Assembly: GCA_965207065.1 (NCBI GenBank)
Contig: OZ242260.1
Coordinates: 2,176,001-2,240,000, forward strand
Direction of reading: 5' to 3'
Length of the DNA stretch: 64,000 bases
Source: a bacterium
GTDB taxonomy: Bacteria; UBA8248
Positions 1 through 64,000 of the stretch are shown here, piece after piece (positions within the stretch are counted from its first letter, which is position 1; each line of letters starts with the position of its first letter). The translations under genes were made by a program, and so were the position numbers. The notes below the pieces were generated by a model, which searched no databases, was not told the DNA's origin, and saw only the letters and a list, made by a program, of their open reading frames with translations.

Positions 1-1
1 G

Positions 2-190
2 GTGCTGGACCTGATTATGGCGATGAAAGCTCTGGCCGTAGGCGCCCCGCCTCCCACTTCTGTAGCGGAGGGCGGATTGTTTCGCGATGCGGCGGGTGGT
101 CCCGGGCGGGATGAACTCGAAAACGCGCTCGTGTTGCTCCAGGGCTTCGACGGCGTGTGTGCGGCTTTCGTGGTGGGCAAGAGCGCTTGA
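2..190 (+). CDS. 3' end of a probable beta-ketoacyl synthase-like protein (runs in from window edge)
   Basis: Open from the edge. The C-terminus (DLIMAMKAL..PPT..ALVLLQGFDGVCAAFVVGK) parallels ketosynthase C-termini, and it directly precedes FAS II genes. Confidence 0.5.
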   Translation: MLDLIMAMKALAVGAPPPTSVAEGGLFRDAAGGPGRDELENALVLLQGFDGVCAAFVVGKSA

Positions 191-205
191 CGGGAGAACA
201 AGAAA

Positions 206-658
206 TTGCGGTTTCTCTATTTCGATCAGATCAAAGAAGTTGTGCGAGGTGAGCGCATCGTGGGTGTCAAGACGTTTCCGCTCTCGGAAGCGTACCTGAA
301 CGCCCATTTCACTCGTGCCCCGCGCGTGCCCGGCTCGATCCTCATCGAGGCGATGGCGCAGATTACGGGTTGGCTCGTGGTCTACACCTATGATTTCAAG
401 ACCCCGTGCGTCATCTCGCTCATCGACGATGTGGAGGTGGCGAGCGATCTGCGCCCCGGAGTGTCCGTGGAGATTCATGGCGAGATGATCGACACGAACG
501 AGCGAGCGAGCCTGTGCCGCGCGCGAATCGAAAAAGACGGCGTTCCCGTGGCGAGGGCCGAGAGGCTCGTATATCCCCACTTTCCCAACGAAGATACCGA
601 AGGCCTAAAGGAGCGCTTTAGAAACTATGGCTGGCTGGCGTTCGAGGAAACTGCATGA
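206..658 (+). CDS. FabA/FabZ-family 3-hydroxyacyl-ACP dehydratase
   Basis: Hotdog dehydratase motif HF..P.VPG..LIEAMAQ with catalytic His and Glu. Confidence 0.85.
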   Translation: MRFLYFDQIKEVVRGERIVGVKTFPLSEAYLNAHFTRAPRVPGSILIEAMAQITGWLVVYTYDFKTPCVISLIDDVEVASDLRPGVSVEIHGEMIDTNERASLCRARIEKDGVPVARAERLVYPHFPNEDTEGLKERFRNYGWLAFEETA

Positions 659-1920
659 GCGCGCAGGTATTCATCACCGGACTCGGCATGGTGACCTCAT
701 TGGGGGCAGACGTGGAGACTTGCTGGCGACGTGCGCTTGCCGGTGAATCGGGACTCGCGCCGATTGCGTCTTTCGACGCGAAGGCGCTGCCCATCGCGGG
801 TGCCGGCGAGGTCACCGAGGAGTCGCTCCGCGCCATCAGGGAGAGATTGCCCGAGGAATACGCAGGCGAGGGGGAGCGCAGGGTGTTGTTCGCGCTCGAC
901 GCCGCGCAAAGTGCGATGACGGACGCCGGGATGCGCCCCGGCGATTACGCGCCCGAACGCGCGGGCGTGGTGATGGGAACCGGTCTGAGCAGCTACCGGC
1001 TGGAGGATTTCGCGGCCTGGGCGGACCCCGAAAACGGATTCGACGCCGTGCGCTTCGCCAGAGAACTCGAGATGACGCAAGAAACGGGTTACTTCAACAA
1101 CCCGCCCGAGCGGGCGACGTCGAAGATGGCGGAGTGGTTCGAACTCGCAGGCCCCACCGGCACCATCACCTCCGCCTGTGCGGCGGCGGGACAGGCGATA
1201 GGACTCGGGATGCGAATGATCCGGAGGGGCGAGGCGGACGTGGTTCTTTGCGGCGGGGCCGATTCGATGATCCATCCCGTCGGAATGGCCATATTCCTCC
1301 TGCTGGGTGCTGCGTCCAAATCGAAAGTTCCCGTTTGCCGCCCGTTCGACAGGAAACGCACAGGCCTCGCCGTGGGCGAAGGGGCGGGCGTGGTGGTTCT
1401 CGAATCAGAAGCCCATGCGCGCAAGCGGGGCGCTGCGCCCTGCGCCGCACTATCGGGCTACGGGGCGAGCATGGACGCTCATCAGGTGACAGCCCCGCAC
1501 CCGGCGGGCCGCGGAGCCGTTCGCGCGATGAGCGAGGCGTTGGGGGATGCGGGTCTCACGCCCGGTGACGTCGCCTACGTCAATGCGCACGGCACGGGCA
1601 CGAAACTGAACGATCCGGTCGAGTCCAGGGCGATTCGCGAGGTGTTCGGCGCGGGGGCGGATGCGCTGGCGGTGAGTTCGTCCAAATCCATGATTGGGCA
1701 TCTTATCGCCGCTTGCGGCGCGCCCGAGTTTATCTTCACGGCCTTGAGCGTGGCGCGCGACATCGTGCATCCTACGGCGAATCTAGAGAACCCGGACCCG
1801 AAGTGCGATCTCGACTACGTGGCCGAGGGGGCGAGAGAGATGCCCGTGCCCGCCGCCATCACGAATTCCTTCGGTTTCGGCGGACAAAACGCCACACTCC
1901 TCGTGAGCAAGGCGGCTTAG
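655..1920 (+). CDS. fabF: 3-oxoacyl-ACP synthase (FabF-type ketosynthase), catalytic triad intact
   Basis: TSACAA (Cys), NAHGTGT and GHLIAA (two His), C-terminal NSFGFGG. ATGA overlap with the upstream gene. Confidence 0.92.
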   Translation: MSAQVFITGLGMVTSLGADVETCWRRALAGESGLAPIASFDAKALPIAGAGEVTEESLRAIRERLPEEYAGEGERRVLFALDAAQSAMTDAGMRPGDYAPERAGVVMGTGLSSYRLEDFAAWADPENGFDAVRFARELEMTQETGYFNNPPERATSKMAEWFELAGPTGTITSACAAAGQAIGLGMRMIRRGEADVVLCGGADSMIHPVGMAIFLLLGAASKSKVPVCRPFDRKRTGLAVGEGAGVVVLESEAHARKRGAAPCAALSGYGASMDAHQVTAPHPAGRGAVRAMSEALGDAGLTPGDVAYVNAHGTGTKLNDPVESRAIREVFGAGADALAVSSSKSMIGHLIAACGAPEFIFTALSVARDIVHPTANLENPDPKCDLDYVAEGAREMPVPAAITNSFGFGGQNATLLVSKAA

Positions 1921-1945
1921 CAACCCAGAAGAAAGGTGATTCGCA

Positions 1946-2698
1946 ATGAAAATCGATTTGAGCGGAAAAATCGCGCTGGTGACCGGGGGCGGTCGGGGCA
2001 TCGGTCGCGCCTGCTGCACGGCGCTGGCCGAGGCGGGCGCTTCGGTGGCGATCAACTACAGCCGCTCGGCGGAGGCCGCCGAGGAGGTGAAGGGGGAGAT
2101 CGAGGCGGCCGGCGGGCAGGCGAATACCTACCAGGCCGACGTCTCCTCTTTCGAAGACGTGACGGCGATGTTCGAGAAGGTGAAGGCGGATTTCGGCACA
2201 CTCGACATCCTGGTGAACAACGCGGGCGTCATTCAGGACGGCTTGCTGCTCACCATGAAGCCCGCGGGCTGGCGCAAGGTGCTCGGTGTGAGCCTGGACG
2301 GCGCCTACCACTGCACGAAGGCGGCAGGCGAGATCATGCTCAGAAAGCGCTCCGGCAAGGTGATCAGCATTTCCTCCGTCATGGGGGTCTCGGGGGGAGC
2401 CGGTCAGACGAACTACGCTTCCGCCAAGGCGGGCATCATCGCCTTCATGCGCGCCTGCGCCGCCGAGATGGGTAAACGCGGCATCCAGTTCAACACCATT
2501 TTACCGGGCATGATCGTCACCGACATGAGCGAGCGCGTGCGCGAGAAGGGCGGCGACGTGATTATGGGACGCATACCGGCGGGCCGCTTCGGCGAACCGG
2601 AGGACGTGGCCAGGCTCGTGGTGTTCCTGGCGTCGGCGGAATCGGATTACATCAACGGCCAGGCGATAGCCGTGGACGGCGGCCTGCTCACCGGCTAG
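1946..2698 (+). CDS. fabG: 3-oxoacyl-ACP reductase (SDR)
   Basis: TGGGRGIG, NNAG and YASAK motifs. Confidence 0.9.
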   Translation: MKIDLSGKIALVTGGGRGIGRACCTALAEAGASVAINYSRSAEAAEEVKGEIEAAGGQANTYQADVSSFEDVTAMFEKVKADFGTLDILVNNAGVIQDGLLLTMKPAGWRKVLGVSLDGAYHCTKAAGEIMLRKRSGKVISISSVMGVSGGAGQTNYASAKAGIIAFMRACAAEMGKRGIQFNTILPGMIVTDMSERVREKGGDVIMGRIPAGRFGEPEDVARLVVFLASAESDYINGQAIAVDGGLLTG

Positions 2699-2715
2699 GG
2701 CGGGGGATATTCAGG

Positions 2716-3132
2716 ATGCGGCTGTACCAGGGGGTGGATTTGGTGGAGGTGGCGCGCCTGAAGGAAGCCTACGAGCGCCACGAGGCGTTCGGCGAGGACG
2801 TTTTCACCGATGCCGAGCGGACGTATTGCCTGAAGCGCCGCAATCCCTACCCCCATTTCGCGGCCCGCTTCGCTGCGAAAGAGGCCTGCCTCAAGGCTTT
2901 CGGCCTCGGCATTTCCGAACCGGGCGGGCTGGGCGGCAGGGGCCGCCTGCGCGAGATTGAGGTGGAATCGGCGGCTTCGGGCAAGCCCACGCTCAAACTG
3001 AGCGGTTCGATGGAGCGGATGAGCGCGCGCAAGAAGATCACCCGGTTCACCGTTTCGCTGAGCCATACGCTGGAGTTGGCGGTGGCCCAGGTGATTCTCC
3101 TGGGTGAGGACGCGCCGGAAGAGGCGGATTAG
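2716..3132 (+). CDS. acpS: holo-ACP synthase (phosphopantetheinyl transferase)
   Basis: GVDLVE, AARFAAKEA.LKA.G, SGKP and VSLSHT motifs. Confidence 0.92.
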   Translation: MRLYQGVDLVEVARLKEAYERHEAFGEDVFTDAERTYCLKRRNPYPHFAARFAAKEACLKAFGLGISEPGGLGGRGRLREIEVESAASGKPTLKLSGSMERMSARKKITRFTVSLSHTLELAVAQVILLGEDAPEEAD

Positions 3133-3143
3133 GGGGCGGTGAA

Positions 3144-3596
3144 TTGAGATACATGCTTGTGGACAGGGTGACGGCGTGGGAGGCGGGGGTCTCCATCCAG
3201 GGGGTGAAGAACATTACGATGAGCGAGGATTTTCTGGAGTATCACTTCCCCCGGTTCCCCGTCATGCCGGGCGCGCTGATATTCGAGGCGCTGGTGCAGC
3301 TTGCAGGCTGGCTGGAGGCGGCGGGTTCGGATTTCAACCGGTGGATTCTTTTGGAAAAGGTCCGGAGCGTCAGGTACTATGGATTCGCCTTTCCGGGGGA
3401 TCAGGTTCTCCTGAACGTGGAGGCGCGTGGAGAGGAAGAAGGACTCAATAATTTCAGGGGAGTGGCCACCGTGGAGGGGGAGCGCCGGGTGGTCGCCGAT
3501 TTTGCCGGAAAGGTGGCGCCGCTTGCGGATTATGAAGACCCCGAGGAGCAGCGCCATCATTTTCGTGTTTTAAGACGCGAGGTTCGGTTGAGTTAG
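3144..3596 (+). CDS. second FabZ-like dehydratase
   Basis: LVDRV..KNIT..E.F..HFP..PVMPGALIFEALVQ. Confidence 0.88.
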   Translation: MRYMLVDRVTAWEAGVSIQGVKNITMSEDFLEYHFPRFPVMPGALIFEALVQLAGWLEAAGSDFNRWILLEKVRSVRYYGFAFPGDQVLLNVEARGEEEGLNNFRGVATVEGERRVVADFAGKVAPLADYEDPEEQRHHFRVLRREVRLS

Positions 3597-3608
3597 GCGG
3601 AATGAGCG

Positions 3609-4907
3609 ATGCGAGGCGAAAAAGTATGGATAACGGGCGTGGGGCTGTTGACCGCCATAGGCGGGAGCGCAGGGGAGAACTGGAAATCGCTCCGCGCCGG
3701 AAAATGCGGGGTCGACCACCATCCGAGCAAGGAGAATGCGTCTCTTCCGGGTAATTTCGCCTACCACGGCGTCGTTTCCGGCCATGAAGACCCGCCCGAG
3801 GTGCCGCCCAAACTAGCTAGCCAGCGGAAGTTCCTGAACAGAAGCTCCATCCTGGGGCTTCACGCCGCCGCCGAGGCGGTGGCCTGCGCTGGACTCGATA
3901 TGGGCGAGGTGTCACCTGAGAGAAAATCCCTCTACGTGGGTTCGGGCGATTTCACGAGGGTGGGCTACGTGGATTTCTACGCGGCGCTCAAGGAGACGGC
4001 AGGCGATTCGTGGGAGGCGCCGGAACCCGCCTTGCTTAACGAGGCGGCGCTCCACAGGGTAAGTCCTTTTTACCTGCTCGAAGGCCTGCCCAACAATCTT
4101 TTCAGCTATTTATCGTCCATGTACGAATTTATGGGGCCGAATGGCAGCTTCTCCAGTCTTTCTTCCTGCGGAGCGCAGGCGCTCGAAAACTGCGATCGCG
4201 TGCTCCGCTTTGGCGAAGCCGACGTCGGCCTGGTCGTGGGCTGCGGTAGTTGGGCGCACCCCATGATGCTCCTGGAACTAGACGGCCTGGGCATTCTCTC
4301 CCAGGCGAAAGAGGGCGCGGCGTCGTTCCGGCCTTTCGATAAGAGGCGCGATGGATTCTTTCCCGGAGAGGGCGCCGCCGCCCTGGTGCTCGAGAGCGCC
4401 GAATCCGCCCAAGCGCGTGGCGCAAAGCCCCTGGGCCGCGTGATGGGAACGGCGAATTGCCAGGAATACTCCACTGAACGCTATATTCCCGTTCCAACCG
4501 GAGCGGTGCGCCATTCGGTGGAATCGGCGGTGGCCGAGGCGGACATAGAACCCGATGATCTGGCTTTCATCCTTCCCCACGGAAGCGCGACGCCCCGGGG
4601 AGACGCGGGCGAATTGTCCGCCTTGCTGGAATTCAGCGATCAGGTGAAGGACCCGGTTCCGCTTGCCGGCTGGAAGCCTTATACGGGACACATGGGCTCA
4701 GCCAGCGATTTGGCCGAGATCGTGCTGGGGCTCTGCGCCTTGAAAGACGGCCGCCTTCCGCCCACGCCGGGTTTCGAGCGCAAAGACGACGCGTTCGATG
4801 CCCTCCACATCCCCACCGTGGAATGCGCCGTCGCGGGGGCCGCGTTCTTGTCCCTGAGCCACGGCATCGGCGGGCAATCCTCCGCGACCATCGTCGCCGC
4901 GCCGTGA
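3609..4907 (+). CDS. ketosynthase-like protein with degenerate active site (chain-length-factor-like)
   Basis: KS fold motifs (ITGVG, RPFDKRRDGF.PGEGAA, HGSAT, GHMGSA) are present, but SSLSSCGAQA replaces TSACAAAGQA at the catalytic Cys. Confidence 0.85.
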   Translation: MRGEKVWITGVGLLTAIGGSAGENWKSLRAGKCGVDHHPSKENASLPGNFAYHGVVSGHEDPPEVPPKLASQRKFLNRSSILGLHAAAEAVACAGLDMGEVSPERKSLYVGSGDFTRVGYVDFYAALKETAGDSWEAPEPALLNEAALHRVSPFYLLEGLPNNLFSYLSSMYEFMGPNGSFSSLSSCGAQALENCDRVLRFGEADVGLVVGCGSWAHPMMLLELDGLGILSQAKEGAASFRPFDKRRDGFFPGEGAAALVLESAESAQARGAKPLGRVMGTANCQEYSTERYIPVPTGAVRHSVESAVAEADIEPDDLAFILPHGSATPRGDAGELSALLEFSDQVKDPVPLAGWKPYTGHMGSASDLAEIVLGLCALKDGRLPPTPGFERKDDAFDALHIPTVECAVAGAAFLSLSHGIGGQSSATIVAAP

Positions 4908-5890
4908 GCAAACCCAAAGAGTCCACCAGGAGAAAGCGCAGCAAAGACAAGGGCGCATTTCACCAATGGGTGGAATACGCCCTGATCATCTCGGTTTTGA
5001 GGCTGATTCGCATGCTCCCCTACGGGGTCTGCCGTGCGTTCTCCGTCATAGTCGGGGAGGCGATTTTCCGGTTCGCTCCGAGGAGAAGGCGCATCGCGCG
5101 CGCCAACCTGCGCATCGCGTTTCCCGAACTCGACGAGGCGCAGCGCCTGGTTCTGGCGAGGCGCAGTTGCCGTTCGTTCATACTCACCTGTCTGGAGGGA
5201 GCGAAGTTTCTCACCCATTTCGATTTGCGGCGCGCAGAGAAAACGGTGCGCGATATCGTGGACGGCGCAGAAGAGACGATAGATAAGGTGCGGGCAATTC
5301 ACGAGGATGCGGGTGGCTGCGTGTTCGTCGTGCCGCATCTGGGGAACTGGGAATTCCTCGCCCATGCCGGCGCACTGGCGGGGATTCCGCTCACAGTCCC
5401 CGTACGTCCCCTGGACAACCGGAAGCTCGAAGCCTCGCTGTATCAAATGCGCGCATCCTCCGGGCAGGAGATATTATCCAAGAAAAACGCTTTCTTCCAT
5501 CTGCGCGAGGCGCTGCGCAAGGGCCGCTCGGTGGCGATTCTCGCGGATCAGAACGCGGGCGGCGATGGAATCGACGCGCCGTTCTTCGGCAAGCCCGCCA
5601 GGACGACGCCCGCCCCCGCCGCGCTCGCAGTCCTTTACAATCGGCCCCTCGTCCTGATCTCTTGCCTGAGAAAAGGCGATGACCGCCGTTACGAAATATT
5701 GCTGAGCGAGCCGATAACGCCCGACATGAACGCGCCAAGCGCAAAGAAAGAAATCGAGAGGCTGACGAAAACCGTGAACGAGGAGACGGAAAATTTTATT
5801 CGAAAGGGGCCGGAGCAGTACCTGTGGATTCATGACAGGTGGAAACTCACGAAAAGCCAGGGTCGTGCGCGCTGGGCCGGTTCAGGGTGA
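4904..5890 (+). CDS. lipid A late acyltransferase family (LpxL/HtrB/LpxXL-like)
   Basis: N-terminal membrane segment, ANL..AFPE, HLGNWE, LADQ, PFFG, PEQYLWIH.RWK. The GTG at 4904 overlaps the upstream stop (GTGA). Confidence 0.88.
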   Translation: MSKPKESTRRKRSKDKGAFHQWVEYALIISVLRLIRMLPYGVCRAFSVIVGEAIFRFAPRRRRIARANLRIAFPELDEAQRLVLARRSCRSFILTCLEGAKFLTHFDLRRAEKTVRDIVDGAEETIDKVRAIHEDAGGCVFVVPHLGNWEFLAHAGALAGIPLTVPVRPLDNRKLEASLYQMRASSGQEILSKKNAFFHLREALRKGRSVAILADQNAGGDGIDAPFFGKPARTTPAPAALAVLYNRPLVLISCLRKGDDRRYEILLSEPITPDMNAPSAKKEIERLTKTVNEETENFIRKGPEQYLWIHDRWKLTKSQGRARWAGSG

Positions 5891-6286
5891 GGATGGAGAG
5901 GAGGCGGTTTCTTTCAGGTGCTTGAAGAAGGGGTCGCCCAGTTTTTCGAGTATCGACTCGAGCTTTTCCGTGCAGTCGCAATCCCCGCAGACGGGATAGC
6001 CCTCGCAATCCTCCGGTTTCCGGGCGAAGCGCACGTCGATTTCCTCGAAATACGCCTCCCAGTAGGGTAGTTCCTCATACAGCTCATAACCCGGCCCGAA
6101 CGCCTCGCGGCAGTAGCAGACCTCGAGCCAGCGAACCTGGCCCTCCTTGGTAAGACGCGCCTTTTTCATGCACTTCAGGAAAGTTTGGTGCGCGATGGAG
6201 CCGCGCCCGAGTTCACCGGACTCGATGGCTTTTAGCAAAGCCGCGCCTTTACCCTCGATGACTTTTCCGCGCACCAGATACCGCAT
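5882..6286 (-). CDS. Cys-rich hypothetical protein
   Basis: 134 aa with an RBS-like GGAGG upstream; CYC and CxxxxxCxxCxC clusters. Confidence 0.7.
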   Translation of the reverse strand: MRYLVRGKVIEGKGAALLKAIESGELGRGSIAHQTFLKCMKKARLTKEGQVRWLEVCYCREAFGPGYELYEELPYWEAYFEEIDVRFARKPEDCEGYPVCGDCDCTEKLESILEKLGDPFFKHLKETASSPSSP

Positions 6287-6427
6287 GGAACCTCCATGGG
6301 TTTTTCATGAATCCTTCATTCGATTGTAACATAGGCGTTATGATTCATGTATAGATTGCCAAAGGCTTCGAGTATCGACGGCGTACAACGCCAAAGCGAG
6401 GAACGGATGAACACAGGGGCAGGCGGA

Positions 6428-7888
6428 ATGACGGACAAACCAATCGAAATCACCATGGTGGCGAGCGAGATGTTTCCTTTCGCCAAATCGGGCGGACTAG
6501 GCGACGTCATCGGCGCGCTGCCTTTGGCCCTGGGGCGGATGGGCCACAAGGTCTGCGTCTATCTGCCCGCGTACCGCTCCATTTTACGGGAATATGAGAT
6601 TGAGCCTCCCGGACAGGTCTCAGATGTCTTTTCCGATGCTCACTACGAGATATTCTCGCTCGAACACGAGGGCGTTTCGGTCAGACTCGTCGCAGCGGAT
6701 GACCTGTTCGATAGGGACGGATTCTACGGGGACGCGCGCGGGCCGTTCCCCGACAATGCGGAGCGCTACGCCCGCTTCGCAAGGGGTGCGCTCTCCCACA
6801 TGGAGCATGAAAGAGCCTATCCGTCCGTCATCCATTGCCATGACTGGCAAAGCGCCTTGATTCCGCCCTTGCTGGAATACCGCCGCGCGGACGATGAGAA
6901 ATGGAGCGGAGTCTCCTCCGTTTTCACCATCCACAACCTGGCGTATCAGGGCCGGTTCCACCCGGATGATTTTGCGCATACATGCCTGCCTGATGAGGCG
7001 ATGGGCATGGAGGGACTCGAGTTTCATGGCGACGTGAATTTCATGAAGGGCGGCATTTTGTTCAGCAACGTCTTCTCCACCGTGAGCGAGCGGTATGCGC
7101 AGGAGATGCTGACGGAAGAGCAGGGAGAGGGGCTCGAAGGGGTGGTCGTTCTCAGAAAAAATTCTTTGTTCGGCATCATGAACGGCATCGACGACGCGGT
7201 CTGGAACCCGGAGACCGACCCGCACATTTCGGCGCCGTTCTCGAGCGCGCACCCGGATGGCAAGGCGAAGTGCAAGGCCGCGCTTCAGGCGGAGTTGGCG
7301 CTGGACCCGGACGCGGGGGGGCCTTTGTGCGTCGTCGTCTCTCGGCTGGCGCATCAGAAGGGAATCGACCTGATTCTCGAAACGATGGATGAACTGATGG
7401 ATTCAGGCATAAGCCTGGCCATCCTGGGAACCGGGGAGGAGGAGCTGGAAGAAGGACTCGCCGAGGCCGCCTCTTCTCACCGGGGCCGGATGGCCTTCGT
7501 GCCCGCCTACGACGAAGCGCTCTCTCACCGCATGTACGCGGGGGGCGACGTCCTGCTCATGCCCTCGCGCTATGAACCCTCGGGCCTGAACCAGTTATAC
7601 GCCATGCGCTACGGCACCCTGCCTTACGTCCGGCGGGTCGGGGGGCTTGCGGATTCGGTTTCCTCGTCACCCATACCCGACCCGGATGCCGACACCGGTT
7701 TTCATTTCGATCAGTTCGTCCCGGCCGAATTTCTCGCCGGGATGGAGGAAATTTGCCGGGTGTTTTTGGATCTGGGGCTTTGGCGTATGATGATGCGCAA
7801 CGCGATGGAGAAGGATTCCGGCTGGGACGGCGTCGCGCCCCGCTATGTCGAGTTGTACGAGAAGGCGATGCGCCCGCAGACGCGTTGA
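6428..7888 (+). CDS. glgA: glycogen synthase (GT5)
   Basis: KSGGLGDV, HCHDWQ, FTIHNLAYQG, SRLAHQKG and MPSRYEP.GL.QLYAMRYG. Start placed at ATG 6428; 6407 is also possible. Confidence 0.95.
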   Translation: MTDKPIEITMVASEMFPFAKSGGLGDVIGALPLALGRMGHKVCVYLPAYRSILREYEIEPPGQVSDVFSDAHYEIFSLEHEGVSVRLVAADDLFDRDGFYGDARGPFPDNAERYARFARGALSHMEHERAYPSVIHCHDWQSALIPPLLEYRRADDEKWSGVSSVFTIHNLAYQGRFHPDDFAHTCLPDEAMGMEGLEFHGDVNFMKGGILFSNVFSTVSERYAQEMLTEEQGEGLEGVVVLRKNSLFGIMNGIDDAVWNPETDPHISAPFSSAHPDGKAKCKAALQAELALDPDAGGPLCVVVSRLAHQKGIDLILETMDELMDSGISLAILGTGEEELEEGLAEAASSHRGRMAFVPAYDEALSHRMYAGGDVLLMPSRYEPSGLNQLYAMRYGTLPYVRRVGGLADSVSSSPIPDPDADTGFHFDQFVPAEFLAGMEEICRVFLDLGLWRMMMRNAMEKDSGWDGVAPRYVELYEKAMRPQTR

Positions 7889-7914
7889 GACGAATCGGAC
7901 AAAGGAGCCAGAGC

Positions 7915-9144
7915 TTGGATTCACGCGATCCCAGAGTCATATCCTTCGTCATGGCGGGCGGCGCCGGAAACAGGCTTCGCCCCCTGACGGTCGCGCGCGG
8001 CAAGCCGGCCGTGCCGTTCGGCTCGAAATACCGCATCATCGACTTCGTGCTGAGCAATCTGGTGAACTCGGGCTATCAGTCCATCTACGTGCTGGTGCAG
8101 TACCTGGCGCAATCATTAATAGAACATTTGCGGCGTTCGTGGAACATCAGCGGAACGCTAGGGAAAAATTTCGTGACGGCCGTCCCGCCCCAGCAGCGCG
8201 CCGGCGAGTTCTGGTTCAAGGGAACGGCCGATTCCATCCACCAGAACAGGAACCTCGTGACCGACAATGCGCCCGACATCGTCCTGGTGTTCGGGGCGGA
8301 CCACATCTACCGCATGGACGTGAGCCAGATGGTTCGCTTCCATCTCGAAAGCGGGGCGGACGCTACCATATCGGCCCTGCCCGCGCCGGTCGAAGACGCC
8401 CGGGAATTCGGCGTGCTGGCCGTGAACGAAACGGGCCGAGTGGAGAGTTTCGACGAAAAACCCGTCCACCCCCGGCCCATGCCGGGCGATCCCTCGCGTG
8501 CATTATGCTCCATGGGGAATTATGTGTTTTCCTCACAGGTGCTGATGGATGCGCTCATCAGCGACGCGGCGCGCGAAGGGGAGCACGACTTCGGGCGCAC
8601 GATCATCCCCGCATTGCTGGGCGAGCGCAAAAAACTCTTTGCCTATGATTTCATGAAAAACGAGATCCCGGGCGTCAGGCACACCGAGGAGAGGGGCTAC
8701 TGGCGCGACGTGGGGACCATCAAGAGCTACTGGGAGACGCAGATGGATCTCCTGGGAGAAGCGCCGCGCCTCGATTTGAGCAACCCCGACTGGCCGATAC
8801 ACACCAGCGCTTACCCGGGGCCGGGCAGCCGCATCGTATCCACCCGGGTGGATAACGCCTTGATCGGAGAGGGATGCCAGATTATGGGGGCGCGGATCGA
8901 GCGCTCCGTCATCGGTCGCGGCGTGATCATAGAAAAGGGAGCGGAGGTTGTCGATTCCATCGTCATGGATCACACCCGCATCGGAGCCGGGGCGAAGCTT
9001 GATAAAGCGATTGTCGACAGGTTCAACCAGATCGGAGCGGGCGCATCGGTAGTGATTGAAGAGGCCGATTCCTACCCCGGCGCCGTCTCCGATACTTCCG
9101 GCATCATCGTCTTGCCGCGCGGGTTCACCCGGCCGGTCATATAA
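7915..9144 (+). CDS. glgC: glucose-1-phosphate adenylyltransferase
   Basis: AGG.G.RL.PLT..R.KPAVPFG.KYRIIDF, GTAD, DHIYRMD, YWRDVGT. TTG start 7915 follows AAAGGAG. Confidence 0.95.
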   Translation: MDSRDPRVISFVMAGGAGNRLRPLTVARGKPAVPFGSKYRIIDFVLSNLVNSGYQSIYVLVQYLAQSLIEHLRRSWNISGTLGKNFVTAVPPQQRAGEFWFKGTADSIHQNRNLVTDNAPDIVLVFGADHIYRMDVSQMVRFHLESGADATISALPAPVEDAREFGVLAVNETGRVESFDEKPVHPRPMPGDPSRALCSMGNYVFSSQVLMDALISDAAREGEHDFGRTIIPALLGERKKLFAYDFMKNEIPGVRHTEERGYWRDVGTIKSYWETQMDLLGEAPRLDLSNPDWPIHTSAYPGPGSRIVSTRVDNALIGEGCQIMGARIERSVIGRGVIIEKGAEVVDSIVMDHTRIGAGAKLDKAIVDRFNQIGAGASVVIEEADSYPGAVSDTSGIIVLPRGFTRPVI

Positions 9145-9149
9145 TTCCC

Positions 9150-10643
9150 ATGCGCCTGGCTGACATCCGTACCCGCGCCGAGGAGTTCCTCGGAGAGTCA
9201 CGGAGGGAGTGGTACGAGGTCGGCGCGGGCCTCAAGGAAGACGTGCGCCTGAGCGAGATTTTTGCCGAATACGCCGACCTTTTCACCCGCGATAACATCG
9301 AGACACTTACCTCCCTCGCCGATTCGGCGGACGATGAAGACGAGTCCCTGAGGTTGGCCGAACTGCGTGGTTTCCTGACCCTGGCCCATATACGCAACGA
9401 GACCAGGGATTTGAGCGAGAAGGCGCTTCTCTTCGAGACCAAGACGACGGTGGAAACGCCCGAGGGCGAGTCCATCCCCTACCGGCAAAGCGCCGTTGCG
9501 CTCCTGAACGAATCGAACCGCGAGAAGCGGACTTTTCTGGAAAACGCCCGCTGTGAGGCCCTGGCGGAGAAGAACGTATTTCTGGAGCAGATTCACCGCG
9601 CTACCCACGGGATGGCCGATGACCTGGAGTTCGAGGGCTACCTAGGGATGATGGCGGCGCTGAAGCGCTATGAGCTTGAGCCGGTCAGGGACGAGATGCA
9701 GCGTTTTCTGGAATGCACCGGCGCGCTTTACGCAGAGGCGATGGAAGAGGCGCTGATCCGGATGGATGTTCCGCTTTCTTCTGCACAGCGCCACGATGCG
9801 CAGTTCTGTTTTCGCGGTTCCGAGTACGACGCTCTTTTCCCGGCGGAGAAAATCGAACCCTCGGCGCGGGAGGTGTGCGCCTCGATGGGCCTCGATCTCT
9901 CGGCGGAGGGCCGGGTACGCCTCGACATCGAGGATCGCCCGCTCAAGAGCCCCCGCGCGTTTTGCGCCTCGATTCGCGTGCCAGAGGAGGTCTATCTCGT
10001 CATCAGGCCCCGGGGCGGCTATGACGATTACAGCGCGTTCTGGCACGAACTCGGCCACGCGCTCCATTTCGCAGGCGTGGCGGCGGATGCGCCATTCGAG
10101 TGGAAGCGCCTGGGGGACAACTCCGTGACGGAGGGGTTCGCCATGCTCTTCGATCACCTGCTGCTCGAGCCGCTCTGGCTGGAGGATGCACTGGGCGGAG
10201 AGGCCTCGGACTACGCGGCGTTTCTGGCGCACCATGCGCTTTTTGAACTCTATATGCTCAGGCGCTATGCGGCGAAAATCGACTATGAACTCACACTCCA
10301 CCAGGGCGCTGATCTGACGGGCAAGGACGACGCCTACCGGGAAAAACTCAGTTCAGCGACGGGGGTGGAATACCCGCGAATATCCTATCTCGACGACGTG
10401 GACCCGTTTTTCTACTGCGCGAACTACCTGAGGGCATGGATGCTCCAGGCCCAGATGGCCGAGGTCCTGAAGACGAAATTCGGGGAGAGATGGTGGGCCA
10501 ATCGCGAGAGCGGCGGGTTCCTGATGGAAATCTGGCGCGACGGGCAGCGCCATGACGGCGATTCCCTCTCCCGCCACCTGGGCTACCGGCGTCTCACAAC
10601 GGAGCCGCTCGAGGCGCAGATCAGGAATCTCATGCCGCACTAG
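9150..10643 (+). CDS. zinc metallopeptidase, M3/M32-like gluzincin
   Basis: HELGHALH followed by a third-ligand Glu (TEGFAM), plus KSPRAFC. Confidence 0.75.
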   Translation: MRLADIRTRAEEFLGESRREWYEVGAGLKEDVRLSEIFAEYADLFTRDNIETLTSLADSADDEDESLRLAELRGFLTLAHIRNETRDLSEKALLFETKTTVETPEGESIPYRQSAVALLNESNREKRTFLENARCEALAEKNVFLEQIHRATHGMADDLEFEGYLGMMAALKRYELEPVRDEMQRFLECTGALYAEAMEEALIRMDVPLSSAQRHDAQFCFRGSEYDALFPAEKIEPSAREVCASMGLDLSAEGRVRLDIEDRPLKSPRAFCASIRVPEEVYLVIRPRGGYDDYSAFWHELGHALHFAGVAADAPFEWKRLGDNSVTEGFAMLFDHLLLEPLWLEDALGGEASDYAAFLAHHALFELYMLRRYAAKIDYELTLHQGADLTGKDDAYREKLSSATGVEYPRISYLDDVDPFFYCANYLRAWMLQAQMAEVLKTKFGERWWANRESGGFLMEIWRDGQRHDGDSLSRHLGYRRLTTEPLEAQIRNLMPH

Positions 10644-10659
10644 CGGAAATGCGGGCTAC

Positions 10660-11007
10660 TCCTGCTGTGGTTGTTGAAAGAGCCCTCCTGACAAGGGAGT
10701 AGGGGGTTACTGCCCCGATAAGCGAGGGTTTAACGCGACCGATGAAAGTGTGAGAACCACTCCCCCCTTGAGGGGGAGTCAACGAGACAAGGGCGAAGCC
10801 CGCAGGCGAGTTGATGGGGGGAGTTTCATCTGTGGCATGTCCCCCCACCGAATCGGTCTTCGCATAAACCGCTCGGCCTCTTCGACTCCCCCTCAAGGGG
10901 GGAGTGAAATTCAGCGCGCTCCCTCTGTGTGACTTTTTCAACAGGCCCTTCAAGGGGGAGAGTTTCTTGTATTTTTATCAAGACTTTCTCAACAACCGCC
11001 AGTAGGA
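10660..11007. mobile_element. MITE-like non-coding element with imperfect terminal inverted repeats and nested palindromes
   Basis: Left end TCCTGCTGTGGTTGTTGAAAGAG against right end (reverse complement) TCCTACTGGCGGTTGTTGAGAAAG. Contains an ACTCCCCCCTTGAGGGGGAGT / ACTCCCCCTCAAGGGGGGAGT inverted pair. Lies between convergent genes. Confidence 0.55.
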
Positions 11008-11033
11008 ACACACGCACATTATCCGCACACAGC

Positions 11034-12098
11034 CTAAAGCGTGACGGCTTGGCCCTCCTTGCACGAGCGGTCCGCCGCCATGGTGAGGGCGAGTACGTCT
11101 CTCGCGTGCGCGCCCGTGGCGAGTCCCACGCCGCCGATTCCCAGGATGTGGCGCACGAAAGCGTCGGTCTCCTCCTTCATGGGGCCGAAGAACTCGCCCA
11201 TCACGAAATCTCCCGGCATGGCGGAGCCCAGGAAGGCGACGTTCACCTGGTGTTCGGGCGTGTAGGGGCAGGGAATCGGATCCTCGGGCGCTAGTATTAC
11301 GTCGCGGTGCGCGTCGTCCACGTTCAGCGAGCCTTTGGTGCCTTGCAGGTCGACCTCCATCGTCGCCGTGTATGCGGGCCAGTGGTGGGGCGGGAGCCAG
11401 CTCGTACCCAGCGTGGCCACGCTCCCGTCGTCGAAGGTGACGATCATCCACTGGAAATCGTCGCGGTTGTATTTCTTGAACACGAAGCTCGCCGCGCGGG
11501 CGTAGACCTCGACGGGCTTTTTCCCCTCCATGTACCAGAGGATGAGGTCGACCATGTAGGTGAGCGTGTTGATGGAGGGCGTGGTGTTGGGCGATCGCTT
11601 CGCCACGGCCTCGCCCACGGCGCGCGTCACGTAAATCTTGCCGAGCGCCATCACGATGTCGCCGAGCTGGCCGGCGAAGGCCGCCTGCTTGGCGAGCAGG
11701 AAACGCCTCCTGTAGCGCTGGGTGTAGCCCACGAAAATCTCGGCGCCCGACGCATCGGCTTTCGTCAGGATGTCGTCCGCCTCGTCGAGGTCCAAGACGA
11801 AGGGCTTCTCGATGAGCACGGGCTTTCCGAGTTCGGCCGCGAGCGCCGCCGGGCCGTGATGAAACTCCTCATCCGATGAAACGATGACGGCGCCCACGCG
11901 CTCGTCCCGTATCGCCACCTCGTATTTCTCCGTCGCCACGTCGGCCCGCACCGACTCCGCGAGGCGATCCAGCTTCTCGGGCACGATGTCGCACACGGCG
12001 AGGTAGTCCACCTGGGGGATCTGCGCGCAAGAATGCGCCCTGAGCGTTCCGATGCCGCCTGCACCGATGACGGCTACTCCTGTCGTTTTCACAATCAT
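11034..12098 (-). CDS. Gfo/Idh/MocA-family oxidoreductase
   Basis: VIGAGGIG Rossmann motif and GKPVLIEKP signature. Confidence 0.9.
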   Translation of the reverse strand: MIVKTTGVAVIGAGGIGTLRAHSCAQIPQVDYLAVCDIVPEKLDRLAESVRADVATEKYEVAIRDERVGAVIVSSDEEFHHGPAALAAELGKPVLIEKPFVLDLDEADDILTKADASGAEIFVGYTQRYRRRFLLAKQAAFAGQLGDIVMALGKIYVTRAVGEAVAKRSPNTTPSINTLTYMVDLILWYMEGKKPVEVYARAASFVFKKYNRDDFQWMIVTFDDGSVATLGTSWLPPHHWPAYTATMEVDLQGTKGSLNVDDAHRDVILAPEDPIPCPYTPEHQVNVAFLGSAMPGDFVMGEFFGPMKEETDAFVRHILGIGGVGLATGAHARDVLALTMAADRSCKEGQAVTL

Positions 12099-12187
12099 CT
12101 CCTCACTTTAATTTGCATCCGGTTCATTCTGGGGGAATAATCCCCTCTGTCTAATATCAAGGTTCCCATCATAGTCTGGAGAATTCC

Positions 12188-13165
12188 ATGCGCATCGATG
12201 TTCAGACCCATCATGTACCACAAGCCTACGTCCGGGCGCTCGCCGCCCGCTCCGATTTCCCGCGCTACGAGAAGGCGGGGGATTTCTGGTGGGCGTGGGC
12301 GAGCCCGGAACAAAAACTCCCGATGCGGCTACCCGCCCTGGACATCGATATCAAGCTCGCCGAGATGGATGAGCAGGAAATCGATATTGCCCTAATCAGC
12401 ATCAACATTCCAGGCCCGGACCTCGCCAAAAGCCCCGAAGACGCGGATGAACTCGCGAGAATCGGGAACGACGGCCTGGCCGAGGCGGCGGAGCGTCACC
12501 CGGAACGGTTCCGGGGGGTGGCCTCGCTCGGTTTCGGCGATATGGACGCGACCTGCCGCGAACTCGAGCGCTGCGTGGACGATCTCGGTTTCGTGGGCCT
12601 TCAGGTCTTCGCCTACATCGGCGGCGAACGCTACATCGACGACGCTGCTCATGAACCCCTGTGGGGACTTCTGGCCGAGCGCGGGGTGCCGCTCGTGCTG
12701 CATCCGGGGCCTTCTCCCTCCGGGCCGCAATATGAAGATCACTGGCTGGGGCCGATGATCGGCTTTATGTTCGATGAGTGTCTGGCGGCGCTGAGGCTCA
12801 TTTTGAGCGGCGTGCTCGAGCGTCACCCGAACCTCAAGGTGTTGTTGCCGCACGGGGGCGCCTCTCTTCCGCTGTTCATCGGGCGGGTGGACAACCTGAG
12901 TTCGCGCTACCGCGACGAGCAGGAACTCATTACGCGCGACCCGAGCGAATACTTCGAGCGCTTCTATACGGACTCGGTGGTTCACTCGCAGACGGCGCTC
13001 GAGTTCTCCTTACAGGAGATGGGCGCATCTCGCATGATGTTCGCGAGCGACGCCCCCTGGGTGCCCGTGAAGCGCCACGCCGATATGATGGACGCGCTGG
13101 ATATTTCACCGGAGGATGCGGAGCAAATCTGGAGCGGCACGGCGAAAGCGTTTTTCGGGCTGTAG
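12188..13165 (+). CDS. amidohydrolase_2 family (ACMSD/LigJ/decarboxylase-like)
   Basis: IDVQTHH, LVLHPG, LPHGGASLP and MFASDAP metal-site motifs. Confidence 0.88.
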   Translation: MRIDVQTHHVPQAYVRALAARSDFPRYEKAGDFWWAWASPEQKLPMRLPALDIDIKLAEMDEQEIDIALISINIPGPDLAKSPEDADELARIGNDGLAEAAERHPERFRGVASLGFGDMDATCRELERCVDDLGFVGLQVFAYIGGERYIDDAAHEPLWGLLAERGVPLVLHPGPSPSGPQYEDHWLGPMIGFMFDECLAALRLILSGVLERHPNLKVLLPHGGASLPLFIGRVDNLSSRYRDEQELITRDPSEYFERFYTDSVVHSQTALEFSLQEMGASRMMFASDAPWVPVKRHADMMDALDISPEDAEQIWSGTAKAFFGL

Positions 13166-13175
13166 AGCGTCCGCC

Positions 13176-13631
13176 TCACGCGTCGCTTCTGAGCAGCATG
13201 CGCTTCACGTCGTATTCGAGCACCACCTCGCCCTTTTGGTTGAGCACTCTCTGGTGTGTGGAGACGACGCCGCGATCAGGCCTGCTCCTGGAGGGTCGCA
13301 CGTCTATCGTCTCGACTTCGACCGTGAGCGTATCGCCCACGTAGACAGGCGCACGCGCCACGAGGCCGTCCACGCCCAGGAGTGCGACGGCGTAATCGTG
13401 CAGGACGCCCGTCTGGACGATGAGGGTATCCGCGATGCCGCAGGTGAAAAGGGCCGGCGCCATGCGCCTTTCATGGCCCTTATCCCTTAAAAACTCCATG
13501 TCGAGAAACAGGCTTTCCGTATAGCCCACGAGGTTGACGTAGTTCACCACGTCGGTCTCGGTGATGGTCCTGCCCCGGGTGGTGAATTTGCTTCCAATTT
13601 CCCATTTTTCAAACGCAACGCCTTCGCTCAT
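13176..13631 (-). CDS. MaoC/PaaZ-family acyl-CoA dehydratase
   Basis: GRTITETD, PVYVGDTL and NQKGEVV hotdog pattern. Confidence 0.85.
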   Translation of the reverse strand: MSEGVAFEKWEIGSKFTTRGRTITETDVVNYVNLVGYTESLFLDMEFLRDKGHERRMAPALFTCGIADTLIVQTGVLHDYAVALLGVDGLVARAPVYVGDTLTVEVETIDVRPSRSRPDRGVVSTHQRVLNQKGEVVLEYDVKRMLLRSDA

Positions 13632-13869
13632 GTAACCTGAAACCTCCTGATTGATGGTGTGATACCGCGGGAGGCGATTCTACAGGCGGGGGCAGGAATC
13701 TTCAAAGTTCGCGGGGGATCTTCTTGTGGGGAAGGATACGAGAGACGTGAAGTCTTTGATTCGAGAATGGCTACATCTATACTGACCTGCATGAATTGAC
13801 CGAGTACTTGTCCATGCCCGATATTCCCGAATAACGACGCCAAAGGTTGCCCGGAGTGTGTATATCGTT

Positions 13870-14712
13870 ATGACGCGCATCGTGTGCTGGAACATCGCCA
13901 AGAGAAAACGACCATGGACGGAACTGCTGGAGATGGATGCGGACGTCGCCTTGCTGCAAGAGACGGATGCGCCACCTTCTGACTTGGGGCGTGCGGTCGA
14001 TACGGGGCCTCAAGGCTACTGGGAGCCATGGGAGGAGGGACTCTACGACAGGGGGGCGATGATCGTGAAGCTCTCAGAACGCGTCGAGGTCGAATGGTTC
14101 AGGCGTATTTTTCCGATCAGCGCAGCGAAGCGCGATGAAATCCCGGTCAGCGGCATCGGAACCATTGCCGCCGCCAGGGTAGTTCCGGCGGATGGGGAGC
14201 CGTTCATCGCGGTGTCGATGTATGCGCGTTGGCTCAAGCCACATGTCACGACCGATACGAAATGGGGGGTAGGCTACCCGGACGCATCCGCCCACCGGAT
14301 CATCTCGGATCTGTCCGTCTTCATCGGCGATTTGGATCCTTCGACGCATCGCATTCTGGCGGCCGGCGACCTCAACACGATATACGGCGCGACGGATGAC
14401 AATCGGCTGGCGCTCCCGGCGCGGGACCGCACGATCTTCGATCGCATGGACGCGCTGGGTCTGGAATTCATCGGGCCTCGGCACCCGAACGGCAGGCTGG
14501 CGAAGCCCACGCCGCAAGGGTTGCCGAAAGATACGAAGAACGTTCCGACCTACCACACGACGAGGCAATCTCCCAGGACCGCCCAGAATCAGCTCGATTA
14601 CATCTTCGCCTCACGGGGGTTCCACGAGAGCGTAACCGTCCGCGCCCTGAACGGCGTCAATGAATGGGGTTCGAGTGATCACTGCCGAATTTGGATAGAA
14701 GTCGGTCCGTAA
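13870..14712 (+). CDS. endonuclease/exonuclease/phosphatase (EEP) family protein
   Basis: WNI, LLQE, AGDLN, QLDYIFAS and SDH catalytic motifs. Confidence 0.88.
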   Translation: MTRIVCWNIAKRKRPWTELLEMDADVALLQETDAPPSDLGRAVDTGPQGYWEPWEEGLYDRGAMIVKLSERVEVEWFRRIFPISAAKRDEIPVSGIGTIAAARVVPADGEPFIAVSMYARWLKPHVTTDTKWGVGYPDASAHRIISDLSVFIGDLDPSTHRILAAGDLNTIYGATDDNRLALPARDRTIFDRMDALGLEFIGPRHPNGRLAKPTPQGLPKDTKNVPTYHTTRQSPRTAQNQLDYIFASRGFHESVTVRALNGVNEWGSSDHCRIWIEVGP

Positions 14713-14740
14713 AGGCGCTGTTGGAATAGTCCCGATGAAT

Positions 14741-14905
14741 GAGGGTTAGACGCGACCGACGCGAATGGAAGAACCACTCCCCCCTTGAGGGGTCGGGCAT
14801 CCCGAGGGGAATGCCCGATGAAAAAGTCATCGTCGGGGGTGCGATGGTTCTGTAGTGACAGCCCCTCCTCGGGGCTGTCCCACAGGTCGCGACCTGTCCC
14901 TACGG
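14741..14905. repeat. cluster of palindromic intergenic repeats (CCCCCTTGAGGGG type plus GTAG-type REP)
   Basis: ACTCCCCCTTGAGGGGTCGGGCATCCCGAGGGGAATGCCCGATGAAAAAG recurs almost exactly at ~40873-40921. GTAGTGACAGCCCCTCC.CGGGGCTGTCCCACAGGTCGCGACCTGTCCCTACGG recurs at ~55212-55267. Confidence 0.85.
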
Positions 14906-15000
14906 TGAACGATTCGATGATCGGTATGCCCTCCCCAGCCGACTGCTTACGCTAAACCACGGAGTCATCGCTTCGGTGTTAAATAGAATAATCGACTAAA

Positions 15001-15013
15001 TATCAATATCTTA
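15001..15013 (+). promoter_or_regulatory. possible IHF binding site in an AT-rich upstream region
   Basis: TATCAATATCTTA fits WATCAANNNNTTR; a short motif that could occur by chance. Confidence 0.3.
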
Positions 15014-15112
15014 ACAGAGATGGAACCCGGCATCGTCAAAATGTTATAATTCGCAAGTCGCCGGTAGACTCTTTCCCGGCAGGTGGGAAAAGTTCAAGAG
15101 GGGGATGGCCAG

Positions 15113-15865
15113 ATGAGGCGTTTAGGACTCTCCATCGCATTGAGTATTTTGGCGGTTGTTTTTCTGGTGAATGACGCGGCGGCTGATAAGCGCCAAGGCC
15201 GGCGCCACGGGATTAAGCGGCATCATAAATATAAATCGCAGAGACACCACAGGGCGCGCCAGCACCGCAAATGGCATCGCCGTCACCGTCGTCCCCGCAC
15301 TATCGTTCGCCATAACTTCTGGATCGGCCCCAGCTACGTCTCTCCGGTCTGGTACGGCTATCCGGTCTACACTGGCCCGCGCGTTATTTACCGTTCCTAC
15401 CCACGTGAGCGTTATGTTTACAGCTCCCCGGATTATGGCTGCGCATCCTATGTCGCGGGTAACGACAACGAGGTTCTCGGCTCGGTAATCGGCGCGATCG
15501 GCGGCGGCGTCATCGGCCATCAGGTCGGCAGGGGCAGCGGACAGGCGCTGGCCACCTTCGCGGGCGTGCTGCTCGGCAGCGTCGTCGGCGGGCAGATTGG
15601 ACGCGACCTGGACGAAGCCGAGCGGCTCAAGCTCGCGAGCACCACGCAGTACGCGCTCGAGAACCAGCGATCGGGTACGCGCACCGTGTGGGACAACCCC
15701 GACAGGCGGGTGTGCGGCGTCGTGGTTCCCAAGCCGGCATTCAAGAACGAACTCGACCAGTATTGCCGGGAGTTCCAGCAGACGATTGTCATCGACGGCA
15801 AAAAGCAGAGCGCCTACGGCACCGCCTGCAGGCAACCCGACGGGCAGTGGAAGATCGCCAACTAG
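15113..15865 (+). CDS. secreted glycine-zipper / 17-kDa surface antigen-like protein (RT0821/Lpp0805-like)
   Basis: Signal peptide, Arg/His-rich segment, glycine zipper (GAIGGGVIGHQVGRGSG..G.LLGS.VGGQIG) and C-terminal YCREFQQTI.IDG..AYGTACRQPDG.W. Confidence 0.85.
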   Translation: MRRLGLSIALSILAVVFLVNDAAADKRQGRRHGIKRHHKYKSQRHHRARQHRKWHRRHRRPRTIVRHNFWIGPSYVSPVWYGYPVYTGPRVIYRSYPRERYVYSSPDYGCASYVAGNDNEVLGSVIGAIGGGVIGHQVGRGSGQALATFAGVLLGSVVGGQIGRDLDEAERLKLASTTQYALENQRSGTRTVWDNPDRRVCGVVVPKPAFKNELDQYCREFQQTIVIDGKKQSAYGTACRQPDGQWKIAN

Positions 15866-15883
15866 GCAGCCGACGCCTGAAAC

Positions 15884-16924
15884 CTAATCCATCACGATGA
15901 CCGCGCGGCCCGTAACGGCCGCCACTTCCAGCCGTTCGTGTACCTTTTCCACCTCATCGACGTTGAACGAGTAGGTCTCCGTCACCACGGGCCAGGCGTC
16001 GCCCCGCGCCACGAGGTCGAGCGATTCCTTGAGTTCCTGTTTCGAACAGTAGCGGCTGCCCATGAGTTCGAGTTCTTTGTTCACCATATTGCGCGACGCG
16101 GCCTGAAACGGCTGCCCCGTACCGCCCAGCGTCACGAGGCGTCCGCCGATGCCTAAGGCCTGAAAACCCGCTTCCATCGTGGAGGCGGAGGAGACGAAAT
16201 CGACCACCACGTCCACGCCCTGGCCGTTCGTCAAGTCCATGAGCGCGCCTGCAACGTCTTCCTGGGATGCGTCGACGGCCTCGTCCGCGCCCACGTCCCG
16301 GCACTTGCCGAGCTTGTTCGCCGCGACGTCCACGGCGATGACCCTGGCGTGCGCCCACTTGGCCATCATCACCATGTGGATGCCCACGCCGCCGCCCGCG
16401 CCGATGACGGCCACGTTCTCAAGTGGCGCGATGCGCGCGCGCTTCGTTACTTTATACGGGGTGGCTATCGCGTCGCAGATGACGGAGACTTCCGCCGCGT
16501 TGTTCTCATAGTCGAGCCCGGCGGGGATTTTGATGAAATTCCGCGCGGGCAGCTTGATGTATTCGGCATAGGCGCCCTGCACCTGGCGGCCGATGTAGCC
16601 CGTGAAATTCTCGCACAGTGTCTCGCGGTTGATGAGGCACCACTTGCACCTCCCGCAAGTGACGTAGAAATGAGCGGTCACCGCGTCGCCCTCCTGCAGG
16701 CCTTCCACGCCCTCGCCCAGGGCGGTGATGACGGCGGTGATCTCGTGCCCGATGATGAGGGGATAATCCACCCCGGGCACCCGGCCCATGCGGGCGTGGT
16801 GGATCGTCAGCCCGGCGCCGCAGGCCAGCACCTTCGCGACCGCTTCCCCCGGACCCGGCACGGGGTCTGGATATTCTTCCTCGACAAAGGGTTTTCCCGG
16901 TTCTCTCAGCACCATCGCCTTCAA
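15884..16924 (-). CDS. zinc-dependent alcohol dehydrogenase (MDR family)
   Basis: GHE, structural-Zn CGRCKWC..C and GAGGGVG. Confidence 0.9.
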   Translation of the reverse strand: MKAMVLREPGKPFVEEEYPDPVPGPGEAVAKVLACGAGLTIHHARMGRVPGVDYPLIIGHEITAVITALGEGVEGLQEGDAVTAHFYVTCGRCKWCLINRETLCENFTGYIGRQVQGAYAEYIKLPARNFIKIPAGLDYENNAAEVSVICDAIATPYKVTKRARIAPLENVAVIGAGGGVGIHMVMMAKWAHARVIAVDVAANKLGKCRDVGADEAVDASQEDVAGALMDLTNGQGVDVVVDFVSSASTMEAGFQALGIGGRLVTLGGTGQPFQAASRNMVNKELELMGSRYCSKQELKESLDLVARGDAWPVVTETYSFNVDEVEKVHERLEVAAVTGRAVIVMD

Positions 16925-17057
16925 AGGGCGTCCTCCTCGTAAAATGGAATGGAATTTCGAAGGCTCGATTACAGCACATAGGCGCGCGGCTAGGCAACGA
17001 GGGGCGGATGACGTACCCTCGGTCGGTCGGCATCAAACAACAGGAAGCGAAAGCACG

Positions 17058-17441
17058 ATGAATGAACCTCTCGTTACCGAGGAAAGAACGTTCGACGCGA
17101 ATCGCGCGGCGAAGACCACGCTGCTGGTCGGCGTGCTGCTCGTTATCTTCACCGCGTCGGCGATGTATACGAACCAGCCGGGCAGGGTGGGCTACGGCTG
17201 GGCGACGCTGGCCGGAGGGGCGGCCTTGGGTCTTTTCGGACTGGCGACCCTGCGGGGGTTCGCGTGGTGCTGTTATCTCTCGGCCCTGGTGCTGGGCGTG
17301 TTCGATTTTATTTGGATGGTGCGGGTGCTCGAGGGTTTCGACATGGGCCTCGCCATCTGGATAGCGATATGTTTTTTCTCCATCCGGGAAATCTGGCCGG
17401 GAATCGACGAGAAATTTCCCTGGGTGAAGCGCAATCCCTAG
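17058..17441 (+). CDS. small multi-pass membrane protein of unknown function
   Basis: About four hydrophobic segments from ATG 17058. Confidence 0.6.
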   Translation: MNEPLVTEERTFDANRAAKTTLLVGVLLVIFTASAMYTNQPGRVGYGWATLAGGAALGLFGLATLRGFAWCCYLSALVLGVFDFIWMVRVLEGFDMGLAIWIAICFFSIREIWPGIDEKFPWVKRNP

Positions 17442-17466
17442 AGAGGGACCGCGTTTCCATCCTCTA

Positions 17467-18573
17467 TTACAATCTATCCATCACGTAGCGGACGCACTCG
17501 AAATGGCGGGGCGCATCGCTTGGTGTGAAATCTGGCGCATTCAAGGCCCATAACGGCACGACGCTTTCGTGGACTGAGCCGTGACTTCTCAAGTGAACCT
17601 CGCGCTCGGCCTCATCCATCACGCCGAAAACGGTCTCAGAATCCGCCAGCACCATGATGTCGCCCACCCGCTCGGCCATTAGCTGAAAGCGCGCGGCGGC
17701 CTCATGCCGCGAAAGCGCATCGTCAATGCCAGGGCGTGCTTTGAGGATATCGATAGCCTCGGCGAGAGTATCCTCGTTTTGCAGGTGAACGTAGGCGGCG
17801 CCTCCCTGGTTCCCGTGGTGGACGACGTAGCGGTCCTTGATGATGGGTACTGCCTCCGCAGTTTGTCCGCGGTTTCTCAAGATGACACCCGGGTCCAACG
17901 CCCGCCTCTTGTCAAGCATACCGTGGTCGGCCGTGATGAAGACCGCGCCATCTTGGTGTGTGCGTATCCAGCTATCGACCAGCTTGCCGATTTCCGCATC
18001 GAGCGCGGCGTGGTGCGCTTGCGCTTCTGTGTGCTCTGGGCCGTATTTGTGCTGCAGGTAATCCGTGGTGGTGACGTAGAGGAGGTCCGGCTTTTGCGCT
18101 TCCAGCACCGCGCGCGCCGCCCGCAGGAGCCATAGGTTCACGGCGCCGCTGTAGATATCCTCCTTTGCGCCTGCTATTCGGGTGAGCCAATCCGGCGGGT
18201 CTTCTGCGGTGACGACCGTGCCCGCCCCCTTGCCGATCATGTCGCAGAGTTTTTGTTTGGAGGCCAGGACGGCGGTCTTAAGCCCCGCACCACGGCCCAT
18301 CTCCATGAGGGTGGGCGCGAGAACGAATCCCCCCGATTCCATGTAGACTTCTTCGCCCGTGTCAGTGTTCAGGAAATAGTTGGCCGTAATGCCGTGCGCG
18401 GCGGGGGGCGCGCCGCAGATCATCGAGACGTTGTTCACGTTGGTGACCGAAGGCATCTGGCACGAAACGGTGAATCGCGCGCCTTCGCTCGCGATTCTAT
18501 CGAGATTCGGCGTGGGGGATGCCTCGAAATAGTCGGGGTCGCCGCCGTCTATGAGGATGATGAGGGCGCGCAT
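17467..18573 (-). CDS. phnA: phosphonoacetate hydrolase-like (alkaline phosphatase superfamily)
   Basis: IDG, MPSVTNVNN.S, TTDYLQHKY.P, TADHGM, D.YVVHH and LRSHG, as in PhnA. Confidence 0.78.
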   Translation of the reverse strand: MRALIILIDGGDPDYFEASPTPNLDRIASEGARFTVSCQMPSVTNVNNVSMICGAPPAAHGITANYFLNTDTGEEVYMESGGFVLAPTLMEMGRGAGLKTAVLASKQKLCDMIGKGAGTVVTAEDPPDWLTRIAGAKEDIYSGAVNLWLLRAARAVLEAQKPDLLYVTTTDYLQHKYGPEHTEAQAHHAALDAEIGKLVDSWIRTHQDGAVFITADHGMLDKRRALDPGVILRNRGQTAEAVPIIKDRYVVHHGNQGGAAYVHLQNEDTLAEAIDILKARPGIDDALSRHEAAARFQLMAERVGDIMVLADSETVFGVMDEAEREVHLRSHGSVHESVVPLWALNAPDFTPSDAPRHFECVRYVMDRL

Positions 18574-18594
18574 TCTGGATTGGCGGCCCGGAAT

Positions 18595-19875
18595 TCAGCC
18601 CAAACGCCTTAAAGCCTTGGCGCCGATGTCTTTTCTCAAATACGCGTCTTCCCAGTAAATCAGGTCGCTCGCCTCGTACGCGCGCGCGATGGCGGCGCGG
18701 ATGTCCATTCCCCTCGCGGTGACGCCGAGCACGCGGCCTCCGGCGGTTACTATAGCGTCTTCGTCGTTCAGGGCCGTCCCGGCGTGGAAGACGTGAACGC
18801 CGGGCATGGCGTCGGCGTCCTCGATCCCGTGAATCGTATCGCCTTTGCGGTAGGCGTCCGGGTAGCCGCCCGCCGCCATGACGACGCAGACGGCGGCGTC
18901 TTGTGAATAGCGTATCGTCGTCTCATGCAGCCGCCCCTCGACGCACGCCATGAGGATGGGCAGCAGATCCCCCTCCATTCGGGTGAGCAACGGCTGGCAT
19001 TCGGGGTCGCCGAAGCGGCAGTTGAATTCCAGCACTTTGAGCTCATCACCCTGCACCATGAGGCCGGCGTAGAGAATCCCCTTATAGGGAGTGCCACGCC
19101 TCGCCATGGCGCGGATGGCGGGCTTGATGACGGTTTCGAGCGCGCGTTCCTCTAAAACGCCCGAGAGCACGGGCGCAGGCGAATACGCGCCCATGCCGCC
19201 CGTGTTGGGGCCGGTGTCGCCCTCGCCGATGGCCTTGTGATCCTGCGCGGAGGCCATGGGAAGCGCGGTTTCCCCGTCTGCGAACGCGAGAAAACTCGCC
19301 TCCTCGCCCTCTAAAAATTCCTCCACCACGCATTTGTCGCCCGCCTCGCCGAACGCTCTTTCCTCCATGATTTGGGATATGGCCGCATGCGCGCTCGGGA
19401 CGTCTGGGCAAAGCAGCACACCCTTACCGGCGGCGAGGCCGTCCGCCTTGACCGCCCACGCGCCGCCGCGCTGCAATACGAAATCCTTCGCCGCGCCTGC
19501 GTCTTCGAAAACGCCGTAGGCGGCGGTAGGGATACCCGCCTCGTCCATCAGGGCTTTTGAGAACGCCTTGCTCGCCTCGATGCGGGCGGCTTCGGCCGAT
19601 GGCCCGAACGCCGGGATTCCGAGCGCTTCCAGTTCGTCTACCAGCCCCAGGGCCAAGGGGGCTTCGGGGCCGACGACGACCAGACCCGGTTTTTCCTCTT
19701 TCGCCAGAGAAAGGAGGTTCGCGATGTCCTCGGCGCCGACGGGCGCATTCCGCCCGACACGGGCTGTGCCCGCGTTACCGGGAGCGCAGACGACTTCCTC
19801 CACGTCGGGGCTTTGGCTGAGTTTCCAGGCCAGAGTGTGCTCGCGTCCGCCCCCGCCGATAATGATGACCTTCAT
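18595..19875 (-). CDS. purD: phosphoribosylamine-glycine ligase
   Basis: GGGGREH, KADGLAAGKGV, QDHK, GPNTGGMGAY and EFNCRFGDPE. Confidence 0.97.
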   Translation of the reverse strand: MKVIIIGGGGREHTLAWKLSQSPDVEEVVCAPGNAGTARVGRNAPVGAEDIANLLSLAKEEKPGLVVVGPEAPLALGLVDELEALGIPAFGPSAEAARIEASKAFSKALMDEAGIPTAAYGVFEDAGAAKDFVLQRGGAWAVKADGLAAGKGVLLCPDVPSAHAAISQIMEERAFGEAGDKCVVEEFLEGEEASFLAFADGETALPMASAQDHKAIGEGDTGPNTGGMGAYSPAPVLSGVLEERALETVIKPAIRAMARRGTPYKGILYAGLMVQGDELKVLEFNCRFGDPECQPLLTRMEGDLLPILMACVEGRLHETTIRYSQDAAVCVVMAAGGYPDAYRKGDTIHGIEDADAMPGVHVFHAGTALNDEDAIVTAGGRVLGVTARGMDIRAAIARAYEASDLIYWEDAYLRKDIGAKALRRLG

Positions 19876-19951
19876 CGGAAGTTCCCGTTAGTGAGTGGTG
19901 ATGTCCACAACCTAAGGCGGAGCGAAAAAGGTGTCAAACGATCCGGACGCA

Positions 19952-20722
19952 TCAGCTCATATCGCCCAGCGCGTGCTGCACGATGGTGAGGAGCGATACG
20001 GGCGCGGTGTCTGCGCGCAGGATTCTGGGACCCAGAGACACCGGCAGGAAACCGCAATCCATCGCCTCTTTCGCTTCCTCGTCCGTGAGATCGCCCTCAG
20101 GGCCCGTGAGGATGGCGACGCGAAGCGGCGCGCCTGCGCCGGCCTCACCCACGCGAGATAGCGCTTCTTTTGCGGGGATAGCGTCTTCTCCCAGATACCC
20201 CATCAACTTGAGGTCGAAACCATCCGTCTCTGCGAGATATTCCGCCAGCCCGCCTGGTGGATGCGCCGTGGGTGGAGGCACGCGGTCGCACTGCTTGGCG
20301 GCTTCCATGACGATGCGCCGCCAGCGGTTGTGACGATCGGCGCTTCTTTTTTCTTGAATCCTCACTTCGCACCGTTCGAGCGCAAGCGGATGGAAGGCAT
20401 CGGCGCCCAGTTCGCAGCCTTTCTGGAGGACCCACTCGAAGCGCTCCCCTTTGAGCAGGGGGACGCCCAAGGCGATTGATGTGGGAGAGGGCGGTCTCAT
20501 CGGCAGGTGCTCGATGATTCGGGCGGTGCTCTCACCGGCGGTTATTTCCGTTAGCTCCACCTTGTACTCGCGTCCATCCTCAGTCGCGGCGCGGCAGATT
20601 GCGCCCGCCCCCATCTTTAAGACGCGGCGGATGTGCGCGGATTCCTCCGCTCCCAGGATGACCTGCTCGCCCTTAACCGCGTCCGGGGGAACGTAGAAAA
20701 GCCGCAGTCCGTCGCGCGTCAT
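19952..20722 (-). CDS. rsmE: 16S rRNA m3U1498 methyltransferase
   Basis: HIRRVLK, QKGCELG, EAAKQC, GPEG and LGPRILRADTA. Confidence 0.93.
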   Translation of the reverse strand: MTRDGLRLFYVPPDAVKGEQVILGAEESAHIRRVLKMGAGAICRAATEDGREYKVELTEITAGESTARIIEHLPMRPPSPTSIALGVPLLKGERFEWVLQKGCELGADAFHPLALERCEVRIQEKRSADRHNRWRRIVMEAAKQCDRVPPPTAHPPGGLAEYLAETDGFDLKLMGYLGEDAIPAKEALSRVGEAGAGAPLRVAILTGPEGDLTDEEAKEAMDCGFLPVSLGPRILRADTAPVSLLTIVQHALGDMS

Positions 20723-21597
20723 GGCTTCGCCACCTCGACGCTGGACCATTCCTCGATTCGGTTCGTTCTCTCGAGGGTGAAACCGGCCTCTTTATAGATA
20801 CGAGCGAGAGTCTCAACCTGCTCGTAGCCGATGCCGGAGAGAACGGCCCGGCCCCCCGGGGCGAGCGCCCCGTGAACCAGCGGCGCGAGTTCCCTGAGGG
20901 CGTCCAGGAAGATGTTCGCCGCGATGAAATCGACCCGGCCCCACCAGTCTTTGAGTGCGCCTGCCGAAAGCGTGGTGCCCAGCGTCGTCATGCGGTCACC
21001 CACCCCGTTTCGCTCCGCAAGCGTTTTGGTCTCCTCCACGGCCTTGGGGTCCAGGTCGAGCGCGACGACGTGTTCTGCGCCATGGAGGAGGGCGGCGACG
21101 CCCAGGATGCCGGTGCCGGATCCTAAGTCCACCATGCGCCCGGGGGGTTTTCTGCCGCATTGGCTCTCAATCGCGAGCAGTACCAGGCGGGTGGAGGGGT
21201 GCCTGCCGGTGCCGAAGGCGAGGCCTGGTTCGAGCGTCAACGCAACGCGCCCCTCGGGCGTCCCGCCTTCATCCCAGGGGGGCTTCACCCAGAGTTTCTC
21301 GCCGTAGGCTTCGCCCTTGAAATGACCGCGCGACTGGGCGATCCAGTCCTGATCCTCGATGTTCCTGAGGGTGATGGCGCTCTTCTCGACGCCCAGTGTG
21401 GCGAGGAGCGCCTCTATCGCGCGGAGTTTTCCGGTCGCGCCGTCTTCAAGAGCGATGTGCGTGATGAGCAGCGATGCGCCCTCCTCACCTTCTCGCTCCT
21501 CAACGGCGGACGCGCCCACATCCAGTATGCGGGCGGCGGTGTCTTCGGCCAGAGCCTCACGAACCTCGATGATGAGTTCGAGCCATTTTTTCGTCAC
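20719..21597 (-). CDS. prmA: ribosomal protein L11 methyltransferase
   Basis: EPGLAFGTGRHPST, DLGSGTGIL, ANI and LSGI. Confidence 0.93.
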   Translation of the reverse strand: MTKKWLELIIEVREALAEDTAARILDVGASAVEEREGEEGASLLITHIALEDGATGKLRAIEALLATLGVEKSAITLRNIEDQDWIAQSRGHFKGEAYGEKLWVKPPWDEGGTPEGRVALTLEPGLAFGTGRHPSTRLVLLAIESQCGRKPPGRMVDLGSGTGILGVAALLHGAEHVVALDLDPKAVEETKTLAERNGVGDRMTTLGTTLSAGALKDWWGRVDFIAANIFLDALRELAPLVHGALAPGGRAVLSGIGYEQVETLARIYKEAGFTLERTNRIEEWSSVEVAKP

Positions 21598-21610
21598 AGG
21601 CTCTCGCGTT

Positions 21611-22696
21611 TTACTCCGGCAGCCGAACCACGGCCGAGCCCGCCGTCGCCAGTTCGCCTTCCTGGTTCGTTCCGGTGATCTCGACCTTCACGGTGCGCTC
21701 GGCGTCGTTTTTCTCGACCACCTCCCCCTTGTGCCAGATGGTGTCGCCGTAGATCATGGGGCGGCGCACCTGGACGTAGAGGTTCTTCAGGAACGCGTCG
21801 TCCCCCATCCAGTTCGTGATGTAGGGGCTCACCCATGCGAAGCGCATGACGCCGTTGTCGAAAGGCCCGGGCATCCCGCGCCCCGAGGCGAGGTTGAAGT
21901 CCTCGTGCTGCTGGGAGTTTTTGACCTTGATCCCGATCTGGGGGATCAGGACGGCGTTGTGCGGCGCTTTCTTGAGGTCGAGATATCCGCGCCTGCCTGC
22001 CTTGTAGGAGGGCCCGTTGCCTGCGTTCCAGGCCACCATGTCGCCGATGGTGAGGGGGCCGCGGAGCATGGACGGGAGTTCATCGCCGACGGACACGTCC
22101 GCGAAGCGGCGCTTCTCGCCCCCCTGTCTTTCTTCCGCTTGATAGGCGTTTTCGATTTCTGTGAATTCCGCCTCCTCGTACTTCTTGACGGGCCTCTCGT
22201 AGAGGAGCGTGTTTCCCTCCTGTAAGGTGCGGATCATCGTGCCGGTGCCCCTGGCGACGACTTCATCCGCCTCGTTCCAGTAGGTGCATTCCGAGATGAT
22301 GAAGATGAGCTGGCGGCCCGCCTTGTTCGTCTTGACGAAGGAATCCTTCTGGACCGACTCCGCGCGCAGTTTGGTTCCCTGGGGGATGGGTTTTTCCCAC
22401 TCGAATTCCACGCCGCCGATTAGGGAGGAGAGGGGCACTTCCATGGGCGCTCCGTGGAGGATCGGGTAAAGGACCGACACCAGAAACGCGGGCGGCGCCA
22501 TGATGTTCCCGTGTGAGGAGCCGGATGCGTATCCGGCGTCCAGCCAGAGCGGGTTGTCGTCGTCGATGCCGTATGCGAAGTGGCGGATGGCGTCGGCGCT
22601 CGCCTCGTTGTTCCATGCCTCGCGCTCGCGCACGGGCCGGCCGTTCAGTGCTTGTGTCTTCTCGATGAACTCATCGATGTGCGCTTGATTCGACAA
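21611..22696 (-). CDS. double-hotdog MaoC/FAS1-like dehydratase
   Basis: AIRHFAYGIDDDNPLW..APPAF N-terminal domain plus a second MaoC domain (G.PGPFDNG..R..W..NWMGD). Confidence 0.75.
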   Translation of the reverse strand: MSNQAHIDEFIEKTQALNGRPVREREAWNNEASADAIRHFAYGIDDDNPLWLDAGYASGSSHGNIMAPPAFLVSVLYPILHGAPMEVPLSSLIGGVEFEWEKPIPQGTKLRAESVQKDSFVKTNKAGRQLIFIISECTYWNEADEVVARGTGTMIRTLQEGNTLLYERPVKKYEEAEFTEIENAYQAEERQGGEKRRFADVSVGDELPSMLRGPLTIGDMVAWNAGNGPSYKAGRRGYLDLKKAPHNAVLIPQIGIKVKNSQQHEDFNLASGRGMPGPFDNGVMRFAWVSPYITNWMGDDAFLKNLYVQVRRPMIYGDTIWHKGEVVEKNDAERTVKVEITGTNQEGELATAGSAVVRLPE

Positions 22697-22804
22697 TGTT
22701 GGATGCTCCTGTGTCTGTTGTTCGTGGAAGTATCGGCTGGTGTATGTTTTCGGAAAAGTTATGTAGCAGGAAAAGCCGGGCGCAACAAGGCGGCCCGCGC
22801 CACC

Positions 22805-23890
22805 TCATTCGAGAAGGGATTTCATTTTATCGAGAAACGTCCGGGTTCGTGGATGGGTGGACGGCGAGGAGATTCTCTGGAACTCGGCCAGAATCTCGCG
22901 CTGGCGCTCGCTGAGCTTGGTGGGCGTTTCGATGATCACGCGGACCTGCATATCGCCCGCGCCCCGTCCCCCTGCAGGCGAGAGGCCCTCTCCTTTCAGG
23001 CGAAAGACCCGGCCCGACTGGGTTCCAGCGGGAATCTTGATACTCCGCGCGCCCTTGAGGGTGGGCGTGAGGGCCTCGTGGCCGAGGGCGGCCTGGGAGA
23101 TGCTCACCGGCAGATCGAAGAGAATGTCGTTGCCCTCTCTTCGGAACAGGGGGTGGGGTTTCGCGCGCACCGTGACGATGAGGTTTCCCGCCTCGCCCGA
23201 TCGCGCGTCCTCATCGCCCTTGCCCCTGATCTTGATCTGAGCGCCCTCTTTGGTCGCGGCGGGAATCGCCACCCCCAGATTCTCCCGGCTGCTCGTGACG
23301 CCTTCTCCCCCGCAGTCCCGGCACGCGAGACCTGTGTGTTCGCCGCTGCCGTCGCAAGCGGAGCAGGGAATGCGCAGCTCCGCGAGGCCCTGTTTGTAGC
23401 GCACCTCGCCCGCGCCCTTGCACGCCGGGCAGGCGCTCATCCGCGCGCCCGCCTCAGCGCCGCGCCCCGCGCATGAGGCGCAGCGAACGCGGCGTGATAA
23501 GGCGATCTCTTTTTCGGTGTCTCGCGTCAATTCCTCGAGCGTCACCTCGACGTGGGCGTGCAAGTCCCGAGACGCGACTTTTTTCTCATCCACAGGTTCG
23601 CGCGCGTTCTTGAAAATATGGGAGAAGATGTCTTCCCATTTTTCCTCGTACTCGCCTCTTTTACGCGAAGATTTCCGCGCGCGAGACGCCCCGCGAAGGT
23701 CCGAGCGTTTCGGGTTTTGGAGGACTTCGTGGGCGATGACGACCTGCTTGAAGCGTTTTTCGGCGTCGGGGTCGCCCGGGTTTCTGTCCGGATGGAATTC
23801 CAGCGCCAGCTTCTTGTAGGCGCTTTTGAGTTGGGAGGAAGAGGGGTTTTTGTCCAGTCCCAGAATCTTGAGAGCGTCGGCGACCTTCAA
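22805..23890 (-). CDS. dnaJ: DnaJ co-chaperone with zinc finger
   Basis: J domain with HPD, four CxxCxGxG repeats and a DnaJ C-terminal domain. Confidence 0.88.
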   Translation of the reverse strand: MKVADALKILGLDKNPSSSQLKSAYKKLALEFHPDRNPGDPDAEKRFKQVVIAHEVLQNPKRSDLRGASRARKSSRKRGEYEEKWEDIFSHIFKNAREPVDEKKVASRDLHAHVEVTLEELTRDTEKEIALSRRVRCASCAGRGAEAGARMSACPACKGAGEVRYKQGLAELRIPCSACDGSGEHTGLACRDCGGEGVTSSRENLGVAIPAATKEGAQIKIRGKGDEDARSGEAGNLIVTVRAKPHPLFRREGNDILFDLPVSISQAALGHEALTPTLKGARSIKIPAGTQSGRVFRLKGEGLSPAGGRGAGDMQVRVIIETPTKLSERQREILAEFQRISSPSTHPRTRTFLDKMKSLLE

Positions 23891-23939
23891 GGAATCATGA
23901 CCTCCGCCGGGGAGCCGGGGATGAAAGCGTTGTTATCGC

Positions 23940-24992
23940 CTATCGCTTACCGGAGGAGAGGAATTTCGACACCGAATCCGCCGTCCATTCCACAAGCGAG
24001 ACGGCGCGATCGTAGCGCATGCGCTTGGGGCCGATGATGCCGATGCTGCCCAGCGGGCGGTCGTCCATATAGTAGCGCTGGGCGACGACGCTGCAATCCT
24101 TCATCTCCTCGAAATCGTTTTCCGAACCGATGAGTATGGTGATGTCCTCGGAGCCGAGGCACTTGTCCAGCAGGCGCACGAGCTTCTCCCGCTCCTCGAA
24201 CGTGCGGTAGAGGGTCTGGAGTTTCTCGGCGTTGGTGGCGAAGTCCGGCTGTGAGAACACGCGTGAGGCCCCTTCCACGAAGAGGGATTCCTGCACGGCT
24301 TCGTTCTCCGAGAGCGCATCGTTGCTGAGCTTGAGGGCCTGCTGATAGAGGGTGTCGAGGTTGTCCCGCGCAAGGGACATCTTCTGGATGATCTTCTCGC
24401 GCACTTCTTTAAGAGCGAGGCCGCTGAACTCATCGTTCAGCATGTTTGAGATTCGGTTCAACTCGTCCTGGCTCACGGGAGTCTCCATCGGGATGACGCG
24501 GTTTTGCACCACCCCGCTCATCGAGACGATGACGGCCAGTGTTTTTTCCTCCGACATCTTCACGAAGTTGATGTGCTTGAAGTGGAGCTGCTCCCCCGCG
24601 GGCAGGAGCACGAGCCCCGCCGTGTTGGTGAGTTCCGAGAGCACGCGCGTGGCCTGCGCGAGCACCTGTTCGATTTGAGCGGCCTGCGCGGAAGCGTCCA
24701 GGCGCATGGATTCCTGCTCCTCGCTCGTGAGGGTATGGGAATCCATCAGGTCGTCGACGAAGATGCGATACCCCAGGTCGGTGGGGAGCCTGCCGGAGGA
24801 GATGTGGGGTTTGGTGAGGAAGCCCGCATCGGCCAGATCGCTCATGATGTTGCGGATGGTGGCGGGGCTCAGGGCGAGGTCCGAATGTTTCGAGAGCGTG
24901 CGGCTCCCCACGGGTTCGCCCGTATCCACGAAAATGTTGATGATGGCGCGCAGGATTTCGCGATTTCTCTGGGCAAGTTCCAGGGCGTCCAT
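23940..24992 (-). CDS. hrcA: heat-inducible transcription repressor
   Basis: TGEPVGSR, SPATIRN.M.DL, PH.SSGR.PT..GYR and IGPKRM.Y. Confidence 0.96.
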   Translation of the reverse strand: MDALELAQRNREILRAIINIFVDTGEPVGSRTLSKHSDLALSPATIRNIMSDLADAGFLTKPHISSGRLPTDLGYRIFVDDLMDSHTLTSEEQESMRLDASAQAAQIEQVLAQATRVLSELTNTAGLVLLPAGEQLHFKHINFVKMSEEKTLAVIVSMSGVVQNRVIPMETPVSQDELNRISNMLNDEFSGLALKEVREKIIQKMSLARDNLDTLYQQALKLSNDALSENEAVQESLFVEGASRVFSQPDFATNAEKLQTLYRTFEEREKLVRLLDKCLGSEDITILIGSENDFEEMKDCSVVAQRYYMDDRPLGSIGIIGPKRMRYDRAVSLVEWTADSVSKFLSSGKR

Positions 24993-25036
24993 ATCGCGAG
25001 TCTCCCGGCGCGGCGTCTTCGTCGCTGAATTTCGGT

Positions 25037-25063
25037 GTGGCACTCCGGCGTATGGAGTGCTAA
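25037..25063 (-). promoter_or_regulatory. CIRCE operator (HrcA binding site)
   Basis: Minus strand reads TTAGCACTC-N9-GAGTGCCAC against consensus TTAGCACTC-N9-GAGTGCTAA, just upstream of hrcA. Confidence 0.93.
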
Positions 25064-25070
25064 TTTATGC

Positions 25071-25099
25071 AAGATATGGAGAGATTTTCCCCCTGTCAA
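25071..25099 (-). promoter_or_regulatory. sigma70 promoter of hrcA
   Basis: TTGACA-N17-TATCTT immediately upstream of CIRCE. Confidence 0.8.
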
Positions 25100-25145
25100 G
25101 CGGGTGATGCCTGGGGCAGGGGTAGTATTTTACCGAGGTAAGCCG

Positions 25146-27374
25146 ATGTCGAACGCATGGACGAGAGCCTTACGGACGATATTCAGGCGATTGCCAGGGC
25201 GGCCTCCGCCGCCGCGCTCAGGGCCTGTGCATGAAGCCGGGGGTTCGGCGCGCTCGCGCATCGCCCAGTCGCGCCGGGCGAACCGGAAGTTCCAGTACTG
25301 CACGATAGGCGCTACGTTCGTTCTGATAGTGGTATTGAGTTTTCTCTCTTACCGGATCTACGTGGACACCAAGGTCGAGATAGAGGAAAGATCCAACCGC
25401 CGGCAACTCCTTCTCGTGGAGCAGGCCGGCGACCGGATCGCCTCCTTCCTCGAGGCGCTCACGGCGACTTTGCGCTACAGCGCGGGGTTTCTGCGCACCA
25501 TCGAACCCGATCATCCAGGGCGTATGGCGGTGATGATGGGACTCTACGAAAGGCTGGGCGGGAGGTTTCGCGTGAGCGAGTTGGGCTACCTGCAGGGCGG
25601 CCACGCGCCGGGCGACGCGATACCGAAGGAATACCTTGAAAAACTGGCGAACTGCCCCTTGTCGCAAGGCGCCTGTATTCTCGTAATTCGGGACGAAGCC
25701 AAAAAGGTTGCCTCCTTGTTCGCGGCGGTGCCCGTGGAGCATAAAGAGGATGGAACTGAAGGGGGAGAAGCGCAGCGAAAGCGCGACTGGCTCTACGCGC
25801 GAATTTCCATGGCGGACCTGGTGCGCGCTTTCGTCGAACCCGTTCAATCAGGAGGCCGCGAGCGGGCTTGGCTCGTGGACGCGGAGGGGAGAATTATCCT
25901 CCCTCCGGGGATTCCCCGGCTGGAGGGCGTAAAATTGTCCACCCTTGCGCTTGAACTGGGGGATGGGAGACTCGAAAAACTCGCCGGGCGCATGCAGAAA
26001 GAAGTGAATGGTTTCGATTGGCACCTCGACCTCAGGCCTGCGAAAAAAGAAAAACGCTTGCGATACCTGACGGCTTTCAGCAACTTCCCGGTCGGGGAGG
26101 AGAAATGGACTTTCGCCCTCACGGCGCCCTCCACCGAGTTCGTCGGCTTGATCGGACGCTTGTTCCGAAAAGGTCTGCTCCTGACGGCTTTCGGGTTCGT
26201 CGCCCTGGTTCTGGCCGCTCTCTTGATACTCGACCGCGAGCGCAGACGCATACGGGCCGAGGACAGAATCCACTGGTCCGAGCAGGTGCTGGAGAGCAAC
26301 AGGCGTCTCCAGGCGCTGTTCGACGGTATCACGGACGCCATCGGCATTCTGGACAAGGACTTCCGCATCCGGATGCTCAACCGCTCGATGGGCAGGCTCT
26401 TCGGACGCGATGTATCCGATTTGCTGGATCAGAAATGGGAGGATTCGCCGCTCACCACAGTGCCGGAGTCTTTCGTCGAGCGGTCCCTCGTGATCGAGAC
26501 GTTCGAGACCGGCGAACCGGGATTTTTCGAAAAATCGATAACGTGGGAGGATGGCCGCCGGATGGATATGGAATACTATACCTATCCGATTCTCGACGCC
26601 TCGGGGGCGACGCTCCAGGTGATTTTGTATTTGAAGGACGTGACCGAGCGCAAGGCGCTCGAAAACGAGGTTCTCCAAAGCGAGAGGCTCTCGGTTGTGG
26701 GCAAGATGAGCGAGCAGGTGGCGCATTCCATACGCAATCCGCTCTCGGCCATCAACCTGAACGCGGAATTGCTCGGTGATGAGTTGTCGCAATTCAAGGA
26801 GGCGGACACCTCCGAGGCTTGGACGCTACTCAAATCCGTACGGGCGGAAGTGGATATCCTCAGGCAGGTGACGGCCGATTATCTCAAATTCGTGCGAATG
26901 CCCAGTCTGGAGAGAACGTCTTTAGACTGCAACGAGATGATCGAGGATTTACTGGACCTGCATGCGGAAGTGGCGGCGAGCAGAAAAATCCACATTGAAA
27001 AGCAACTTGAACGGGACATTCCCGAGGTGATCCTGGATGAAACGCAGATGCGCGTCGCGATTCAGAACCTCATCTCGAACGGCTTCGACGCGATGCCCGA
27101 CGGCGGTCGCCTCCTGGTGAAGACCGAACTGGAAAACCAGCATCTCGCCATCCGGATATCGGACAGCGGAGAAGGCATCTGCCACGAGGAGCAGGCTTCG
27201 TTGTTCACGCCGTTTTTCACGACCAAAGTGGACGGAACCGGCCTCGGCCTCGTTTTGAGCCGCCAAATCATCACCGAGCACGGGGGGAGCATCCACTTCG
27301 AGAGCGAGGAGGGGGAGGGCGCCACTTTCATCGTCGAACTCCCGCTCCCGGTTGCGCTGGAGGCGAAGACATGA
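25146..27374 (+). CDS. membrane sensor histidine kinase (periplasmic domain, PAS, HisKA, HATPase)
   Basis: Two TM segments, a PAS domain, H-box AHSIRNPL and N/G1/F/G2 boxes (NLISNG, DSGEGI, FTPFFTTK, GTGLGL). Start uncertain. Confidence 0.9.
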   Translation: MSNAWTRALRTIFRRLPGRPPPPRSGPVHEAGGSARSRIAQSRRANRKFQYCTIGATFVLIVVLSFLSYRIYVDTKVEIEERSNRRQLLLVEQAGDRIASFLEALTATLRYSAGFLRTIEPDHPGRMAVMMGLYERLGGRFRVSELGYLQGGHAPGDAIPKEYLEKLANCPLSQGACILVIRDEAKKVASLFAAVPVEHKEDGTEGGEAQRKRDWLYARISMADLVRAFVEPVQSGGRERAWLVDAEGRIILPPGIPRLEGVKLSTLALELGDGRLEKLAGRMQKEVNGFDWHLDLRPAKKEKRLRYLTAFSNFPVGEEKWTFALTAPSTEFVGLIGRLFRKGLLLTAFGFVALVLAALLILDRERRRIRAEDRIHWSEQVLESNRRLQALFDGITDAIGILDKDFRIRMLNRSMGRLFGRDVSDLLDQKWEDSPLTTVPESFVERSLVIETFETGEPGFFEKSITWEDGRRMDMEYYTYPILDASGATLQVILYLKDVTERKALENEVLQSERLSVVGKMSEQVAHSIRNPLSAINLNAELLGDELSQFKEADTSEAWTLLKSVRAEVDILRQVTADYLKFVRMPSLERTSLDCNEMIEDLLDLHAEVAASRKIHIEKQLERDIPEVILDETQMRVAIQNLISNGFDAMPDGGRLLVKTELENQHLAIRISDSGEGICHEEQASLFTPFFTTKVDGTGLGLVLSRQIITEHGGSIHFESEEGEGATFIVELPLPVALEAKT

Positions 27375-28750
27375 ACGACCACGCCGGAGCGCGCGTGCTG
27401 GTTGTGGACGATAAGCGCGGCAGCCGCGAAGCTCTCCAGAAGATGATCGCCAAGGAAGGGTTCGACGTCACGATGGCCCACGACGCGGAGACCGCCGCCG
27501 GGATGTTCGGCGCAGAGCCCGCAAATCTGGTGATCACTGATCTCAGAATGCCCGGGATGGACGGCATCGGTTTGCTGAAAGAGGTGAAGCGCCTCAGCCC
27601 GGAAACGGAAGTGATTCTGATCTCGGGCGCCGGGAGCATCGAGTCGGCCGTCGAGGCGATGCGCGAGGGGGCGTATGATTTTCTGACCAAGCCTTTGGAG
27701 CGCCTGGTTGTACTCAAGGCGATAGACAAGGCGCTTGAAAAACAAGCCCTTATGCGCGAGAACGCGGACTTGAGGGCGCAGCTCCAGAGCCTGAGAGACA
27801 CATCGGGCATGATGGGGGATCACCCCTCGATTCGCCGGGTGAAGGACATGGTCCGCCAGGTCGCGCCCACATCCGCCACGGTCCTGATTCTGGGCGAGAG
27901 CGGTACGGGCAAGGAACTAGTGGCGAATGCCATCCACGAGGGGAGCGAGAGGTCGGGCAAGGCGATGGTGAAGGTGAACTGCGCCGCGTTGCCTGAAACG
28001 CTCCTTGAGAGCGAACTGTTCGGCTACGAGCGCGGGGCGTTTACGGGCGCGGTAGGCCGAAAGGAGGGCCGCTTCAAGATCGCGCACGAGGGCACGCTGT
28101 TTCTCGATGAAATCGGGGACATGCCTCTCGTCCTTCAGCCGAAGATTCTCCGTGTTTTGCAGGAAGGAGAATTCGAGCGCGTCGGCGGAACGGAGACTTT
28201 GAAGGTAGATGCGCGAATCGTGGCCTCCACGAACGCGGAATTGCAAACCGCCGTGGCCGAGAAGAGGTTTCGCGAGGATTTATATTATCGCCTGAACGTG
28301 ATCACCATACACATGCCCGCCCTGAGGGATCGGCGAAGCGATATTCCACTGCTCGCCGAGCATTTCCTCCAGCGCCTGGCCGCGAAAAACAACCGGCCCG
28401 TTCTCGCATTTTCGCGCGAGGCGCTCGATGCGATGTCGAATTACCATTGGCCGGGAAATGTGCGCGAACTCGAAAACATGGTGGAGCGCGCCGTGGTGCT
28501 GAGCCGCGGAGAGATTCTCTCGGTGGATGACCTGCCTGCGCAAATTGCCCGGGGCGAGCCCGTAAACGGGGAGCAGTCCGTGGCGTCGGACTTGCCGCTC
28601 ATCAACCTGGAAGTCGGCACCCCGCTCGCGGAAGTCGAGCGGCGGGTCATTCTGGAAACACTCCGGCATACGGGCGGTGACAAGAGCGCCGCCGCACGCC
28701 TTCTGGGAATCGCCACGCGCACCATTTACCGGAAACTGGACGGAAGCTGA
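27371..28750 (+). CDS. sigma54-dependent NtrC/AtoC-family response regulator
   Basis: Receiver domain (DD, DLRMPG), GESGTGKE, ELFGYERGAFTGA, WPGNVRELEN and a Fis-type HTH. Confidence 0.95.
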   Translation: MNDHAGARVLVVDDKRGSREALQKMIAKEGFDVTMAHDAETAAGMFGAEPANLVITDLRMPGMDGIGLLKEVKRLSPETEVILISGAGSIESAVEAMREGAYDFLTKPLERLVVLKAIDKALEKQALMRENADLRAQLQSLRDTSGMMGDHPSIRRVKDMVRQVAPTSATVLILGESGTGKELVANAIHEGSERSGKAMVKVNCAALPETLLESELFGYERGAFTGAVGRKEGRFKIAHEGTLFLDEIGDMPLVLQPKILRVLQEGEFERVGGTETLKVDARIVASTNAELQTAVAEKRFREDLYYRLNVITIHMPALRDRRSDIPLLAEHFLQRLAAKNNRPVLAFSREALDAMSNYHWPGNVRELENMVERAVVLSRGEILSVDDLPAQIARGEPVNGEQSVASDLPLINLEVGTPLAEVERRVILETLRHTGGDKSAAARLLGIATRTIYRKLDGS

Positions 28751-28823
28751 TCGCTCGCGCATCGCTCGTTTCATGAGCGGGTTGTGGTAAGGTGTTGCGC
28801 GTGAATTTTCTGGGAGTTTGCCG

Positions 28824-29477
28824 ATGCGGGGCCGTTTCATCACGTTCGAAGGTGTGGAGGGTTGCGGCAAGTCGACCCAGTTGGCGCATCTGCGGGATTG
28901 GATGGAAGAAGCGGGCCTCCCGGTTCTCGCCACGCGCGAGCCCGGGGGCACGAAGGTTGGGGAGGGAATTCGAAGAATGCTTCTCGCCCGGCGCGAGGAA
29001 GGGCTCGACGCCGCCACGGAACTCCTGCTCTACGAGGCGGACAGGGCGCAGCACGTGAGCGAGGTGATTCGTCCGGCCCTGGAGGCCGGCACGCACGTTC
29101 TTTGCGATCGGTTCTTCGACTCCACGACGGCGTACCAGGCATTCGGACGGGGGCTGGACGAGGAGACGGTGCTGGAGTTGAACCGTATGGCGAGCGGGGG
29201 ACTTGTTCCCGACTTGACGCTATTGTTCTCCGTAATGCTTGAAGAAGGCCTCAATCGCGCGCGCGGCGGGAGTAGTGGCGACCGGCTCGAAGGCGAGAGT
29301 CTGGCGTTTCACCGCCGGGTGCAGGCGGGCTTCATGGCGCTGGCGAAGCGCGAGCCTGATCGTTTTTGTGTGTTAGGCGAGGGCGCGATTGAGCAGGTGC
29401 ACGAAGAGGTGGTGGCTATCGTGAAGGAAAGGTTCGAATGGGCTGGGAATCCATCCGCGGCCAGGACGCGGCCCTAG
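28824..29477 (+). CDS. tmk: thymidylate kinase
   Basis: FITFEGVEGCGKST, REPGG and DRF..S..AYQ. Confidence 0.95.
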   Translation: MRGRFITFEGVEGCGKSTQLAHLRDWMEEAGLPVLATREPGGTKVGEGIRRMLLARREEGLDAATELLLYEADRAQHVSEVIRPALEAGTHVLCDRFFDSTTAYQAFGRGLDEETVLELNRMASGGLVPDLTLLFSVMLEEGLNRARGGSSGDRLEGESLAFHRRVQAGFMALAKREPDRFCVLGEGAIEQVHEEVVAIVKERFEWAGNPSAARTRP

Positions 29478-30463
29478 ACCTGCTGCGAAGGGATTTATCC
29501 TCCGGGCAACTAGCGGGCGCTTATCTGTTTTATGGCCCCGACGGGGTCGGCAAGGCGAGCGTTGCGCGCCTTTTCGCCCAGGCCCTGCAATGCACGGGCG
29601 ATGCGCCGCCGTGCGGGCGATGTGCAGCGTGCGAGAAAATGCTGGCGAACGCGCACCCCGACCTCGTCTTCATCGGCCCGCCCGCGGGGTCTCGTTCCAT
29701 CAAGGCGGAGGAAATCAGAGAGGAGGTCATCCGGCGCACCCATCAGCGTCCCAACGAGGGGATGCGGCAGGTTTTCATCATCGATGACGCCCATCTGCTC
29801 ACGCGTGTGAGCCAGAACGTCCTTCTCAAGACGCTGGAGGAGCCGAACGCAGCCACGATATTGATTCTGGTGACGCCGAATCTCCACACATTATTGCCGA
29901 CGATCATCTCGCGCTGCAGGAGGCTCAGGTTCCAGGCCCTGGCGCGCGCGGATATTGCCGCCATTCTCGATGAGCACATCGGGGAGGAGGGCGCGGACGT
30001 GGAAAAGCTCGTCTCCCTCAGCATGGGCAGGTTGGGCGTCGCCATGTCTTCCGACGTCGAGGCCCTCGCCGAGCGCCGGGACGAGGCGATGCGGTTCCTG
30101 GAGGAGTTGAGCGCGCCGGCGGGCCGGGCGGACGAGGTGGCCCTCATCACGCTCGCCTCGGAGCGGGCGGGGAGTGGGGCTGCGGGCAGAAACGAGACGA
30201 TTCTCTTTTTGGAAATGCTTCGCGGGCTGCTTCGCGATATACTCATCACCCAGGAAGCGCCCGAGGCGATTGAATTGTGGCACACGGACATTCGGGCGGC
30301 GTTGGCCGCCATGGGAGAGCGCTGGGGAAGCGCAGGTCTCACCAAGGCCCTCGAGAGGGTGGGAGAGGCCATGCGCGACGTGGGCGGCGGGAATACCAAC
30401 CCGTCCCTGACGCTCGAGACTCTGGTATATTCCCTGCGGGAGACGGTTCCCGCCGGGGTTTGA
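29438..30463 (+). CDS. holB: DNA polymerase III delta' subunit
   Basis: AYLF.GP.GVGK, zinc motif CGRCAAC, HPD, LLKTLEEP and TI.SRC. Confidence 0.92.
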   Translation: MGWESIRGQDAALDLLRRDLSSGQLAGAYLFYGPDGVGKASVARLFAQALQCTGDAPPCGRCAACEKMLANAHPDLVFIGPPAGSRSIKAEEIREEVIRRTHQRPNEGMRQVFIIDDAHLLTRVSQNVLLKTLEEPNAATILILVTPNLHTLLPTIISRCRRLRFQALARADIAAILDEHIGEEGADVEKLVSLSMGRLGVAMSSDVEALAERRDEAMRFLEELSAPAGRADEVALITLASERAGSGAAGRNETILFLEMLRGLLRDILITQEAPEAIELWHTDIRAALAAMGERWGSAGLTKALERVGEAMRDVGGGNTNPSLTLETLVYSLRETVPAGV

Positions 30464-30472
30464 GGTGATCGA

Positions 30473-31411
30473 ATGAGTGAAACAGGCAATGGCGGCGTCG
30501 CCGTCGAAGCGACGCCCGAAACGTGCAAGATCGGCGTGGTCGGGGTCAAGACGCGTTTCGGCGCGAAACCGGTACATCACACCTATGGGGATCTGCGCCT
30601 TCGTGTCGGCATGAAGGTCATGATCAAGAAAAAGGACGAGGATAAGGAGTTCGGCGAGATATCCGAAAACCCCCGGATCATGGATGCGCGCTATTATCCC
30701 GAGGACCTCCCCGAGGTGGTGCAGATAGCCACCGAGGATGACGAGAAAAAGGTGGCCCGCTCCGAGGCGAACGAGAAGAGCGCCTATGATTTTTGCCGGA
30801 TGAAGATATCCGAGCTCAAACTGCCCATGCGCCTCATCGAGGTTCGCTACATTCACTCGAACAAGAAGGCGACGTTTTATTTCTCCTCCGACGGACGCGT
30901 GGATTTCCGCAAGCTGGTGCGGATACTCGCCGAGCGCCTTTCGGTTCGCGTGGAGATGCGCCAGATCGGCGTGCGCGACGAGGCGGGCATGAAGGGCGGC
31001 TGCGGGGATTGCGGGCGCACCTATTGCTGCAGTTCCTTTCTCAAGTCGTTCGACCCCATTTCCGTCCGTATGGCGAAGGATCAGAATCTGAGCCTGAATC
31101 CCGTCAAGCTCTCCGGCGGCTGCGGCCGGCTCAAGTGCTGCCTCCGCTTCGAGCATTCCCACTACGTGTCGGTGAAGAAGAAGTTGCCCGCGTGCAAGAA
31201 GAAGGTGGGCGGCTGCGACTGCGGCGCGACCGTCGTGCGCCAGGACCTGCTCAAGGAAGAGGTGACCCTCGCTCTCGAAACCGGAGACTTCATGACGGTG
31301 GGCGCGGAGGACTTGATGCGCTTGCCCACGGGCCAGTTTTCTCTTAAAACCGGCGTCCAGAACGATACGCCCCTCAACGTCTTGCCAAAGGAAAACGGCC
31401 CCAAACGATGA
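30473..31411 (+). CDS. yaaT: PSP1-domain protein (YaaT/RicT family)
   Basis: RVDFRKLV, EMRQIGVRDE, CGR.YCC and SG.CGRLKCCL.FE; conserved tmk-holB-yaaT-metG-tatD synteny. Confidence 0.9.
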   Translation: MSETGNGGVAVEATPETCKIGVVGVKTRFGAKPVHHTYGDLRLRVGMKVMIKKKDEDKEFGEISENPRIMDARYYPEDLPEVVQIATEDDEKKVARSEANEKSAYDFCRMKISELKLPMRLIEVRYIHSNKKATFYFSSDGRVDFRKLVRILAERLSVRVEMRQIGVRDEAGMKGGCGDCGRTYCCSSFLKSFDPISVRMAKDQNLSLNPVKLSGGCGRLKCCLRFEHSHYVSVKKKLPACKKKVGGCDCGATVVRQDLLKEEVTLALETGDFMTVGAEDLMRLPTGQFSLKTGVQNDTPLNVLPKENGPKR

Positions 31412-33360
31412 GCCAAAAACCATTTTACGTCTCCACGCCGATTTACTACGTCAACGACAAGCCGCACCTCGGTCATGCCTACACGACGGTAGCGTGCGAC
31501 GCCAAGGCCCGCTTCCACAGACTGCGCGGCGAGCCGACGCAGTTTCTCACCGGAACCGACGAGCATGGCCAGAAGCTGGAGCGCGCGGCCCGAGAAGCCG
31601 GCATGGACCCCCTGGCGTTCTGCGACATGAACAGCGCGAAGTTCCGAGAACTCTGGGAGAAGCTCGACATCTCCTATGACGATTACATCCGCACGACCGA
31701 GGAGCGCCACATTCGCGGCGTGCAGGAACTCTGGCGGCGCGTGGAGGCGGCGGGCGACATCTACCTGGGCGCTTACGCCGGCTGGTACGCCGTCCGCGAC
31801 GAGGCGTTTTATACCGAGAGCGAACTTACCGATGGTCCGGACGGTAAAAAGATCGGGCCGACGGGCGCCGAGGTCGAATGGGTGGAGGAGCCGAGCTATT
31901 TCTTCCGCCTGAGCAAGTACGCCGAGCCGCTCCTCGAGCATTATGAGAAATACCCCCAGTTCGTTCAGCCCGAGAGCCGGAGGAACGAGGTGATGAGCTT
32001 CGTGCGCGGCGGCCTCAAGGATCTCTCCCTCTCGCGCACGAGCTTTCAGTGGGGAATCCCCGTGCCGGGGGATGAGAAGCACGTCATCTACGTGTGGTTC
32101 GACGCACTGAGCAACTACCTGACCGCGCCGGGCTTCGATGAGGACGGTGTCCGCGAGGGAAGCCCCTGGCCGACGGATCAGCACTTCATCGGCAAGGACA
32201 TCCTGCGGTTCCACGCGGTCTACTGGCCCGCCTTCCTGCTCTCCGCCGGGGTCCCCCTGCCGGGCCAGGTCTTCAGCCACGGGTGGTGGACGATCGAGGG
32301 CCAGAAGATGTCCAAGAGCCTGGGCAACGCCGTCGACCCGCACTGGCTGATCGAGGAATACGGCGTGGACGCCATCCGCTATTTCCTGCTCAAGGAGATC
32401 CCCTTCGGGCTGGACGGGGATTTCTCCCATGGCGCGCTGATCGACCGCATCAACAGCGATCTGGCGAACGATCTCGGCAACCTGCTCCACCGTACCCTGA
32501 ACATGGTGAAGCGCTACAGGGAGGGCCGTCTCGAACGCTCCGCAGCGGGCGATACCGAGGCGGAGGGCGCGTTTTGCGACTTCGTCGCCGAGGCGGCCGA
32601 GAAATACGAGCGCGGCATGTCGGCCACCCACTTCCAGCACGGCCTGAGGGCCGCCTGGGAGGTGATTTCCTGCGCGAACAAATATATCGACACGAACGCA
32701 CCCTGGACGCTCGCCAAAGAGGGCGACGAGGCCCGCCTTTGTTCGGTGCTCTGGCACGCCGTGGCGGCGATTCGCGTGGTCGCGGCCATGATTTCGCCCG
32801 TCATGCCCGCTTCCGCGCAGAAGATTGGAGCGCAGATCGGGCTGTCCGAGGACTGGACGAGCGCGCCCTACGCGGAATTGATGGACATGCGCGGGCTGCC
32901 GGAAGAGTTGCTCACCAATCTGGGCGACCCTCTTTTCCCGCGCATCGAGGATGAGGTGAAAGAGGCCATTCAGGAGAAGGTGGCCCGGCGCATCGCGGGC
33001 GGTGAAGAAGAGGCCGCGCCCGCAGAGGATGAGAAGGAACAGATATCCTTCGATGAATTCCAGAAAATGGATTTGCGCGCCGCTCAGGTAATAGAGGCCG
33101 AGCGCATACCGAAGTCGAAGAACCTGCTCAAGCTGACCGTTTCCTTAGGTGAGGAAACCCGAACCGTCGTGGCGGGCATCGCCAAGCACTATGCGCCAGA
33201 GGATTTGCCGGGCCGCAAGGTGATACTGGTGGCCAACCTCGCGCCCGCGAAGCTCATGGGCGTGGAATCCCAGGGCATGGTTCTCGCAGCCGAAGACGGC
33301 GAGAATCTCCTGCTCTTGGGTGTGGACGAGACGGTAACTCCGGGCGCGCCGATCCGGTAG
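31408..33360 (+). CDS. metG: methionine-tRNA ligase with C-terminal tRNA-binding domain
   Basis: HLGH, GTDEHG, YVWFDAL, KMSKS and a C-terminal Trbp-like domain. Confidence 0.97.
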   Translation: MSQKPFYVSTPIYYVNDKPHLGHAYTTVACDAKARFHRLRGEPTQFLTGTDEHGQKLERAAREAGMDPLAFCDMNSAKFRELWEKLDISYDDYIRTTEERHIRGVQELWRRVEAAGDIYLGAYAGWYAVRDEAFYTESELTDGPDGKKIGPTGAEVEWVEEPSYFFRLSKYAEPLLEHYEKYPQFVQPESRRNEVMSFVRGGLKDLSLSRTSFQWGIPVPGDEKHVIYVWFDALSNYLTAPGFDEDGVREGSPWPTDQHFIGKDILRFHAVYWPAFLLSAGVPLPGQVFSHGWWTIEGQKMSKSLGNAVDPHWLIEEYGVDAIRYFLLKEIPFGLDGDFSHGALIDRINSDLANDLGNLLHRTLNMVKRYREGRLERSAAGDTEAEGAFCDFVAEAAEKYERGMSATHFQHGLRAAWEVISCANKYIDTNAPWTLAKEGDEARLCSVLWHAVAAIRVVAAMISPVMPASAQKIGAQIGLSEDWTSAPYAELMDMRGLPEELLTNLGDPLFPRIEDEVKEAIQEKVARRIAGGEEEAAPAEDEKEQISFDEFQKMDLRAAQVIEAERIPKSKNLLKLTVSLGEETRTVVAGIAKHYAPEDLPGRKVILVANLAPAKLMGVESQGMVLAAEDGENLLLLGVDETVTPGAPIR

Positions 33361-33398
33361 AGACAAGACGCCCCGCCCGGGAGATTGGAGTTATTGGA

Positions 33399-35129
33399 GT
33401 GAACGAACCCATGGAATCCGGGCCGGATTCATCCGGCGATAAGGACTCATTCGCGGGTAAGGACAGAAGGGGACGCTCCCAGCGCCGCAGAAGAAGACGC
33501 GGTCGGAGGGGCGGAAAACGCCCGGAACACAAAGAAAGCCAGAATACATCCGGGAAAGCCGAGCCCGCCGCACACGCGCAAAACGGAGAGAAAGCCGCCC
33601 AGCGCCCTGAAAACGGAGGTGCGCGCGACCCCGATTCGAGGCGCAGGCGAGGCGGGCGCAGGGGCAAGAGCCGCCCGCGCGGTGAGCGGAGGCAGAGGCC
33701 CAAACCCCAGGTCATCATTGCCGAATTGCCCGGAACGAACGGCCTGCCCGTACTGGTGGACACCCACGTGCATCTCATCGACAAAGCGTTCGATCCGGAC
33801 CGCCAGGGGGCGGTGGAGCGCGCCATCGAGGAGAGGGTGCACTACATCATCTCGATGGGCACCTGTCTGGAGTCGAGCCGACAGACCCTCGACCTCGCGA
33901 TGTCCTACGCGGGCGTCTACGCGGCGGTCGGCGTGCATCCGAGCGACGTAAAGGACGTGAACGAGCGAACCATCAGGGATATCGCAAAACTCGCGGAAGA
34001 TCCCCAAGCGGTGGCCATCGGCGAGATCGGGCTGGACTACTACCGCGAGGGCGCCCCGCGCAAGACCCAGCGCAAGTGGTTCCGGGAGCAGATCCGGCTG
34101 GCCGTCGAGGTGAAAAAGCCCATCGTCGTCCACTGCAGGGACTCGGCGGATGACGTCTATGAGATATTGGAAAAAGAAAGGGCGTGGCGCGCGGGCGGCG
34201 TCATCCACTGTTTCACGGGCGATGACGAGCAGGCCCGGAAATTCCTGGACATCGATTTTCATCTGGGCGCGGGCGGGGCCATCACCTTTTCGCGCTCGGA
34301 AGAACTCCGCGAAGTCTTCGAGCGAATCCCCATCGAGCGCGTGCTACTCGAGACGGACAGCCCCTATCTCGCCCCCCCGCCGCACCGGGGCAAGCGAAAC
34401 GAGCCGGCCTACGTCGCGCGCGTGGCGGAGACTTTGGGTGAACTCCACGGGATGGCGACCGAAGATGTAACGCGTCTCACCACGGAGAACGTGCGCCGCC
34501 TGTTCGGGGTAGGGCCTGCGCGCGTGGAGGGCAGCGTCGCCTACCCGATCGGCGAGACGCTCTACCTCAACATTACGAACGATTGCCAGAATTCGTGTTT
34601 TTTCTGCGGCCTTCTGAGCGATTGCGTCTACAAGGGCCACAATCTGGCTCTCGAAAGTGACCCCGACGCGGCGGAGGTGCTCGCCGCCGCCGGCGACCCG
34701 ACCCGCTTCGAAGAAATCGTATTCAGCGGATTCGGCGAGCCGACGCTCAGGCTCGACGTGGTGAAGGAGGTGGCCGGCGAACTCAAGCGCCGAGGCGCCA
34801 AGCGGATCCGCCTCGTGACGAACGGGCTCGCGAACAAGACGCACGAGCGAAACATCCTCCCCGAGCTTGGCGGCCTCGTGGACGCGATATCCATCAGCAT
34901 GCAGGCGGAAAGCCCGGAAGCCTATGCGAAGGTCTGCAAGACCAAAGAAATCGAAGAACCCTACCCGCTGGTCAAGGAGTTCGTGAGGTGGTCTAAGAAC
35001 TACATCCCCGAGGTGGAGGTGACGGCGGTCAAGATGAACGGCCTCATTGACATCGAAGCGTGCGAGAAGGTGGCGACCGAGGAGCTGGGCGTGCCCTTCC
35101 GCGCGCATGAATACGTGCAGATGGATTAG
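33399..35129 (+). CDS. TatD-family hydrolase fused to a radical SAM domain, with an Arg-rich N-terminal extension
   Basis: DTHVH, GVHP, GEIGLDY, HCF and ETDSPY, then LYLNITN.CQNSCFFC and GFGEPT. Confidence 0.9.
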   Translation: MNEPMESGPDSSGDKDSFAGKDRRGRSQRRRRRRGRRGGKRPEHKESQNTSGKAEPAAHAQNGEKAAQRPENGGARDPDSRRRRGGRRGKSRPRGERRQRPKPQVIIAELPGTNGLPVLVDTHVHLIDKAFDPDRQGAVERAIEERVHYIISMGTCLESSRQTLDLAMSYAGVYAAVGVHPSDVKDVNERTIRDIAKLAEDPQAVAIGEIGLDYYREGAPRKTQRKWFREQIRLAVEVKKPIVVHCRDSADDVYEILEKERAWRAGGVIHCFTGDDEQARKFLDIDFHLGAGGAITFSRSEELREVFERIPIERVLLETDSPYLAPPPHRGKRNEPAYVARVAETLGELHGMATEDVTRLTTENVRRLFGVGPARVEGSVAYPIGETLYLNITNDCQNSCFFCGLLSDCVYKGHNLALESDPDAAEVLAAAGDPTRFEEIVFSGFGEPTLRLDVVKEVAGELKRRGAKRIRLVTNGLANKTHERNILPELGGLVDAISISMQAESPEAYAKVCKTKEIEEPYPLVKEFVRWSKNYIPEVEVTAVKMNGLIDIEACEKVATEELGVPFRAHEYVQMD

Positions 35130-35161
35130 GACAATCGTGACAGGTTGGTCGCCGCCGCAAA

Positions 35162-35193
35162 GGTAGGGACAGGTCGCGACCTTGTCCCTACGG
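35162..35193. repeat. GTAG-type REP palindrome
   Basis: GTAGGGACAGGTCGCGACCTTGTCCCTAC. Confidence 0.8.
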
Positions 35194-35339
35194 GGGCCTG
35201 CATGAATTGTCTATACGACCCACTGAACAATTCCACCCCATTTACGCTAGAATGACCCCATGAATAACCGATATCCCCCGGTAAGATTTACGAGGCCCTT
35301 TCAGCCGAAACCACTCATCACTCTCTGGAACAACTCCCT

Positions 35340-36269
35340 ATGAGCAGGCCCTTCTACATCCTCTCGCTGGACGGCGGGGGGTCGCTGGGGGTCTACACCC
35401 TGGGCGTGCTGGCGAAAATTGAGCGCACTTTGGAACGACCCCTGCACGAGGTATTCGACCTCGTCTACGGCGTCAGTACGGGCTCCATCATCGCCACAAT
35501 GGTGGCCCTAGGCGACCCGGTGGACCCGACGATTGCGGATCGCTATTTCGAGCTTGCGCCCGACGTGCTGGGGCCTCTGCTCGCACGCTCGAAGACAAAC
35601 GCGCTGGAGCGGCACTCCCAAAGAATTTATGGCGATAAGACGTTTGAGGATTTCAAGCTGGACGTGGGAATCCTCGTCACCCACGCGGAACATGACCGCC
35701 CCATGGTGTTCAAGAGGACGTTGAATCAACCGCATAATGGCCCTGAAAGTTTCCTGTCGGGCGAGGGCCTTAAAATTTCCGATGCGATCCTGGCCTCTTG
35801 CGCCGCGCATCCCTTCCTGAAGCAAAAGCGCATCGCCACCCCCCGACTCGAAGAGCGCACCGCGCTGGACGGCGGGTTTACGGCGAACAACCCCACCCTT
35901 TTCGCCATTGCCGACGCCACCGGGCCGCTCGGCGTCGCCCGGGAGGATATCCGCATATTGAGCGTCGGGACGGGGAGTTACCCCGATTCGCGAAAATGGA
36001 CGCGGCGGATCATCGCAGGCATCCGGCCCCTCAAGACCTACATGACGCTCTCGCGAACGAGTTCGAACACCGTCGATACGCTGCGCGAACTGTTCTTCCC
36101 CGACGTCCGGACTTTAAGGATCAACGATTCCTTCACCGACCGCGCCTATGAGACGGACTTTATGGAGCACGACCCGCGCAAGCTCAAGGCCATATTCGGG
36201 CTCGGGCGTAAATCCTTTGAAAGCGCCGAGGCCCGCGTGCGGGATTTTTTTGAGGATGTGCGTGGGTGA
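35340..36269 (+). CDS. patatin-like phospholipase
   Basis: LSLDGGG, GVSTG (catalytic Ser), DGG..ANNP and LSVGTG. Confidence 0.88.
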   Translation: MSRPFYILSLDGGGSLGVYTLGVLAKIERTLERPLHEVFDLVYGVSTGSIIATMVALGDPVDPTIADRYFELAPDVLGPLLARSKTNALERHSQRIYGDKTFEDFKLDVGILVTHAEHDRPMVFKRTLNQPHNGPESFLSGEGLKISDAILASCAAHPFLKQKRIATPRLEERTALDGGFTANNPTLFAIADATGPLGVAREDIRILSVGTGSYPDSRKWTRRIIAGIRPLKTYMTLSRTSSNTVDTLRELFFPDVRTLRINDSFTDRAYETDFMEHDPRKLKAIFGLGRKSFESAEARVRDFFEDVRG

Positions 36270-36272
36270 GTT

Positions 36273-36334
36273 TGTAGGGACAACCCCCCGTGGTTGTCCC
36301 TTCGCCAGGACAGGCACGGGGGCCTGTCCCTACG
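36273..36334. repeat. inverted GTAG-type REP doublet (REPIN-like)
   Basis: GTAGGGACAACCCCCCGTGGTTGTCCC ... GGACAGGCACGGGGGCCTGTCCCTAC. Confidence 0.8.
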
Positions 36335-36415
36335 AGAATCGTTCTTGGCTGATGGAAAACACGCCTTTCAAGCCACCCTTCCATCCCGGCCCGTTTGGGG
36401 TAGAATGTCCTTGCT

Positions 36416-39400
36416 ATGGAAAAACACTCCTTTCATCCGCTGATCGCGCGCTGGTTCCGTGAGAAATTCGCGGAGCCGAGCGCCCCGCAGGATGCCGGCT
36501 GGCCCGAGATCGCCACCGGGCGCGACACGCTCATCGCCGCGCCCACGGGAACGGGCAAGACGCTGGCCGCCTTTCTGTGGTCGCTCGACGGCCTGGTTCG
36601 GGACGCGCTCGCGGGCGAACTCGAAGACGCCTGCCGCGTCGTCTACATCTCTCCGCTCAAGGCGCTGGGCAACGACATCCAGAAGAACCTGCAGGAGCCA
36701 CTGAGCGAAATCCGCGCGCTCGCCAAAAAAGAGGGCGTGGAGCTACCCGAAATCCGCGTGGCGGTGCGCTCCGGCGATACGCCCGCGCGCGAGCGCAGGC
36801 TCATGCTCAAAAAACGCCCCCACATCCTCATCACCACGCCGGAGTCGCTCTACATTCTCCTGACGGCAGAGCGCAGCCGGAAAGTATTGGAGAGCGCCCG
36901 CGCCGTCATCGTGGACGAGATACACGCGGTCGCGGGCGATAAGCGCGGCGCGCACTTAGCACTTTCTCTTGAGCGGCTGGACGCGCTATGCGGTGAGCGG
37001 ATACAGCGCATCGGACTCAGCGCCACGCAAAAGCCGATAGACGAGATAGCGCGCCTGCTCGTGGGTGCAGAAAGGCGAGAGGAGGACGGCGCTCCCGATT
37101 GCGCTATCGTGGACGTGGGCCACAAGCGCGAGATGTCGCTCGCCGTCGAGGTGGCCGATCAGGATATCGGCCCCATCGCCTCGCACGAGTACTGGGCCGA
37201 GGTGTTCGACCGCATTGCCGCCCACATCGAGAGCCACCGCACGACCATCGTGTTCGTCCACACGCGGCGGCTGGCGGAGCGCGTCTCCCACCGGCTCACG
37301 GAGAGGCTCGGCGAGGGCCGCGTGGCCGCGCACCACGGCTCCCTGTCGCGCAAGATCAGGCTGGACGCCGAAGAGCGGCTGAAATCGGGCGCGCTGTCGG
37401 CCATCGTCGCCACGGCGTCCTTGGAACTCGGCATCGACATCGGCCACGTCGACCTCGTCTGCCACCTGGGCGCGCCGAGAACGCTCGCCTCCCTGCTGCA
37501 GCGCGTGGGGCGTTCGGGCCACTGGAAGGGCGCTATCCCCAAGGGAATCGTCTTTCCCATGACGCGGGACGAACTCCTGCAGAGCGCCGCCGCCATCCGC
37601 TCGGTGAGAGGAGGCGCGCTCGATAGGGTCATCTTCCCGGAAGCGCCGCTCGACATCCTCGCCCAGCAGATGGTGGCCGAGGCCGCCGCGCAGGAAGAGG
37701 TGGAGGAAGAGGCGCTCTGGTCGCTCATCAGGCGCGCGCAGCCTTACGGGGCGCTTACGCGAGACGTATTCGAAGACGTGCTCGAGATGCTCACCGAGGG
37801 CATTTCGACCAGCCGGGGGAGGCGCACCGCCTATCTCCACAGGGACCGCGTGAACGCGCTCCTTAAGCCGAGGCGCGGGGCGCGTCTATGCGCCATCACC
37901 TCGGGCGGCGCGATTCCCGACACGGCGGATTACGACGTTATCGAGGGAGCGGCGGAGACCTTCGTGGGCAAGGTGAACGAGGATTTCGCCATCGAGTCGA
38001 ACGCGGGCGACATCTTCCTGCTCGGCAACCACTCCTGGCGCGTGAAGCGCGTGGAGCGCGGCAAGGTGCGCGTGGAAGACGCCGAGGGCCTTCCGCCGAA
38101 CATCCCCTTCTGGCTGGGCGAGGCGCCCTCGCGCACGGCGGAACTCTCGGAATCCGTCTCCTCGCTCAGGAGTGAGCTGGCGGAGCGTCTCACCGAGCCT
38201 GCCGAGGCGATGCGCTGGATGCGCGAAGAGTGCGGGCTATGCGCACAGGGCGCGTCGCAGATTCTCGATTACGTGCGCGAGACCGTGCGGGTGCTGGGGC
38301 GCGTACCTACGCAGGGTGAAATAATAGCCGAGCGGTTTTTCGACGAGGCGGGCGGGATGCAGCTCGTCATCCACTCGCCCTTCGGGGGCCGCATCAACCG
38401 CGCGTGGGGCCACACGCTCAGGAAGCGCTTTTGCCTCACCTTCGATTTCGAACTCCAGGCCGCCGCGACGGACGACGGCATCGTGTTATCGCTCTCATCG
38501 CAGCACAGCTTTCCGCTGGAATCGATCTTCGGCTACGCGCGCCTGGCTTCCCTCAAAAAGGACATGCTCCAGTCCGCCCTGCAATCGCCCATGTTCGCCA
38601 ACCGCTGGCGCTGGAACGCCACGCGCGCCCTGGCGCTGCCCCGGCACAGCGGGGGCAAGAAGGTGCCCGTCGCGATCCAGCGCATGCGAGCCGAGGACTT
38701 GCTCGCCGCCGTCTTCCCGGCCCAGCTCGCGTGTCAGGACAACCACCACGGCCCCATCGAGCCGCCCGACCATCCCCTCGTGAACGAGACGGTGGATAAC
38801 TGCCTGACCGAGGCGATGGACATCGAGAGCTTAAGGAACCTTATTCGTGATGTAGAAAACGGGAGGATTAAAACTTATGGCGTGGAGACGCCCGCGCCCT
38901 CGCCCATGTCGCACGAGATACTGAACGCGAACCCCTACGCCTTCATCGACGACGCGCCGCTGGAGGAGCGTCGCTCGCGTGCGGTACCGCTGAGGCGCGC
39001 CCTGCCGGATGACGCGGAGAGCGCCCGGCTGGATCCTGCCGTCATCGAGGAGGTGTGCGAGCAGGCACGGCCGGCCCCGCGCGACGCGGACGAGCTGCAC
39101 GACGCGCTGCTCTCCCTGTGCGCCCTGCCGGTGGAGGAAGCCGGTGAATGGTCCGCCTGGATGGATGAACTCGTGGCTTGCAACCGCGTGGCTAAGGCGG
39201 TATGGGCGGCGGATGGCGCCCAACGCGAAGGCTGGGTTCCTGCGGAGAGAATGGCGCTGATGCGTGCGGCGATTCCGGGGGTCAGGCTCACGCCGGATAA
39301 AATTCCCTTCCAGGGGGATGACGGACAACCGCCCGCGCAGGATGAGGCGGTGCTCGCCATCGTCAGAGGCTGGACCGAGGCGTCGGGCCCCGTGACGGCG

Positions 39401-40741
39401 GGTGAACTCGCCTCGCGGGTCGGTCTCGCGCGCTCGGACGTCGAGATCGCCCTGGCCGCCCTCGAGGGAGAGGGAGCGGTTCTGCGGGGCCGCTTCGCCC
39501 GCCTTGCGCCCGAGGCCGAAATCGAATGGTGCGACCGCGTGTTGCTCGCCCGCATCCACCGCATGACGCTGGGCAAGCTGAGGCGCGAGATAGAGCCCGT
39601 GACGGCGGCGGATTTCGTCCGCTACCTGCTGAGGTGGCAGCACGTGCACGAGGACGCCATGCTGCACGGGCGCGACGGCGTGCTGGAAGTGGTTCGCCAG
39701 CTACAGGGGCTGGAGCTTCCTGCGCCCGCCTGGGAGGAGCAGATTCTCCCGGCGCGCATCAAGAACTACGACGCAGCCGATCTGGAGGCGCTTTGCCTCT
39801 CGGGCCTCGTCGCGTGGGGGCGCCTGCGCCCCGGCGCTCCGCCCGAGCCGCTTGAAGAGCCTGCGAACGGGAGCCGATCCCGGGCGACCCAGAAGGCGCA
39901 GCCTTCGCGCCGCGCGCTCCTGGCCTTCCTGATGCGAGAGGAGGTGGGACTGTTCCTGAAACCCCGCGAAGCGGAAGAGGCCTGGCGGGGGAATCTCTCC
40001 AGGGCCGCTCTCGAAATACTCGATTTCCTTAAAAGTAGGGGAGCGTCATTCCTCGCCGACATCACGGTGGCGACGGGCAGGCTCAGGACCGAGGCTGAAG
40101 AGGCGCTCTGGGAACTCGTCGCGCGCGGCCTGGTGACGGGCGACGGCGTGGCGGGCCTAAGGGCGCTGATAGCGGGCGCGAACGAGAAGAAAAAGGGCGA
40201 ACGCAGGCTGCGCGCCCTGCCGGGGGGAAGGGCCATATCGCGCGAGGCGAAAAACCGGTTCATGCCCGTGGGCCGCTGGTCGCTCTGGGGGAGCGCTGCC
40301 GCCCCGCTCGATGAGGAGGCGCACCGCGAGGCCCATGCGCGGCAGTTGCTTAAAAGATACGGCGTCGTGCTGCGTGAACTGGCCGTGCGCGAACCTACGG
40401 CGCCGCGATGGCGCGAAATGGTGCGGGTGTTCAGACGCCTGGAAGCCAGGGGCGAGATTCGGGGCGGGCGTTTCGTATCGGGCTTCATGGGCGAGCAGTT
40501 CGCCCTGCCAGAAGCGGTGGAAGCCCTGCGCGCCGTCCGCAAGATTCCCGCGCGGGGCAAGCCCACCATCGTCCATGCGAGCGACCCCATGAATCTGACG
40601 GGCGTCATCACGCCGGGACCCAAGATTTCGGCCAGGTCGCGCGAGGTCATCCTCTACCGCGACGGCCTCGTGGCCGACAGCGGCCCCCTCGGCGAAGTGC
40701 GGAGCCGGATGCGGAATGAATCGCTGACGGGCGGGGGGTGA
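36416..40741 (+). CDS. lhr: Lhr-family SF2 helicase, long form
   Basis: APTGTGKT, DEIH, SAT, ATASLELGID and QRVGRSGH; C-terminal domain with RGGRFV.GF.GEQFALP. Confidence 0.92.
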   Translation: MEKHSFHPLIARWFREKFAEPSAPQDAGWPEIATGRDTLIAAPTGTGKTLAAFLWSLDGLVRDALAGELEDACRVVYISPLKALGNDIQKNLQEPLSEIRALAKKEGVELPEIRVAVRSGDTPARERRLMLKKRPHILITTPESLYILLTAERSRKVLESARAVIVDEIHAVAGDKRGAHLALSLERLDALCGERIQRIGLSATQKPIDEIARLLVGAERREEDGAPDCAIVDVGHKREMSLAVEVADQDIGPIASHEYWAEVFDRIAAHIESHRTTIVFVHTRRLAERVSHRLTERLGEGRVAAHHGSLSRKIRLDAEERLKSGALSAIVATASLELGIDIGHVDLVCHLGAPRTLASLLQRVGRSGHWKGAIPKGIVFPMTRDELLQSAAAIRSVRGGALDRVIFPEAPLDILAQQMVAEAAAQEEVEEEALWSLIRRAQPYGALTRDVFEDVLEMLTEGISTSRGRRTAYLHRDRVNALLKPRRGARLCAITSGGAIPDTADYDVIEGAAETFVGKVNEDFAIESNAGDIFLLGNHSWRVKRVERGKVRVEDAEGLPPNIPFWLGEAPSRTAELSESVSSLRSELAERLTEPAEAMRWMREECGLCAQGASQILDYVRETVRVLGRVPTQGEIIAERFFDEAGGMQLVIHSPFGGRINRAWGHTLRKRFCLTFDFELQAAATDDGIVLSLSSQHSFPLESIFGYARLASLKKDMLQSALQSPMFANRWRWNATRALALPRHSGGKKVPVAIQRMRAEDLLAAVFPAQLACQDNHHGPIEPPDHPLVNETVDNCLTEAMDIESLRNLIRDVENGRIKTYGVETPAPSPMSHEILNANPYAFIDDAPLEERRSRAVPLRRALPDDAESARLDPAVIEEVCEQARPAPRDADELHDALLSLCALPVEEAGEWSAWMDELVACNRVAKAVWAADGAQREGWVPAERMALMRAAIPGVRLTPDKIPFQGDDGQPPAQDEAVLAIVRGWTEASGPVTAGELASRVGLARSDVEIALAALEGEGAVLRGRFARLAPEAEIEWCDRVLLARIHRMTLGKLRREIEPVTAADFVRYLLRWQHVHEDAMLHGRDGVLEVVRQLQGLELPAPAWEEQILPARIKNYDAADLEALCLSGLVAWGRLRPGAPPEPLEEPANGSRSRATQKAQPSRRALLAFLMREEVGLFLKPREAEEAWRGNLSRAALEILDFLKSRGASFLADITVATGRLRTEAEEALWELVARGLVTGDGVAGLRALIAGANEKKKGERRLRALPGGRAISREAKNRFMPVGRWSLWGSAAAPLDEEAHREAHARQLLKRYGVVLRELAVREPTAPRWREMVRVFRRLEARGEIRGGRFVSGFMGEQFALPEAVEALRAVRKIPARGKPTIVHASDPMNLTGVITPGPKISARSREVILYRDGLVADSGPLGEVRSRMRNESLTGGG

Positions 40742-40760
40742 AGTAGATAATCAACTGCAG

Positions 40761-41354
40761 TGACAGGCCCCCGTGCCTGTCCTGACGAGGGACAACCACA
40801 GGGGGTTGTCCCTACGGATGCGAAATTCATCGTTATTGGTTTTGTATATATCTTTCTCGATGGTTTGAAATCACTCCCCCTTGAGGGTCGGGCATCCCGA
40901 GGGGAATGCCCGATGAAAAAGGCCTTGAGTGGGTATAGGCAACCCCCTTGAAAGGGAAACCCCATAAAGGCAACCCCCCCTACCCCCCCTTGTCAGGGGG
41001 GTATAAAAAAAGGCGATGCGCCCCCGCCGGGCAGAGGGGGTATTGGTTTTTCTTGCCCCCCTGACAAGGGGGGGTAGGGGGGGTTGGTTTTACCGTCGAG
41101 CGGGGCGTCTCCTCTATCCCCGAAAATGCCCAAAGAGGGAGGACTCACCGTCATTCCGGCGAAAGCTGGAAGCCATTTTTGCGCCTTTTGTCTTTCGTCG
41201 GGGTTCCCACGCATCGGCGGGGAAGGAAACGCCGCCGTTCATTCATTCGCATCCGCAAATGGATTCCGGCTTTCGCCGGAATGACGAACAAAACCGCACT
41301 GCCTCGTAAGGACAGGTCGCGACCTCGGACAGGCGCAGGGGCCTGTCTCTACGG
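40761..41354. repeat. mosaic of at least four palindromic repeat families between convergent genes
   Basis: GTAG-type doublet (~40762-40817), CCCCCTTGAGGG unit (~40873-40921), long inverted pair CCCCCCTTGTCAGGGGG / CCCCCTGACAAGGGGGG (~40972-41086), CGTC-type pair CGTCATTCCGGCGAAAGC / GCTTTCGCCGGAATGACG (~41149-41286) and a further GTAG-type unit (~41310-41353). Confidence 0.85.
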
Positions 41355-41378
41355 ACGAGAAACTATCTCCTCCCACCC

Positions 41379-41408
41379 AAAAGAAAACCCCGGTGGCTGG
41401 CACCGGGG
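41379..41408 (-). terminator. intrinsic terminator of the class II cytochrome c gene
   Basis: Minus-strand CCCCGGTG-5 nt loop-CACCGGGG followed by TTTTCTTTT. Confidence 0.8.
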
Positions 41409-41432
41409 CTTCCCTGTATCTCTGATGCGCCG

Positions 41433-41978
41433 CTATCTTTTCTTCTTCTTCCGGAACGACTTGTGGCATGCGCCGCATTGCCTGCCGATGAGGCCCACCG
41501 CCTTCTTGATGGCCCCGGGGCCGCCCTTGTAGTGGATTTGCGCCAGGACGGCGGCGTTCGCGGCCAGGCCGTCCGCGATGAGTCCGAATTTCGCCTTTTC
41601 CTTCCAGATGGCGGCGGTCGATGTCGTCTTGCCCGCCAGGGTGTTCTTTTTGAAAGCCTTTTTGATCTTGCTCGCCTTCTTGTACATGTCGCCTGCGGCC
41701 TGGCGCACCTGCTCCTCGACCACCCAGCCGCTGCCTTGCTTCATCGCGGCTCTCAGGCGCTTCATGTCGGCGCCGATGCCGCGCATGAGTTTCTTGCGCG
41801 CCTTCACGGCTGCCTCGTCGCCCTTCATCATCTTTTTGTCCTTCATGGCCATTTTCTTCTTTTTCATGGCCATCTTGTCGCCTTTCTTGCCCATCATCTC
41901 GTCGCCGGCGCAACCTGCGACGAGCGCGCCCGCCAAGGCCAGGACGGCCAGGCTTATGAATGCGTTTTGTTTTTTCAT
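41433..41978 (-). CDS. class II cytochrome c (c'/c556-like) lipoprotein with a Met/Lys-rich linker
   Basis: Lipobox LVAGC, C-terminal CGACH, helical RKKLM segment and IW..K.KF motif. Confidence 0.85.
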   Translation of the reverse strand: MKKQNAFISLAVLALAGALVAGCAGDEMMGKKGDKMAMKKKKMAMKDKKMMKGDEAAVKARKKLMRGIGADMKRLRAAMKQGSGWVVEEQVRQAAGDMYKKASKIKKAFKKNTLAGKTTSTAAIWKEKAKFGLIADGLAANAAVLAQIHYKGGPGAIKKAVGLIGRQCGACHKSFRKKKKR

Positions 41979-42221
41979 GACCGGATTTCCCCCACTAAAT
42001 CAGAAACGAAAAAGACAATCAGGCGGAACTGTATAAAACCCTCTTGCGCGGAGCGCTTGAAAACCAAGTATGGGCGGTGGGTTTGCTCCACTTCACCTTG
42101 TATGGCCTCATATTAGCCCAAAAGAGACCCGGCGGCCAGTCCTGGAAATGGGGGTCAATCGCGACTGATGAAGGAGCGATTGCTGCGGACCAGGAAAACA
42201 ATAATACGCAAACCCTTCCGC

Positions 42222-42384
42222 CTCGGGGCTGCCCCACAGGTCGTGACCTCTCACTGCAATCCCTGTTGCCTTGTACCGTAGGGGCGGACCTGCGTGTCCG
42301 CCCGAAATGTTATTGAATGAGATATCGTGGTTATTACTTTCATTCCGGCGAAAGGCGGGCGGACACACGGGTCCGCCCCTACGA
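42222..42384. repeat. GTAG-type REP doublet plus degenerate repeat copies
   Basis: GTAGGGGCGGACCTGCGTGTCCGCCC (~42278) inverted against GGGCGGACACACGGGTCCGCCCCTAC (~42357). Confidence 0.8.
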
Positions 42385-42610
42385 AACCTGAATCGAAGAT
42401 CACCCACATCTCCCACCCGCCGGGCGGGCGTTGATCCCGAAGGCCATTTATGAAACCTTGGAAACTCCCGAGGGATTCATGGAGTCCTGGTTTCAATTCC
42501 GGCGCGGGCCGGTTGACGAGGAGACACGAGAGTCGCCGCGAGGTTTGCGGCGCGTAATCCTTATTTCATTTGCCGCCGGGCGGGCGGCCCCATTTGCGAA
42601 AGGAGCGGAC

Positions 42611-42904
42611 ATGGGCGCATACGTGGTCGGACACATCACCGTCAAGGACGAAGAGGGGTTCAACAACTACGCCGAGCAGGGGCTCGCAATCGTCGCCTCC
42701 GTCGGGGGCGAGGTGGCGGCGAGCGGACAGCTCGTGAAGGTGCTCACCGGCGAGCACGACAGGCAGATGTTCGTCCTCCTGAAGTTCCCCGACCAGGAGG
42801 CGGTGGAGAAATGGTATTACTCGGACGGTTACCAGGCCCTGATTCCGGGCCGCAACGAGGCGGTGGACATCACGTTCATCTCCTATGACGAGCCGGAGGA
42901 GTAA
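42611..42904 (+). CDS. DUF1330-family small protein
   Basis: AYVV..I.V.D...Y..GG..FP..E...WY.S..YQ.L...R pattern; AGGAG RBS. Confidence 0.85.
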   Translation: MGAYVVGHITVKDEEGFNNYAEQGLAIVASVGGEVAASGQLVKVLTGEHDRQMFVLLKFPDQEAVEKWYYSDGYQALIPGRNEAVDITFISYDEPEE

Positions 42905-43092
42905 GCGCAAACCGAGGGAGCGGGCGTGGGCGTTCCGGCCCGCGCCCGCTCTTCTCGTCCAGCCCCGAATCAGCACTCGATTCGCCGCCTCCATGAGAGC
43001 CCCGGCTTTCGCCGGAATGACGAAACTACTCCCGCGCAAGAACGGCGCGGGCGGTTCGCGACCTGTCCCTGCAGGCTCTGGTACGTAATTCC

Positions 43093-43911
43093 CTATTTTT
43101 TCCCGGCGGCGGCCGGTCTGGGCGCGGCCAGCGCCAGGGCGGAAGGCGCCCTGCGGAGGCTCAGCATGTAGACCGTGAGCGCTTCGAGATCCTCCGGCTT
43201 CAAATGGCCGTAGGCGGGCATGGCGGAACCGGGCGAAACCTTCTGCGGAAACTTGAAGTGTTCGATGTGCCACTTGGGGTCCTTCCGGCGCTCCCCCGCA
43301 AACGTCAGGTCGGGCCCGACGACCCCGCCGGCGCCCCTGATCTTGTGGCAGGCGAGACAGCCGTTCATCAGATACAGCAGCTTGCCCCTCTGGATGAGGG
43401 GGGCGTCTTTCAGGGCGCCCGCGTGGCAAGGGCCGCAGCTGGCCTGGATGAACCCGCCCCGCAGCAGCGGCTCCTCCCAGAACGGCACTTCTCCGTGGGC
43501 GTCCTGAACGCTCGTCGCCCGCCCCTGGCCCTGGTGGCACACGGTGCAGCCGAACTGCTCGAAGGGGTGCAGCGGGATGGTGGGATGCCTGGCGAAAGGC
43601 TGATCGGCATCCTTGAAAGCCGGGTGCTCGACCCCCCTGTGGCACATGACGCACCTGTCCACGCGCTCGCCTCCGGCCACGATGATCTGCTCGAACTGGT
43701 CCCCGCCCGACAGGGCGGCCTTGCGCTCCTCCTCGGTTCCGGCTCTTTCGACGAGCAATTCACGGAACGTCCGCTGGTAGCCCCGCCATTCACGGTCGTA
43801 GTCCTTCCAGACGGACAGCAGAAAAAACAGGGCCGCGCACACGCTCAGGGCGGCGAAGGCGACCACCCAGCCGAACGGCACATGGGAATCGTTGTGATTT
43901 GAATTCGCCAT
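43093..43911 (-). CDS. membrane-anchored tetraheme cytochrome c of a Rieske/cyt b complex
   Basis: N-terminal TM helix; CVMCH, CTVCH, CGPCH and CLACH; GPDL and PGSAMP in the last domain. Confidence 0.9.
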   Translation of the reverse strand: MANSNHNDSHVPFGWVVAFAALSVCAALFFLLSVWKDYDREWRGYQRTFRELLVERAGTEEERKAALSGGDQFEQIIVAGGERVDRCVMCHRGVEHPAFKDADQPFARHPTIPLHPFEQFGCTVCHQGQGRATSVQDAHGEVPFWEEPLLRGGFIQASCGPCHAGALKDAPLIQRGKLLYLMNGCLACHKIRGAGGVVGPDLTFAGERRKDPKWHIEHFKFPQKVSPGSAMPAYGHLKPEDLEALTVYMLSLRRAPSALALAAPRPAAAGKK

Positions 43912-43923
43912 TCGTCATCCGCC

Positions 43924-45420
43924 TCAGTGCAGACCCGTTGCCTGCCACGGCCATATCCAGGCCCAGTTGGCGCCGCGGAAATAAAGCCCGATGAACGTGT
44001 AAATCAGATAAGACGTCAGAAAATAAGAATACAGGGCCAGGGCCCCCATCCGGCTCGACCCCGTCCGCCGCCAGATGTAGAGCGAACCGACCGCGAAGAG
44101 GACGATCAGTATGGTCCCCGGATTCAGGAGGTCGACCCATATCTGCGAGGCGCCCGGAACCAGCTTCCGCACCGCGTAGTGCTCGTTCAGGTAGGTCAGG
44201 ACGATTACGACCGGAATGATGACCAGTATCGACCAGAGCGTGATCCGCCGGCCCTGGCCCGAGGTGAACCAGGTTCCCTGGCCCTCGGGATTGCGGTCGA
44301 TGTAGGGAATGGTCATGAGCCCGATAATCGCGGCGGCGGGAACGATGACGCCTCCCGCCAAAGCGGAATAGCTCACGATTTCCTGAAGCCCGAGAAAGTA
44401 CCAGGGCGCCTTGGCGGGGTTGGGCGGATGGTCCGGGTTGGCCAGCTCCTCCAGAGGCGCGTCGAAAAAGTAGGCGACGACGGAGAGGACGGCCACCACT
44501 CCCACGAAGACGACCAGCATCCGGAAAACCGTGTGAGGCCAGCTCATGACCTCTTCTTCCGGCGCCTGGGAGTCGACCATGGGTGTTCTGCCCTCGGCCA
44601 GTTCCACGAGCATGTATGTCTTGTGCGGCGAAAAAGCCGCCGCTTCGCCCGGGGCGGCCTCCGAGGGTGACGCGGGCGGCCGGGAGAGGCCTCCGTCCTT
44701 GCGAATCCGCCAGAAATGGACGCCCATGAGGATCATCATGATTCCCGGCAGGAGTATGACGTGCATGACGTAGAACCGGATCAGCGCATTCTGCCCCACC
44801 GTATCGCCCCCGAGCATCAGCGTGCGGATGTATTCTCCGACCAGCGGCGGATAGCTGGCGATGCTCGACCCGACGGTGATGGCCCAAAACGCGAGCTGAT
44901 CCCAGGGGAGGAGGTAGCCCGTGAAGCTCATCATCAGGGTCGCCCCCCAGAGGAGCACCCCGATGACCCAGTTGAACTCGCGGGGCGCCTTGTAGCTGGC
45001 CGTATAGAACACGCGGCACATGTGCAAGAAGACGACGGCGACCATCGCGTGAGCGGCCCAGCGATGGAGATTCCGCAGGACGACGCCGTAGGAGACGACG
45101 AATTCCAGGTCCTTCATGTCGCTGTAGGCGCGCTCGGTCGAGGGGACGTAGAAGAACATGAGCAAAGCGCCGGTGCCCAGAAGGATCACGAAGAGGAACA
45201 GGGAGATGATGCCGAGTCCCCAGGTATAGGTAGGTTTCAGGCTGTGAACGTGCGTTCGCGCGGGAAGGACGTGCAGGAAGAAATTCGAGAACATGACGGC
45301 CGCGCGATCCAGATCGTTGTCCGGATAGCCCCTGCGGAAGATCGAACGGACGACGCGGTTGTCCGTAAGCCACGATACGGCTTTCTTGCGCCCTGTTTCC
45401 TTAGGGGATTCGGTGACCAT
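43924..45420 (-). CDS. cytochrome b (b6-like N-terminal part fused to subunit IV-like part)
   Basis: Heme ligands in LHRWAAH..FLHM.RVF and [21 protein letters not shown]; Qo motif APWYF. Confidence 0.93.
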
Positions 45421-45429
45421 GATGACGGC

Positions 45430-45930
45430 TCAGATATTGAAATGCTCGGACGGGGCGACGACTTTGCGCGTATCGACCACGACGCGGCCATCCGGCGATT
45501 TCGTTATGTGGAAGAAGTCGAGCCCCCGAGGCGCAGGCCCCCCGAGCACCTGTCCCCGCCCGTCGAAAGTGCTGCCGTGGCACGGGCACCTGGCCCTCAA
45601 AATATCCGGAGATGCCCCCGGCGCCCCGACGAAGGGGGTAATCACGCAACGAAGATGGGGACAGACGGCCGTGCAGGCCCGGAACCCGTCCTTTTCACGA
45701 AACAGAACGATTTTCTTGTCGGCGAAAAACGTGATGGACCCCACGGTGTATTTCTCCAGGGCGTCGAGTTTCAGAACCGACTCGCCCTCATAAACGACGT
45801 TGGGGAACAGGAAGCGGACGTTGGCGAGGACCGGACCCAGCAGGGAAATCAGAAAGGAAACCCAGCCGAGGCCCAGGAGCATACGTCGCCGGGGGGTCTG
45901 TTCATCCATGCCCGCGCTCATGTCATCCAA
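45430..45930 (-). CDS. Rieske [2Fe-2S] subunit
   Basis: Tat-like RRRML anchor, CPHLRC and CPCHGSTF, and GPAPRGL. Confidence 0.93.
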   Translation of the reverse strand: MDDMSAGMDEQTPRRRMLLGLGWVSFLISLLGPVLANVRFLFPNVVYEGESVLKLDALEKYTVGSITFFADKKIVLFREKDGFRACTAVCPHLRCVITPFVGAPGASPDILRARCPCHGSTFDGRGQVLGGPAPRGLDFFHITKSPDGRVVVDTRKVVAPSEHFNI

Positions 45931-47968
45931 GCTCCACCCATTCTTCCTGGAAAGAAAAATTCTCGATGGTGACGGCGCCCGTGGGACAGCGCTGGGCGCA
46001 GAGCGAACAACGGATACACTTGTCCGGGTCCATGATCATGGCCGCGCCCCTCTCTACGGCGTCCCCGGCGGACGTTCCAAAGCGGGCCTGTACCAGAGCC
46101 GCCAGGTCCTCTCCTCCCTGCAGGGCTTCGAGGGGAACCATTCGCAGGCAGCGCGACGGGCAGACGTCCACACAGCCGCCGCAGAGGATGCACTTCGCGC
46201 CGTCGAAGATCGGGTTCGCGCTGCAGCGCAGACACCGAAGTCCCTGATCGACCGCTTCCCCGGGCGAATAGCCCAGTTCCACCTCGGCGACGCCGATTCT
46301 GCGCTCGATGGGCAGGGCGTCGGGATTTCGCCGAGACACTTTCTGGTATCCGGGGTTGACGATGGGAAGGGAAAACCCGTCCCCCGGCTCCTGGAGCAGC
46401 GCCTGCTGCAAGGGCTCGACAGAGGCCCACTGAAGATTTGTCTGGACGCCTGCCTGACCACCCGAGAGATAGGTGTGGATTGAGCGGGCGGCCCGGTGGC
46501 CGTTCTCCACGCCCTCGATGAAGATACGGGGGCCCATGGCGACGTCCCCGCCCGCGTACACGCCCGGAGCGGTCGTGGCCAGGGTTTCGGAGTCGACGCG
46601 AATGGTCCCGCGCGGCGTCGTCTCGACGCCGTCCTCCTCGCTGATCCAGGAAAGGTCGGAAGCCTGGCCGACGGCCACGATCACCGAATCGCACGGAATC
46701 ACGCGCTTGCTGTCCGGTTCGAATTCGGGGCTGAAGCGGCCCTCCTCGTCGAAGACGCGGGTGCACGTCTGGACTTCCAGCCCGACCACCCGGCCCTCTT
46801 TCTCCACGATGCGGACCGGCCCCACCCGGGGCTCGAGATCGATCCCCTCTTCGAGCGCCTCTTCAATCTCGAAGTCCGCCGCCGGCATCTCGTCGCGGGA
46901 TTCCAGGCAGATGACGTGGACGTTCCTCGCCCCCACGCGCATCGCCTCGCGGGCCACGTCCATCATCTCGCGCATGAGGACGGCGTCTTCCGTTTGATCG
47001 GCCGCGCTCGGGGAGGCATCTGCCTCGCCGGCCACCCGGGCGGCGACCCGGGCGGCGTCCATGGCCACGTTTCCCCCGCCGATCACGACGACGCGCTCGC
47101 CCAGTTCGACGCGGAAGTTCAGATTCACGTTCAGCAGGAATTCGACGGCCCGGAAAACGCCGTCCGCATCCTGGCCCTCCATGGGAAGAGAGCGGCTCAC
47201 ATGCGCGCCGATGGCGATGAACACCGCCTCGAAGCCTTCCTCGCGAAGGGTGGAGAGGTTGAAGTCCCGCCCGATGGCCTTGTTCACCCGAAGGTCCACG
47301 CCCAGGCTTAAGATGGCCTGAATCTCGGCCTGAACGAGATCGCGCGGAAGGCGGTATTCGGGAACCCCGAGCATCAGCATGCCTCCGGGGACGCCCTGTT
47401 TTTCGAAAACGCTTACGTCATAGCCGAGCAGGGCGAGATCGTGCGCGCAGGTCAGCCCCGCCACGCCCGAGCCGACGACGGCCACCTTTCGCCCCGCCGT
47501 TTCCACCCCCCCGGGCTTGCGGCGGGCCGCTTCCAGCACGGAGAAATCGTTGATGGTGCGCGTGGAGGGCTGAAAGCGGAGGTCGCGCATACTCCTGAGG
47601 CTGCGGTGCGAGAAGGAGGATTCCCCCTTGCCGGACGCCAGATCGGCCTCCACCCCGTAGCGCTCCGTCACGAATCGCTTGAGCGCACGGATGGCCACCG
47701 GCGCATCGATGTTGCCGCGGCGGCAGGCGGCTTCGCACGGCGCCGCGCAGACGCGCCCGCAAACCGACGCGAAGGGGTTGGGGCCCCGGGCGATGATGTA
47801 CGCGCGCTCGAAGTCTTCCTCTGAGATGGCGGTCACGTAACCCCGCGCGTCGGTATGGACGGGACACGCATCCTGACAGCAAATCGTTTTCCGCCAATGG
47901 TCGTGGCCGGGCAACTCGACCCGAAAGGAGCGCCCGGGAGGGAAGGGGTCCCGATTCGCTGAGTCCAT
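45923..47968 (-). CDS. cytoplasmic FAD/NAD(P)-dependent Fe-S oxidoreductase (GltD/NfnB-like) with C-terminal 2[4Fe-4S] ferredoxin
   Basis: CQDACP and CGRVC..PCE.AC, GSGVAG, GGGNVA, RCLRC, CILCGGCVDVCP and CIRCSLCAQRCP; no signal peptide. Start placed at ATG 47968. Confidence 0.9.
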   Translation of the reverse strand: MDSANRDPFPPGRSFRVELPGHDHWRKTICCQDACPVHTDARGYVTAISEEDFERAYIIARGPNPFASVCGRVCAAPCEAACRRGNIDAPVAIRALKRFVTERYGVEADLASGKGESSFSHRSLRSMRDLRFQPSTRTINDFSVLEAARRKPGGVETAGRKVAVVGSGVAGLTCAHDLALLGYDVSVFEKQGVPGGMLMLGVPEYRLPRDLVQAEIQAILSLGVDLRVNKAIGRDFNLSTLREEGFEAVFIAIGAHVSRSLPMEGQDADGVFRAVEFLLNVNLNFRVELGERVVVIGGGNVAMDAARVAARVAGEADASPSAADQTEDAVLMREMMDVAREAMRVGARNVHVICLESRDEMPAADFEIEEALEEGIDLEPRVGPVRIVEKEGRVVGLEVQTCTRVFDEEGRFSPEFEPDSKRVIPCDSVIVAVGQASDLSWISEEDGVETTPRGTIRVDSETLATTAPGVYAGGDVAMGPRIFIEGVENGHRAARSIHTYLSGGQAGVQTNLQWASVEPLQQALLQEPGDGFSLPIVNPGYQKVSRRNPDALPIERRIGVAEVELGYSPGEAVDQGLRCLRCSANPIFDGAKCILCGGCVDVCPSRCLRMVPLEALQGGEDLAALVQARFGTSAGDAVERGAAMIMDPDKCIRCSLCAQRCPTGAVTIENFSFQEEWVELG

Positions 47969-47978
47969 GCTCGCGACC

Positions 47979-48365
47979 CTATTTCGCCAGCGAGCGCATG
48001 AATGCGACCAGGTTCTGGAGGTCGGCGTCCGAAAGAACACCGCCCCAGGGTGGCATCAACGGTGATTTCCCTACCGCGACCCCGCCCAGCTTGGTGATCT
48101 TGGCGATATACTCGTCCGTTATGGTCTTCATGTATTTGGCGTCCGTGTGGTTTCGCGGCTTCGGGTTGAGCGCCTTGGCTGCGACGCCGTCTCCCTTGCC
48201 CGTTACACCGTGGCAGGAGGCGCAAAGCTGCTGGTATTTGACCTTGCCGGCTGCAACGTCGCCTTTCTGCTGAGCAGCGCTGTCACCTGCGGACGAGAAA
48301 AAGAGCGCCACAGCGAGCACCGGGCCTGTGCAGATGATAAATCTTCTCGATCGAGACATTCGCAT
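47979..48365 (-). CDS. periplasmic monoheme class I cytochrome c
   Basis: Signal peptide, CASCHG..GKGDG and distal Met in LMPPW. Confidence 0.92.
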   Translation of the reverse strand: MRMSRSRRFIICTGPVLAVALFFSSAGDSAAQQKGDVAAGKVKYQQLCASCHGVTGKGDGVAAKALNPKPRNHTDAKYMKTITDEYIAKITKLGGVAVGKSPLMPPWGGVLSDADLQNLVAFMRSLAK

Positions 48366-48412
48366 TCAACCTCCCTCGCGGTTCTGCGGGCTTGTGTAAA
48401 CTTCCACCTCCG

Positions 48413-51079
48413 TTAAAGCGTCCGGGGAACGAAGCTCAAGCTCGTCAGCGAATGCTTGTGCGGAGACTCTCCTATCTTCTTCAACTTCCCCTTGCCCAGC
48501 TTGTAGCGGTAGCGGTTGGTCAGGGGGTCCGGCACCCGGTGAACCACCGAATTGGCCGGGTTCTCGGGAAAACCGAAATAGGCGAAGGTGACGCCCTCCC
48601 GAACCGCGTCGGTGACCATGGCCACGGCGGTGAAGCTCCCCTTGCTCTTCTTGATCCGCCCGGCCTTCATGAGCTCGGTGAAGGTCTGCTCCTTGCCGTC
48701 GACGCCGATGTATCCGCCCGTCTGCACGAGGAGGTCGTCGTTCTCGATGGCCACCAGGTCTCCTGATTCGATGCCCCGGGCGCCGGCGTCTTTGGGGTGT
48801 ATCTCCAGGAACTGCTGCGGCCAGCGCTGCATGATGTAGGGCCGACGCTTGTCGTCGTAGCCGGATTGCCAGAGCTCGTTGATCCGCCCGTTCGTCACCC
48901 ACAACTCGTCTCCCTGCGGGGTGACCCGCTCGTAGAAATCCTTGAAGTCCTCCCAGTAGCTCTTCAGCAAAACCGCCTTGCCGCTCTGGGTCCCGAAGGA
49001 GGTGAGCCACTTCCTGTGCATGGTGGGGCCTTCGGGGGTTCCCAGTTCGAGGGTCTCGTCGTGGAGCCGCTTCGTCCCGACGAGTTCGCCCTTGACCATG
49101 CGGATGGGGGTCTGGATGCCGCCGGTCCCGTATTCGCGGAGCAGTTCGTGGCCCCGTTTCCCCTCGCGCTTGGCCTTCACGACGAGCGGATGGTAGTTGA
49201 GCACCCCTTTTCTTCCGAAGCGGGCCGCCTCCTCGAATATCTGGTTGCTGTCCTTCCAGTCGAAGCCCTTGAAGCCCATCTTCCTCGCGAAAGCGGCGAT
49301 GATCCACCAGTCGGGCCGGGCCTCTCCGGGCGGGTCGGCGAATTTGCTGTAGAGCCTGAGGCGGCGCTCGCCGTTGCAGCGGGTGAAGTCTTCCTCGCCC
49401 CAGGTGGCGGCCGGAAGAATCAGATCCGAATACTCGGTTCCGATGGGAGCAACCGGGTAGATATCCTGGTGGGCCACGACCATGCCGCCGGCGTCCACTC
49501 GCCGCTTTAAGGCGTCCACCGCCGAATCGACGTCGAAGCTCTCGATCTGATGCGGGTTGCGGCGCGTCAATCGCTGGAAGACGTCCATCAGCTCCTGTGA
49601 CGCCGCCATGGCCTGGCACCAGGTGGTTCCGATGACCCATGCGAAGCGAACGTGGCCGTCCACGACCCAGCGGTCGAGGTCGATCTCCTTCTTGCGGCGC
49701 CCCGGCGCCTTCTCCGGAGATAAGGCCCTCGGGTAACCGGCCGCGCCCATCCAGCCCCGTTGGTGCCCACCGCCCCGGGAGATAACACGGCCCGGCCGCG
49801 ACCCGGCGCCGCAGACCAGCCCGAGGGCCGCGAACGAAGCCGTGTTCCCGAAACTGTTGCACCAGTAGTTTCCCTTCTCGAGCATGAACGAGGTCTTCTT
49901 GCGCGTTCCGTCGGGCTTGGGCTTGGCGAGGATTTCGGCTGTCTTTCGAATGTCCGCCGCCGGCACGCCCGTGATCTTCGCGGCTCGCTCCAGTTCGGCG
50001 TAGGGATAGCTCAGGATCCACTTCCTGTAGCCCTCGAAGTCGGTCCCGTACTTGCCCCAGGTCGTGACCCACTGCCACGGCGTGTTGCGGGTGCCGCGTC
50101 CCATGCCGGAGCCGATCTCCCACTTGTTCGACACCTTTCTCGCGATAAACTCCTTGTCCTCCCAGCCGTTCTCGAGGATCAGGCGGATGATGGCCAGTTG
50201 GAGAACCGTATCCGTTCCCGGAATCACGGGGAGGAAGAGGCCTCCCTGCTTCTCGCCGTAGGCCACGCCCGAGGTCTTGCGCGGAAGGGCGAAGACCAGC
50301 TTCTTGTTCGGCGTTTTTCCGCCCATGATCCACGAGGTGAATAGCACCGACTTGGTCTCCCACGGGTCGACGCCCGAGAAGAAAATAACCTCGGCCTCTC
50401 CCCAGTCGTCATAGGAGGCGCTGAAGGGATTGATGCCTGAAAAATCGATCCCCGGCGTATCCGGACCGGGACCCGGCTTGTCGTGCGGGGCATACGCCGG
50501 CGTTCCGATGGCTCGGAAGGCGAGTTTGGAGATGGCGTAGGTGTTTTCGAAATACTGATAGGAATACGTCTTCATGGCCCAGGCGTGTTCGCCGAACTTG
50601 TCGAGCACGTGTTTCGAGATTCCCGCCATGACGCCCATGGCCGTATCCCACGAGACCTCCTGCAAGGTTCCGCGAACGCGCATCATCGGCTGGCGCAGGC
50701 GGTCCTGCGAGGGTTCGTTGGGATTGTAGAGCTTCTTCGCCAGGACGCCGCCCCGGATGGAGTGGTTTCCCCCGACGTTCACGACCTTCGCATCCTTGTC
50801 CGGCATGACGATGACGTGGTGTGGGCGGCCGTTCACCATGATGATGTTGTGCATGTTCGGGCTGACCCAGCCGCCGCTCATGATGCCGGTGGGAAAATCG
50901 ACGCCCAGCGCGTTCTGGTTGGCCCTGGGCCCGCCCTCGCGCCCGATCGGCCAGCGGTAGACCTTGTACCCGCAGCCCACGATGCAGTAATCGCACGCCG
51001 TGGTGAAAACCTCCGCGTTTCGCGGGGGGAGGGGGACACTGTCTTCCGCAAGGTAGTAGTTCGTTACCTTTCCTGCCAT
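48413..51079 (-). CDS. idrA: AioA/IdrA-family molybdopterin oxidoreductase large subunit; iodate reductase IdrA-like
   Basis: [3Fe-4S] motif C29-X2-C32-X3-C36-X70-S107 (CDYCIVGC...NHSIRGG). Active-site segments HDKPGPGPD and RGGGHQRG differ from arsenite oxidase HNRPAYNSE and RxGGHQEG. No signal peptide. Adjacent to a Rieske gene and two peroxidase genes. Confidence 0.82.
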   Translation of the reverse strand: MAGKVTNYYLAEDSVPLPPRNAEVFTTACDYCIVGCGYKVYRWPIGREGGPRANQNALGVDFPTGIMSGGWVSPNMHNIIMVNGRPHHVIVMPDKDAKVVNVGGNHSIRGGVLAKKLYNPNEPSQDRLRQPMMRVRGTLQEVSWDTAMGVMAGISKHVLDKFGEHAWAMKTYSYQYFENTYAISKLAFRAIGTPAYAPHDKPGPGPDTPGIDFSGINPFSASYDDWGEAEVIFFSGVDPWETKSVLFTSWIMGGKTPNKKLVFALPRKTSGVAYGEKQGGLFLPVIPGTDTVLQLAIIRLILENGWEDKEFIARKVSNKWEIGSGMGRGTRNTPWQWVTTWGKYGTDFEGYRKWILSYPYAELERAAKITGVPAADIRKTAEILAKPKPDGTRKKTSFMLEKGNYWCNSFGNTASFAALGLVCGAGSRPGRVISRGGGHQRGWMGAAGYPRALSPEKAPGRRKKEIDLDRWVVDGHVRFAWVIGTTWCQAMAASQELMDVFQRLTRRNPHQIESFDVDSAVDALKRRVDAGGMVVAHQDIYPVAPIGTEYSDLILPAATWGEEDFTRCNGERRLRLYSKFADPPGEARPDWWIIAAFARKMGFKGFDWKDSNQIFEEAARFGRKGVLNYHPLVVKAKREGKRGHELLREYGTGGIQTPIRMVKGELVGTKRLHDETLELGTPEGPTMHRKWLTSFGTQSGKAVLLKSYWEDFKDFYERVTPQGDELWVTNGRINELWQSGYDDKRRPYIMQRWPQQFLEIHPKDAGARGIESGDLVAIENDDLLVQTGGYIGVDGKEQTFTELMKAGRIKKSKGSFTAVAMVTDAVREGVTFAYFGFPENPANSVVHRVPDPLTNRYRYKLGKGKLKKIGESPHKHSLTSLSFVPRTL

Positions 51080-51091
51080 GATGCGTCCTCC

Positions 51092-51634
51092 TCAGCGCTG
51101 TACCGGCGCAAGATTCGAGTGGTAACCGTATAGCAGCCCCATCATCCCGATCGCGTAGATGTCGTCCCCGCGGGTCTCCAGTACGACCTGGGGGAGGCTT
51201 TCCGTGGCCTGCCCGGCCCCGACCATCCCGTGCTTCATCAGGTCGAAGGTCGTCAGATGGAACGGGCACGGGCCAATGGCCTTGTGCTGCGCGTTGTATG
51301 TGCCCTGGAGGGGACCGCCCATGTGGGTGCACAGGGTGCTGAACGCCACGACGTCTCTCCTGGGGCCGACGCCGCCGCCTGCGGCGACGCCCAGCTTGAC
51401 CAGCATGCACCCCGAGAAGACGTCCTTCCACGGATACTGGAAGAACTGGGGGGTATCGACTTTGAGGGCGCTTAGCTTGCCGATTTTCCGGCGGGGATAC
51501 TCAGCCCTCTGCAGGGCCGCACCGGCCAGGCCGGGGATGCCCTCGACCAGCACGATGCTCATGGCGGTTCCGCCGGCCAGGAGAAAGGCGCGCCGCGAGA
51601 CGCAAGGCCGGGTTTCCTTGGCTTCCTGAGTCAT
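51092..51634 (-). CDS. idrB: AioB/IdrB-like Rieske small subunit, Tat-exported
   Basis: SRRAFL twin-arginine signal; CTHMG and CPFH ligands; GQATESLPQVVL and GLLYG as in the AioB family. Confidence 0.82.
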   Translation of the reverse strand: MTQEAKETRPCVSRRAFLLAGGTAMSIVLVEGIPGLAGAALQRAEYPRRKIGKLSALKVDTPQFFQYPWKDVFSGCMLVKLGVAAGGGVGPRRDVVAFSTLCTHMGGPLQGTYNAQHKAIGPCPFHLTTFDLMKHGMVGAGQATESLPQVVLETRGDDIYAIGMMGLLYGYHSNLAPVQR

Positions 51635-51644
51635 GGATTCCTCC

Positions 51645-52784
51645 TTACTGCATGGCCGCGTACGGCGGCAGTTCGGGGGGCTTCATGAGCAAAGGCTCAT
51701 CGCTCGATAACGATTCCAGGAAGGCGAGCAGGTCTTCCTTCTCCTCGTCAGAAAGCCCCAGTTTCTTGAGAAGCGGACTCTTGTTCGCGTCCTCTCCCCC
51801 TCCTTCGTCATAAAAGTCAATGACCTCATCCAACTCGAAAAACGCGCCGTTGTGCATATAGGGCGCCGTGTATTTCAGCTCCCTGAGGCTGGGGGTACGG
51901 AACCTCCCCGTATCAGCCTTGCGCTTGGTGGTGTAGTAGAGCCCCAGGTCCCGGTCCGCTTTCCGGTAGACGGATTCGGGAACGCCTCTGATCACGTGCT
52001 GGAAGCGAAGCGTTATCTGCCTCAAGGGGTCTTCCTCGAACGCGGGGTTCTTCGGCACGCCGACGTTGTGATAGTCCTCATCCGAGAGGAGAGGGCCGTT
52101 GTGGCACTGGACGCACCCCGCCTTTCCTTGAAAAAGAGCCAGCCCGCGCTCAGCGCTTTCCGAGAGCGCCTTCTTGTCCCCTTTCATGAAGCGGTCGAAC
52201 GGCACGTCCTTCGCATTCGAAACTATGGTGCGCTCGAAGGCCGAGATGGCCCGCCATGCGTCGTCGATGGTCGGCCAGGGGGATCCGAACACCGTACGGA
52301 AGCGCTTGACGTATTCGGGAATCTGGCGCAGGCGCTCCTCCATCATCATGGTGTCGCCGTTTCCGGCCACGTTGCCCGTGGCGGCGCTCTTGGCCTGGGC
52401 TTCGAGGCTCGGGACCTCGCCCGCCCAGAACAGTTTTGCGTAATAGGCGGAATTGAGGATCGTCTGGGAATTCCGCCAGTGCTGCGTGCCCGGGTAGCCC
52501 CGGCTCAGGTCCCCGCCGTCTCCCCAGCCGCTCTCGGGGCTGTGGCAGGAGGCGCACGACGTGCTGGCGTCCCCCGACAGGCGGGCGTCGAAAAAGAGCA
52601 GCTTGCCCAACGCCACCTTGGCGGGTGACATGGGATTGTCCGCAGGCACCGGAACAGGCGGCAAGGGCCCCAGCGGAGGGAATTTCCCCTTCTCGGCCGC
52701 GTCCGCTCCTCCCACCAGAAGGGCGGCGATGAAGCAGACGGCCATCGTGGAACCCAGGAAGCAGTTTTTCATTCGCGCGTTCAT
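51645..52784 (-). CDS. diheme cytochrome c peroxidase/MauG family (IdrP-like)
   Basis: Signal peptide, LG..LFFD.RLS, CASCH, CVQCH, FRTPSLR and TAPYMHNG. ATG 52784 follows GAGGAG. Confidence 0.9.
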   Translation of the reverse strand: MNARMKNCFLGSTMAVCFIAALLVGGADAAEKGKFPPLGPLPPVPVPADNPMSPAKVALGKLLFFDARLSGDASTSCASCHSPESGWGDGGDLSRGYPGTQHWRNSQTILNSAYYAKLFWAGEVPSLEAQAKSAATGNVAGNGDTMMMEERLRQIPEYVKRFRTVFGSPWPTIDDAWRAISAFERTIVSNAKDVPFDRFMKGDKKALSESAERGLALFQGKAGCVQCHNGPLLSDEDYHNVGVPKNPAFEEDPLRQITLRFQHVIRGVPESVYRKADRDLGLYYTTKRKADTGRFRTPSLRELKYTAPYMHNGAFFELDEVIDFYDEGGGEDANKSPLLKKLGLSDEEKEDLLAFLESLSSDEPLLMKPPELPPYAAMQ

Positions 52785-52794
52785 GGCCGTCTCC

Positions 52795-53901
52795 TCAATT
52801 ATCGCCGAGTTTGCGGAGTTCATAATCGGGAATTTTCGGTTCTTTCGCGGAAACCACCTCGCCCGAGAGGCTCTTCATGAATTCCACCAGCGCCTTTTGC
52901 TCACCCGCATCGAGTCCCAGCGGCTTGAGCCGCGGACTCTTGTTCGGGCCGCTCCCGCCGCCCTTGTTATAGAAGGCGACGACGTCCTCAAGCGCGGCGA
53001 GCGCGCCGTTGTGCATGTAGGGAGCCGTCCGGGCGACTTCGCGCAGGGTCGGCGTGCGGAACTTGCCCCGGTCGCGCTCCTCTTTCGTCACGACGTAGAG
53101 GCCCGGGTCGGCCCTCAGATTCATGAAGTTCGGGACGCCGATCACCTTGTTGAAGCGGCGGAACGTGATGTGGCGCAGCGGGTCCTTGAATATCTGTTCG
53201 TTTTCGGGAACGCCGAGCGCATGAAATCCGCCGTCGCTCAAAAGAGCGCCATTATGGCACCCGGCGCATCCGGCCTTCCCCCGGAAGAGGGCGAGACCCT
53301 TCTGCGCCTCGGCGGAAAGGGCCTTTTTGTCGCCCTTCAAGTAGTTGTCGAAAGGCACGTTCCTGGACGTGATGGTATGAAGGAACGCCGCGATGGCCTT
53401 GAGCGAGCCGCCGAAGGAAGGCTCCCCGCCATAGGCCTCCTTGAACATCTTGACGTAGGCGGGAACCTGCTTGAGCCGCTCGGGGAACAGACGGCCGTCC
53501 ACCAGCATGAAGTGGGCTTCCGTCAGGTGGTCCCGCACGAGGGTGGGCAGGTCGGCCCCGCTCAGGCGACCGTCCCAGAAAACGCGCTTGTTGTAGGCGG
53601 CGTTCAGGAGCGTCTGGGCGTTCCGGAAATACTTGCTGCCGGGATAGCCCGTAGAGAGGCTCTGCCCGTCGCCCCATCCCCTGGCGGGTTGATGGCAGGT
53701 GGCGCAGCTGATGCCTCCGTCCCCCGACATGCGGGGGTCGAAGAACAGATGCCGGCCCAGTTCGGTCTGCGCGGGCTTCTGGGCCCTGGGCGCCGGCAGG
53801 GGTTCGAGAGATGCCCCCCACCCCGCTGCAGGGAGCAAGACCCAGGCGCTCAGCAGGATTCCGCAGAGTATCCGGCGCCGGATGGCGCGAACTAAATCCA
53901 T
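52795..53901 (-). CDS. second diheme cytochrome c peroxidase/MauG family protein (IdrP-like)
   Basis: Signal peptide, CATCH, CAGCH, FWDGR, FRTPTLR and TAPYMHNG. Confidence 0.9.
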   Translation of the reverse strand: MDLVRAIRRRILCGILLSAWVLLPAAGWGASLEPLPAPRAQKPAQTELGRHLFFDPRMSGDGGISCATCHQPARGWGDGQSLSTGYPGSKYFRNAQTLLNAAYNKRVFWDGRLSGADLPTLVRDHLTEAHFMLVDGRLFPERLKQVPAYVKMFKEAYGGEPSFGGSLKAIAAFLHTITSRNVPFDNYLKGDKKALSAEAQKGLALFRGKAGCAGCHNGALLSDGGFHALGVPENEQIFKDPLRHITFRRFNKVIGVPNFMNLRADPGLYVVTKEERDRGKFRTPTLREVARTAPYMHNGALAALEDVVAFYNKGGGSGPNKSPRLKPLGLDAGEQKALVEFMKSLSGEVVSAKEPKIPDYELRKLGDN

Positions 53902-53973
53902 TCTTCCCTCCTCCCAAGCTGGCTGTTCTATCTCCTGTAAGACATCCGTCCCGTATATGCTGGAAATACGGCC

Positions 53974-54717
53974 TTATTTCGAAGAGAACGTGAAGGCGGC
54001 GGTCTTCTTCCCCCCGGCGGTTATGGTGATCTTCTTCTTCTTGACCCCCAGGGCCGGGTGCCACGCCCGCAGGGAATATTTCCCCGGAGGAACGTCGTTG
54101 ATCTCGAAGCTCCCGTCATCGTTCACGAGCGCGTAATAGGGATTCCTGGCCACGAAGAGAAAGCCCTTCATCCAGTTGTGCACGTCGCACTCGATACGGA
54201 CGATGGGGCTGCGCCGGACCTTCGCCCTGCGGACGACTTTCTTCCGCTGCTTGGGCTGGGAGATGTTCCACATGGAGCGTTTCGCCCGGCCGATGATCTC
54301 GTAGGTGTGGATGTTGTGGTGGGCGTCGTCGCTGTTCAGGATGGTGACCTTGCCCCCCTCGGCGACGACCTGGAGGTAGGGGACGTAGGCGCACTTCTTC
54401 TGGTCCACCACGGCGCTCTGGATTTTCTCGGGGTAAGCCTTGCCCTTCTTCACCTTGTCGAGATAGACGACAACGCCCCTGAGGGCGCCGTCCTTCGCGT
54501 CCACCTCCTGGCGGGTGACCTGGCCCTCCCCGCAGGCGTGCTGGTCCTTGGTGATGATGTATTTGACGGGCTTGGGAGGCTCGCCCTCGAAGCTCACCTT
54601 GCCGGTGACGGCGCCGCCGCCTGTGATAGATACGACTTTGTACTTCGCCAGGGAAGCGTCTGGAAAAAAGAGAAAAGGCAGGGACAAAACGAAAGGCAAG
54701 AAAAATTTACGAATCAT
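53974..54717 (-). CDS. secreted carboxypeptidase-regulatory-like / cupredoxin-like protein
   Basis: Signal peptide, NSD...HNIH, ECDVHNWM and G.F.I.DVPPG.Y.L.AWH. Confidence 0.75.
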   Translation of the reverse strand: MIRKFFLPFVLSLPFLFFPDASLAKYKVVSITGGGAVTGKVSFEGEPPKPVKYIITKDQHACGEGQVTRQEVDAKDGALRGVVVYLDKVKKGKAYPEKIQSAVVDQKKCAYVPYLQVVAEGGKVTILNSDDAHHNIHTYEIIGRAKRSMWNISQPKQRKKVVRRAKVRRSPIVRIECDVHNWMKGFLFVARNPYYALVNDDGSFEINDVPPGKYSLRAWHPALGVKKKKITITAGGKKTAAFTFSSK

Positions 54718-54953
54718 TGCGAAAGCTCCCCCACGAAGTCCTGCATTGGCTCACGGCAACCCTGTCATCTATGAATCCGAGTCGTAATCCATCCTCCTCA
54801 TCAGCGGAGTGTCGGCGCGGAACGCGAACTTCCTTGCGTTTCCGGTCCCGTCCGAACGTGTGAGAAGCGGTATCGACACCCCTGAAACGCTACGGATATC
54901 CGGTCCTGAATCCATGAGTGCCGCGCGCTCTTTATAAGCTTGTTCCTGTTTTC

Positions 54954-54984
54954 AATATAAGGACAACGCTCGAATGTTGCAACA
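54954..54984 (-). promoter_or_regulatory. candidate sigma70 promoter of the respiratory operon with an overlapping palindrome
   Basis: Minus-strand TTGCAA-N17-TATATT; the -35 sits inside the perfect palindrome TGTTGCAACA (54975-54984). Confidence 0.5.
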
Positions 54985-55159
54985 AAATGGAAGTCCGGTT
55001 TTTCCCCGATGGGCGGGGCGTTGCAAGGGCCGTTGCCAGGGTGGCGAACGCTCCCTCCTTCCCCGGGAGCGCCCCACACCTATATGTCTGACCTACACCA
55101 GCCTCGCGACCAAATCGATTTGCGGGATGAGGGTGTGAAAGAGACGAAAAGGCAAAATC

Positions 55160-55268
55160 AAAATGGATTCCGGCTTTCGCCGGTATGACGAGCAAAACCG
55201 CACCGCCTCTTGTAGTGACAGCCCCTCCACGGGGCTGTCCCACAGGTCGCGACCTGTGTCCCTACGGC
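55160..55268. repeat. CGTC-type plus GTAG-type repeat composite
   Basis: ATGGATTCCGGCTTTCGCCGG.ATGACGA.CAAAACCGCAC.GCCTC matches ~41259-41305; the following unit matches ~14851-14905. Confidence 0.85.
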
Positions 55269-55337
55269 ATTTTCAACCACCCCGAGGAGGGGGGTTGCCG
55301 CATATTCCCTCCCGGACAAGGTATGTTATTTCGCGGG

Positions 55338-56180
55338 CTACCCCTTCACCGCGCCGGCCGTCATGCCGGCGATGATCTGACGCGCCGAGAAGAAGGTGAA
55401 GATCAGCGGCGGGATGACGATGAGCGTGCCCATCGCCATGATGCGCCCCCATTCGGGGCCGGAGTCCGTGAGGAACAGGCTGGTGGCGACCGGCAGCGTG
55501 CGCGTGGTCCTGTCCGTCAGCAGCAGGGCCAGGATGAACTCGTTCCATGCGATCCGGAACACGAAGATGCCGGTGACGGCGTATCCCGCCTTCATCACCG
55601 GGAAGAGGACGCGGGTGAACACCTGCCAGGGCGTGGCCCCGTCCACGATGGCGGCTTCCTCGAGCTCGACCGGAACCTGCTTCACGAAGCCGTAGAGCAG
55701 CCAGATGGAGAAGGGCAGGTTGAGCGCCGTGTAGAAGAAGACGAGGCCCGAAAGCTGGTTCGCAATCCCCAGCACGATGGAGACTGCGAAGGCCGGGATC
55801 GCCAGCACCGCCGGCGGTATCATGCGGACGAGGAGCGCCCCGTTGGCGATGGACTGGCGGCCCGGGAACTGCATGCGGGCCAGCGCGTAGGCCGCCATGC
55901 CGCCGGTCGTCAGCGTGATCAGGGTTGTCGAAACGCCCACGATGACGGAATTCACCAGATACCGGTCGAAGTGCGCATCGCCGATGATGTCGGCGTAGTT
56001 CTGCAGGGTGGGGAAGAAGAAAAACCACACGGGATTCCCGTCGAAGATCAGCACCTCGTTCTTGAAGGAAGTGCTGATCATGATGTAGATGGGCGTCAGG
56101 CATATGATCGACAACAGGATGAGCCCCGCGTAGTGGAAGATCATTCTCGGTTTGGCCGGTTCGAAACGCATCGCCTTCAC
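55338..56180 (-). CDS. carbohydrate ABC transporter permease (MalG-like)
   Basis: EAA loop ELEEAAIVDGA, WNEF and six TM segments. Confidence 0.93.
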   Translation of the reverse strand: MKAMRFEPAKPRMIFHYAGLILLSIICLTPIYIMISTSFKNEVLIFDGNPVWFFFFPTLQNYADIIGDAHFDRYLVNSVIVGVSTTLITLTTGGMAAYALARMQFPGRQSIANGALLVRMIPPAVLAIPAFAVSIVLGIANQLSGLVFFYTALNLPFSIWLLYGFVKQVPVELEEAAIVDGATPWQVFTRVLFPVMKAGYAVTGIFVFRIAWNEFILALLLTDRTTRTLPVATSLFLTDSGPEWGRIMAMGTLIVIPPLIFTFFSARQIIAGMTAGAVKG

Positions 56181-56181
56181 C

Positions 56182-57093
56182 TCACACGTCGGCGCGGGTT
56201 TTCATGGGGTTGCTGACCAGCAGGATCGCCAGGCTGAGGGCGAAGACGATCAGCAGCAGGAGGACGGAGATGGCCGCCGCATAGCCGAGTTGCTGGGCGT
56301 CGAAAGCGGTCTTGTAGACGTGCAGCGAGAGCAGTTCCGTCGCCAGCCCCGGACCGCCTTCCGTCAGGATCAGCATGACCTCCAGCCCCTTGAAGACGTC
56401 GATGAGCCGGAGCAGGAGAGCGATGATCAGGATCGACTTGATCATCGGCAGCTTCACCAGGAAGATCTGCTGCCACGTATTCGCGCCGTCGATGCGCGAC
56501 GCTTCGAGCACCTCCGAAGGCAGCGCCTGAAGGCCTGCGATCACGATGATGAAGACGAACGGCGTCCACTGCCAGATGTCCGTGAACACGATGGCGAAAA
56601 ACGCGAGATGCGGCTCCCCCAGCCAGATCAGCGGCTCGAAGCCGGCGAGTTCCATGTAATGGTTGATCCAGCCCGCCCGGGCGTCGAACAGGTAGCGCCA
56701 TACCAACCCGACCACCACGGGCGAAATCATGAGCGGCATGATGAAGATCGTCCGGAAGATGGACGCACCTCGAATCGGTTTCTCCAGCAGCAGGGCCAGC
56801 GCGACCCCCAGCGTCATCTCGATGGTGATCGTGAAGAAGCCGAACTTGAACGTCACCCACATGGATTCCTGGACGTTCTCGTCGCGTAGCATGCGCAGAT
56901 AGTTGTCTGCGCCGATGAACTCCGCCGTCGACATCGGCGTGCCGACCCCCCAGTCCATCATACTGAGTATCAGCCCCTGGACGACCGGGTAGATGAGACC
57001 CGCGCCCATGAGCAGGACGGCGGGCGCGACGAACAGGTAACCGACGATCGACCGCCGCATGCCTGTCGCCACCGGAGGGGACGGGTCGCTCAT
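56182..57093 (-). CDS. carbohydrate ABC transporter permease (MalF-like)
   Basis: WQWTPF..AGLQALP.E..EASRIDGA. Confidence 0.93.
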   Translation of the reverse strand: MSDPSPPVATGMRRSIVGYLFVAPAVLLMGAGLIYPVVQGLILSMMDWGVGTPMSTAEFIGADNYLRMLRDENVQESMWVTFKFGFFTITIEMTLGVALALLLEKPIRGASIFRTIFIMPLMISPVVVGLVWRYLFDARAGWINHYMELAGFEPLIWLGEPHLAFFAIVFTDIWQWTPFVFIIVIAGLQALPSEVLEASRIDGANTWQQIFLVKLPMIKSILIIALLLRLIDVFKGLEVMLILTEGGPGLATELLSLHVYKTAFDAQQLGYAAAISVLLLLIVFALSLAILLVSNPMKTRADV

Positions 57094-57175
57094 GGTGAGC
57101 GTTCCGGGAACCGGCTGCCTGCGGGCGAAGCGCCTCCCCCGGCGGGGCCGGGGGAGGCGGGTTCAGGGGTTTCGG

Positions 57176-58531
57176 CTACTTGGAAGATTTCGACTGCCAC
57201 CGATAGTAGCCCTCGCGTTTCATGACGGCGCGCGCCTTTACCGCCGCCTTGTCCAGAATCGGCTTGATGGGCTTGTCGGAGGTCAGGACCTGATGCAGCG
57301 CGATGCCGAGCACCTTGATGTTCAACTCGTTCCACTCGGGGATCAACGGCCGCCAGTCCGGGTCGGCGCATTTGAGCTGTTCCGCGATCACCGGATATTC
57401 CGGGAATTTTTTGGAGAACACCGGATCGGTGAGCGTGGAGATGCGGATCGGGTCGCCGCCGAGCTCGACGATCCGCCGGTCGGCCTTCTTCGAGGTCAAC
57501 CACTGGATGAACAGGAACGCCGCCTCCTTGTTCTTCGAGTTGGCCGGTATGCCCATGGCGAAACCGCCCGTCTCGGAGCCGCACTGGACGTCGGTCGGAT
57601 GGAGCGCGTAGCCAACCTTGCCGACGACCTTCGATTGCTTCGGGTCGCGGGCCCTGGCGGCGATCTTCAGCGAGTCGATGTACATGGCCGCGTCGCCATG
57701 CAGGAACGCCTTGGACGCCTCGCCGTAGCTGTAGGACGGAATGCCCCGGGGGCCGTACTTCACCGTTTCGCGCAGGAACTCCGCGGTCTTCACGCCGGCG
57801 GGGCTGTTGAAGACGGGCTGCCACTTGTCGTCGAAGACGCGGGCGCCCATGGGCGCGGCATGGAACAGCCAGGCGGCCGTGACCTGGTGCCCGGTCTTGC
57901 CGCGCATGGTGAGGCCGCCCATCCCCGTCTTCTCCTTGATGGTCTTCGCCGCCTTTCGGACGTCGGCGTAGGTCTTCGGCACGGCGAGGCCCAGCTTCTT
58001 GAACACGTCCTTGCGGTAGGCCAGGATCGAGGTCTCGGCGCCGAACGGCAGACCGTAGAGCGCGCCCGACTTGCCGGGCAGATAGCCCTTCTTGCCGCCG
58101 ACGATGCCGCCGTTCTGGATGTAGGCGTCGGCGATGTCCTCGATGTCGTAGTTCGGGTCGACGAACGCGGGGCTGGTGAAGAACTGCGAGAGGGGCGTCA
58201 GCAGGCCCTTCGCCACGTACTCGCCCTTCCACATCACCACCCAGGCGACCACGTCGAAGTCGCCGTCTTTCTTGCTCATCTCTAGAAGCTGGCGATTCCG
58301 CATCTTGAGGTACTGGGAGTAGTCGATCTCGACCTTGATGCCCGTCTCCTTGGTGAACTCGGCGACCAGTTGCTTGGCCTTCTTGAAGTGCGAATTCGAG
58401 GGCCAGCTGACCACCAGCGTCTTGCCCTTGTACTTCTCGTAGGGATTGGCCATCAGCGTCGTGGCGCTGAACGTCAGGGCCAGGGCCGCCGCAAGCGCGA
58501 CCAGCCCTGTGATCCGAAATTTCGATTTCAT
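57176..58531 (-). CDS. carbohydrate ABC transporter substrate-binding protein
   Basis: Signal peptide, FTKETGIKV, LYGLPF..YRKD and AAFLFIQWLTS; AGGAGG RBS. Confidence 0.92.
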   Translation of the reverse strand: MKSKFRITGLVALAAALALTFSATTLMANPYEKYKGKTLVVSWPSNSHFKKAKQLVAEFTKETGIKVEIDYSQYLKMRNRQLLEMSKKDGDFDVVAWVVMWKGEYVAKGLLTPLSQFFTSPAFVDPNYDIEDIADAYIQNGGIVGGKKGYLPGKSGALYGLPFGAETSILAYRKDVFKKLGLAVPKTYADVRKAAKTIKEKTGMGGLTMRGKTGHQVTAAWLFHAAPMGARVFDDKWQPVFNSPAGVKTAEFLRETVKYGPRGIPSYSYGEASKAFLHGDAAMYIDSLKIAARARDPKQSKVVGKVGYALHPTDVQCGSETGGFAMGIPANSKNKEAAFLFIQWLTSKKADRRIVELGGDPIRISTLTDPVFSKKFPEYPVIAEQLKCADPDWRPLIPEWNELNIKVLGIALHQVLTSDKPIKPILDKAAVKARAVMKREGYYRWQSKSSK

Positions 58532-58707
58532 GATTTCCTCCTTATCAGGTTAGTAATGAAATGGAATCATACACTTAAATCGACAACTTCTCCTGAGTGG
58601 TCCATTCATAAAGAATCCAGCAGCCCGATTCATAATTCCCTCTCCCAAACCATTCCCTCGTTCGGAATGAACCACTGCCGTCATTCCGGCGTCATCGCCG
58701 TTTCTGT

Positions 58708-58851
58708 TGTAGGTCGGACATATATGTCCGACAAATATGTCTGACCCTACACATCACCCTCGAATGGCGACCGTAGGGACAGGCCCCCGTGCCTGTCCTG
58801 CCCTCCGTGGTTGTTCTTCGTCTGGACAGGCACGGGGGCCTGTCCCTACAA
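58708..58851. repeat. GTAG-type REP doublets inside the ABC cluster
   Basis: GTAGGTCGGACATATATGTCCGAC...GTCTGACCCTAC and GTAGGGACAGGCCCCCGTGCCTGTCC...GGACAGGCACGGGGGCCTGTCCCTAC. Confidence 0.85.
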
Positions 58852-58860
58852 AACCATCCC

Positions 58861-59988
58861 TTATGAAACCGTCCCGGCCCGGGCGGCCGGCTTGAGCGCG
58901 AGACCGGTCTCCCTGTCGAACAGGTAGAGCCGCTCCGTTTCGAAATAGTAGGTGCCCGACTCCATCCGCCCGTGCTCCGGGCCGGCTTCCACGGAGACGG
59001 AAATCCTTTGCTCGCCGATGCGCGCGGCGAGAAACTGGTTGGAGCCGACATACTCGGCGACGTCGACCGCGAGCTGCACCGGGGCCGTGGCGCCGCCCGA
59101 ATACCTCGCTCCCGTCGAGGAGAAATGCTCGGGACGCAGGCCCGCGACGACTTTCCGGGAACCGGCGCCGGCGAGGCTCTCGTGGAAGGCCCTGGGAACC
59201 GGAAGCTCGAAGCCGTCTCCTGAAATCACGTATTCCGAACCTTCCCCCTTGATTTCTCCGTCGAGCATGTTCATGGCCGGCGAGCCGATGAAGCCGGCGA
59301 CAAACCGGTTGACGGGGTGATTGTAGACCTCGGGCGGCGTGCCGATCTGCTGAATGACCCCCTCGTCCATGATCACGATGCGGTCGGCCATCGTCATGGC
59401 CTCGATCTGGTCGTGGGTCACGTAGATCATGGTGCGGTCGAGCTGCTTGTGCAGCAGCGCCAGCTCGGTGCGCATCTGGGCGCGGAGCTTGGCGTCGAGG
59501 TTCGAGAGGGGTTCGTCGAACAGGAAGCAATAGGCGTCGCGCACGATGGCGCGTCCCATGGCGACGCGCTGGCGCTGTCCGCCCGAAAGCTCCCTCGGCT
59601 GGCGGTGCAGCAGTTCGCTCAGGCCGAGCATTTCCGCGGCGCGCGCCACCCGCGCGGCGATCTCCGCCTTGGGGAACTTGGCGAGGCGAAGCGAGAACGA
59701 CATGTTGCCCGCCACGTCCATGTGCGGATAGAGCGCGTAGGACTGGAAGACCATGGTGATGTCGCGGGCCTTGGGAGGCGCATGGGTGACGTCGTTTCCG
59801 GCGATCATGATGCGGCCCGCCGAGACTTCCTCGAGACCGGCGATCATGCGAAGCGTCGTGGACTTGCCGCAGCCCGAGGGGCCGACCAGCACCACGAATT
59901 CGCCTTCTTCGATCTGGAGGTTCAGGTCGGTGATGACGGTGACCCGGCCGAATCTCTTCGTCACGTCGATGAGATCAACGGCAGCCAT
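58861..59988 (-). CDS. ABC transporter ATP-binding protein (MalK/UgpC family)
   Basis: GPSGCGKST, LSGGQRQR, FDEPLSNLD and YVTHDQ. Confidence 0.96.
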   Translation of the reverse strand: MAAVDLIDVTKRFGRVTVITDLNLQIEEGEFVVLVGPSGCGKSTTLRMIAGLEEVSAGRIMIAGNDVTHAPPKARDITMVFQSYALYPHMDVAGNMSFSLRLAKFPKAEIAARVARAAEMLGLSELLHRQPRELSGGQRQRVAMGRAIVRDAYCFLFDEPLSNLDAKLRAQMRTELALLHKQLDRTMIYVTHDQIEAMTMADRIVIMDEGVIQQIGTPPEVYNHPVNRFVAGFIGSPAMNMLDGEIKGEGSEYVISGDGFELPVPRAFHESLAGAGSRKVVAGLRPEHFSSTGARYSGGATAPVQLAVDVAEYVGSNQFLAARIGEQRISVSVEAGPEHGRMESGTYYFETERLYLFDRETGLALKPAARAGTVS

Positions 59989-60382
59989 GACTCTCCTTTT
60001 CCGGCTGCGGCGACCCCGATTTCCCCATGATGGCGAATCCTGCCGCGTCGCTCATCGTCGGCCGTCGCATGCCCCCGCACATGTGCGGACCACGAGTTCG
60101 AGAGCTTCCTTTTGTCATTCTCTATATTGTTCGTGTATACGGGAAACTGGGATGATTTGCAATTGTCTGAAAATCGGTGGAACCGGCCCCGGGCATGCGG
60201 TTGGCAAAACGAATTCGGACAGCCGCAGCTTCTTCCCAAGAGGGGTTGCTCCGTTCCTGATCGATCATCCGACTGATGCACACAAGCCGAGTGCGGCTGG
60301 AGTAGGATTCCTGGTCTTTTGAAAAACGAACTCTATATCCGGGGTCTGTAGAAAATTCTGATCGAGGTGCTGCGCAGACCCG

Positions 60383-60472
60383 CGTGACCTGGACAACATG
60401 AAGATACAGGCCTGCCTGGCGACGGCAGCGGTCAACATCAAGCGGCTAACCGCCGCTCTTGTTGCCGGATAA
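60383..60472 (+). pseudogene. C-terminal remnant of an IS1182/IS5-type transposase
   Basis: Translates as RDLDNMKIQACLATAAVNIKRLTA, resembling the R.RGL..M..Q..L.A.A.N.KRL C-terminus; no upstream coding sequence remains. Confidence 0.55.
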
Positions 60473-61281
60473 TATTTGGTAATATTCAGTATTGAGCTTC
60501 CCTGAGAGTGAAAACTATTATCTCGCGAACACCCATTTGCCGTAATTGATGAACAGAGGGAATTAGTTGTCACCATCATAGACGTATTTCTATCTTTCCT
60601 GAAAAAAGAACATCAGAATCACGGTCGAGCAGTGGAAAGGATTCGGAAAAGAGGCCGGGAAGCGCAAAATATCACCCGACCGACTGGTGGTCGGACACGT
60701 GGTAGAAGCCCAGGTACGTCGGGAATAGCCCCGCCGGGCATCCATCTGCTGTGCCCGGCCATGTTTGCCGCGCAAGCCATTGTGCGGGATATGAAGAGAG
60801 CAGGAAGGGAGGAAGAAATCAGGCAAATCAGACGGAATATTACCGAAATCGCGCCGGCATTACCTAGCAATTTGATGAAAGATACGTGGGACTGGCTGGA
60901 ACCTGAAAACGGCCATGCGTGAGTTGACCTCCTCGATCCGATGGATTTCGGTTCGATAATGGGGCCGCTATTGGAGAGTACGATCAGATCGTTTCGAATT
61001 CGCTAAATTCTTTTATCGAATACACATTTAGAGATGATCCTGATTCCTGAGACTAACTGTTCACCAAATTCACCGGATAAAACCATCATCCTGGATGGTA
61101 TATTATTTGGTGGGAATTTCCATAAAGGAGCCGTATCGGGTTATAATTGTGAATCTATGCAGACGGCAGACACCCTGCTTGGCTCGAAGGTTGTGGCCGA
61201 TTATCGAGGCTAGGCGCGCTTGCCGGAGTTCCTTGGGTACGGAATCTGGTGTTCGGGAAAGATGCTCTATTAAGGAAAACT

Positions 61282-62826
61282 ATGCCGAATATAGTTTCAT
61301 TGCAAGGAAACCTTTTATTGCGTCTTGGAGCAGTATTGTTCGTTTTCTACGTTCTGGTCGGCTGCGGCGGGGGGAACGGTTCTTCCACTCCGCCTCCGGC
61401 GGTCGTCCCGACGGGCGAGACCCCGAGCCTGCCGTCCGGCGTTTCGTTCGCAGACTATGAATGGCTAAACACCTTCCGGCCGGGGGCGCCGGTGATGGAA
61501 TTCGGCGCGTCCTTGCACGTCGGCGCCGATGTCGCCCCGCCGGCGGACGCCCTCACGGCGTCGGGCGAGCGCAGCGGGGTCGCCCTTTCGAGGGGAAGGG
61601 TTCGCGACGGGGAGAGCGCCGGGGACGTCGTCGATTATCTTCGCGTTGCCGCGAGCCACAACATCTCGGAGCGAAGCGTGAGCGGGCTTGCGACCTATAA
61701 CGAGGCGCCGCCGATGGTCTTGTATCTGCTGGACGGGCCGTATACCCGCAACTTCTCCACGCGCTTCGCGCGTCTGACGCAGGACGCCGTCAAAGTCATC
61801 AACACGGCCCTGCCTTTCGAGAAGCAGATCAGGTTCAGCACATCACTGCTCCCCGAGAGCGACGGTGGCGCGACGCTGGGGCGAGGTAAGGGTGAGATTT
61901 GGGTACAGTTCATTCCAAAGACCCATCACATCTATCCGCCGGGCGCCGACCCGGCGGAACTGGGCCGCGCAAGGGTATTCTACAACGTCAAGGACGAGTC
62001 CGCGCCGGCGTGGGAAATCTCTGAGGACGGCGCTGGCTATTCCACGGTCATCATCGACCCCGAGGCTGTGGGGTCCTTTGACGACGTGGAAGTCACCCAC
62101 GTAATTGTCCATGAACTGCTCCACGCGGTGGGTTTCGTGAGCCACACGGATCCGGAGCGTTACGCTTCGACACTCAGCAGCGTGGGATTTTATCCCGGCA
62201 CACAGCGGCGCGTTCCGATCCATCCGATCGACCGCGAGGGTCTGCTCGCTGCCTACAGTCGCTTCAGTCCCGGCGCCAGTCCTGACGCCATTACCGTGGA
62301 AACGCTCGGACCATGGAGCGAGATATCGTATCATCTGCGCGGGGATATTGACTTCGAGCCCGGGGAGATGTCCTTCGGCGTCGCCTTCAGAAACGGTCTT
62401 CCGCAACCCTGGGTCTTCGGCCCGAAACCCCCGACGGCGCTGAGGGACAACCAGGCGCTCACTGAGAACGTGACCTGGAGGGGCGCGCTGGTAGGGGCAA
62501 CGGCCACTGGAGATGGAGTCATCGGGGACTCTGTGCTCACCCTTGAAATGAGTGACTTCACCGGTGAACTCGACTTCACCGGCATACGCTTCGAAAGCGG
62601 CGCGACATGGGGAGACGGCGACCTGCGCTACAGGATCCGTGTGGATGGGTCGGACAACACCTTCGGGCGCGCAGATGCGGAATTCCGGAAAGTGGGACCC
62701 GGTTATGAGTGGACGGGCGCAGACCTGGGTACCATAACCGGCGTCTTCTTCGGCCCCCTTCACGAGGGAATGGGCGGCGTTCTCGAAAGACACGATCTTT
62801 CGGCTGCCTTCGGGGGGAAAAGATAA
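61282..62826 (+). CDS. surface lipoprotein with a zinc-metalloprotease motif and C-terminal beta-barrel-like domain
   Basis: Lipobox LVGC with a Gly/Ser/Pro linker; HELLHAVGF..H; C-terminus G.FFGP.HE.MGGVL..AAFGGKR as in TbpB-like barrels. Confidence 0.72.
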   Translation: MPNIVSLQGNLLLRLGAVLFVFYVLVGCGGGNGSSTPPPAVVPTGETPSLPSGVSFADYEWLNTFRPGAPVMEFGASLHVGADVAPPADALTASGERSGVALSRGRVRDGESAGDVVDYLRVAASHNISERSVSGLATYNEAPPMVLYLLDGPYTRNFSTRFARLTQDAVKVINTALPFEKQIRFSTSLLPESDGGATLGRGKGEIWVQFIPKTHHIYPPGADPAELGRARVFYNVKDESAPAWEISEDGAGYSTVIIDPEAVGSFDDVEVTHVIVHELLHAVGFVSHTDPERYASTLSSVGFYPGTQRRVPIHPIDREGLLAAYSRFSPGASPDAITVETLGPWSEISYHLRGDIDFEPGEMSFGVAFRNGLPQPWVFGPKPPTALRDNQALTENVTWRGALVGATATGDGVIGDSVLTLEMSDFTGELDFTGIRFESGATWGDGDLRYRIRVDGSDNTFGRADAEFRKVGPGYEWTGADLGTITGVFFGPLHEGMGGVLERHDLSAAFGGKR

Positions 62827-63033
62827 CGACGCTCTCCTAAGAGGGAAGCGGAAGCTCCCGAATGTTTCTTTTCCCGGTGCTATCGGATAAGTATGGAATG
62901 TGCCGGCGTTTGTCGGCAGGCACTGACGGGGCTGTTGAAAAAGCGTGAAGATAATCTTCACCTCCGGGCATCGCGACCGTCCACGTGGCAGGCCCTGGGC
63001 GCGGCGAGGGATTCGGGATGAATTCGAGCCTCA

Positions 63034-63999
63034 TCAAGCGCCTTGTCTGCGCCTTATGCGTACGATAAGTTTCTCGGGCGACATGGTGAAGGAGAGGCGC
63101 TCGCGCACATCCTCTGGCGGCGAGGCGGCTTCCACTGCGAAGTTCGTGCACACCATGGCGAGCACGGCCCGCATCTCGCACATAGCGAGGTTTCGGCCAG
63201 GACACTGGCGTGGCCCGCCACCGAACGGGAAAAAGATTGCATCGGGGGGATTATCCGGATCAAAGCGTGCAAGGCGTTCGCCGCGCGTCGCGGTGTGACG
63301 GGTGAGAAGAAGGATGGGTGTTCCCGCAGGTATGGGGAAGCCGAGGATATCGGCATCCTGGTTGGGTTCAATGCCGATGATCGGGGCGACGGGCTTAAGA
63401 CGCATCACCTCACTCAGAAACGCATCATGAAACTGCAGGGATTCGGTCTGCGCGTATGTCCAGGTTTTACAAGCCGTGCCGAGCGCCTCGTCTGCCTCCG
63501 CACGAAGGCGCGCAGCGTGCCCGGGATATTGCGCGAGGTAGTGGAGCGCCCAGGCGAGGGTGTTCGCGGTAGTGTCTTCTCCGGCGAGCAGGAGCGTCAC
63601 GGCGTCCGCGAATATTTCATCGTCCGTAAACAAAGGTTCTCCCTCCCCGGAGGCGGCGATTGAGGCTTCGATGAAATTCCCAGGCGTAACGCTGCGCCGC
63701 GGGTTTTCTTCCATTCGTTCCTTAGCAGCGCGGATCATGTCGCGAACCTCGGATTTCAATCCGGCAAGGGCGCGTTCGAGCGCTCGATCCGAAGGCAGCC
63801 GGAAGCACCTCCAAAAGGGTAAGGGCAGGTTCAGACGGCGGTGCAACACCGGGAATATGGCGGCGAGATGGTGACGGATGGATGCGCCGGGACTTTCGGG
63901 CGCGCCGAGGTCGACGCCGAAGACGAATTGCATGGTGACACGGGCGGTGAAGCGCATGAGGTCACGGCAGGGGTCTATCGCCTCTCCATGATCGGCCGC
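63034..63999 (-). CDS. cytochrome P450 (5' part beyond window)
   Basis: AGEDTT I-helix, EVMR (ExxR) and FGGGPRQCPG heme-thiolate motif; frame stays open to the edge. Confidence 0.92.
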   Translation of the reverse strand, partial: AADHGEAIDPCRDLMRFTARVTMQFVFGVDLGAPESPGASIRHHLAAIFPVLHRRLNLPLPFWRCFRLPSDRALERALAGLKSEVRDMIRAAKERMEENPRRSVTPGNFIEASIAASGEGEPLFTDDEIFADAVTLLLAGEDTTANTLAWALHYLAQYPGHAARLRAEADEALGTACKTWTYAQTESLQFHDAFLSEVMRLKPVAPIIGIEPNQDADILGFPIPAGTPILLLTRHTATRGERLARFDPDNPPDAIFFPFGGGPRQCPGRNLAMCEMRAVLAMVCTNFAVEAASPPEDVRERLSFTMSPEKLIVRIRRRQGA

Positions 64000-64000
64000 G

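Follow-up and report, generated by a model that had tools for sequence, protein, structure and literature searches.

A putative iodate reductase gene cluster contiguous with a flavoprotein-bearing Rieske/cytochrome b module in a sponge-associated Nitrospinota-like bacterium

Introduction

IdrABP1P2 systems are known from Pseudomonas sp. SCT, Denitromonas iodatirespirans IR-12, Azoarcus sp. DN11 and Azonexus hydrophilus NCP973, and a putative one from Ca. Methylomirabilis iodofontis. In the accessible part of PMC8692401 the published idr clusters are described without a quinone oxidoreductase, which agrees with the preliminary description of the present locus, where idr was presented as not known to include a quinol-oxidising complex of its own. 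Holders of AioBA are Pseudorhizobium banfieldiae NT-26, Alcaligenes faecalis and Thermus thermophilus HB8. The anammox bacterium Kuenenia stuttgartiensis encodes Rieske/cytochrome b complexes that include an NAD(P) oxidoreductase (Kuste4569-4574 and Kustd1480-1485; PMC12954380).

Here we describe ten genes of a sponge-associated Nitrospinota-like bacterium, located in a stretch of 64,000 nucleotides which was analysed as a whole and is called the window. The operon combines two modules that are each known. The architecture had been regarded as undescribed; this holds for the fusion of idr with a flavoprotein complex, of which we found no published description, but not for its parts, as both idr and the anammox-type complex (PMC12954380) are known.

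Results

Organization and transcription of the ten-gene string

The genes g1 to g10 (Table 1) run on the minus strand from 54717 to 43093 in one orientation, separated by gaps of 72, about 10, 10, 12, 47, 10, about 0, 9 and 12 nt, so that no gap exceeds 72 nt. Coordinates, common orientation and gaps given in the preliminary description were all found again, and its gene-by-gene domain list agrees with the domain content obtained by profile searches. Only the single overlap, that of g2 and g3, vanishes once translation of g3 is taken to begin at an ATG at 52784; this codon has GAGGAG 6 nt ahead of it and is probably the true start. A convergent DUF1330 gene bounds the downstream end.

Table 1. 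Positions of the promoter-like site and the ten genes in the window
Feature	Position	Strand	Assignment	Evidence
Promoter-like site	54954..54982	-	5' of g1	sole sigma-70-like match in 42000-56000; weak, 2.1 expected by chance
g1	53974..54717	-	secreted two-domain protein: type-1 copper (cupredoxin) and C-terminal CarboxypepD_reg-like beta-sandwich	alignment, model, Foldseek
g2	52795..53901	-	dihaem cytochrome c peroxidase (CCP/MauG), IdrP2 position	PF03150 E 3.7e-42, 2 CXXCH, N-terminal signal-like segment
g3	51645..52823	-	dihaem cytochrome c peroxidase (CCP/MauG), IdrP1 position	PF03150 E 4.5e-43, 2 CXXCH
g4	51092..51634	-	IdrB/AioB-type Rieske small subunit	TIGR02694 123.5 bits (cut-off 95.65), PF00355, twin-arginine signal SRRAFLL
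g5	48413..51079	-	IdrA-type molybdopterin large subunit	PF18465, PF00384, PF01568; TIGR02693 458.7 bits (cut-off 359)
g6	47979..48365	-	small monohaem cytochrome c, first gene of five-gene module	PF13442, PF00034, one CXXCH
g7	45923..47968	-	cytoplasmic GltD/NfnB-like FAD, NAD(P)-binding Fe-S flavoprotein	PF07992, PF14691, PF12838
g8	45430..45930	-	membrane-anchored bc/b6f-type Rieske protein	PF00355; CPHLRC ... CPCHGS; RRR signal-anchor
g9	43924..45420	-	cytochrome b, fused b6-like and subunit IV-like parts, C-terminal extension	PF00033, PF13631, PF00032; ExtP/ExtQ models
g10	43093..43911	-	membrane-anchored tetrahaem cytochrome c, in place of cytochrome c1/f	4 CXXCH, N-terminal hydrophobic helix

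The spacer of 47 nt between idrA (g5) and g6 contains GAGGGAGG, and no terminator-like site was found in it. Contigs of one RNA library bridge the idrA/g6 junction at 48144-48550, which is in line with the co-transcription envisaged earlier; contigs of the same library also span g8/g7 (45706-46981), and both halves of the string are matched by RNA-library contigs from three studies. Such contigs may derive from DNA carried over into the libraries, and a contig covering two genes is no proof of a single transcript.

The idr half and the identity of the molybdenum enzyme

The idr half (g1 to g5) shares with IdrABP1P2 the order P2-P1-B-A, a core present in 64 of the 80 related loci, and a Tat signal confined to the Rieske subunit, g5 being devoid of a signal peptide. 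It further shares a Mo subunit with a 3Fe-4S motif (C29-x2-C32-x3-C36) which falls within the Idr-like clade, and both here and in Azonexus a small c-type cytochrome is encoded 3' of idrA. Differences are the five further genes encoding a quinone oxidoreductase, the deep IdrA branch, whose function is predicted from sequence, and the cupredoxin gene at the head of the cluster. A homologue of the latter lies 5' of idrP2 in 32/80 related loci. Pfam recognised in g1 only the C-terminal CarboxypepD_reg-like beta-sandwich. In a 20-row homologue alignment, however, His134, Cys177, His180 and Met183 (C-x2-H-x2-M), plus C62 and C109, are invariant, and the best Foldseek matches of the AlphaFold2 model (pLDDT 90.9) were plastocyanin, amicyanin and pseudoazurin (E 2e-5 to 6e-4). 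The earlier designation of g1 as cupredoxin-like is thereby corroborated, and the protein is a candidate electron carrier to IdrAB.

With the plasmid-borne IdrA-type protein of Azonexus hydrophilus NCP973, the iodate respirer covered by this comparison, g5 shares 58.4% identity. According to the available part of PMC13455634, NCP973 is among five isolated iodate respirers. Proteins of iodate reducers share 58-60% identity with g5, AioA of NT-26 and Thermus HB8 28.5-30.1%. The accessible part of PMC8692401 assigns Rokubacteria, NC10, Lindowbacteria and Planctomycetaceae proteins to deep IdrA; the values were 75-77% for the Rokubacteria and NC10 proteins named there and 64% for the Lindowbacteria protein. 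In a FastTree phylogeny of 95 rows, an analysis which the preliminary description had proposed, 4 AioA were separated from 91 Idr-like sequences with a split support of 100, and the window stands on the Idr side. The Idr-like part also includes Notoacmeibacter marinus, an iodate reducer by the accessible part of PMC11445184. At 19 of 19 columns diagnostic for AioA and Idr-like proteins the window carries the Idr-like residue, and NT-26 Glu207 corresponds to Asp in g5. With AioBA the enzyme has the two-subunit architecture, the cofactor motifs and a downstream cytochrome c gene in common, but it differs in its low identity (28-30%), its separate clade, the absence of aioSR regulator genes and the presence of peroxidase genes. 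Identity, tree and diagnostic columns support the earlier reading of the Mo enzyme as IdrA-type rather than a true arsenite oxidase, and we infer that iodate is the substrate of the g4-g5 enzyme. The iodate-tested proteins belong to the proteobacterial branch or to SAR324 and the window to a Nitrospinota/Methylomirabilota branch; in the FastTree-only tree the fork between the window's branch and the tested one is left without resolution and SAR324 without placement.

The flavoprotein/Rieske/cytochrome b half

Counterparts of g6 precede the flavoprotein gene in three free-standing modules (L112, L113 and L114; 67-72% identity over residues 44-128), and g6 probably connects IdrAB with the membrane complex. 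The flavoprotein g7, single-copy in the genome, begins with a Fer4_20 domain and ends with a 2x[4Fe-4S] ferredoxin domain; its nearest solved relatives are NfnABC 9bov/9bp5 (E 2.5e-80) and NfnB. The cytochrome b g9 matches cytochrome b6 at E 1e-41, possesses the haem-ligand His pairs and carries an invariant His50 in its N-terminal extension, and g10 has a FixO/cbb3-like monohaem C-terminal domain. A complex prediction for g9 residues 1-300 with g7 reached a score of 0.49 (best control 0.00), with runs sharing at least 75% of contacts and a partner pLDDT of at least 74. Of 80 solved complexes 58 reach the mark applied, as do 2 of 110 mismatched pairs; among those that reach it with a score of 0.60 or below are only 7 of the 80 solved complexes, together with both passing mismatches. 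The model hints that g7 may be physically attached to g9.

For the comparison with Kuenenia, sequences were used for the Rieske proteins and descriptions for the other subunits. As in the anammox complexes, one operon encodes a Rieske protein, a b6-like cytochrome b together with subunit IV, a multihaem c subunit and, on the cytoplasmic side, a FAD/Fe-S protein for NAD(P), and the complex is joined to a terminal reductase on the periplasmic side, namely the HAO-like Kuste4574 there and IdrBA here. The solved Rieske protein nearest to g8 is Kuste4569 (9rk4, E 7.3e-15), and g7 and Kuste4570 have the same Nfn-like relatives, the NfnABC entry 9bov/9bp5 being named as structural homologue of Kuste4570 (PMC12954380). 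In contrast to the anammox complexes, the flavoprotein gene is here followed by those for the Rieske protein and then cytochrome b, the latter forms a fusion with subunit IV, a tetrahaem c subunit replaces the hexa- or octahaem one, and the terminal role falls to a Mo enzyme, presumably for iodate, instead of an octahaem nitrite/NO enzyme. Moreover, at the position which we take to be the haem cn site of cytochrome b6, g9 has no cysteine, unlike the Kuenenia models.

Linkage of the two halves across genomes

The identical order of all ten genes was found in nine of the 80 related loci, far more than chance would produce. Among 51 genomes of the phylum 17 encode IdrA, and all 17 of these also encode the flavoprotein. 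In 14 genomes (G000, 12 genus mates and G007) the flavoprotein gene lies 3' of idrA on the same contig at a distance of 443-846 nt; G007, a member of another family, reproduces the complete ten-gene order at 62-82% identity. Genome G036 carries the five-gene module upstream of g1, and its cytochrome b shows 82-86% identity to free-standing copies versus 61% to the window. This order, together with a module of the other lineage, indicates that the modules were joined twice independently. Altogether the two halves are syntenic in 15 genomes of the phylum in two gene orders.

The module also occurs without idr (G040 and G050), and in G048 module and idr are both present but not adjacent. In these three sister-genus genomes the free-standing module lies behind its own Rrf2 regulator, the gene of which is missing from the joined form. 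No match to g8 or g9 at E 1e-3 was detected in the 69 other nearest idr loci, and no g7 orthologue at 1e-50 in five possibly incomplete Methylomirabilota/Rokubacteria idr genomes. As these idr loci lack Rieske/cytochrome b or flavoprotein, Idr functions without the module elsewhere. The proposed co-occurrence of idrA with the module therefore applies to the IdrA-positive genomes of the phylum and not to those 69 loci: the link is real but lineage-specific. The complex is contiguous with idr but belongs to the Mo enzyme less exclusively than the word "own" had implied, since g6-g10 is an independent cassette that also stands alone and is of a type known from anammox bacteria (PMC12954380).

Discussion

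On the basis of the observed gene content, order, homologies and conserved linkage we propose that the string is one transcription unit assembled from two older modules and encodes a dedicated quinol-to-iodate chain, in which NAD(P) is coupled, through the flavoprotein, to the low-potential branch of the b haems; this explanation as a whole has a probability of roughly 0.6. In the electron route and direction that we infer, quinol would be oxidised by the dedicated Rieske/cytochrome b complex of g6-g10, and the high-potential branch would lead from the Rieske protein via tetrahaem c to the soluble monohaem c and/or the cupredoxin and from there to IdrBA and the peroxidases. The blue-copper protein, whose gene opens many deep-branching idr clusters, would serve as electron carrier. 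Periplasmic IdrBA (Mo-bisPGD, 3Fe-4S, Rieske) would reduce iodate, while the two dihaem peroxidases may clear reactive by-products. The cytoplasmic GltD/NfnB-like Fe-S flavoprotein would be positioned at the negative face of cytochrome b and join NAD(P) to the low-potential haem b branch. We rate quinol bifurcation with reduction of NAD(P)+, the mechanism put forward for the homologous anammox complexes, as somewhat more likely than oxidation of NAD(P)H. Elsewhere the genome encodes complex I and a second b6-type cytochrome b, which is split; this argues for a dedicated use of g6-g10 for idr. As RuBisCO was not found in the genome and the ATP-citrate-lyase-type match is borderline, there is no evident reason why NAD(P)H generated in reverse should be in special demand.

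With unchanged wiring the flavoprotein might work in reverse: g7 would oxidise NAD(P)H and pass the electrons to cytochrome b/quinone at the negative side and on through Rieske and c haems to Idr, providing a heterotroph with a self-contained NAD(P)H:iodate chain. Flavoproteins of the GltD/NfnB type operate in both directions (Nfn, GltD), and g7 is homologous to them. The missing haem cn cysteine of g9, at the position assumed above, also fits, and with neither RuBisCO nor a NarG/Nxr-type enzyme above cut-off in the genome the host may be an organotroph rich in NAD(P)H. We nevertheless regard this direction as rather unlikely, because complex I is present and feeding in NAD(P)H at a non-pumping site would be wasteful, an argument also used for the anammox complexes (PMC12954380). 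That the deep-branch Mo enzyme, and with it the complex, serves another substrate, either a chlorate/bromate-like high-potential oxyanion or an oxidation, seems unlikely, even though the assayed IdrA proteins fall outside the Nitrospinota/Methylomirabilota/Rokubacteria branch, identity to iodate-reducer proteins is just 58-60% and many holders are recorded as groundwater MAGs. The P2-P1-B-A core is common to the proven systems, the diagnostic residues are Idr-like throughout, and distant idr clusters of Alphaproteobacteria and SAR324 reduced iodate upon expression in E. coli, as stated in the accessible part of PMC13455634.

It is quite improbable that the modules are uncoupled neighbours and that a general respiratory complex came to lie behind idr by chance. 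Although G040, G048 and G050 have the module by itself, each with an Rrf2 regulator of its own, and most lineages carry Idr without it, two independent joinings in different orders, the absence of the Rrf2 gene from the joined form, the spacer of 47 nt and the recurrence of the full ten-gene order in another family speak for coupling; so does the module in 17/17 IdrA-positive genomes, which are kin and hence allow no statistical test. An arsenite oxidase (AioBA) driving electrons backwards via the Rieske/cytochrome b complex to NAD(P)+ is suggested by NCBIfam arsenite-oxidase models, which score above cut-off for g4 and g5, and by source annotations as arsenite oxidase or arsenate reductase (azurin). 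This reading is hardly tenable in view of the 28-30% identity to proven AioA versus 58% to Idr-type proteins, the tree split, the Asp in place of Glu207 and the two peroxidase genes, which aio neighbourhoods lack in the accessible part of PMC8692401.

Under the favoured reading as a quinol-to-iodate chain, the idr-linked operon is a natural test case for the workings of flavoprotein-bearing Rieske/cytochrome b complexes.

Organization of the Operon

Because of the G+C content of 59–68%, spurious ORFs abound in the window. An ORF listing, combined with searches against Pfam and NCBIfam and with counted motifs, bore out the ten co-oriented genes, separated by 72 bp or less, that had been noticed in the preliminary description: ten minus-strand ORFs cover the region from 54717 to 43093 nearly gaplessly. 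The first five make up the idr half (dissimilatory iodate reductase, Idr), with g2 and g3 in the positions of the peroxidases P2 and P1, and g6 to g10 form a five-gene module. An ATG at 52784, located behind a GAGGAG, would abolish the apparent g2/g3 overlap if used as start of g3. The spacer between idrA (g5) and g6 comprises 47 nt with a GAGGGAGG, and the downstream end of the operon is closed by a convergent DUF1330 gene. Neither promoter-like sites (one found, 2.1 expected by chance) nor terminator-like sites (19 found, 11.6 expected; the eleven same-strand ones within the operon all inside coding sequence) were informative. An ORF unrelated to the operon (36416–40741, plus strand) encodes an Lhr-type large helicase of 1441 aa with DEAD, DEAD_assoc and Lhr winged-helix domains.

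Table. Genes of the operon, their positions in the window and their sequence features
Gene	Position	Strand	Features
g1	53974–54717	-	247-aa secreted protein
g2	52795–53901	-	dihaem CCP/MauG-type peroxidase; two CXXCH; PF03150, E about 1e-42
g3	51645–52823	-	dihaem CCP/MauG-type peroxidase; two CXXCH; PF03150, E about 1e-43
g4	51092–51634	-	AioB/IdrB-type Rieske protein; twin-arginine signal SRRAFLL
g5	48413–51079	-	888-aa AioA/IdrA-type Mo subunit; C-x2-C-x3-C for 3Fe-4S cluster
g6	47979–48365	-	monohaem cytochrome c
g7	45923–47968	-	GltD/NfnB-like FAD/NAD(P) protein; N-terminal Fer4_20, C-terminal dicluster ferredoxin domain
g8	45430–45930	-	bc-type Rieske protein
g9	43924–45420	-	498-aa cytochrome b; b6-like part fused to subunit IV-like part
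g10	43093–43911	-	membrane-anchored cytochrome c; four CXXCH

The product of g1 had been called cupredoxin-like, and this holds although Pfam misses it: His134, Cys177, His180 and Met183 are invariant across twenty homologues in an amicyanin-like C-x2-H-x2-M arrangement, and the AlphaFold2 model (pLDDT 90.9) matches plastocyanin, amicyanin and pseudoazurin. The protein consists of two domains, the cupredoxin and a CarboxypepD_reg-like beta-sandwich, and its cysteines C62 and C109 are likewise invariant. For comparison, the best 80 of at least 561 confirmed Idr-like loci were taken from the species genomes of GTDB. In 32 of these best 80 a g1 homologue heads the idr cluster (among others L019, L036–L049, L052, L053, L057, L060, L062, L064, L068 and L072), the carriers belonging to Planctomycetota, Myxococcota, Hydrogenedentota, Acidobacteriota, Rokubacteria and Nitrospinota. 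The words “cupredoxin” and “azurin” are absent from the main text of PMC8692401. The spacing of the g1 and g2 homologues varies through an insert of variable length, with 400–825 nt in the close relatives L009, L010, L011, L013 and L025 vs. 72 nt in the window.

Classification of the Molybdenum Subunit

Identities of g5 to plasmid-encoded proteins in PLSDB are bimodal. Three Idr-like proteins (Azonexus hydrophilus NCP973, Thiothrix and Vibrio) share 49–59% of their residues with g5, the Azonexus protein 58%, and the 23 AioA-type records of arsenite oxidase (Aio) share 27.6–30.9%. Strain NCP973 is named in PMC13455634 as one of five isolated iodate respirers. A phylogeny of the Mo subunit, as proposed in the preliminary description, was calculated with FastTree from 95 rows. 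Besides the window, these were 78 of the 80 loci compared above (without L030, whose HSP contained an internal stop, and L031, which was only partly covered), ten named database proteins, two plasmid-encoded Idr-like proteins and four AioA; the tree represents iodate reducers by proteins other than the IdrA of Denitromonas IR-12 and Pseudomonas SCT. All 91 Idr-like rows, including those of A. hydrophilus NCP973 and Notoacmeibacter marinus, which according to PMC11445184 reduces iodate, are split from the four AioA with a support of 100, and g5 stands on their side. The window falls into a “Nitrospinota” clade of 12 rows which is sister to Methylomirabilota/Rokubacteria, and this pair is adjoined by a proteobacterial clade with Azonexus and N. 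marinus. At all 19 signature columns, defined by identical residues in the four AioA and another residue in at least 95% of the Idr-like rows, g5 has the Idr-like residue. By these sequence comparisons the Mo enzyme is of the Idr and not of the Aio type. Against g5 as catalytic subunit of an AioBA enzyme stand its identity of 28.5% to the NT-26 protein and 30.1% to that of Thermus HB8 and its position opposite AioA in the tree. The curated cut-offs for arsenite oxidases are exceeded (TIGR02693, 458.7 vs. 359.05 bits; TIGR02694, 123.5 vs. 95.65 bits); both models fail to distinguish the two enzyme types, as the Azonexus Idr genes bear the same product name.

The gene context agrees with this classification. 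In PMC8692401 an idr cluster is recognized by a pair of dihaem cytochrome c peroxidase genes adjoining idrBA, and g2 and g3 are located directly upstream of g4 and g5. Two peroxidases, IdrB and IdrA are found together in 64 of the best 80 of the at least 561 Idr-like loci. Read by eye, the N-terminus of g4 (...CVSRRAFLLAGG...) is a Tat signal and g5 is without a signal-like N-terminus; the sequence feature for a periplasmic location of IdrBA, a Tat signal on the Rieske subunit only, is thus present. Deep IdrA of related organisms are already on record: proteins of Rokubacteria, NC10, Lindowbacteria and Planctomycetaceae are included among them in PMC8692401, and the protein of Ca. Methylomirabilis iodofontis is likewise counted as such (PMC10989891).

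The order of the Azonexus locus is P-P-B-A-cytochrome c. A small gene for a c-type cytochrome follows the large-subunit gene on this plasmid (L117, 8718–9035) as well as in NT-26 (L119, 5606–5989), so that a proven idr and a proven aio cluster provide precedents for g6 behind idrA, even though within this phylum g6 moves together with the Rieske/cytochrome b genes. Several of the compared loci deviate in their composition. In marine Dehalococcoidia/Chloroflexota (L055, L056, L059, L061, L065 and L066), one tight clade in the tree, a single peroxidase gene directly precedes the IdrA-like gene, and the applied threshold gave no match to IdrB. In the Pirellulaceae L044 and L046 idrB-idrA is split from the cupredoxin-P2-P1 trio, which lies about 4–6 kb downstream of idrA and not upstream. 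In a Pseudomonadota MAG (L088) the IdrA-like gene is accompanied by two IdrB-like genes and by no peroxidase gene, and in a Planctomycetaceae MAG with full flanks (L051) the IdrA-like gene is the sole match.

The Flavoprotein-Bearing Rieske/Cytochrome b Module

The closest solved relative of g8 is 9rk4 (E 7.3e-15), with 9rk3 among the next (E 1.7e-9). These are the Kuenenia stuttgartiensis Rieske proteins Kuste4569 and Kustd1480 described in PMC12954380; the sequence comparison with Kuenenia covers these two PDB entries. For g7, the closest solved relatives are NfnABC (9bov/9bp5) and NfnB, and 9bp5 is also given in PMC12954380 as structural homolog of the Kuenenia NAD(P) reductase subunit. With the complexes of the anammox bacterium the module shares, within one operon, a Rieske protein (g8), a cytochrome b composed of b6 plus subunit IV (g9), a multihaem cytochrome c replacing c1/f (g10) and a cytoplasmic FAD/NAD(P) protein with several Fe-S clusters, here g7 (PF07992, PF14691, PF12838), which adjoins g8–g10 in all 14 module loci read. 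Judged by sequence, g6–g10 are predicted to encode a flavoprotein-bearing Rieske/cytochrome b complex of the anammox type.

In g9 the His pairs for two b haems are retained, and a further invariant His50 lies in an N-terminal extension; by analogy it might be the counterpart of an additional ligand of haem b that has been suggested in Kuenenia. At the position which we take to be that of haem cn binding in b6, g9 has no cysteine. Residues ~335–342 contain the quinol-site motif KAPWYF, invariant in all eight aligned module copies, at the site of the usual PEWY motif of cytochrome b/subunit IV. A complex prediction of g9 residues 1–300 with g7 weakly supported an attachment of the flavoprotein to cytochrome b, with a score of 0.49 (best control 0.00). 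In the calibration, 58 of 80 solved complexes passed the mark, as did 2 of 110 mismatches; those passing with scores of up to 0.60 comprised only seven of the 80 solved complexes and both mismatches. At least 75% of the contacts agreed between runs and the partner pLDDT was at least 74.

Linkage of the idr Genes and the Module

Among the best 80 of the at least 561 Idr-like loci, ten, all of them “Nitrospinota”, contain g7, g8 and g9 homologs. The contig of an eleventh close relative (L012, 5.7 kb) ends just past idrA, and the other 69 loci gave no g8 or g9 match even at an E-value of 1e-3. The GTDB phylum comprises 51 species genomes including that of the window. IdrA is encoded in 17 of them, and the co-occurrence search suggested by the preliminary description revealed the flavoprotein in all 17. 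The flavoprotein gene follows 443–846 nt behind idrA in 14 genomes: that of the window, 12 of its 13 IdrA-positive genus mates and G007, a member of another family; another order is found in G036. In G014 both genes are situated at contig ends. Flavoprotein genes without IdrA occur in G040, G050 and G021, the last copy being a fragment at a contig end. The expected linkage therefore stood within the phylum, in two gene orders, and did not extend to the 69 further idr loci among the best 80.

G007 carries all ten genes in the same order with 62–82% identity, and these sequences suggest that the whole string was transferred. In G036 the module is located upstream of g1-P2-P1-B-A, and its cytochrome b is 82–86% identical to copies from free-standing modules and 61% identical to that of the window; idr and module were therefore joined twice, in different orders and with different module lineages. 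Free-standing g6–g10 units are present in G040, G048 (with idr on another contig) and G050. Each lies directly behind a gene for an Rrf2-family regulator (L112, 12496–12963; L113, 9038–9523; L114, 6149–6787), a gene that the joined idr form lacks. Upstream of the Rrf2 gene, G040 encodes a NAD-type formate-dehydrogenase-like Mo/Fe-S protein of 912 aa and a NuoF-like FMN subunit (L112, 13411–17453). This formate dehydrogenase was rejected as partner of the module, being cytoplasmic and having its genes behind the Rrf2 gene. In NC10, Chloroflexota and Binatia, orthologs of g7 that share its architecture (49–61% identity) are frequently found. Five idr-positive Methylomirabilota/Rokubacteria genomes yielded no g7 match at 1e-50, which, as genome completeness is not given, does not prove absence.

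The idr set and the flavoprotein-bearing module are each already known. The preliminary description had taken published idr clusters to be without a dedicated quinol-oxidizing complex, and for IR-12 the main text of PMC8692401 agrees: its idr cluster is described without a quinone oxidoreductase, and the word “Rieske” occurs once, where a figure legend labels an IdrB-type subunit. “Cytochrome bc”, “quinol”, “Nitrospin”, “NADH” and “flavoprotein” do not occur in that main text, figures and supplements, including a ten-gene neighborhood figure, being outside this check. “Rieske”, “cytochrome b”, “Nitrospin” and “quinol” are likewise absent from the text of PMC13455634. Titles and abstract beginnings of the literature on iodate with Rieske and cytochrome b, and on idrA/idrB, contained no description of the joined architecture. 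For the literature searched in this way, the statement that no such description was known still applies.

Source Organism and RNA Libraries

The closed genome of 4.48 Mb encodes complex I and, elsewhere, a second, split b6-type cytochrome b. RuBisCO was not found; the search for carbon fixation gave a borderline Citrate_bind match (28.6 bits). One ORF of the Cld family (chlorite dismutase) lies far from the operon. Literature on Nitrospinota and iodate yielded only the idea of iodate as possible oxidant for nitrite oxidation (PMC11373643). A coupling of this kind was dropped for the present organism since no NarG/Nxr-type match in the genome exceeded 33 bits and none was over the cut-off.

Contigs from RNA libraries labeled “sponge metagenome” are 90–99% identical to the operon. 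Those of four libraries (X15–X18) from three studies were placed on 43000–54800. The contigs of X18 cover 27 of 30 bins, with none at 52850–53637 and 54426–54800, and bridge idrA/g6 (48144–48550) as well as g8/g7 (45706–46981); X15, X16 and X17 contributed short contigs in both halves with 90% to >99% identity and some empty bins. Contigs of this kind show neither strand nor ends nor a single transcript, holes in their cover prove nothing, and carried-over DNA may be among them.

Predicted Electron Flow

We consider it probable (about 0.6) that the operon encodes a private quinol-to-iodate chain. Quinol would be oxidized at the Qo site of g9/g8, and the high-potential electron would pass from the Rieske protein to the tetrahaem g10 and on to the soluble g6, the cupredoxin g1 or both, which are the likely direct donors. 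From there electrons would reach IdrBA and the peroxidases, IdrBA being predicted from its sequence to reduce iodate to iodide or HOI, and g7 would tie the low-potential branch to NAD(P).

The direction of this last branch is less certain. The hypothesis in PMC12954380 is that the anammox complexes bifurcate quinol electrons, one of which reaches an acceptor of high potential through an HAO-like enzyme encoded in the same cluster, the other passing via the b haems, four Fe-S clusters and FAD to NAD(P)+. Transferred to the present operon, one electron would be pulled by the iodate/Idr sink and the drop would push the other through b haems and Fe-S flavoprotein to NAD(P)+. We put this forward tentatively; the reduction of NAD(P)+ is favored because of the anammox analogy, the iodate couple is very positive, and for ordinary NADH oxidation complex I is available. 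A chain used the other way round, from NAD(P)H to iodate, is only slightly less probable, as the organism lacks a detected RuBisCO and has no obvious lithotrophic need.

Other explanations concern the enzyme or the linkage itself. This IdrA branch may use another substrate, a reading that would not exclude others; its relatives in the adjoining clade include proteins of iodate reducers, and on the sequence placement we regard the idea as rather doubtful. That idr and module are mere neighbors without coupling is improbable: the idr loci without module matches would accord with it, the recurrent joining within the phylum speaks for a connection. An arsenite oxidase, to which the names of the exceeded models would point, is hardly to be expected given the placement of g5 apart from AioA.

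Implications

If the proposed chain is correct, the way in which iodate respiration obtains its electrons would be written into the operon of this lineage as a complete supply chain, a first written-out electron supply for Idr. To our knowledge, the role of the NAD(P) flavoprotein on Rieske/cytochrome b complexes of the anammox type has never been shown biochemically. The operon offers a compact test bed for their mechanism, with a soluble, easily assayed terminal enzyme, a very positive couple and closed genomes, in which quinol, iodate and NAD(P) are measurable together. The near-identical contigs of operon genes in the “sponge metagenome” RNA libraries are the basis of the link to sponges, and the findings point to a part of abundant sponge-associated bacteria in the marine iodine cycle. 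Should bifurcation prove true, the sponge symbiont would obtain its NAD(P)H straight from quinol at no cost in proton-motive force, and the joined genes would furnish a natural proof, in genetically compact form, of a mechanism that for anammox bacteria is as yet a proposal.
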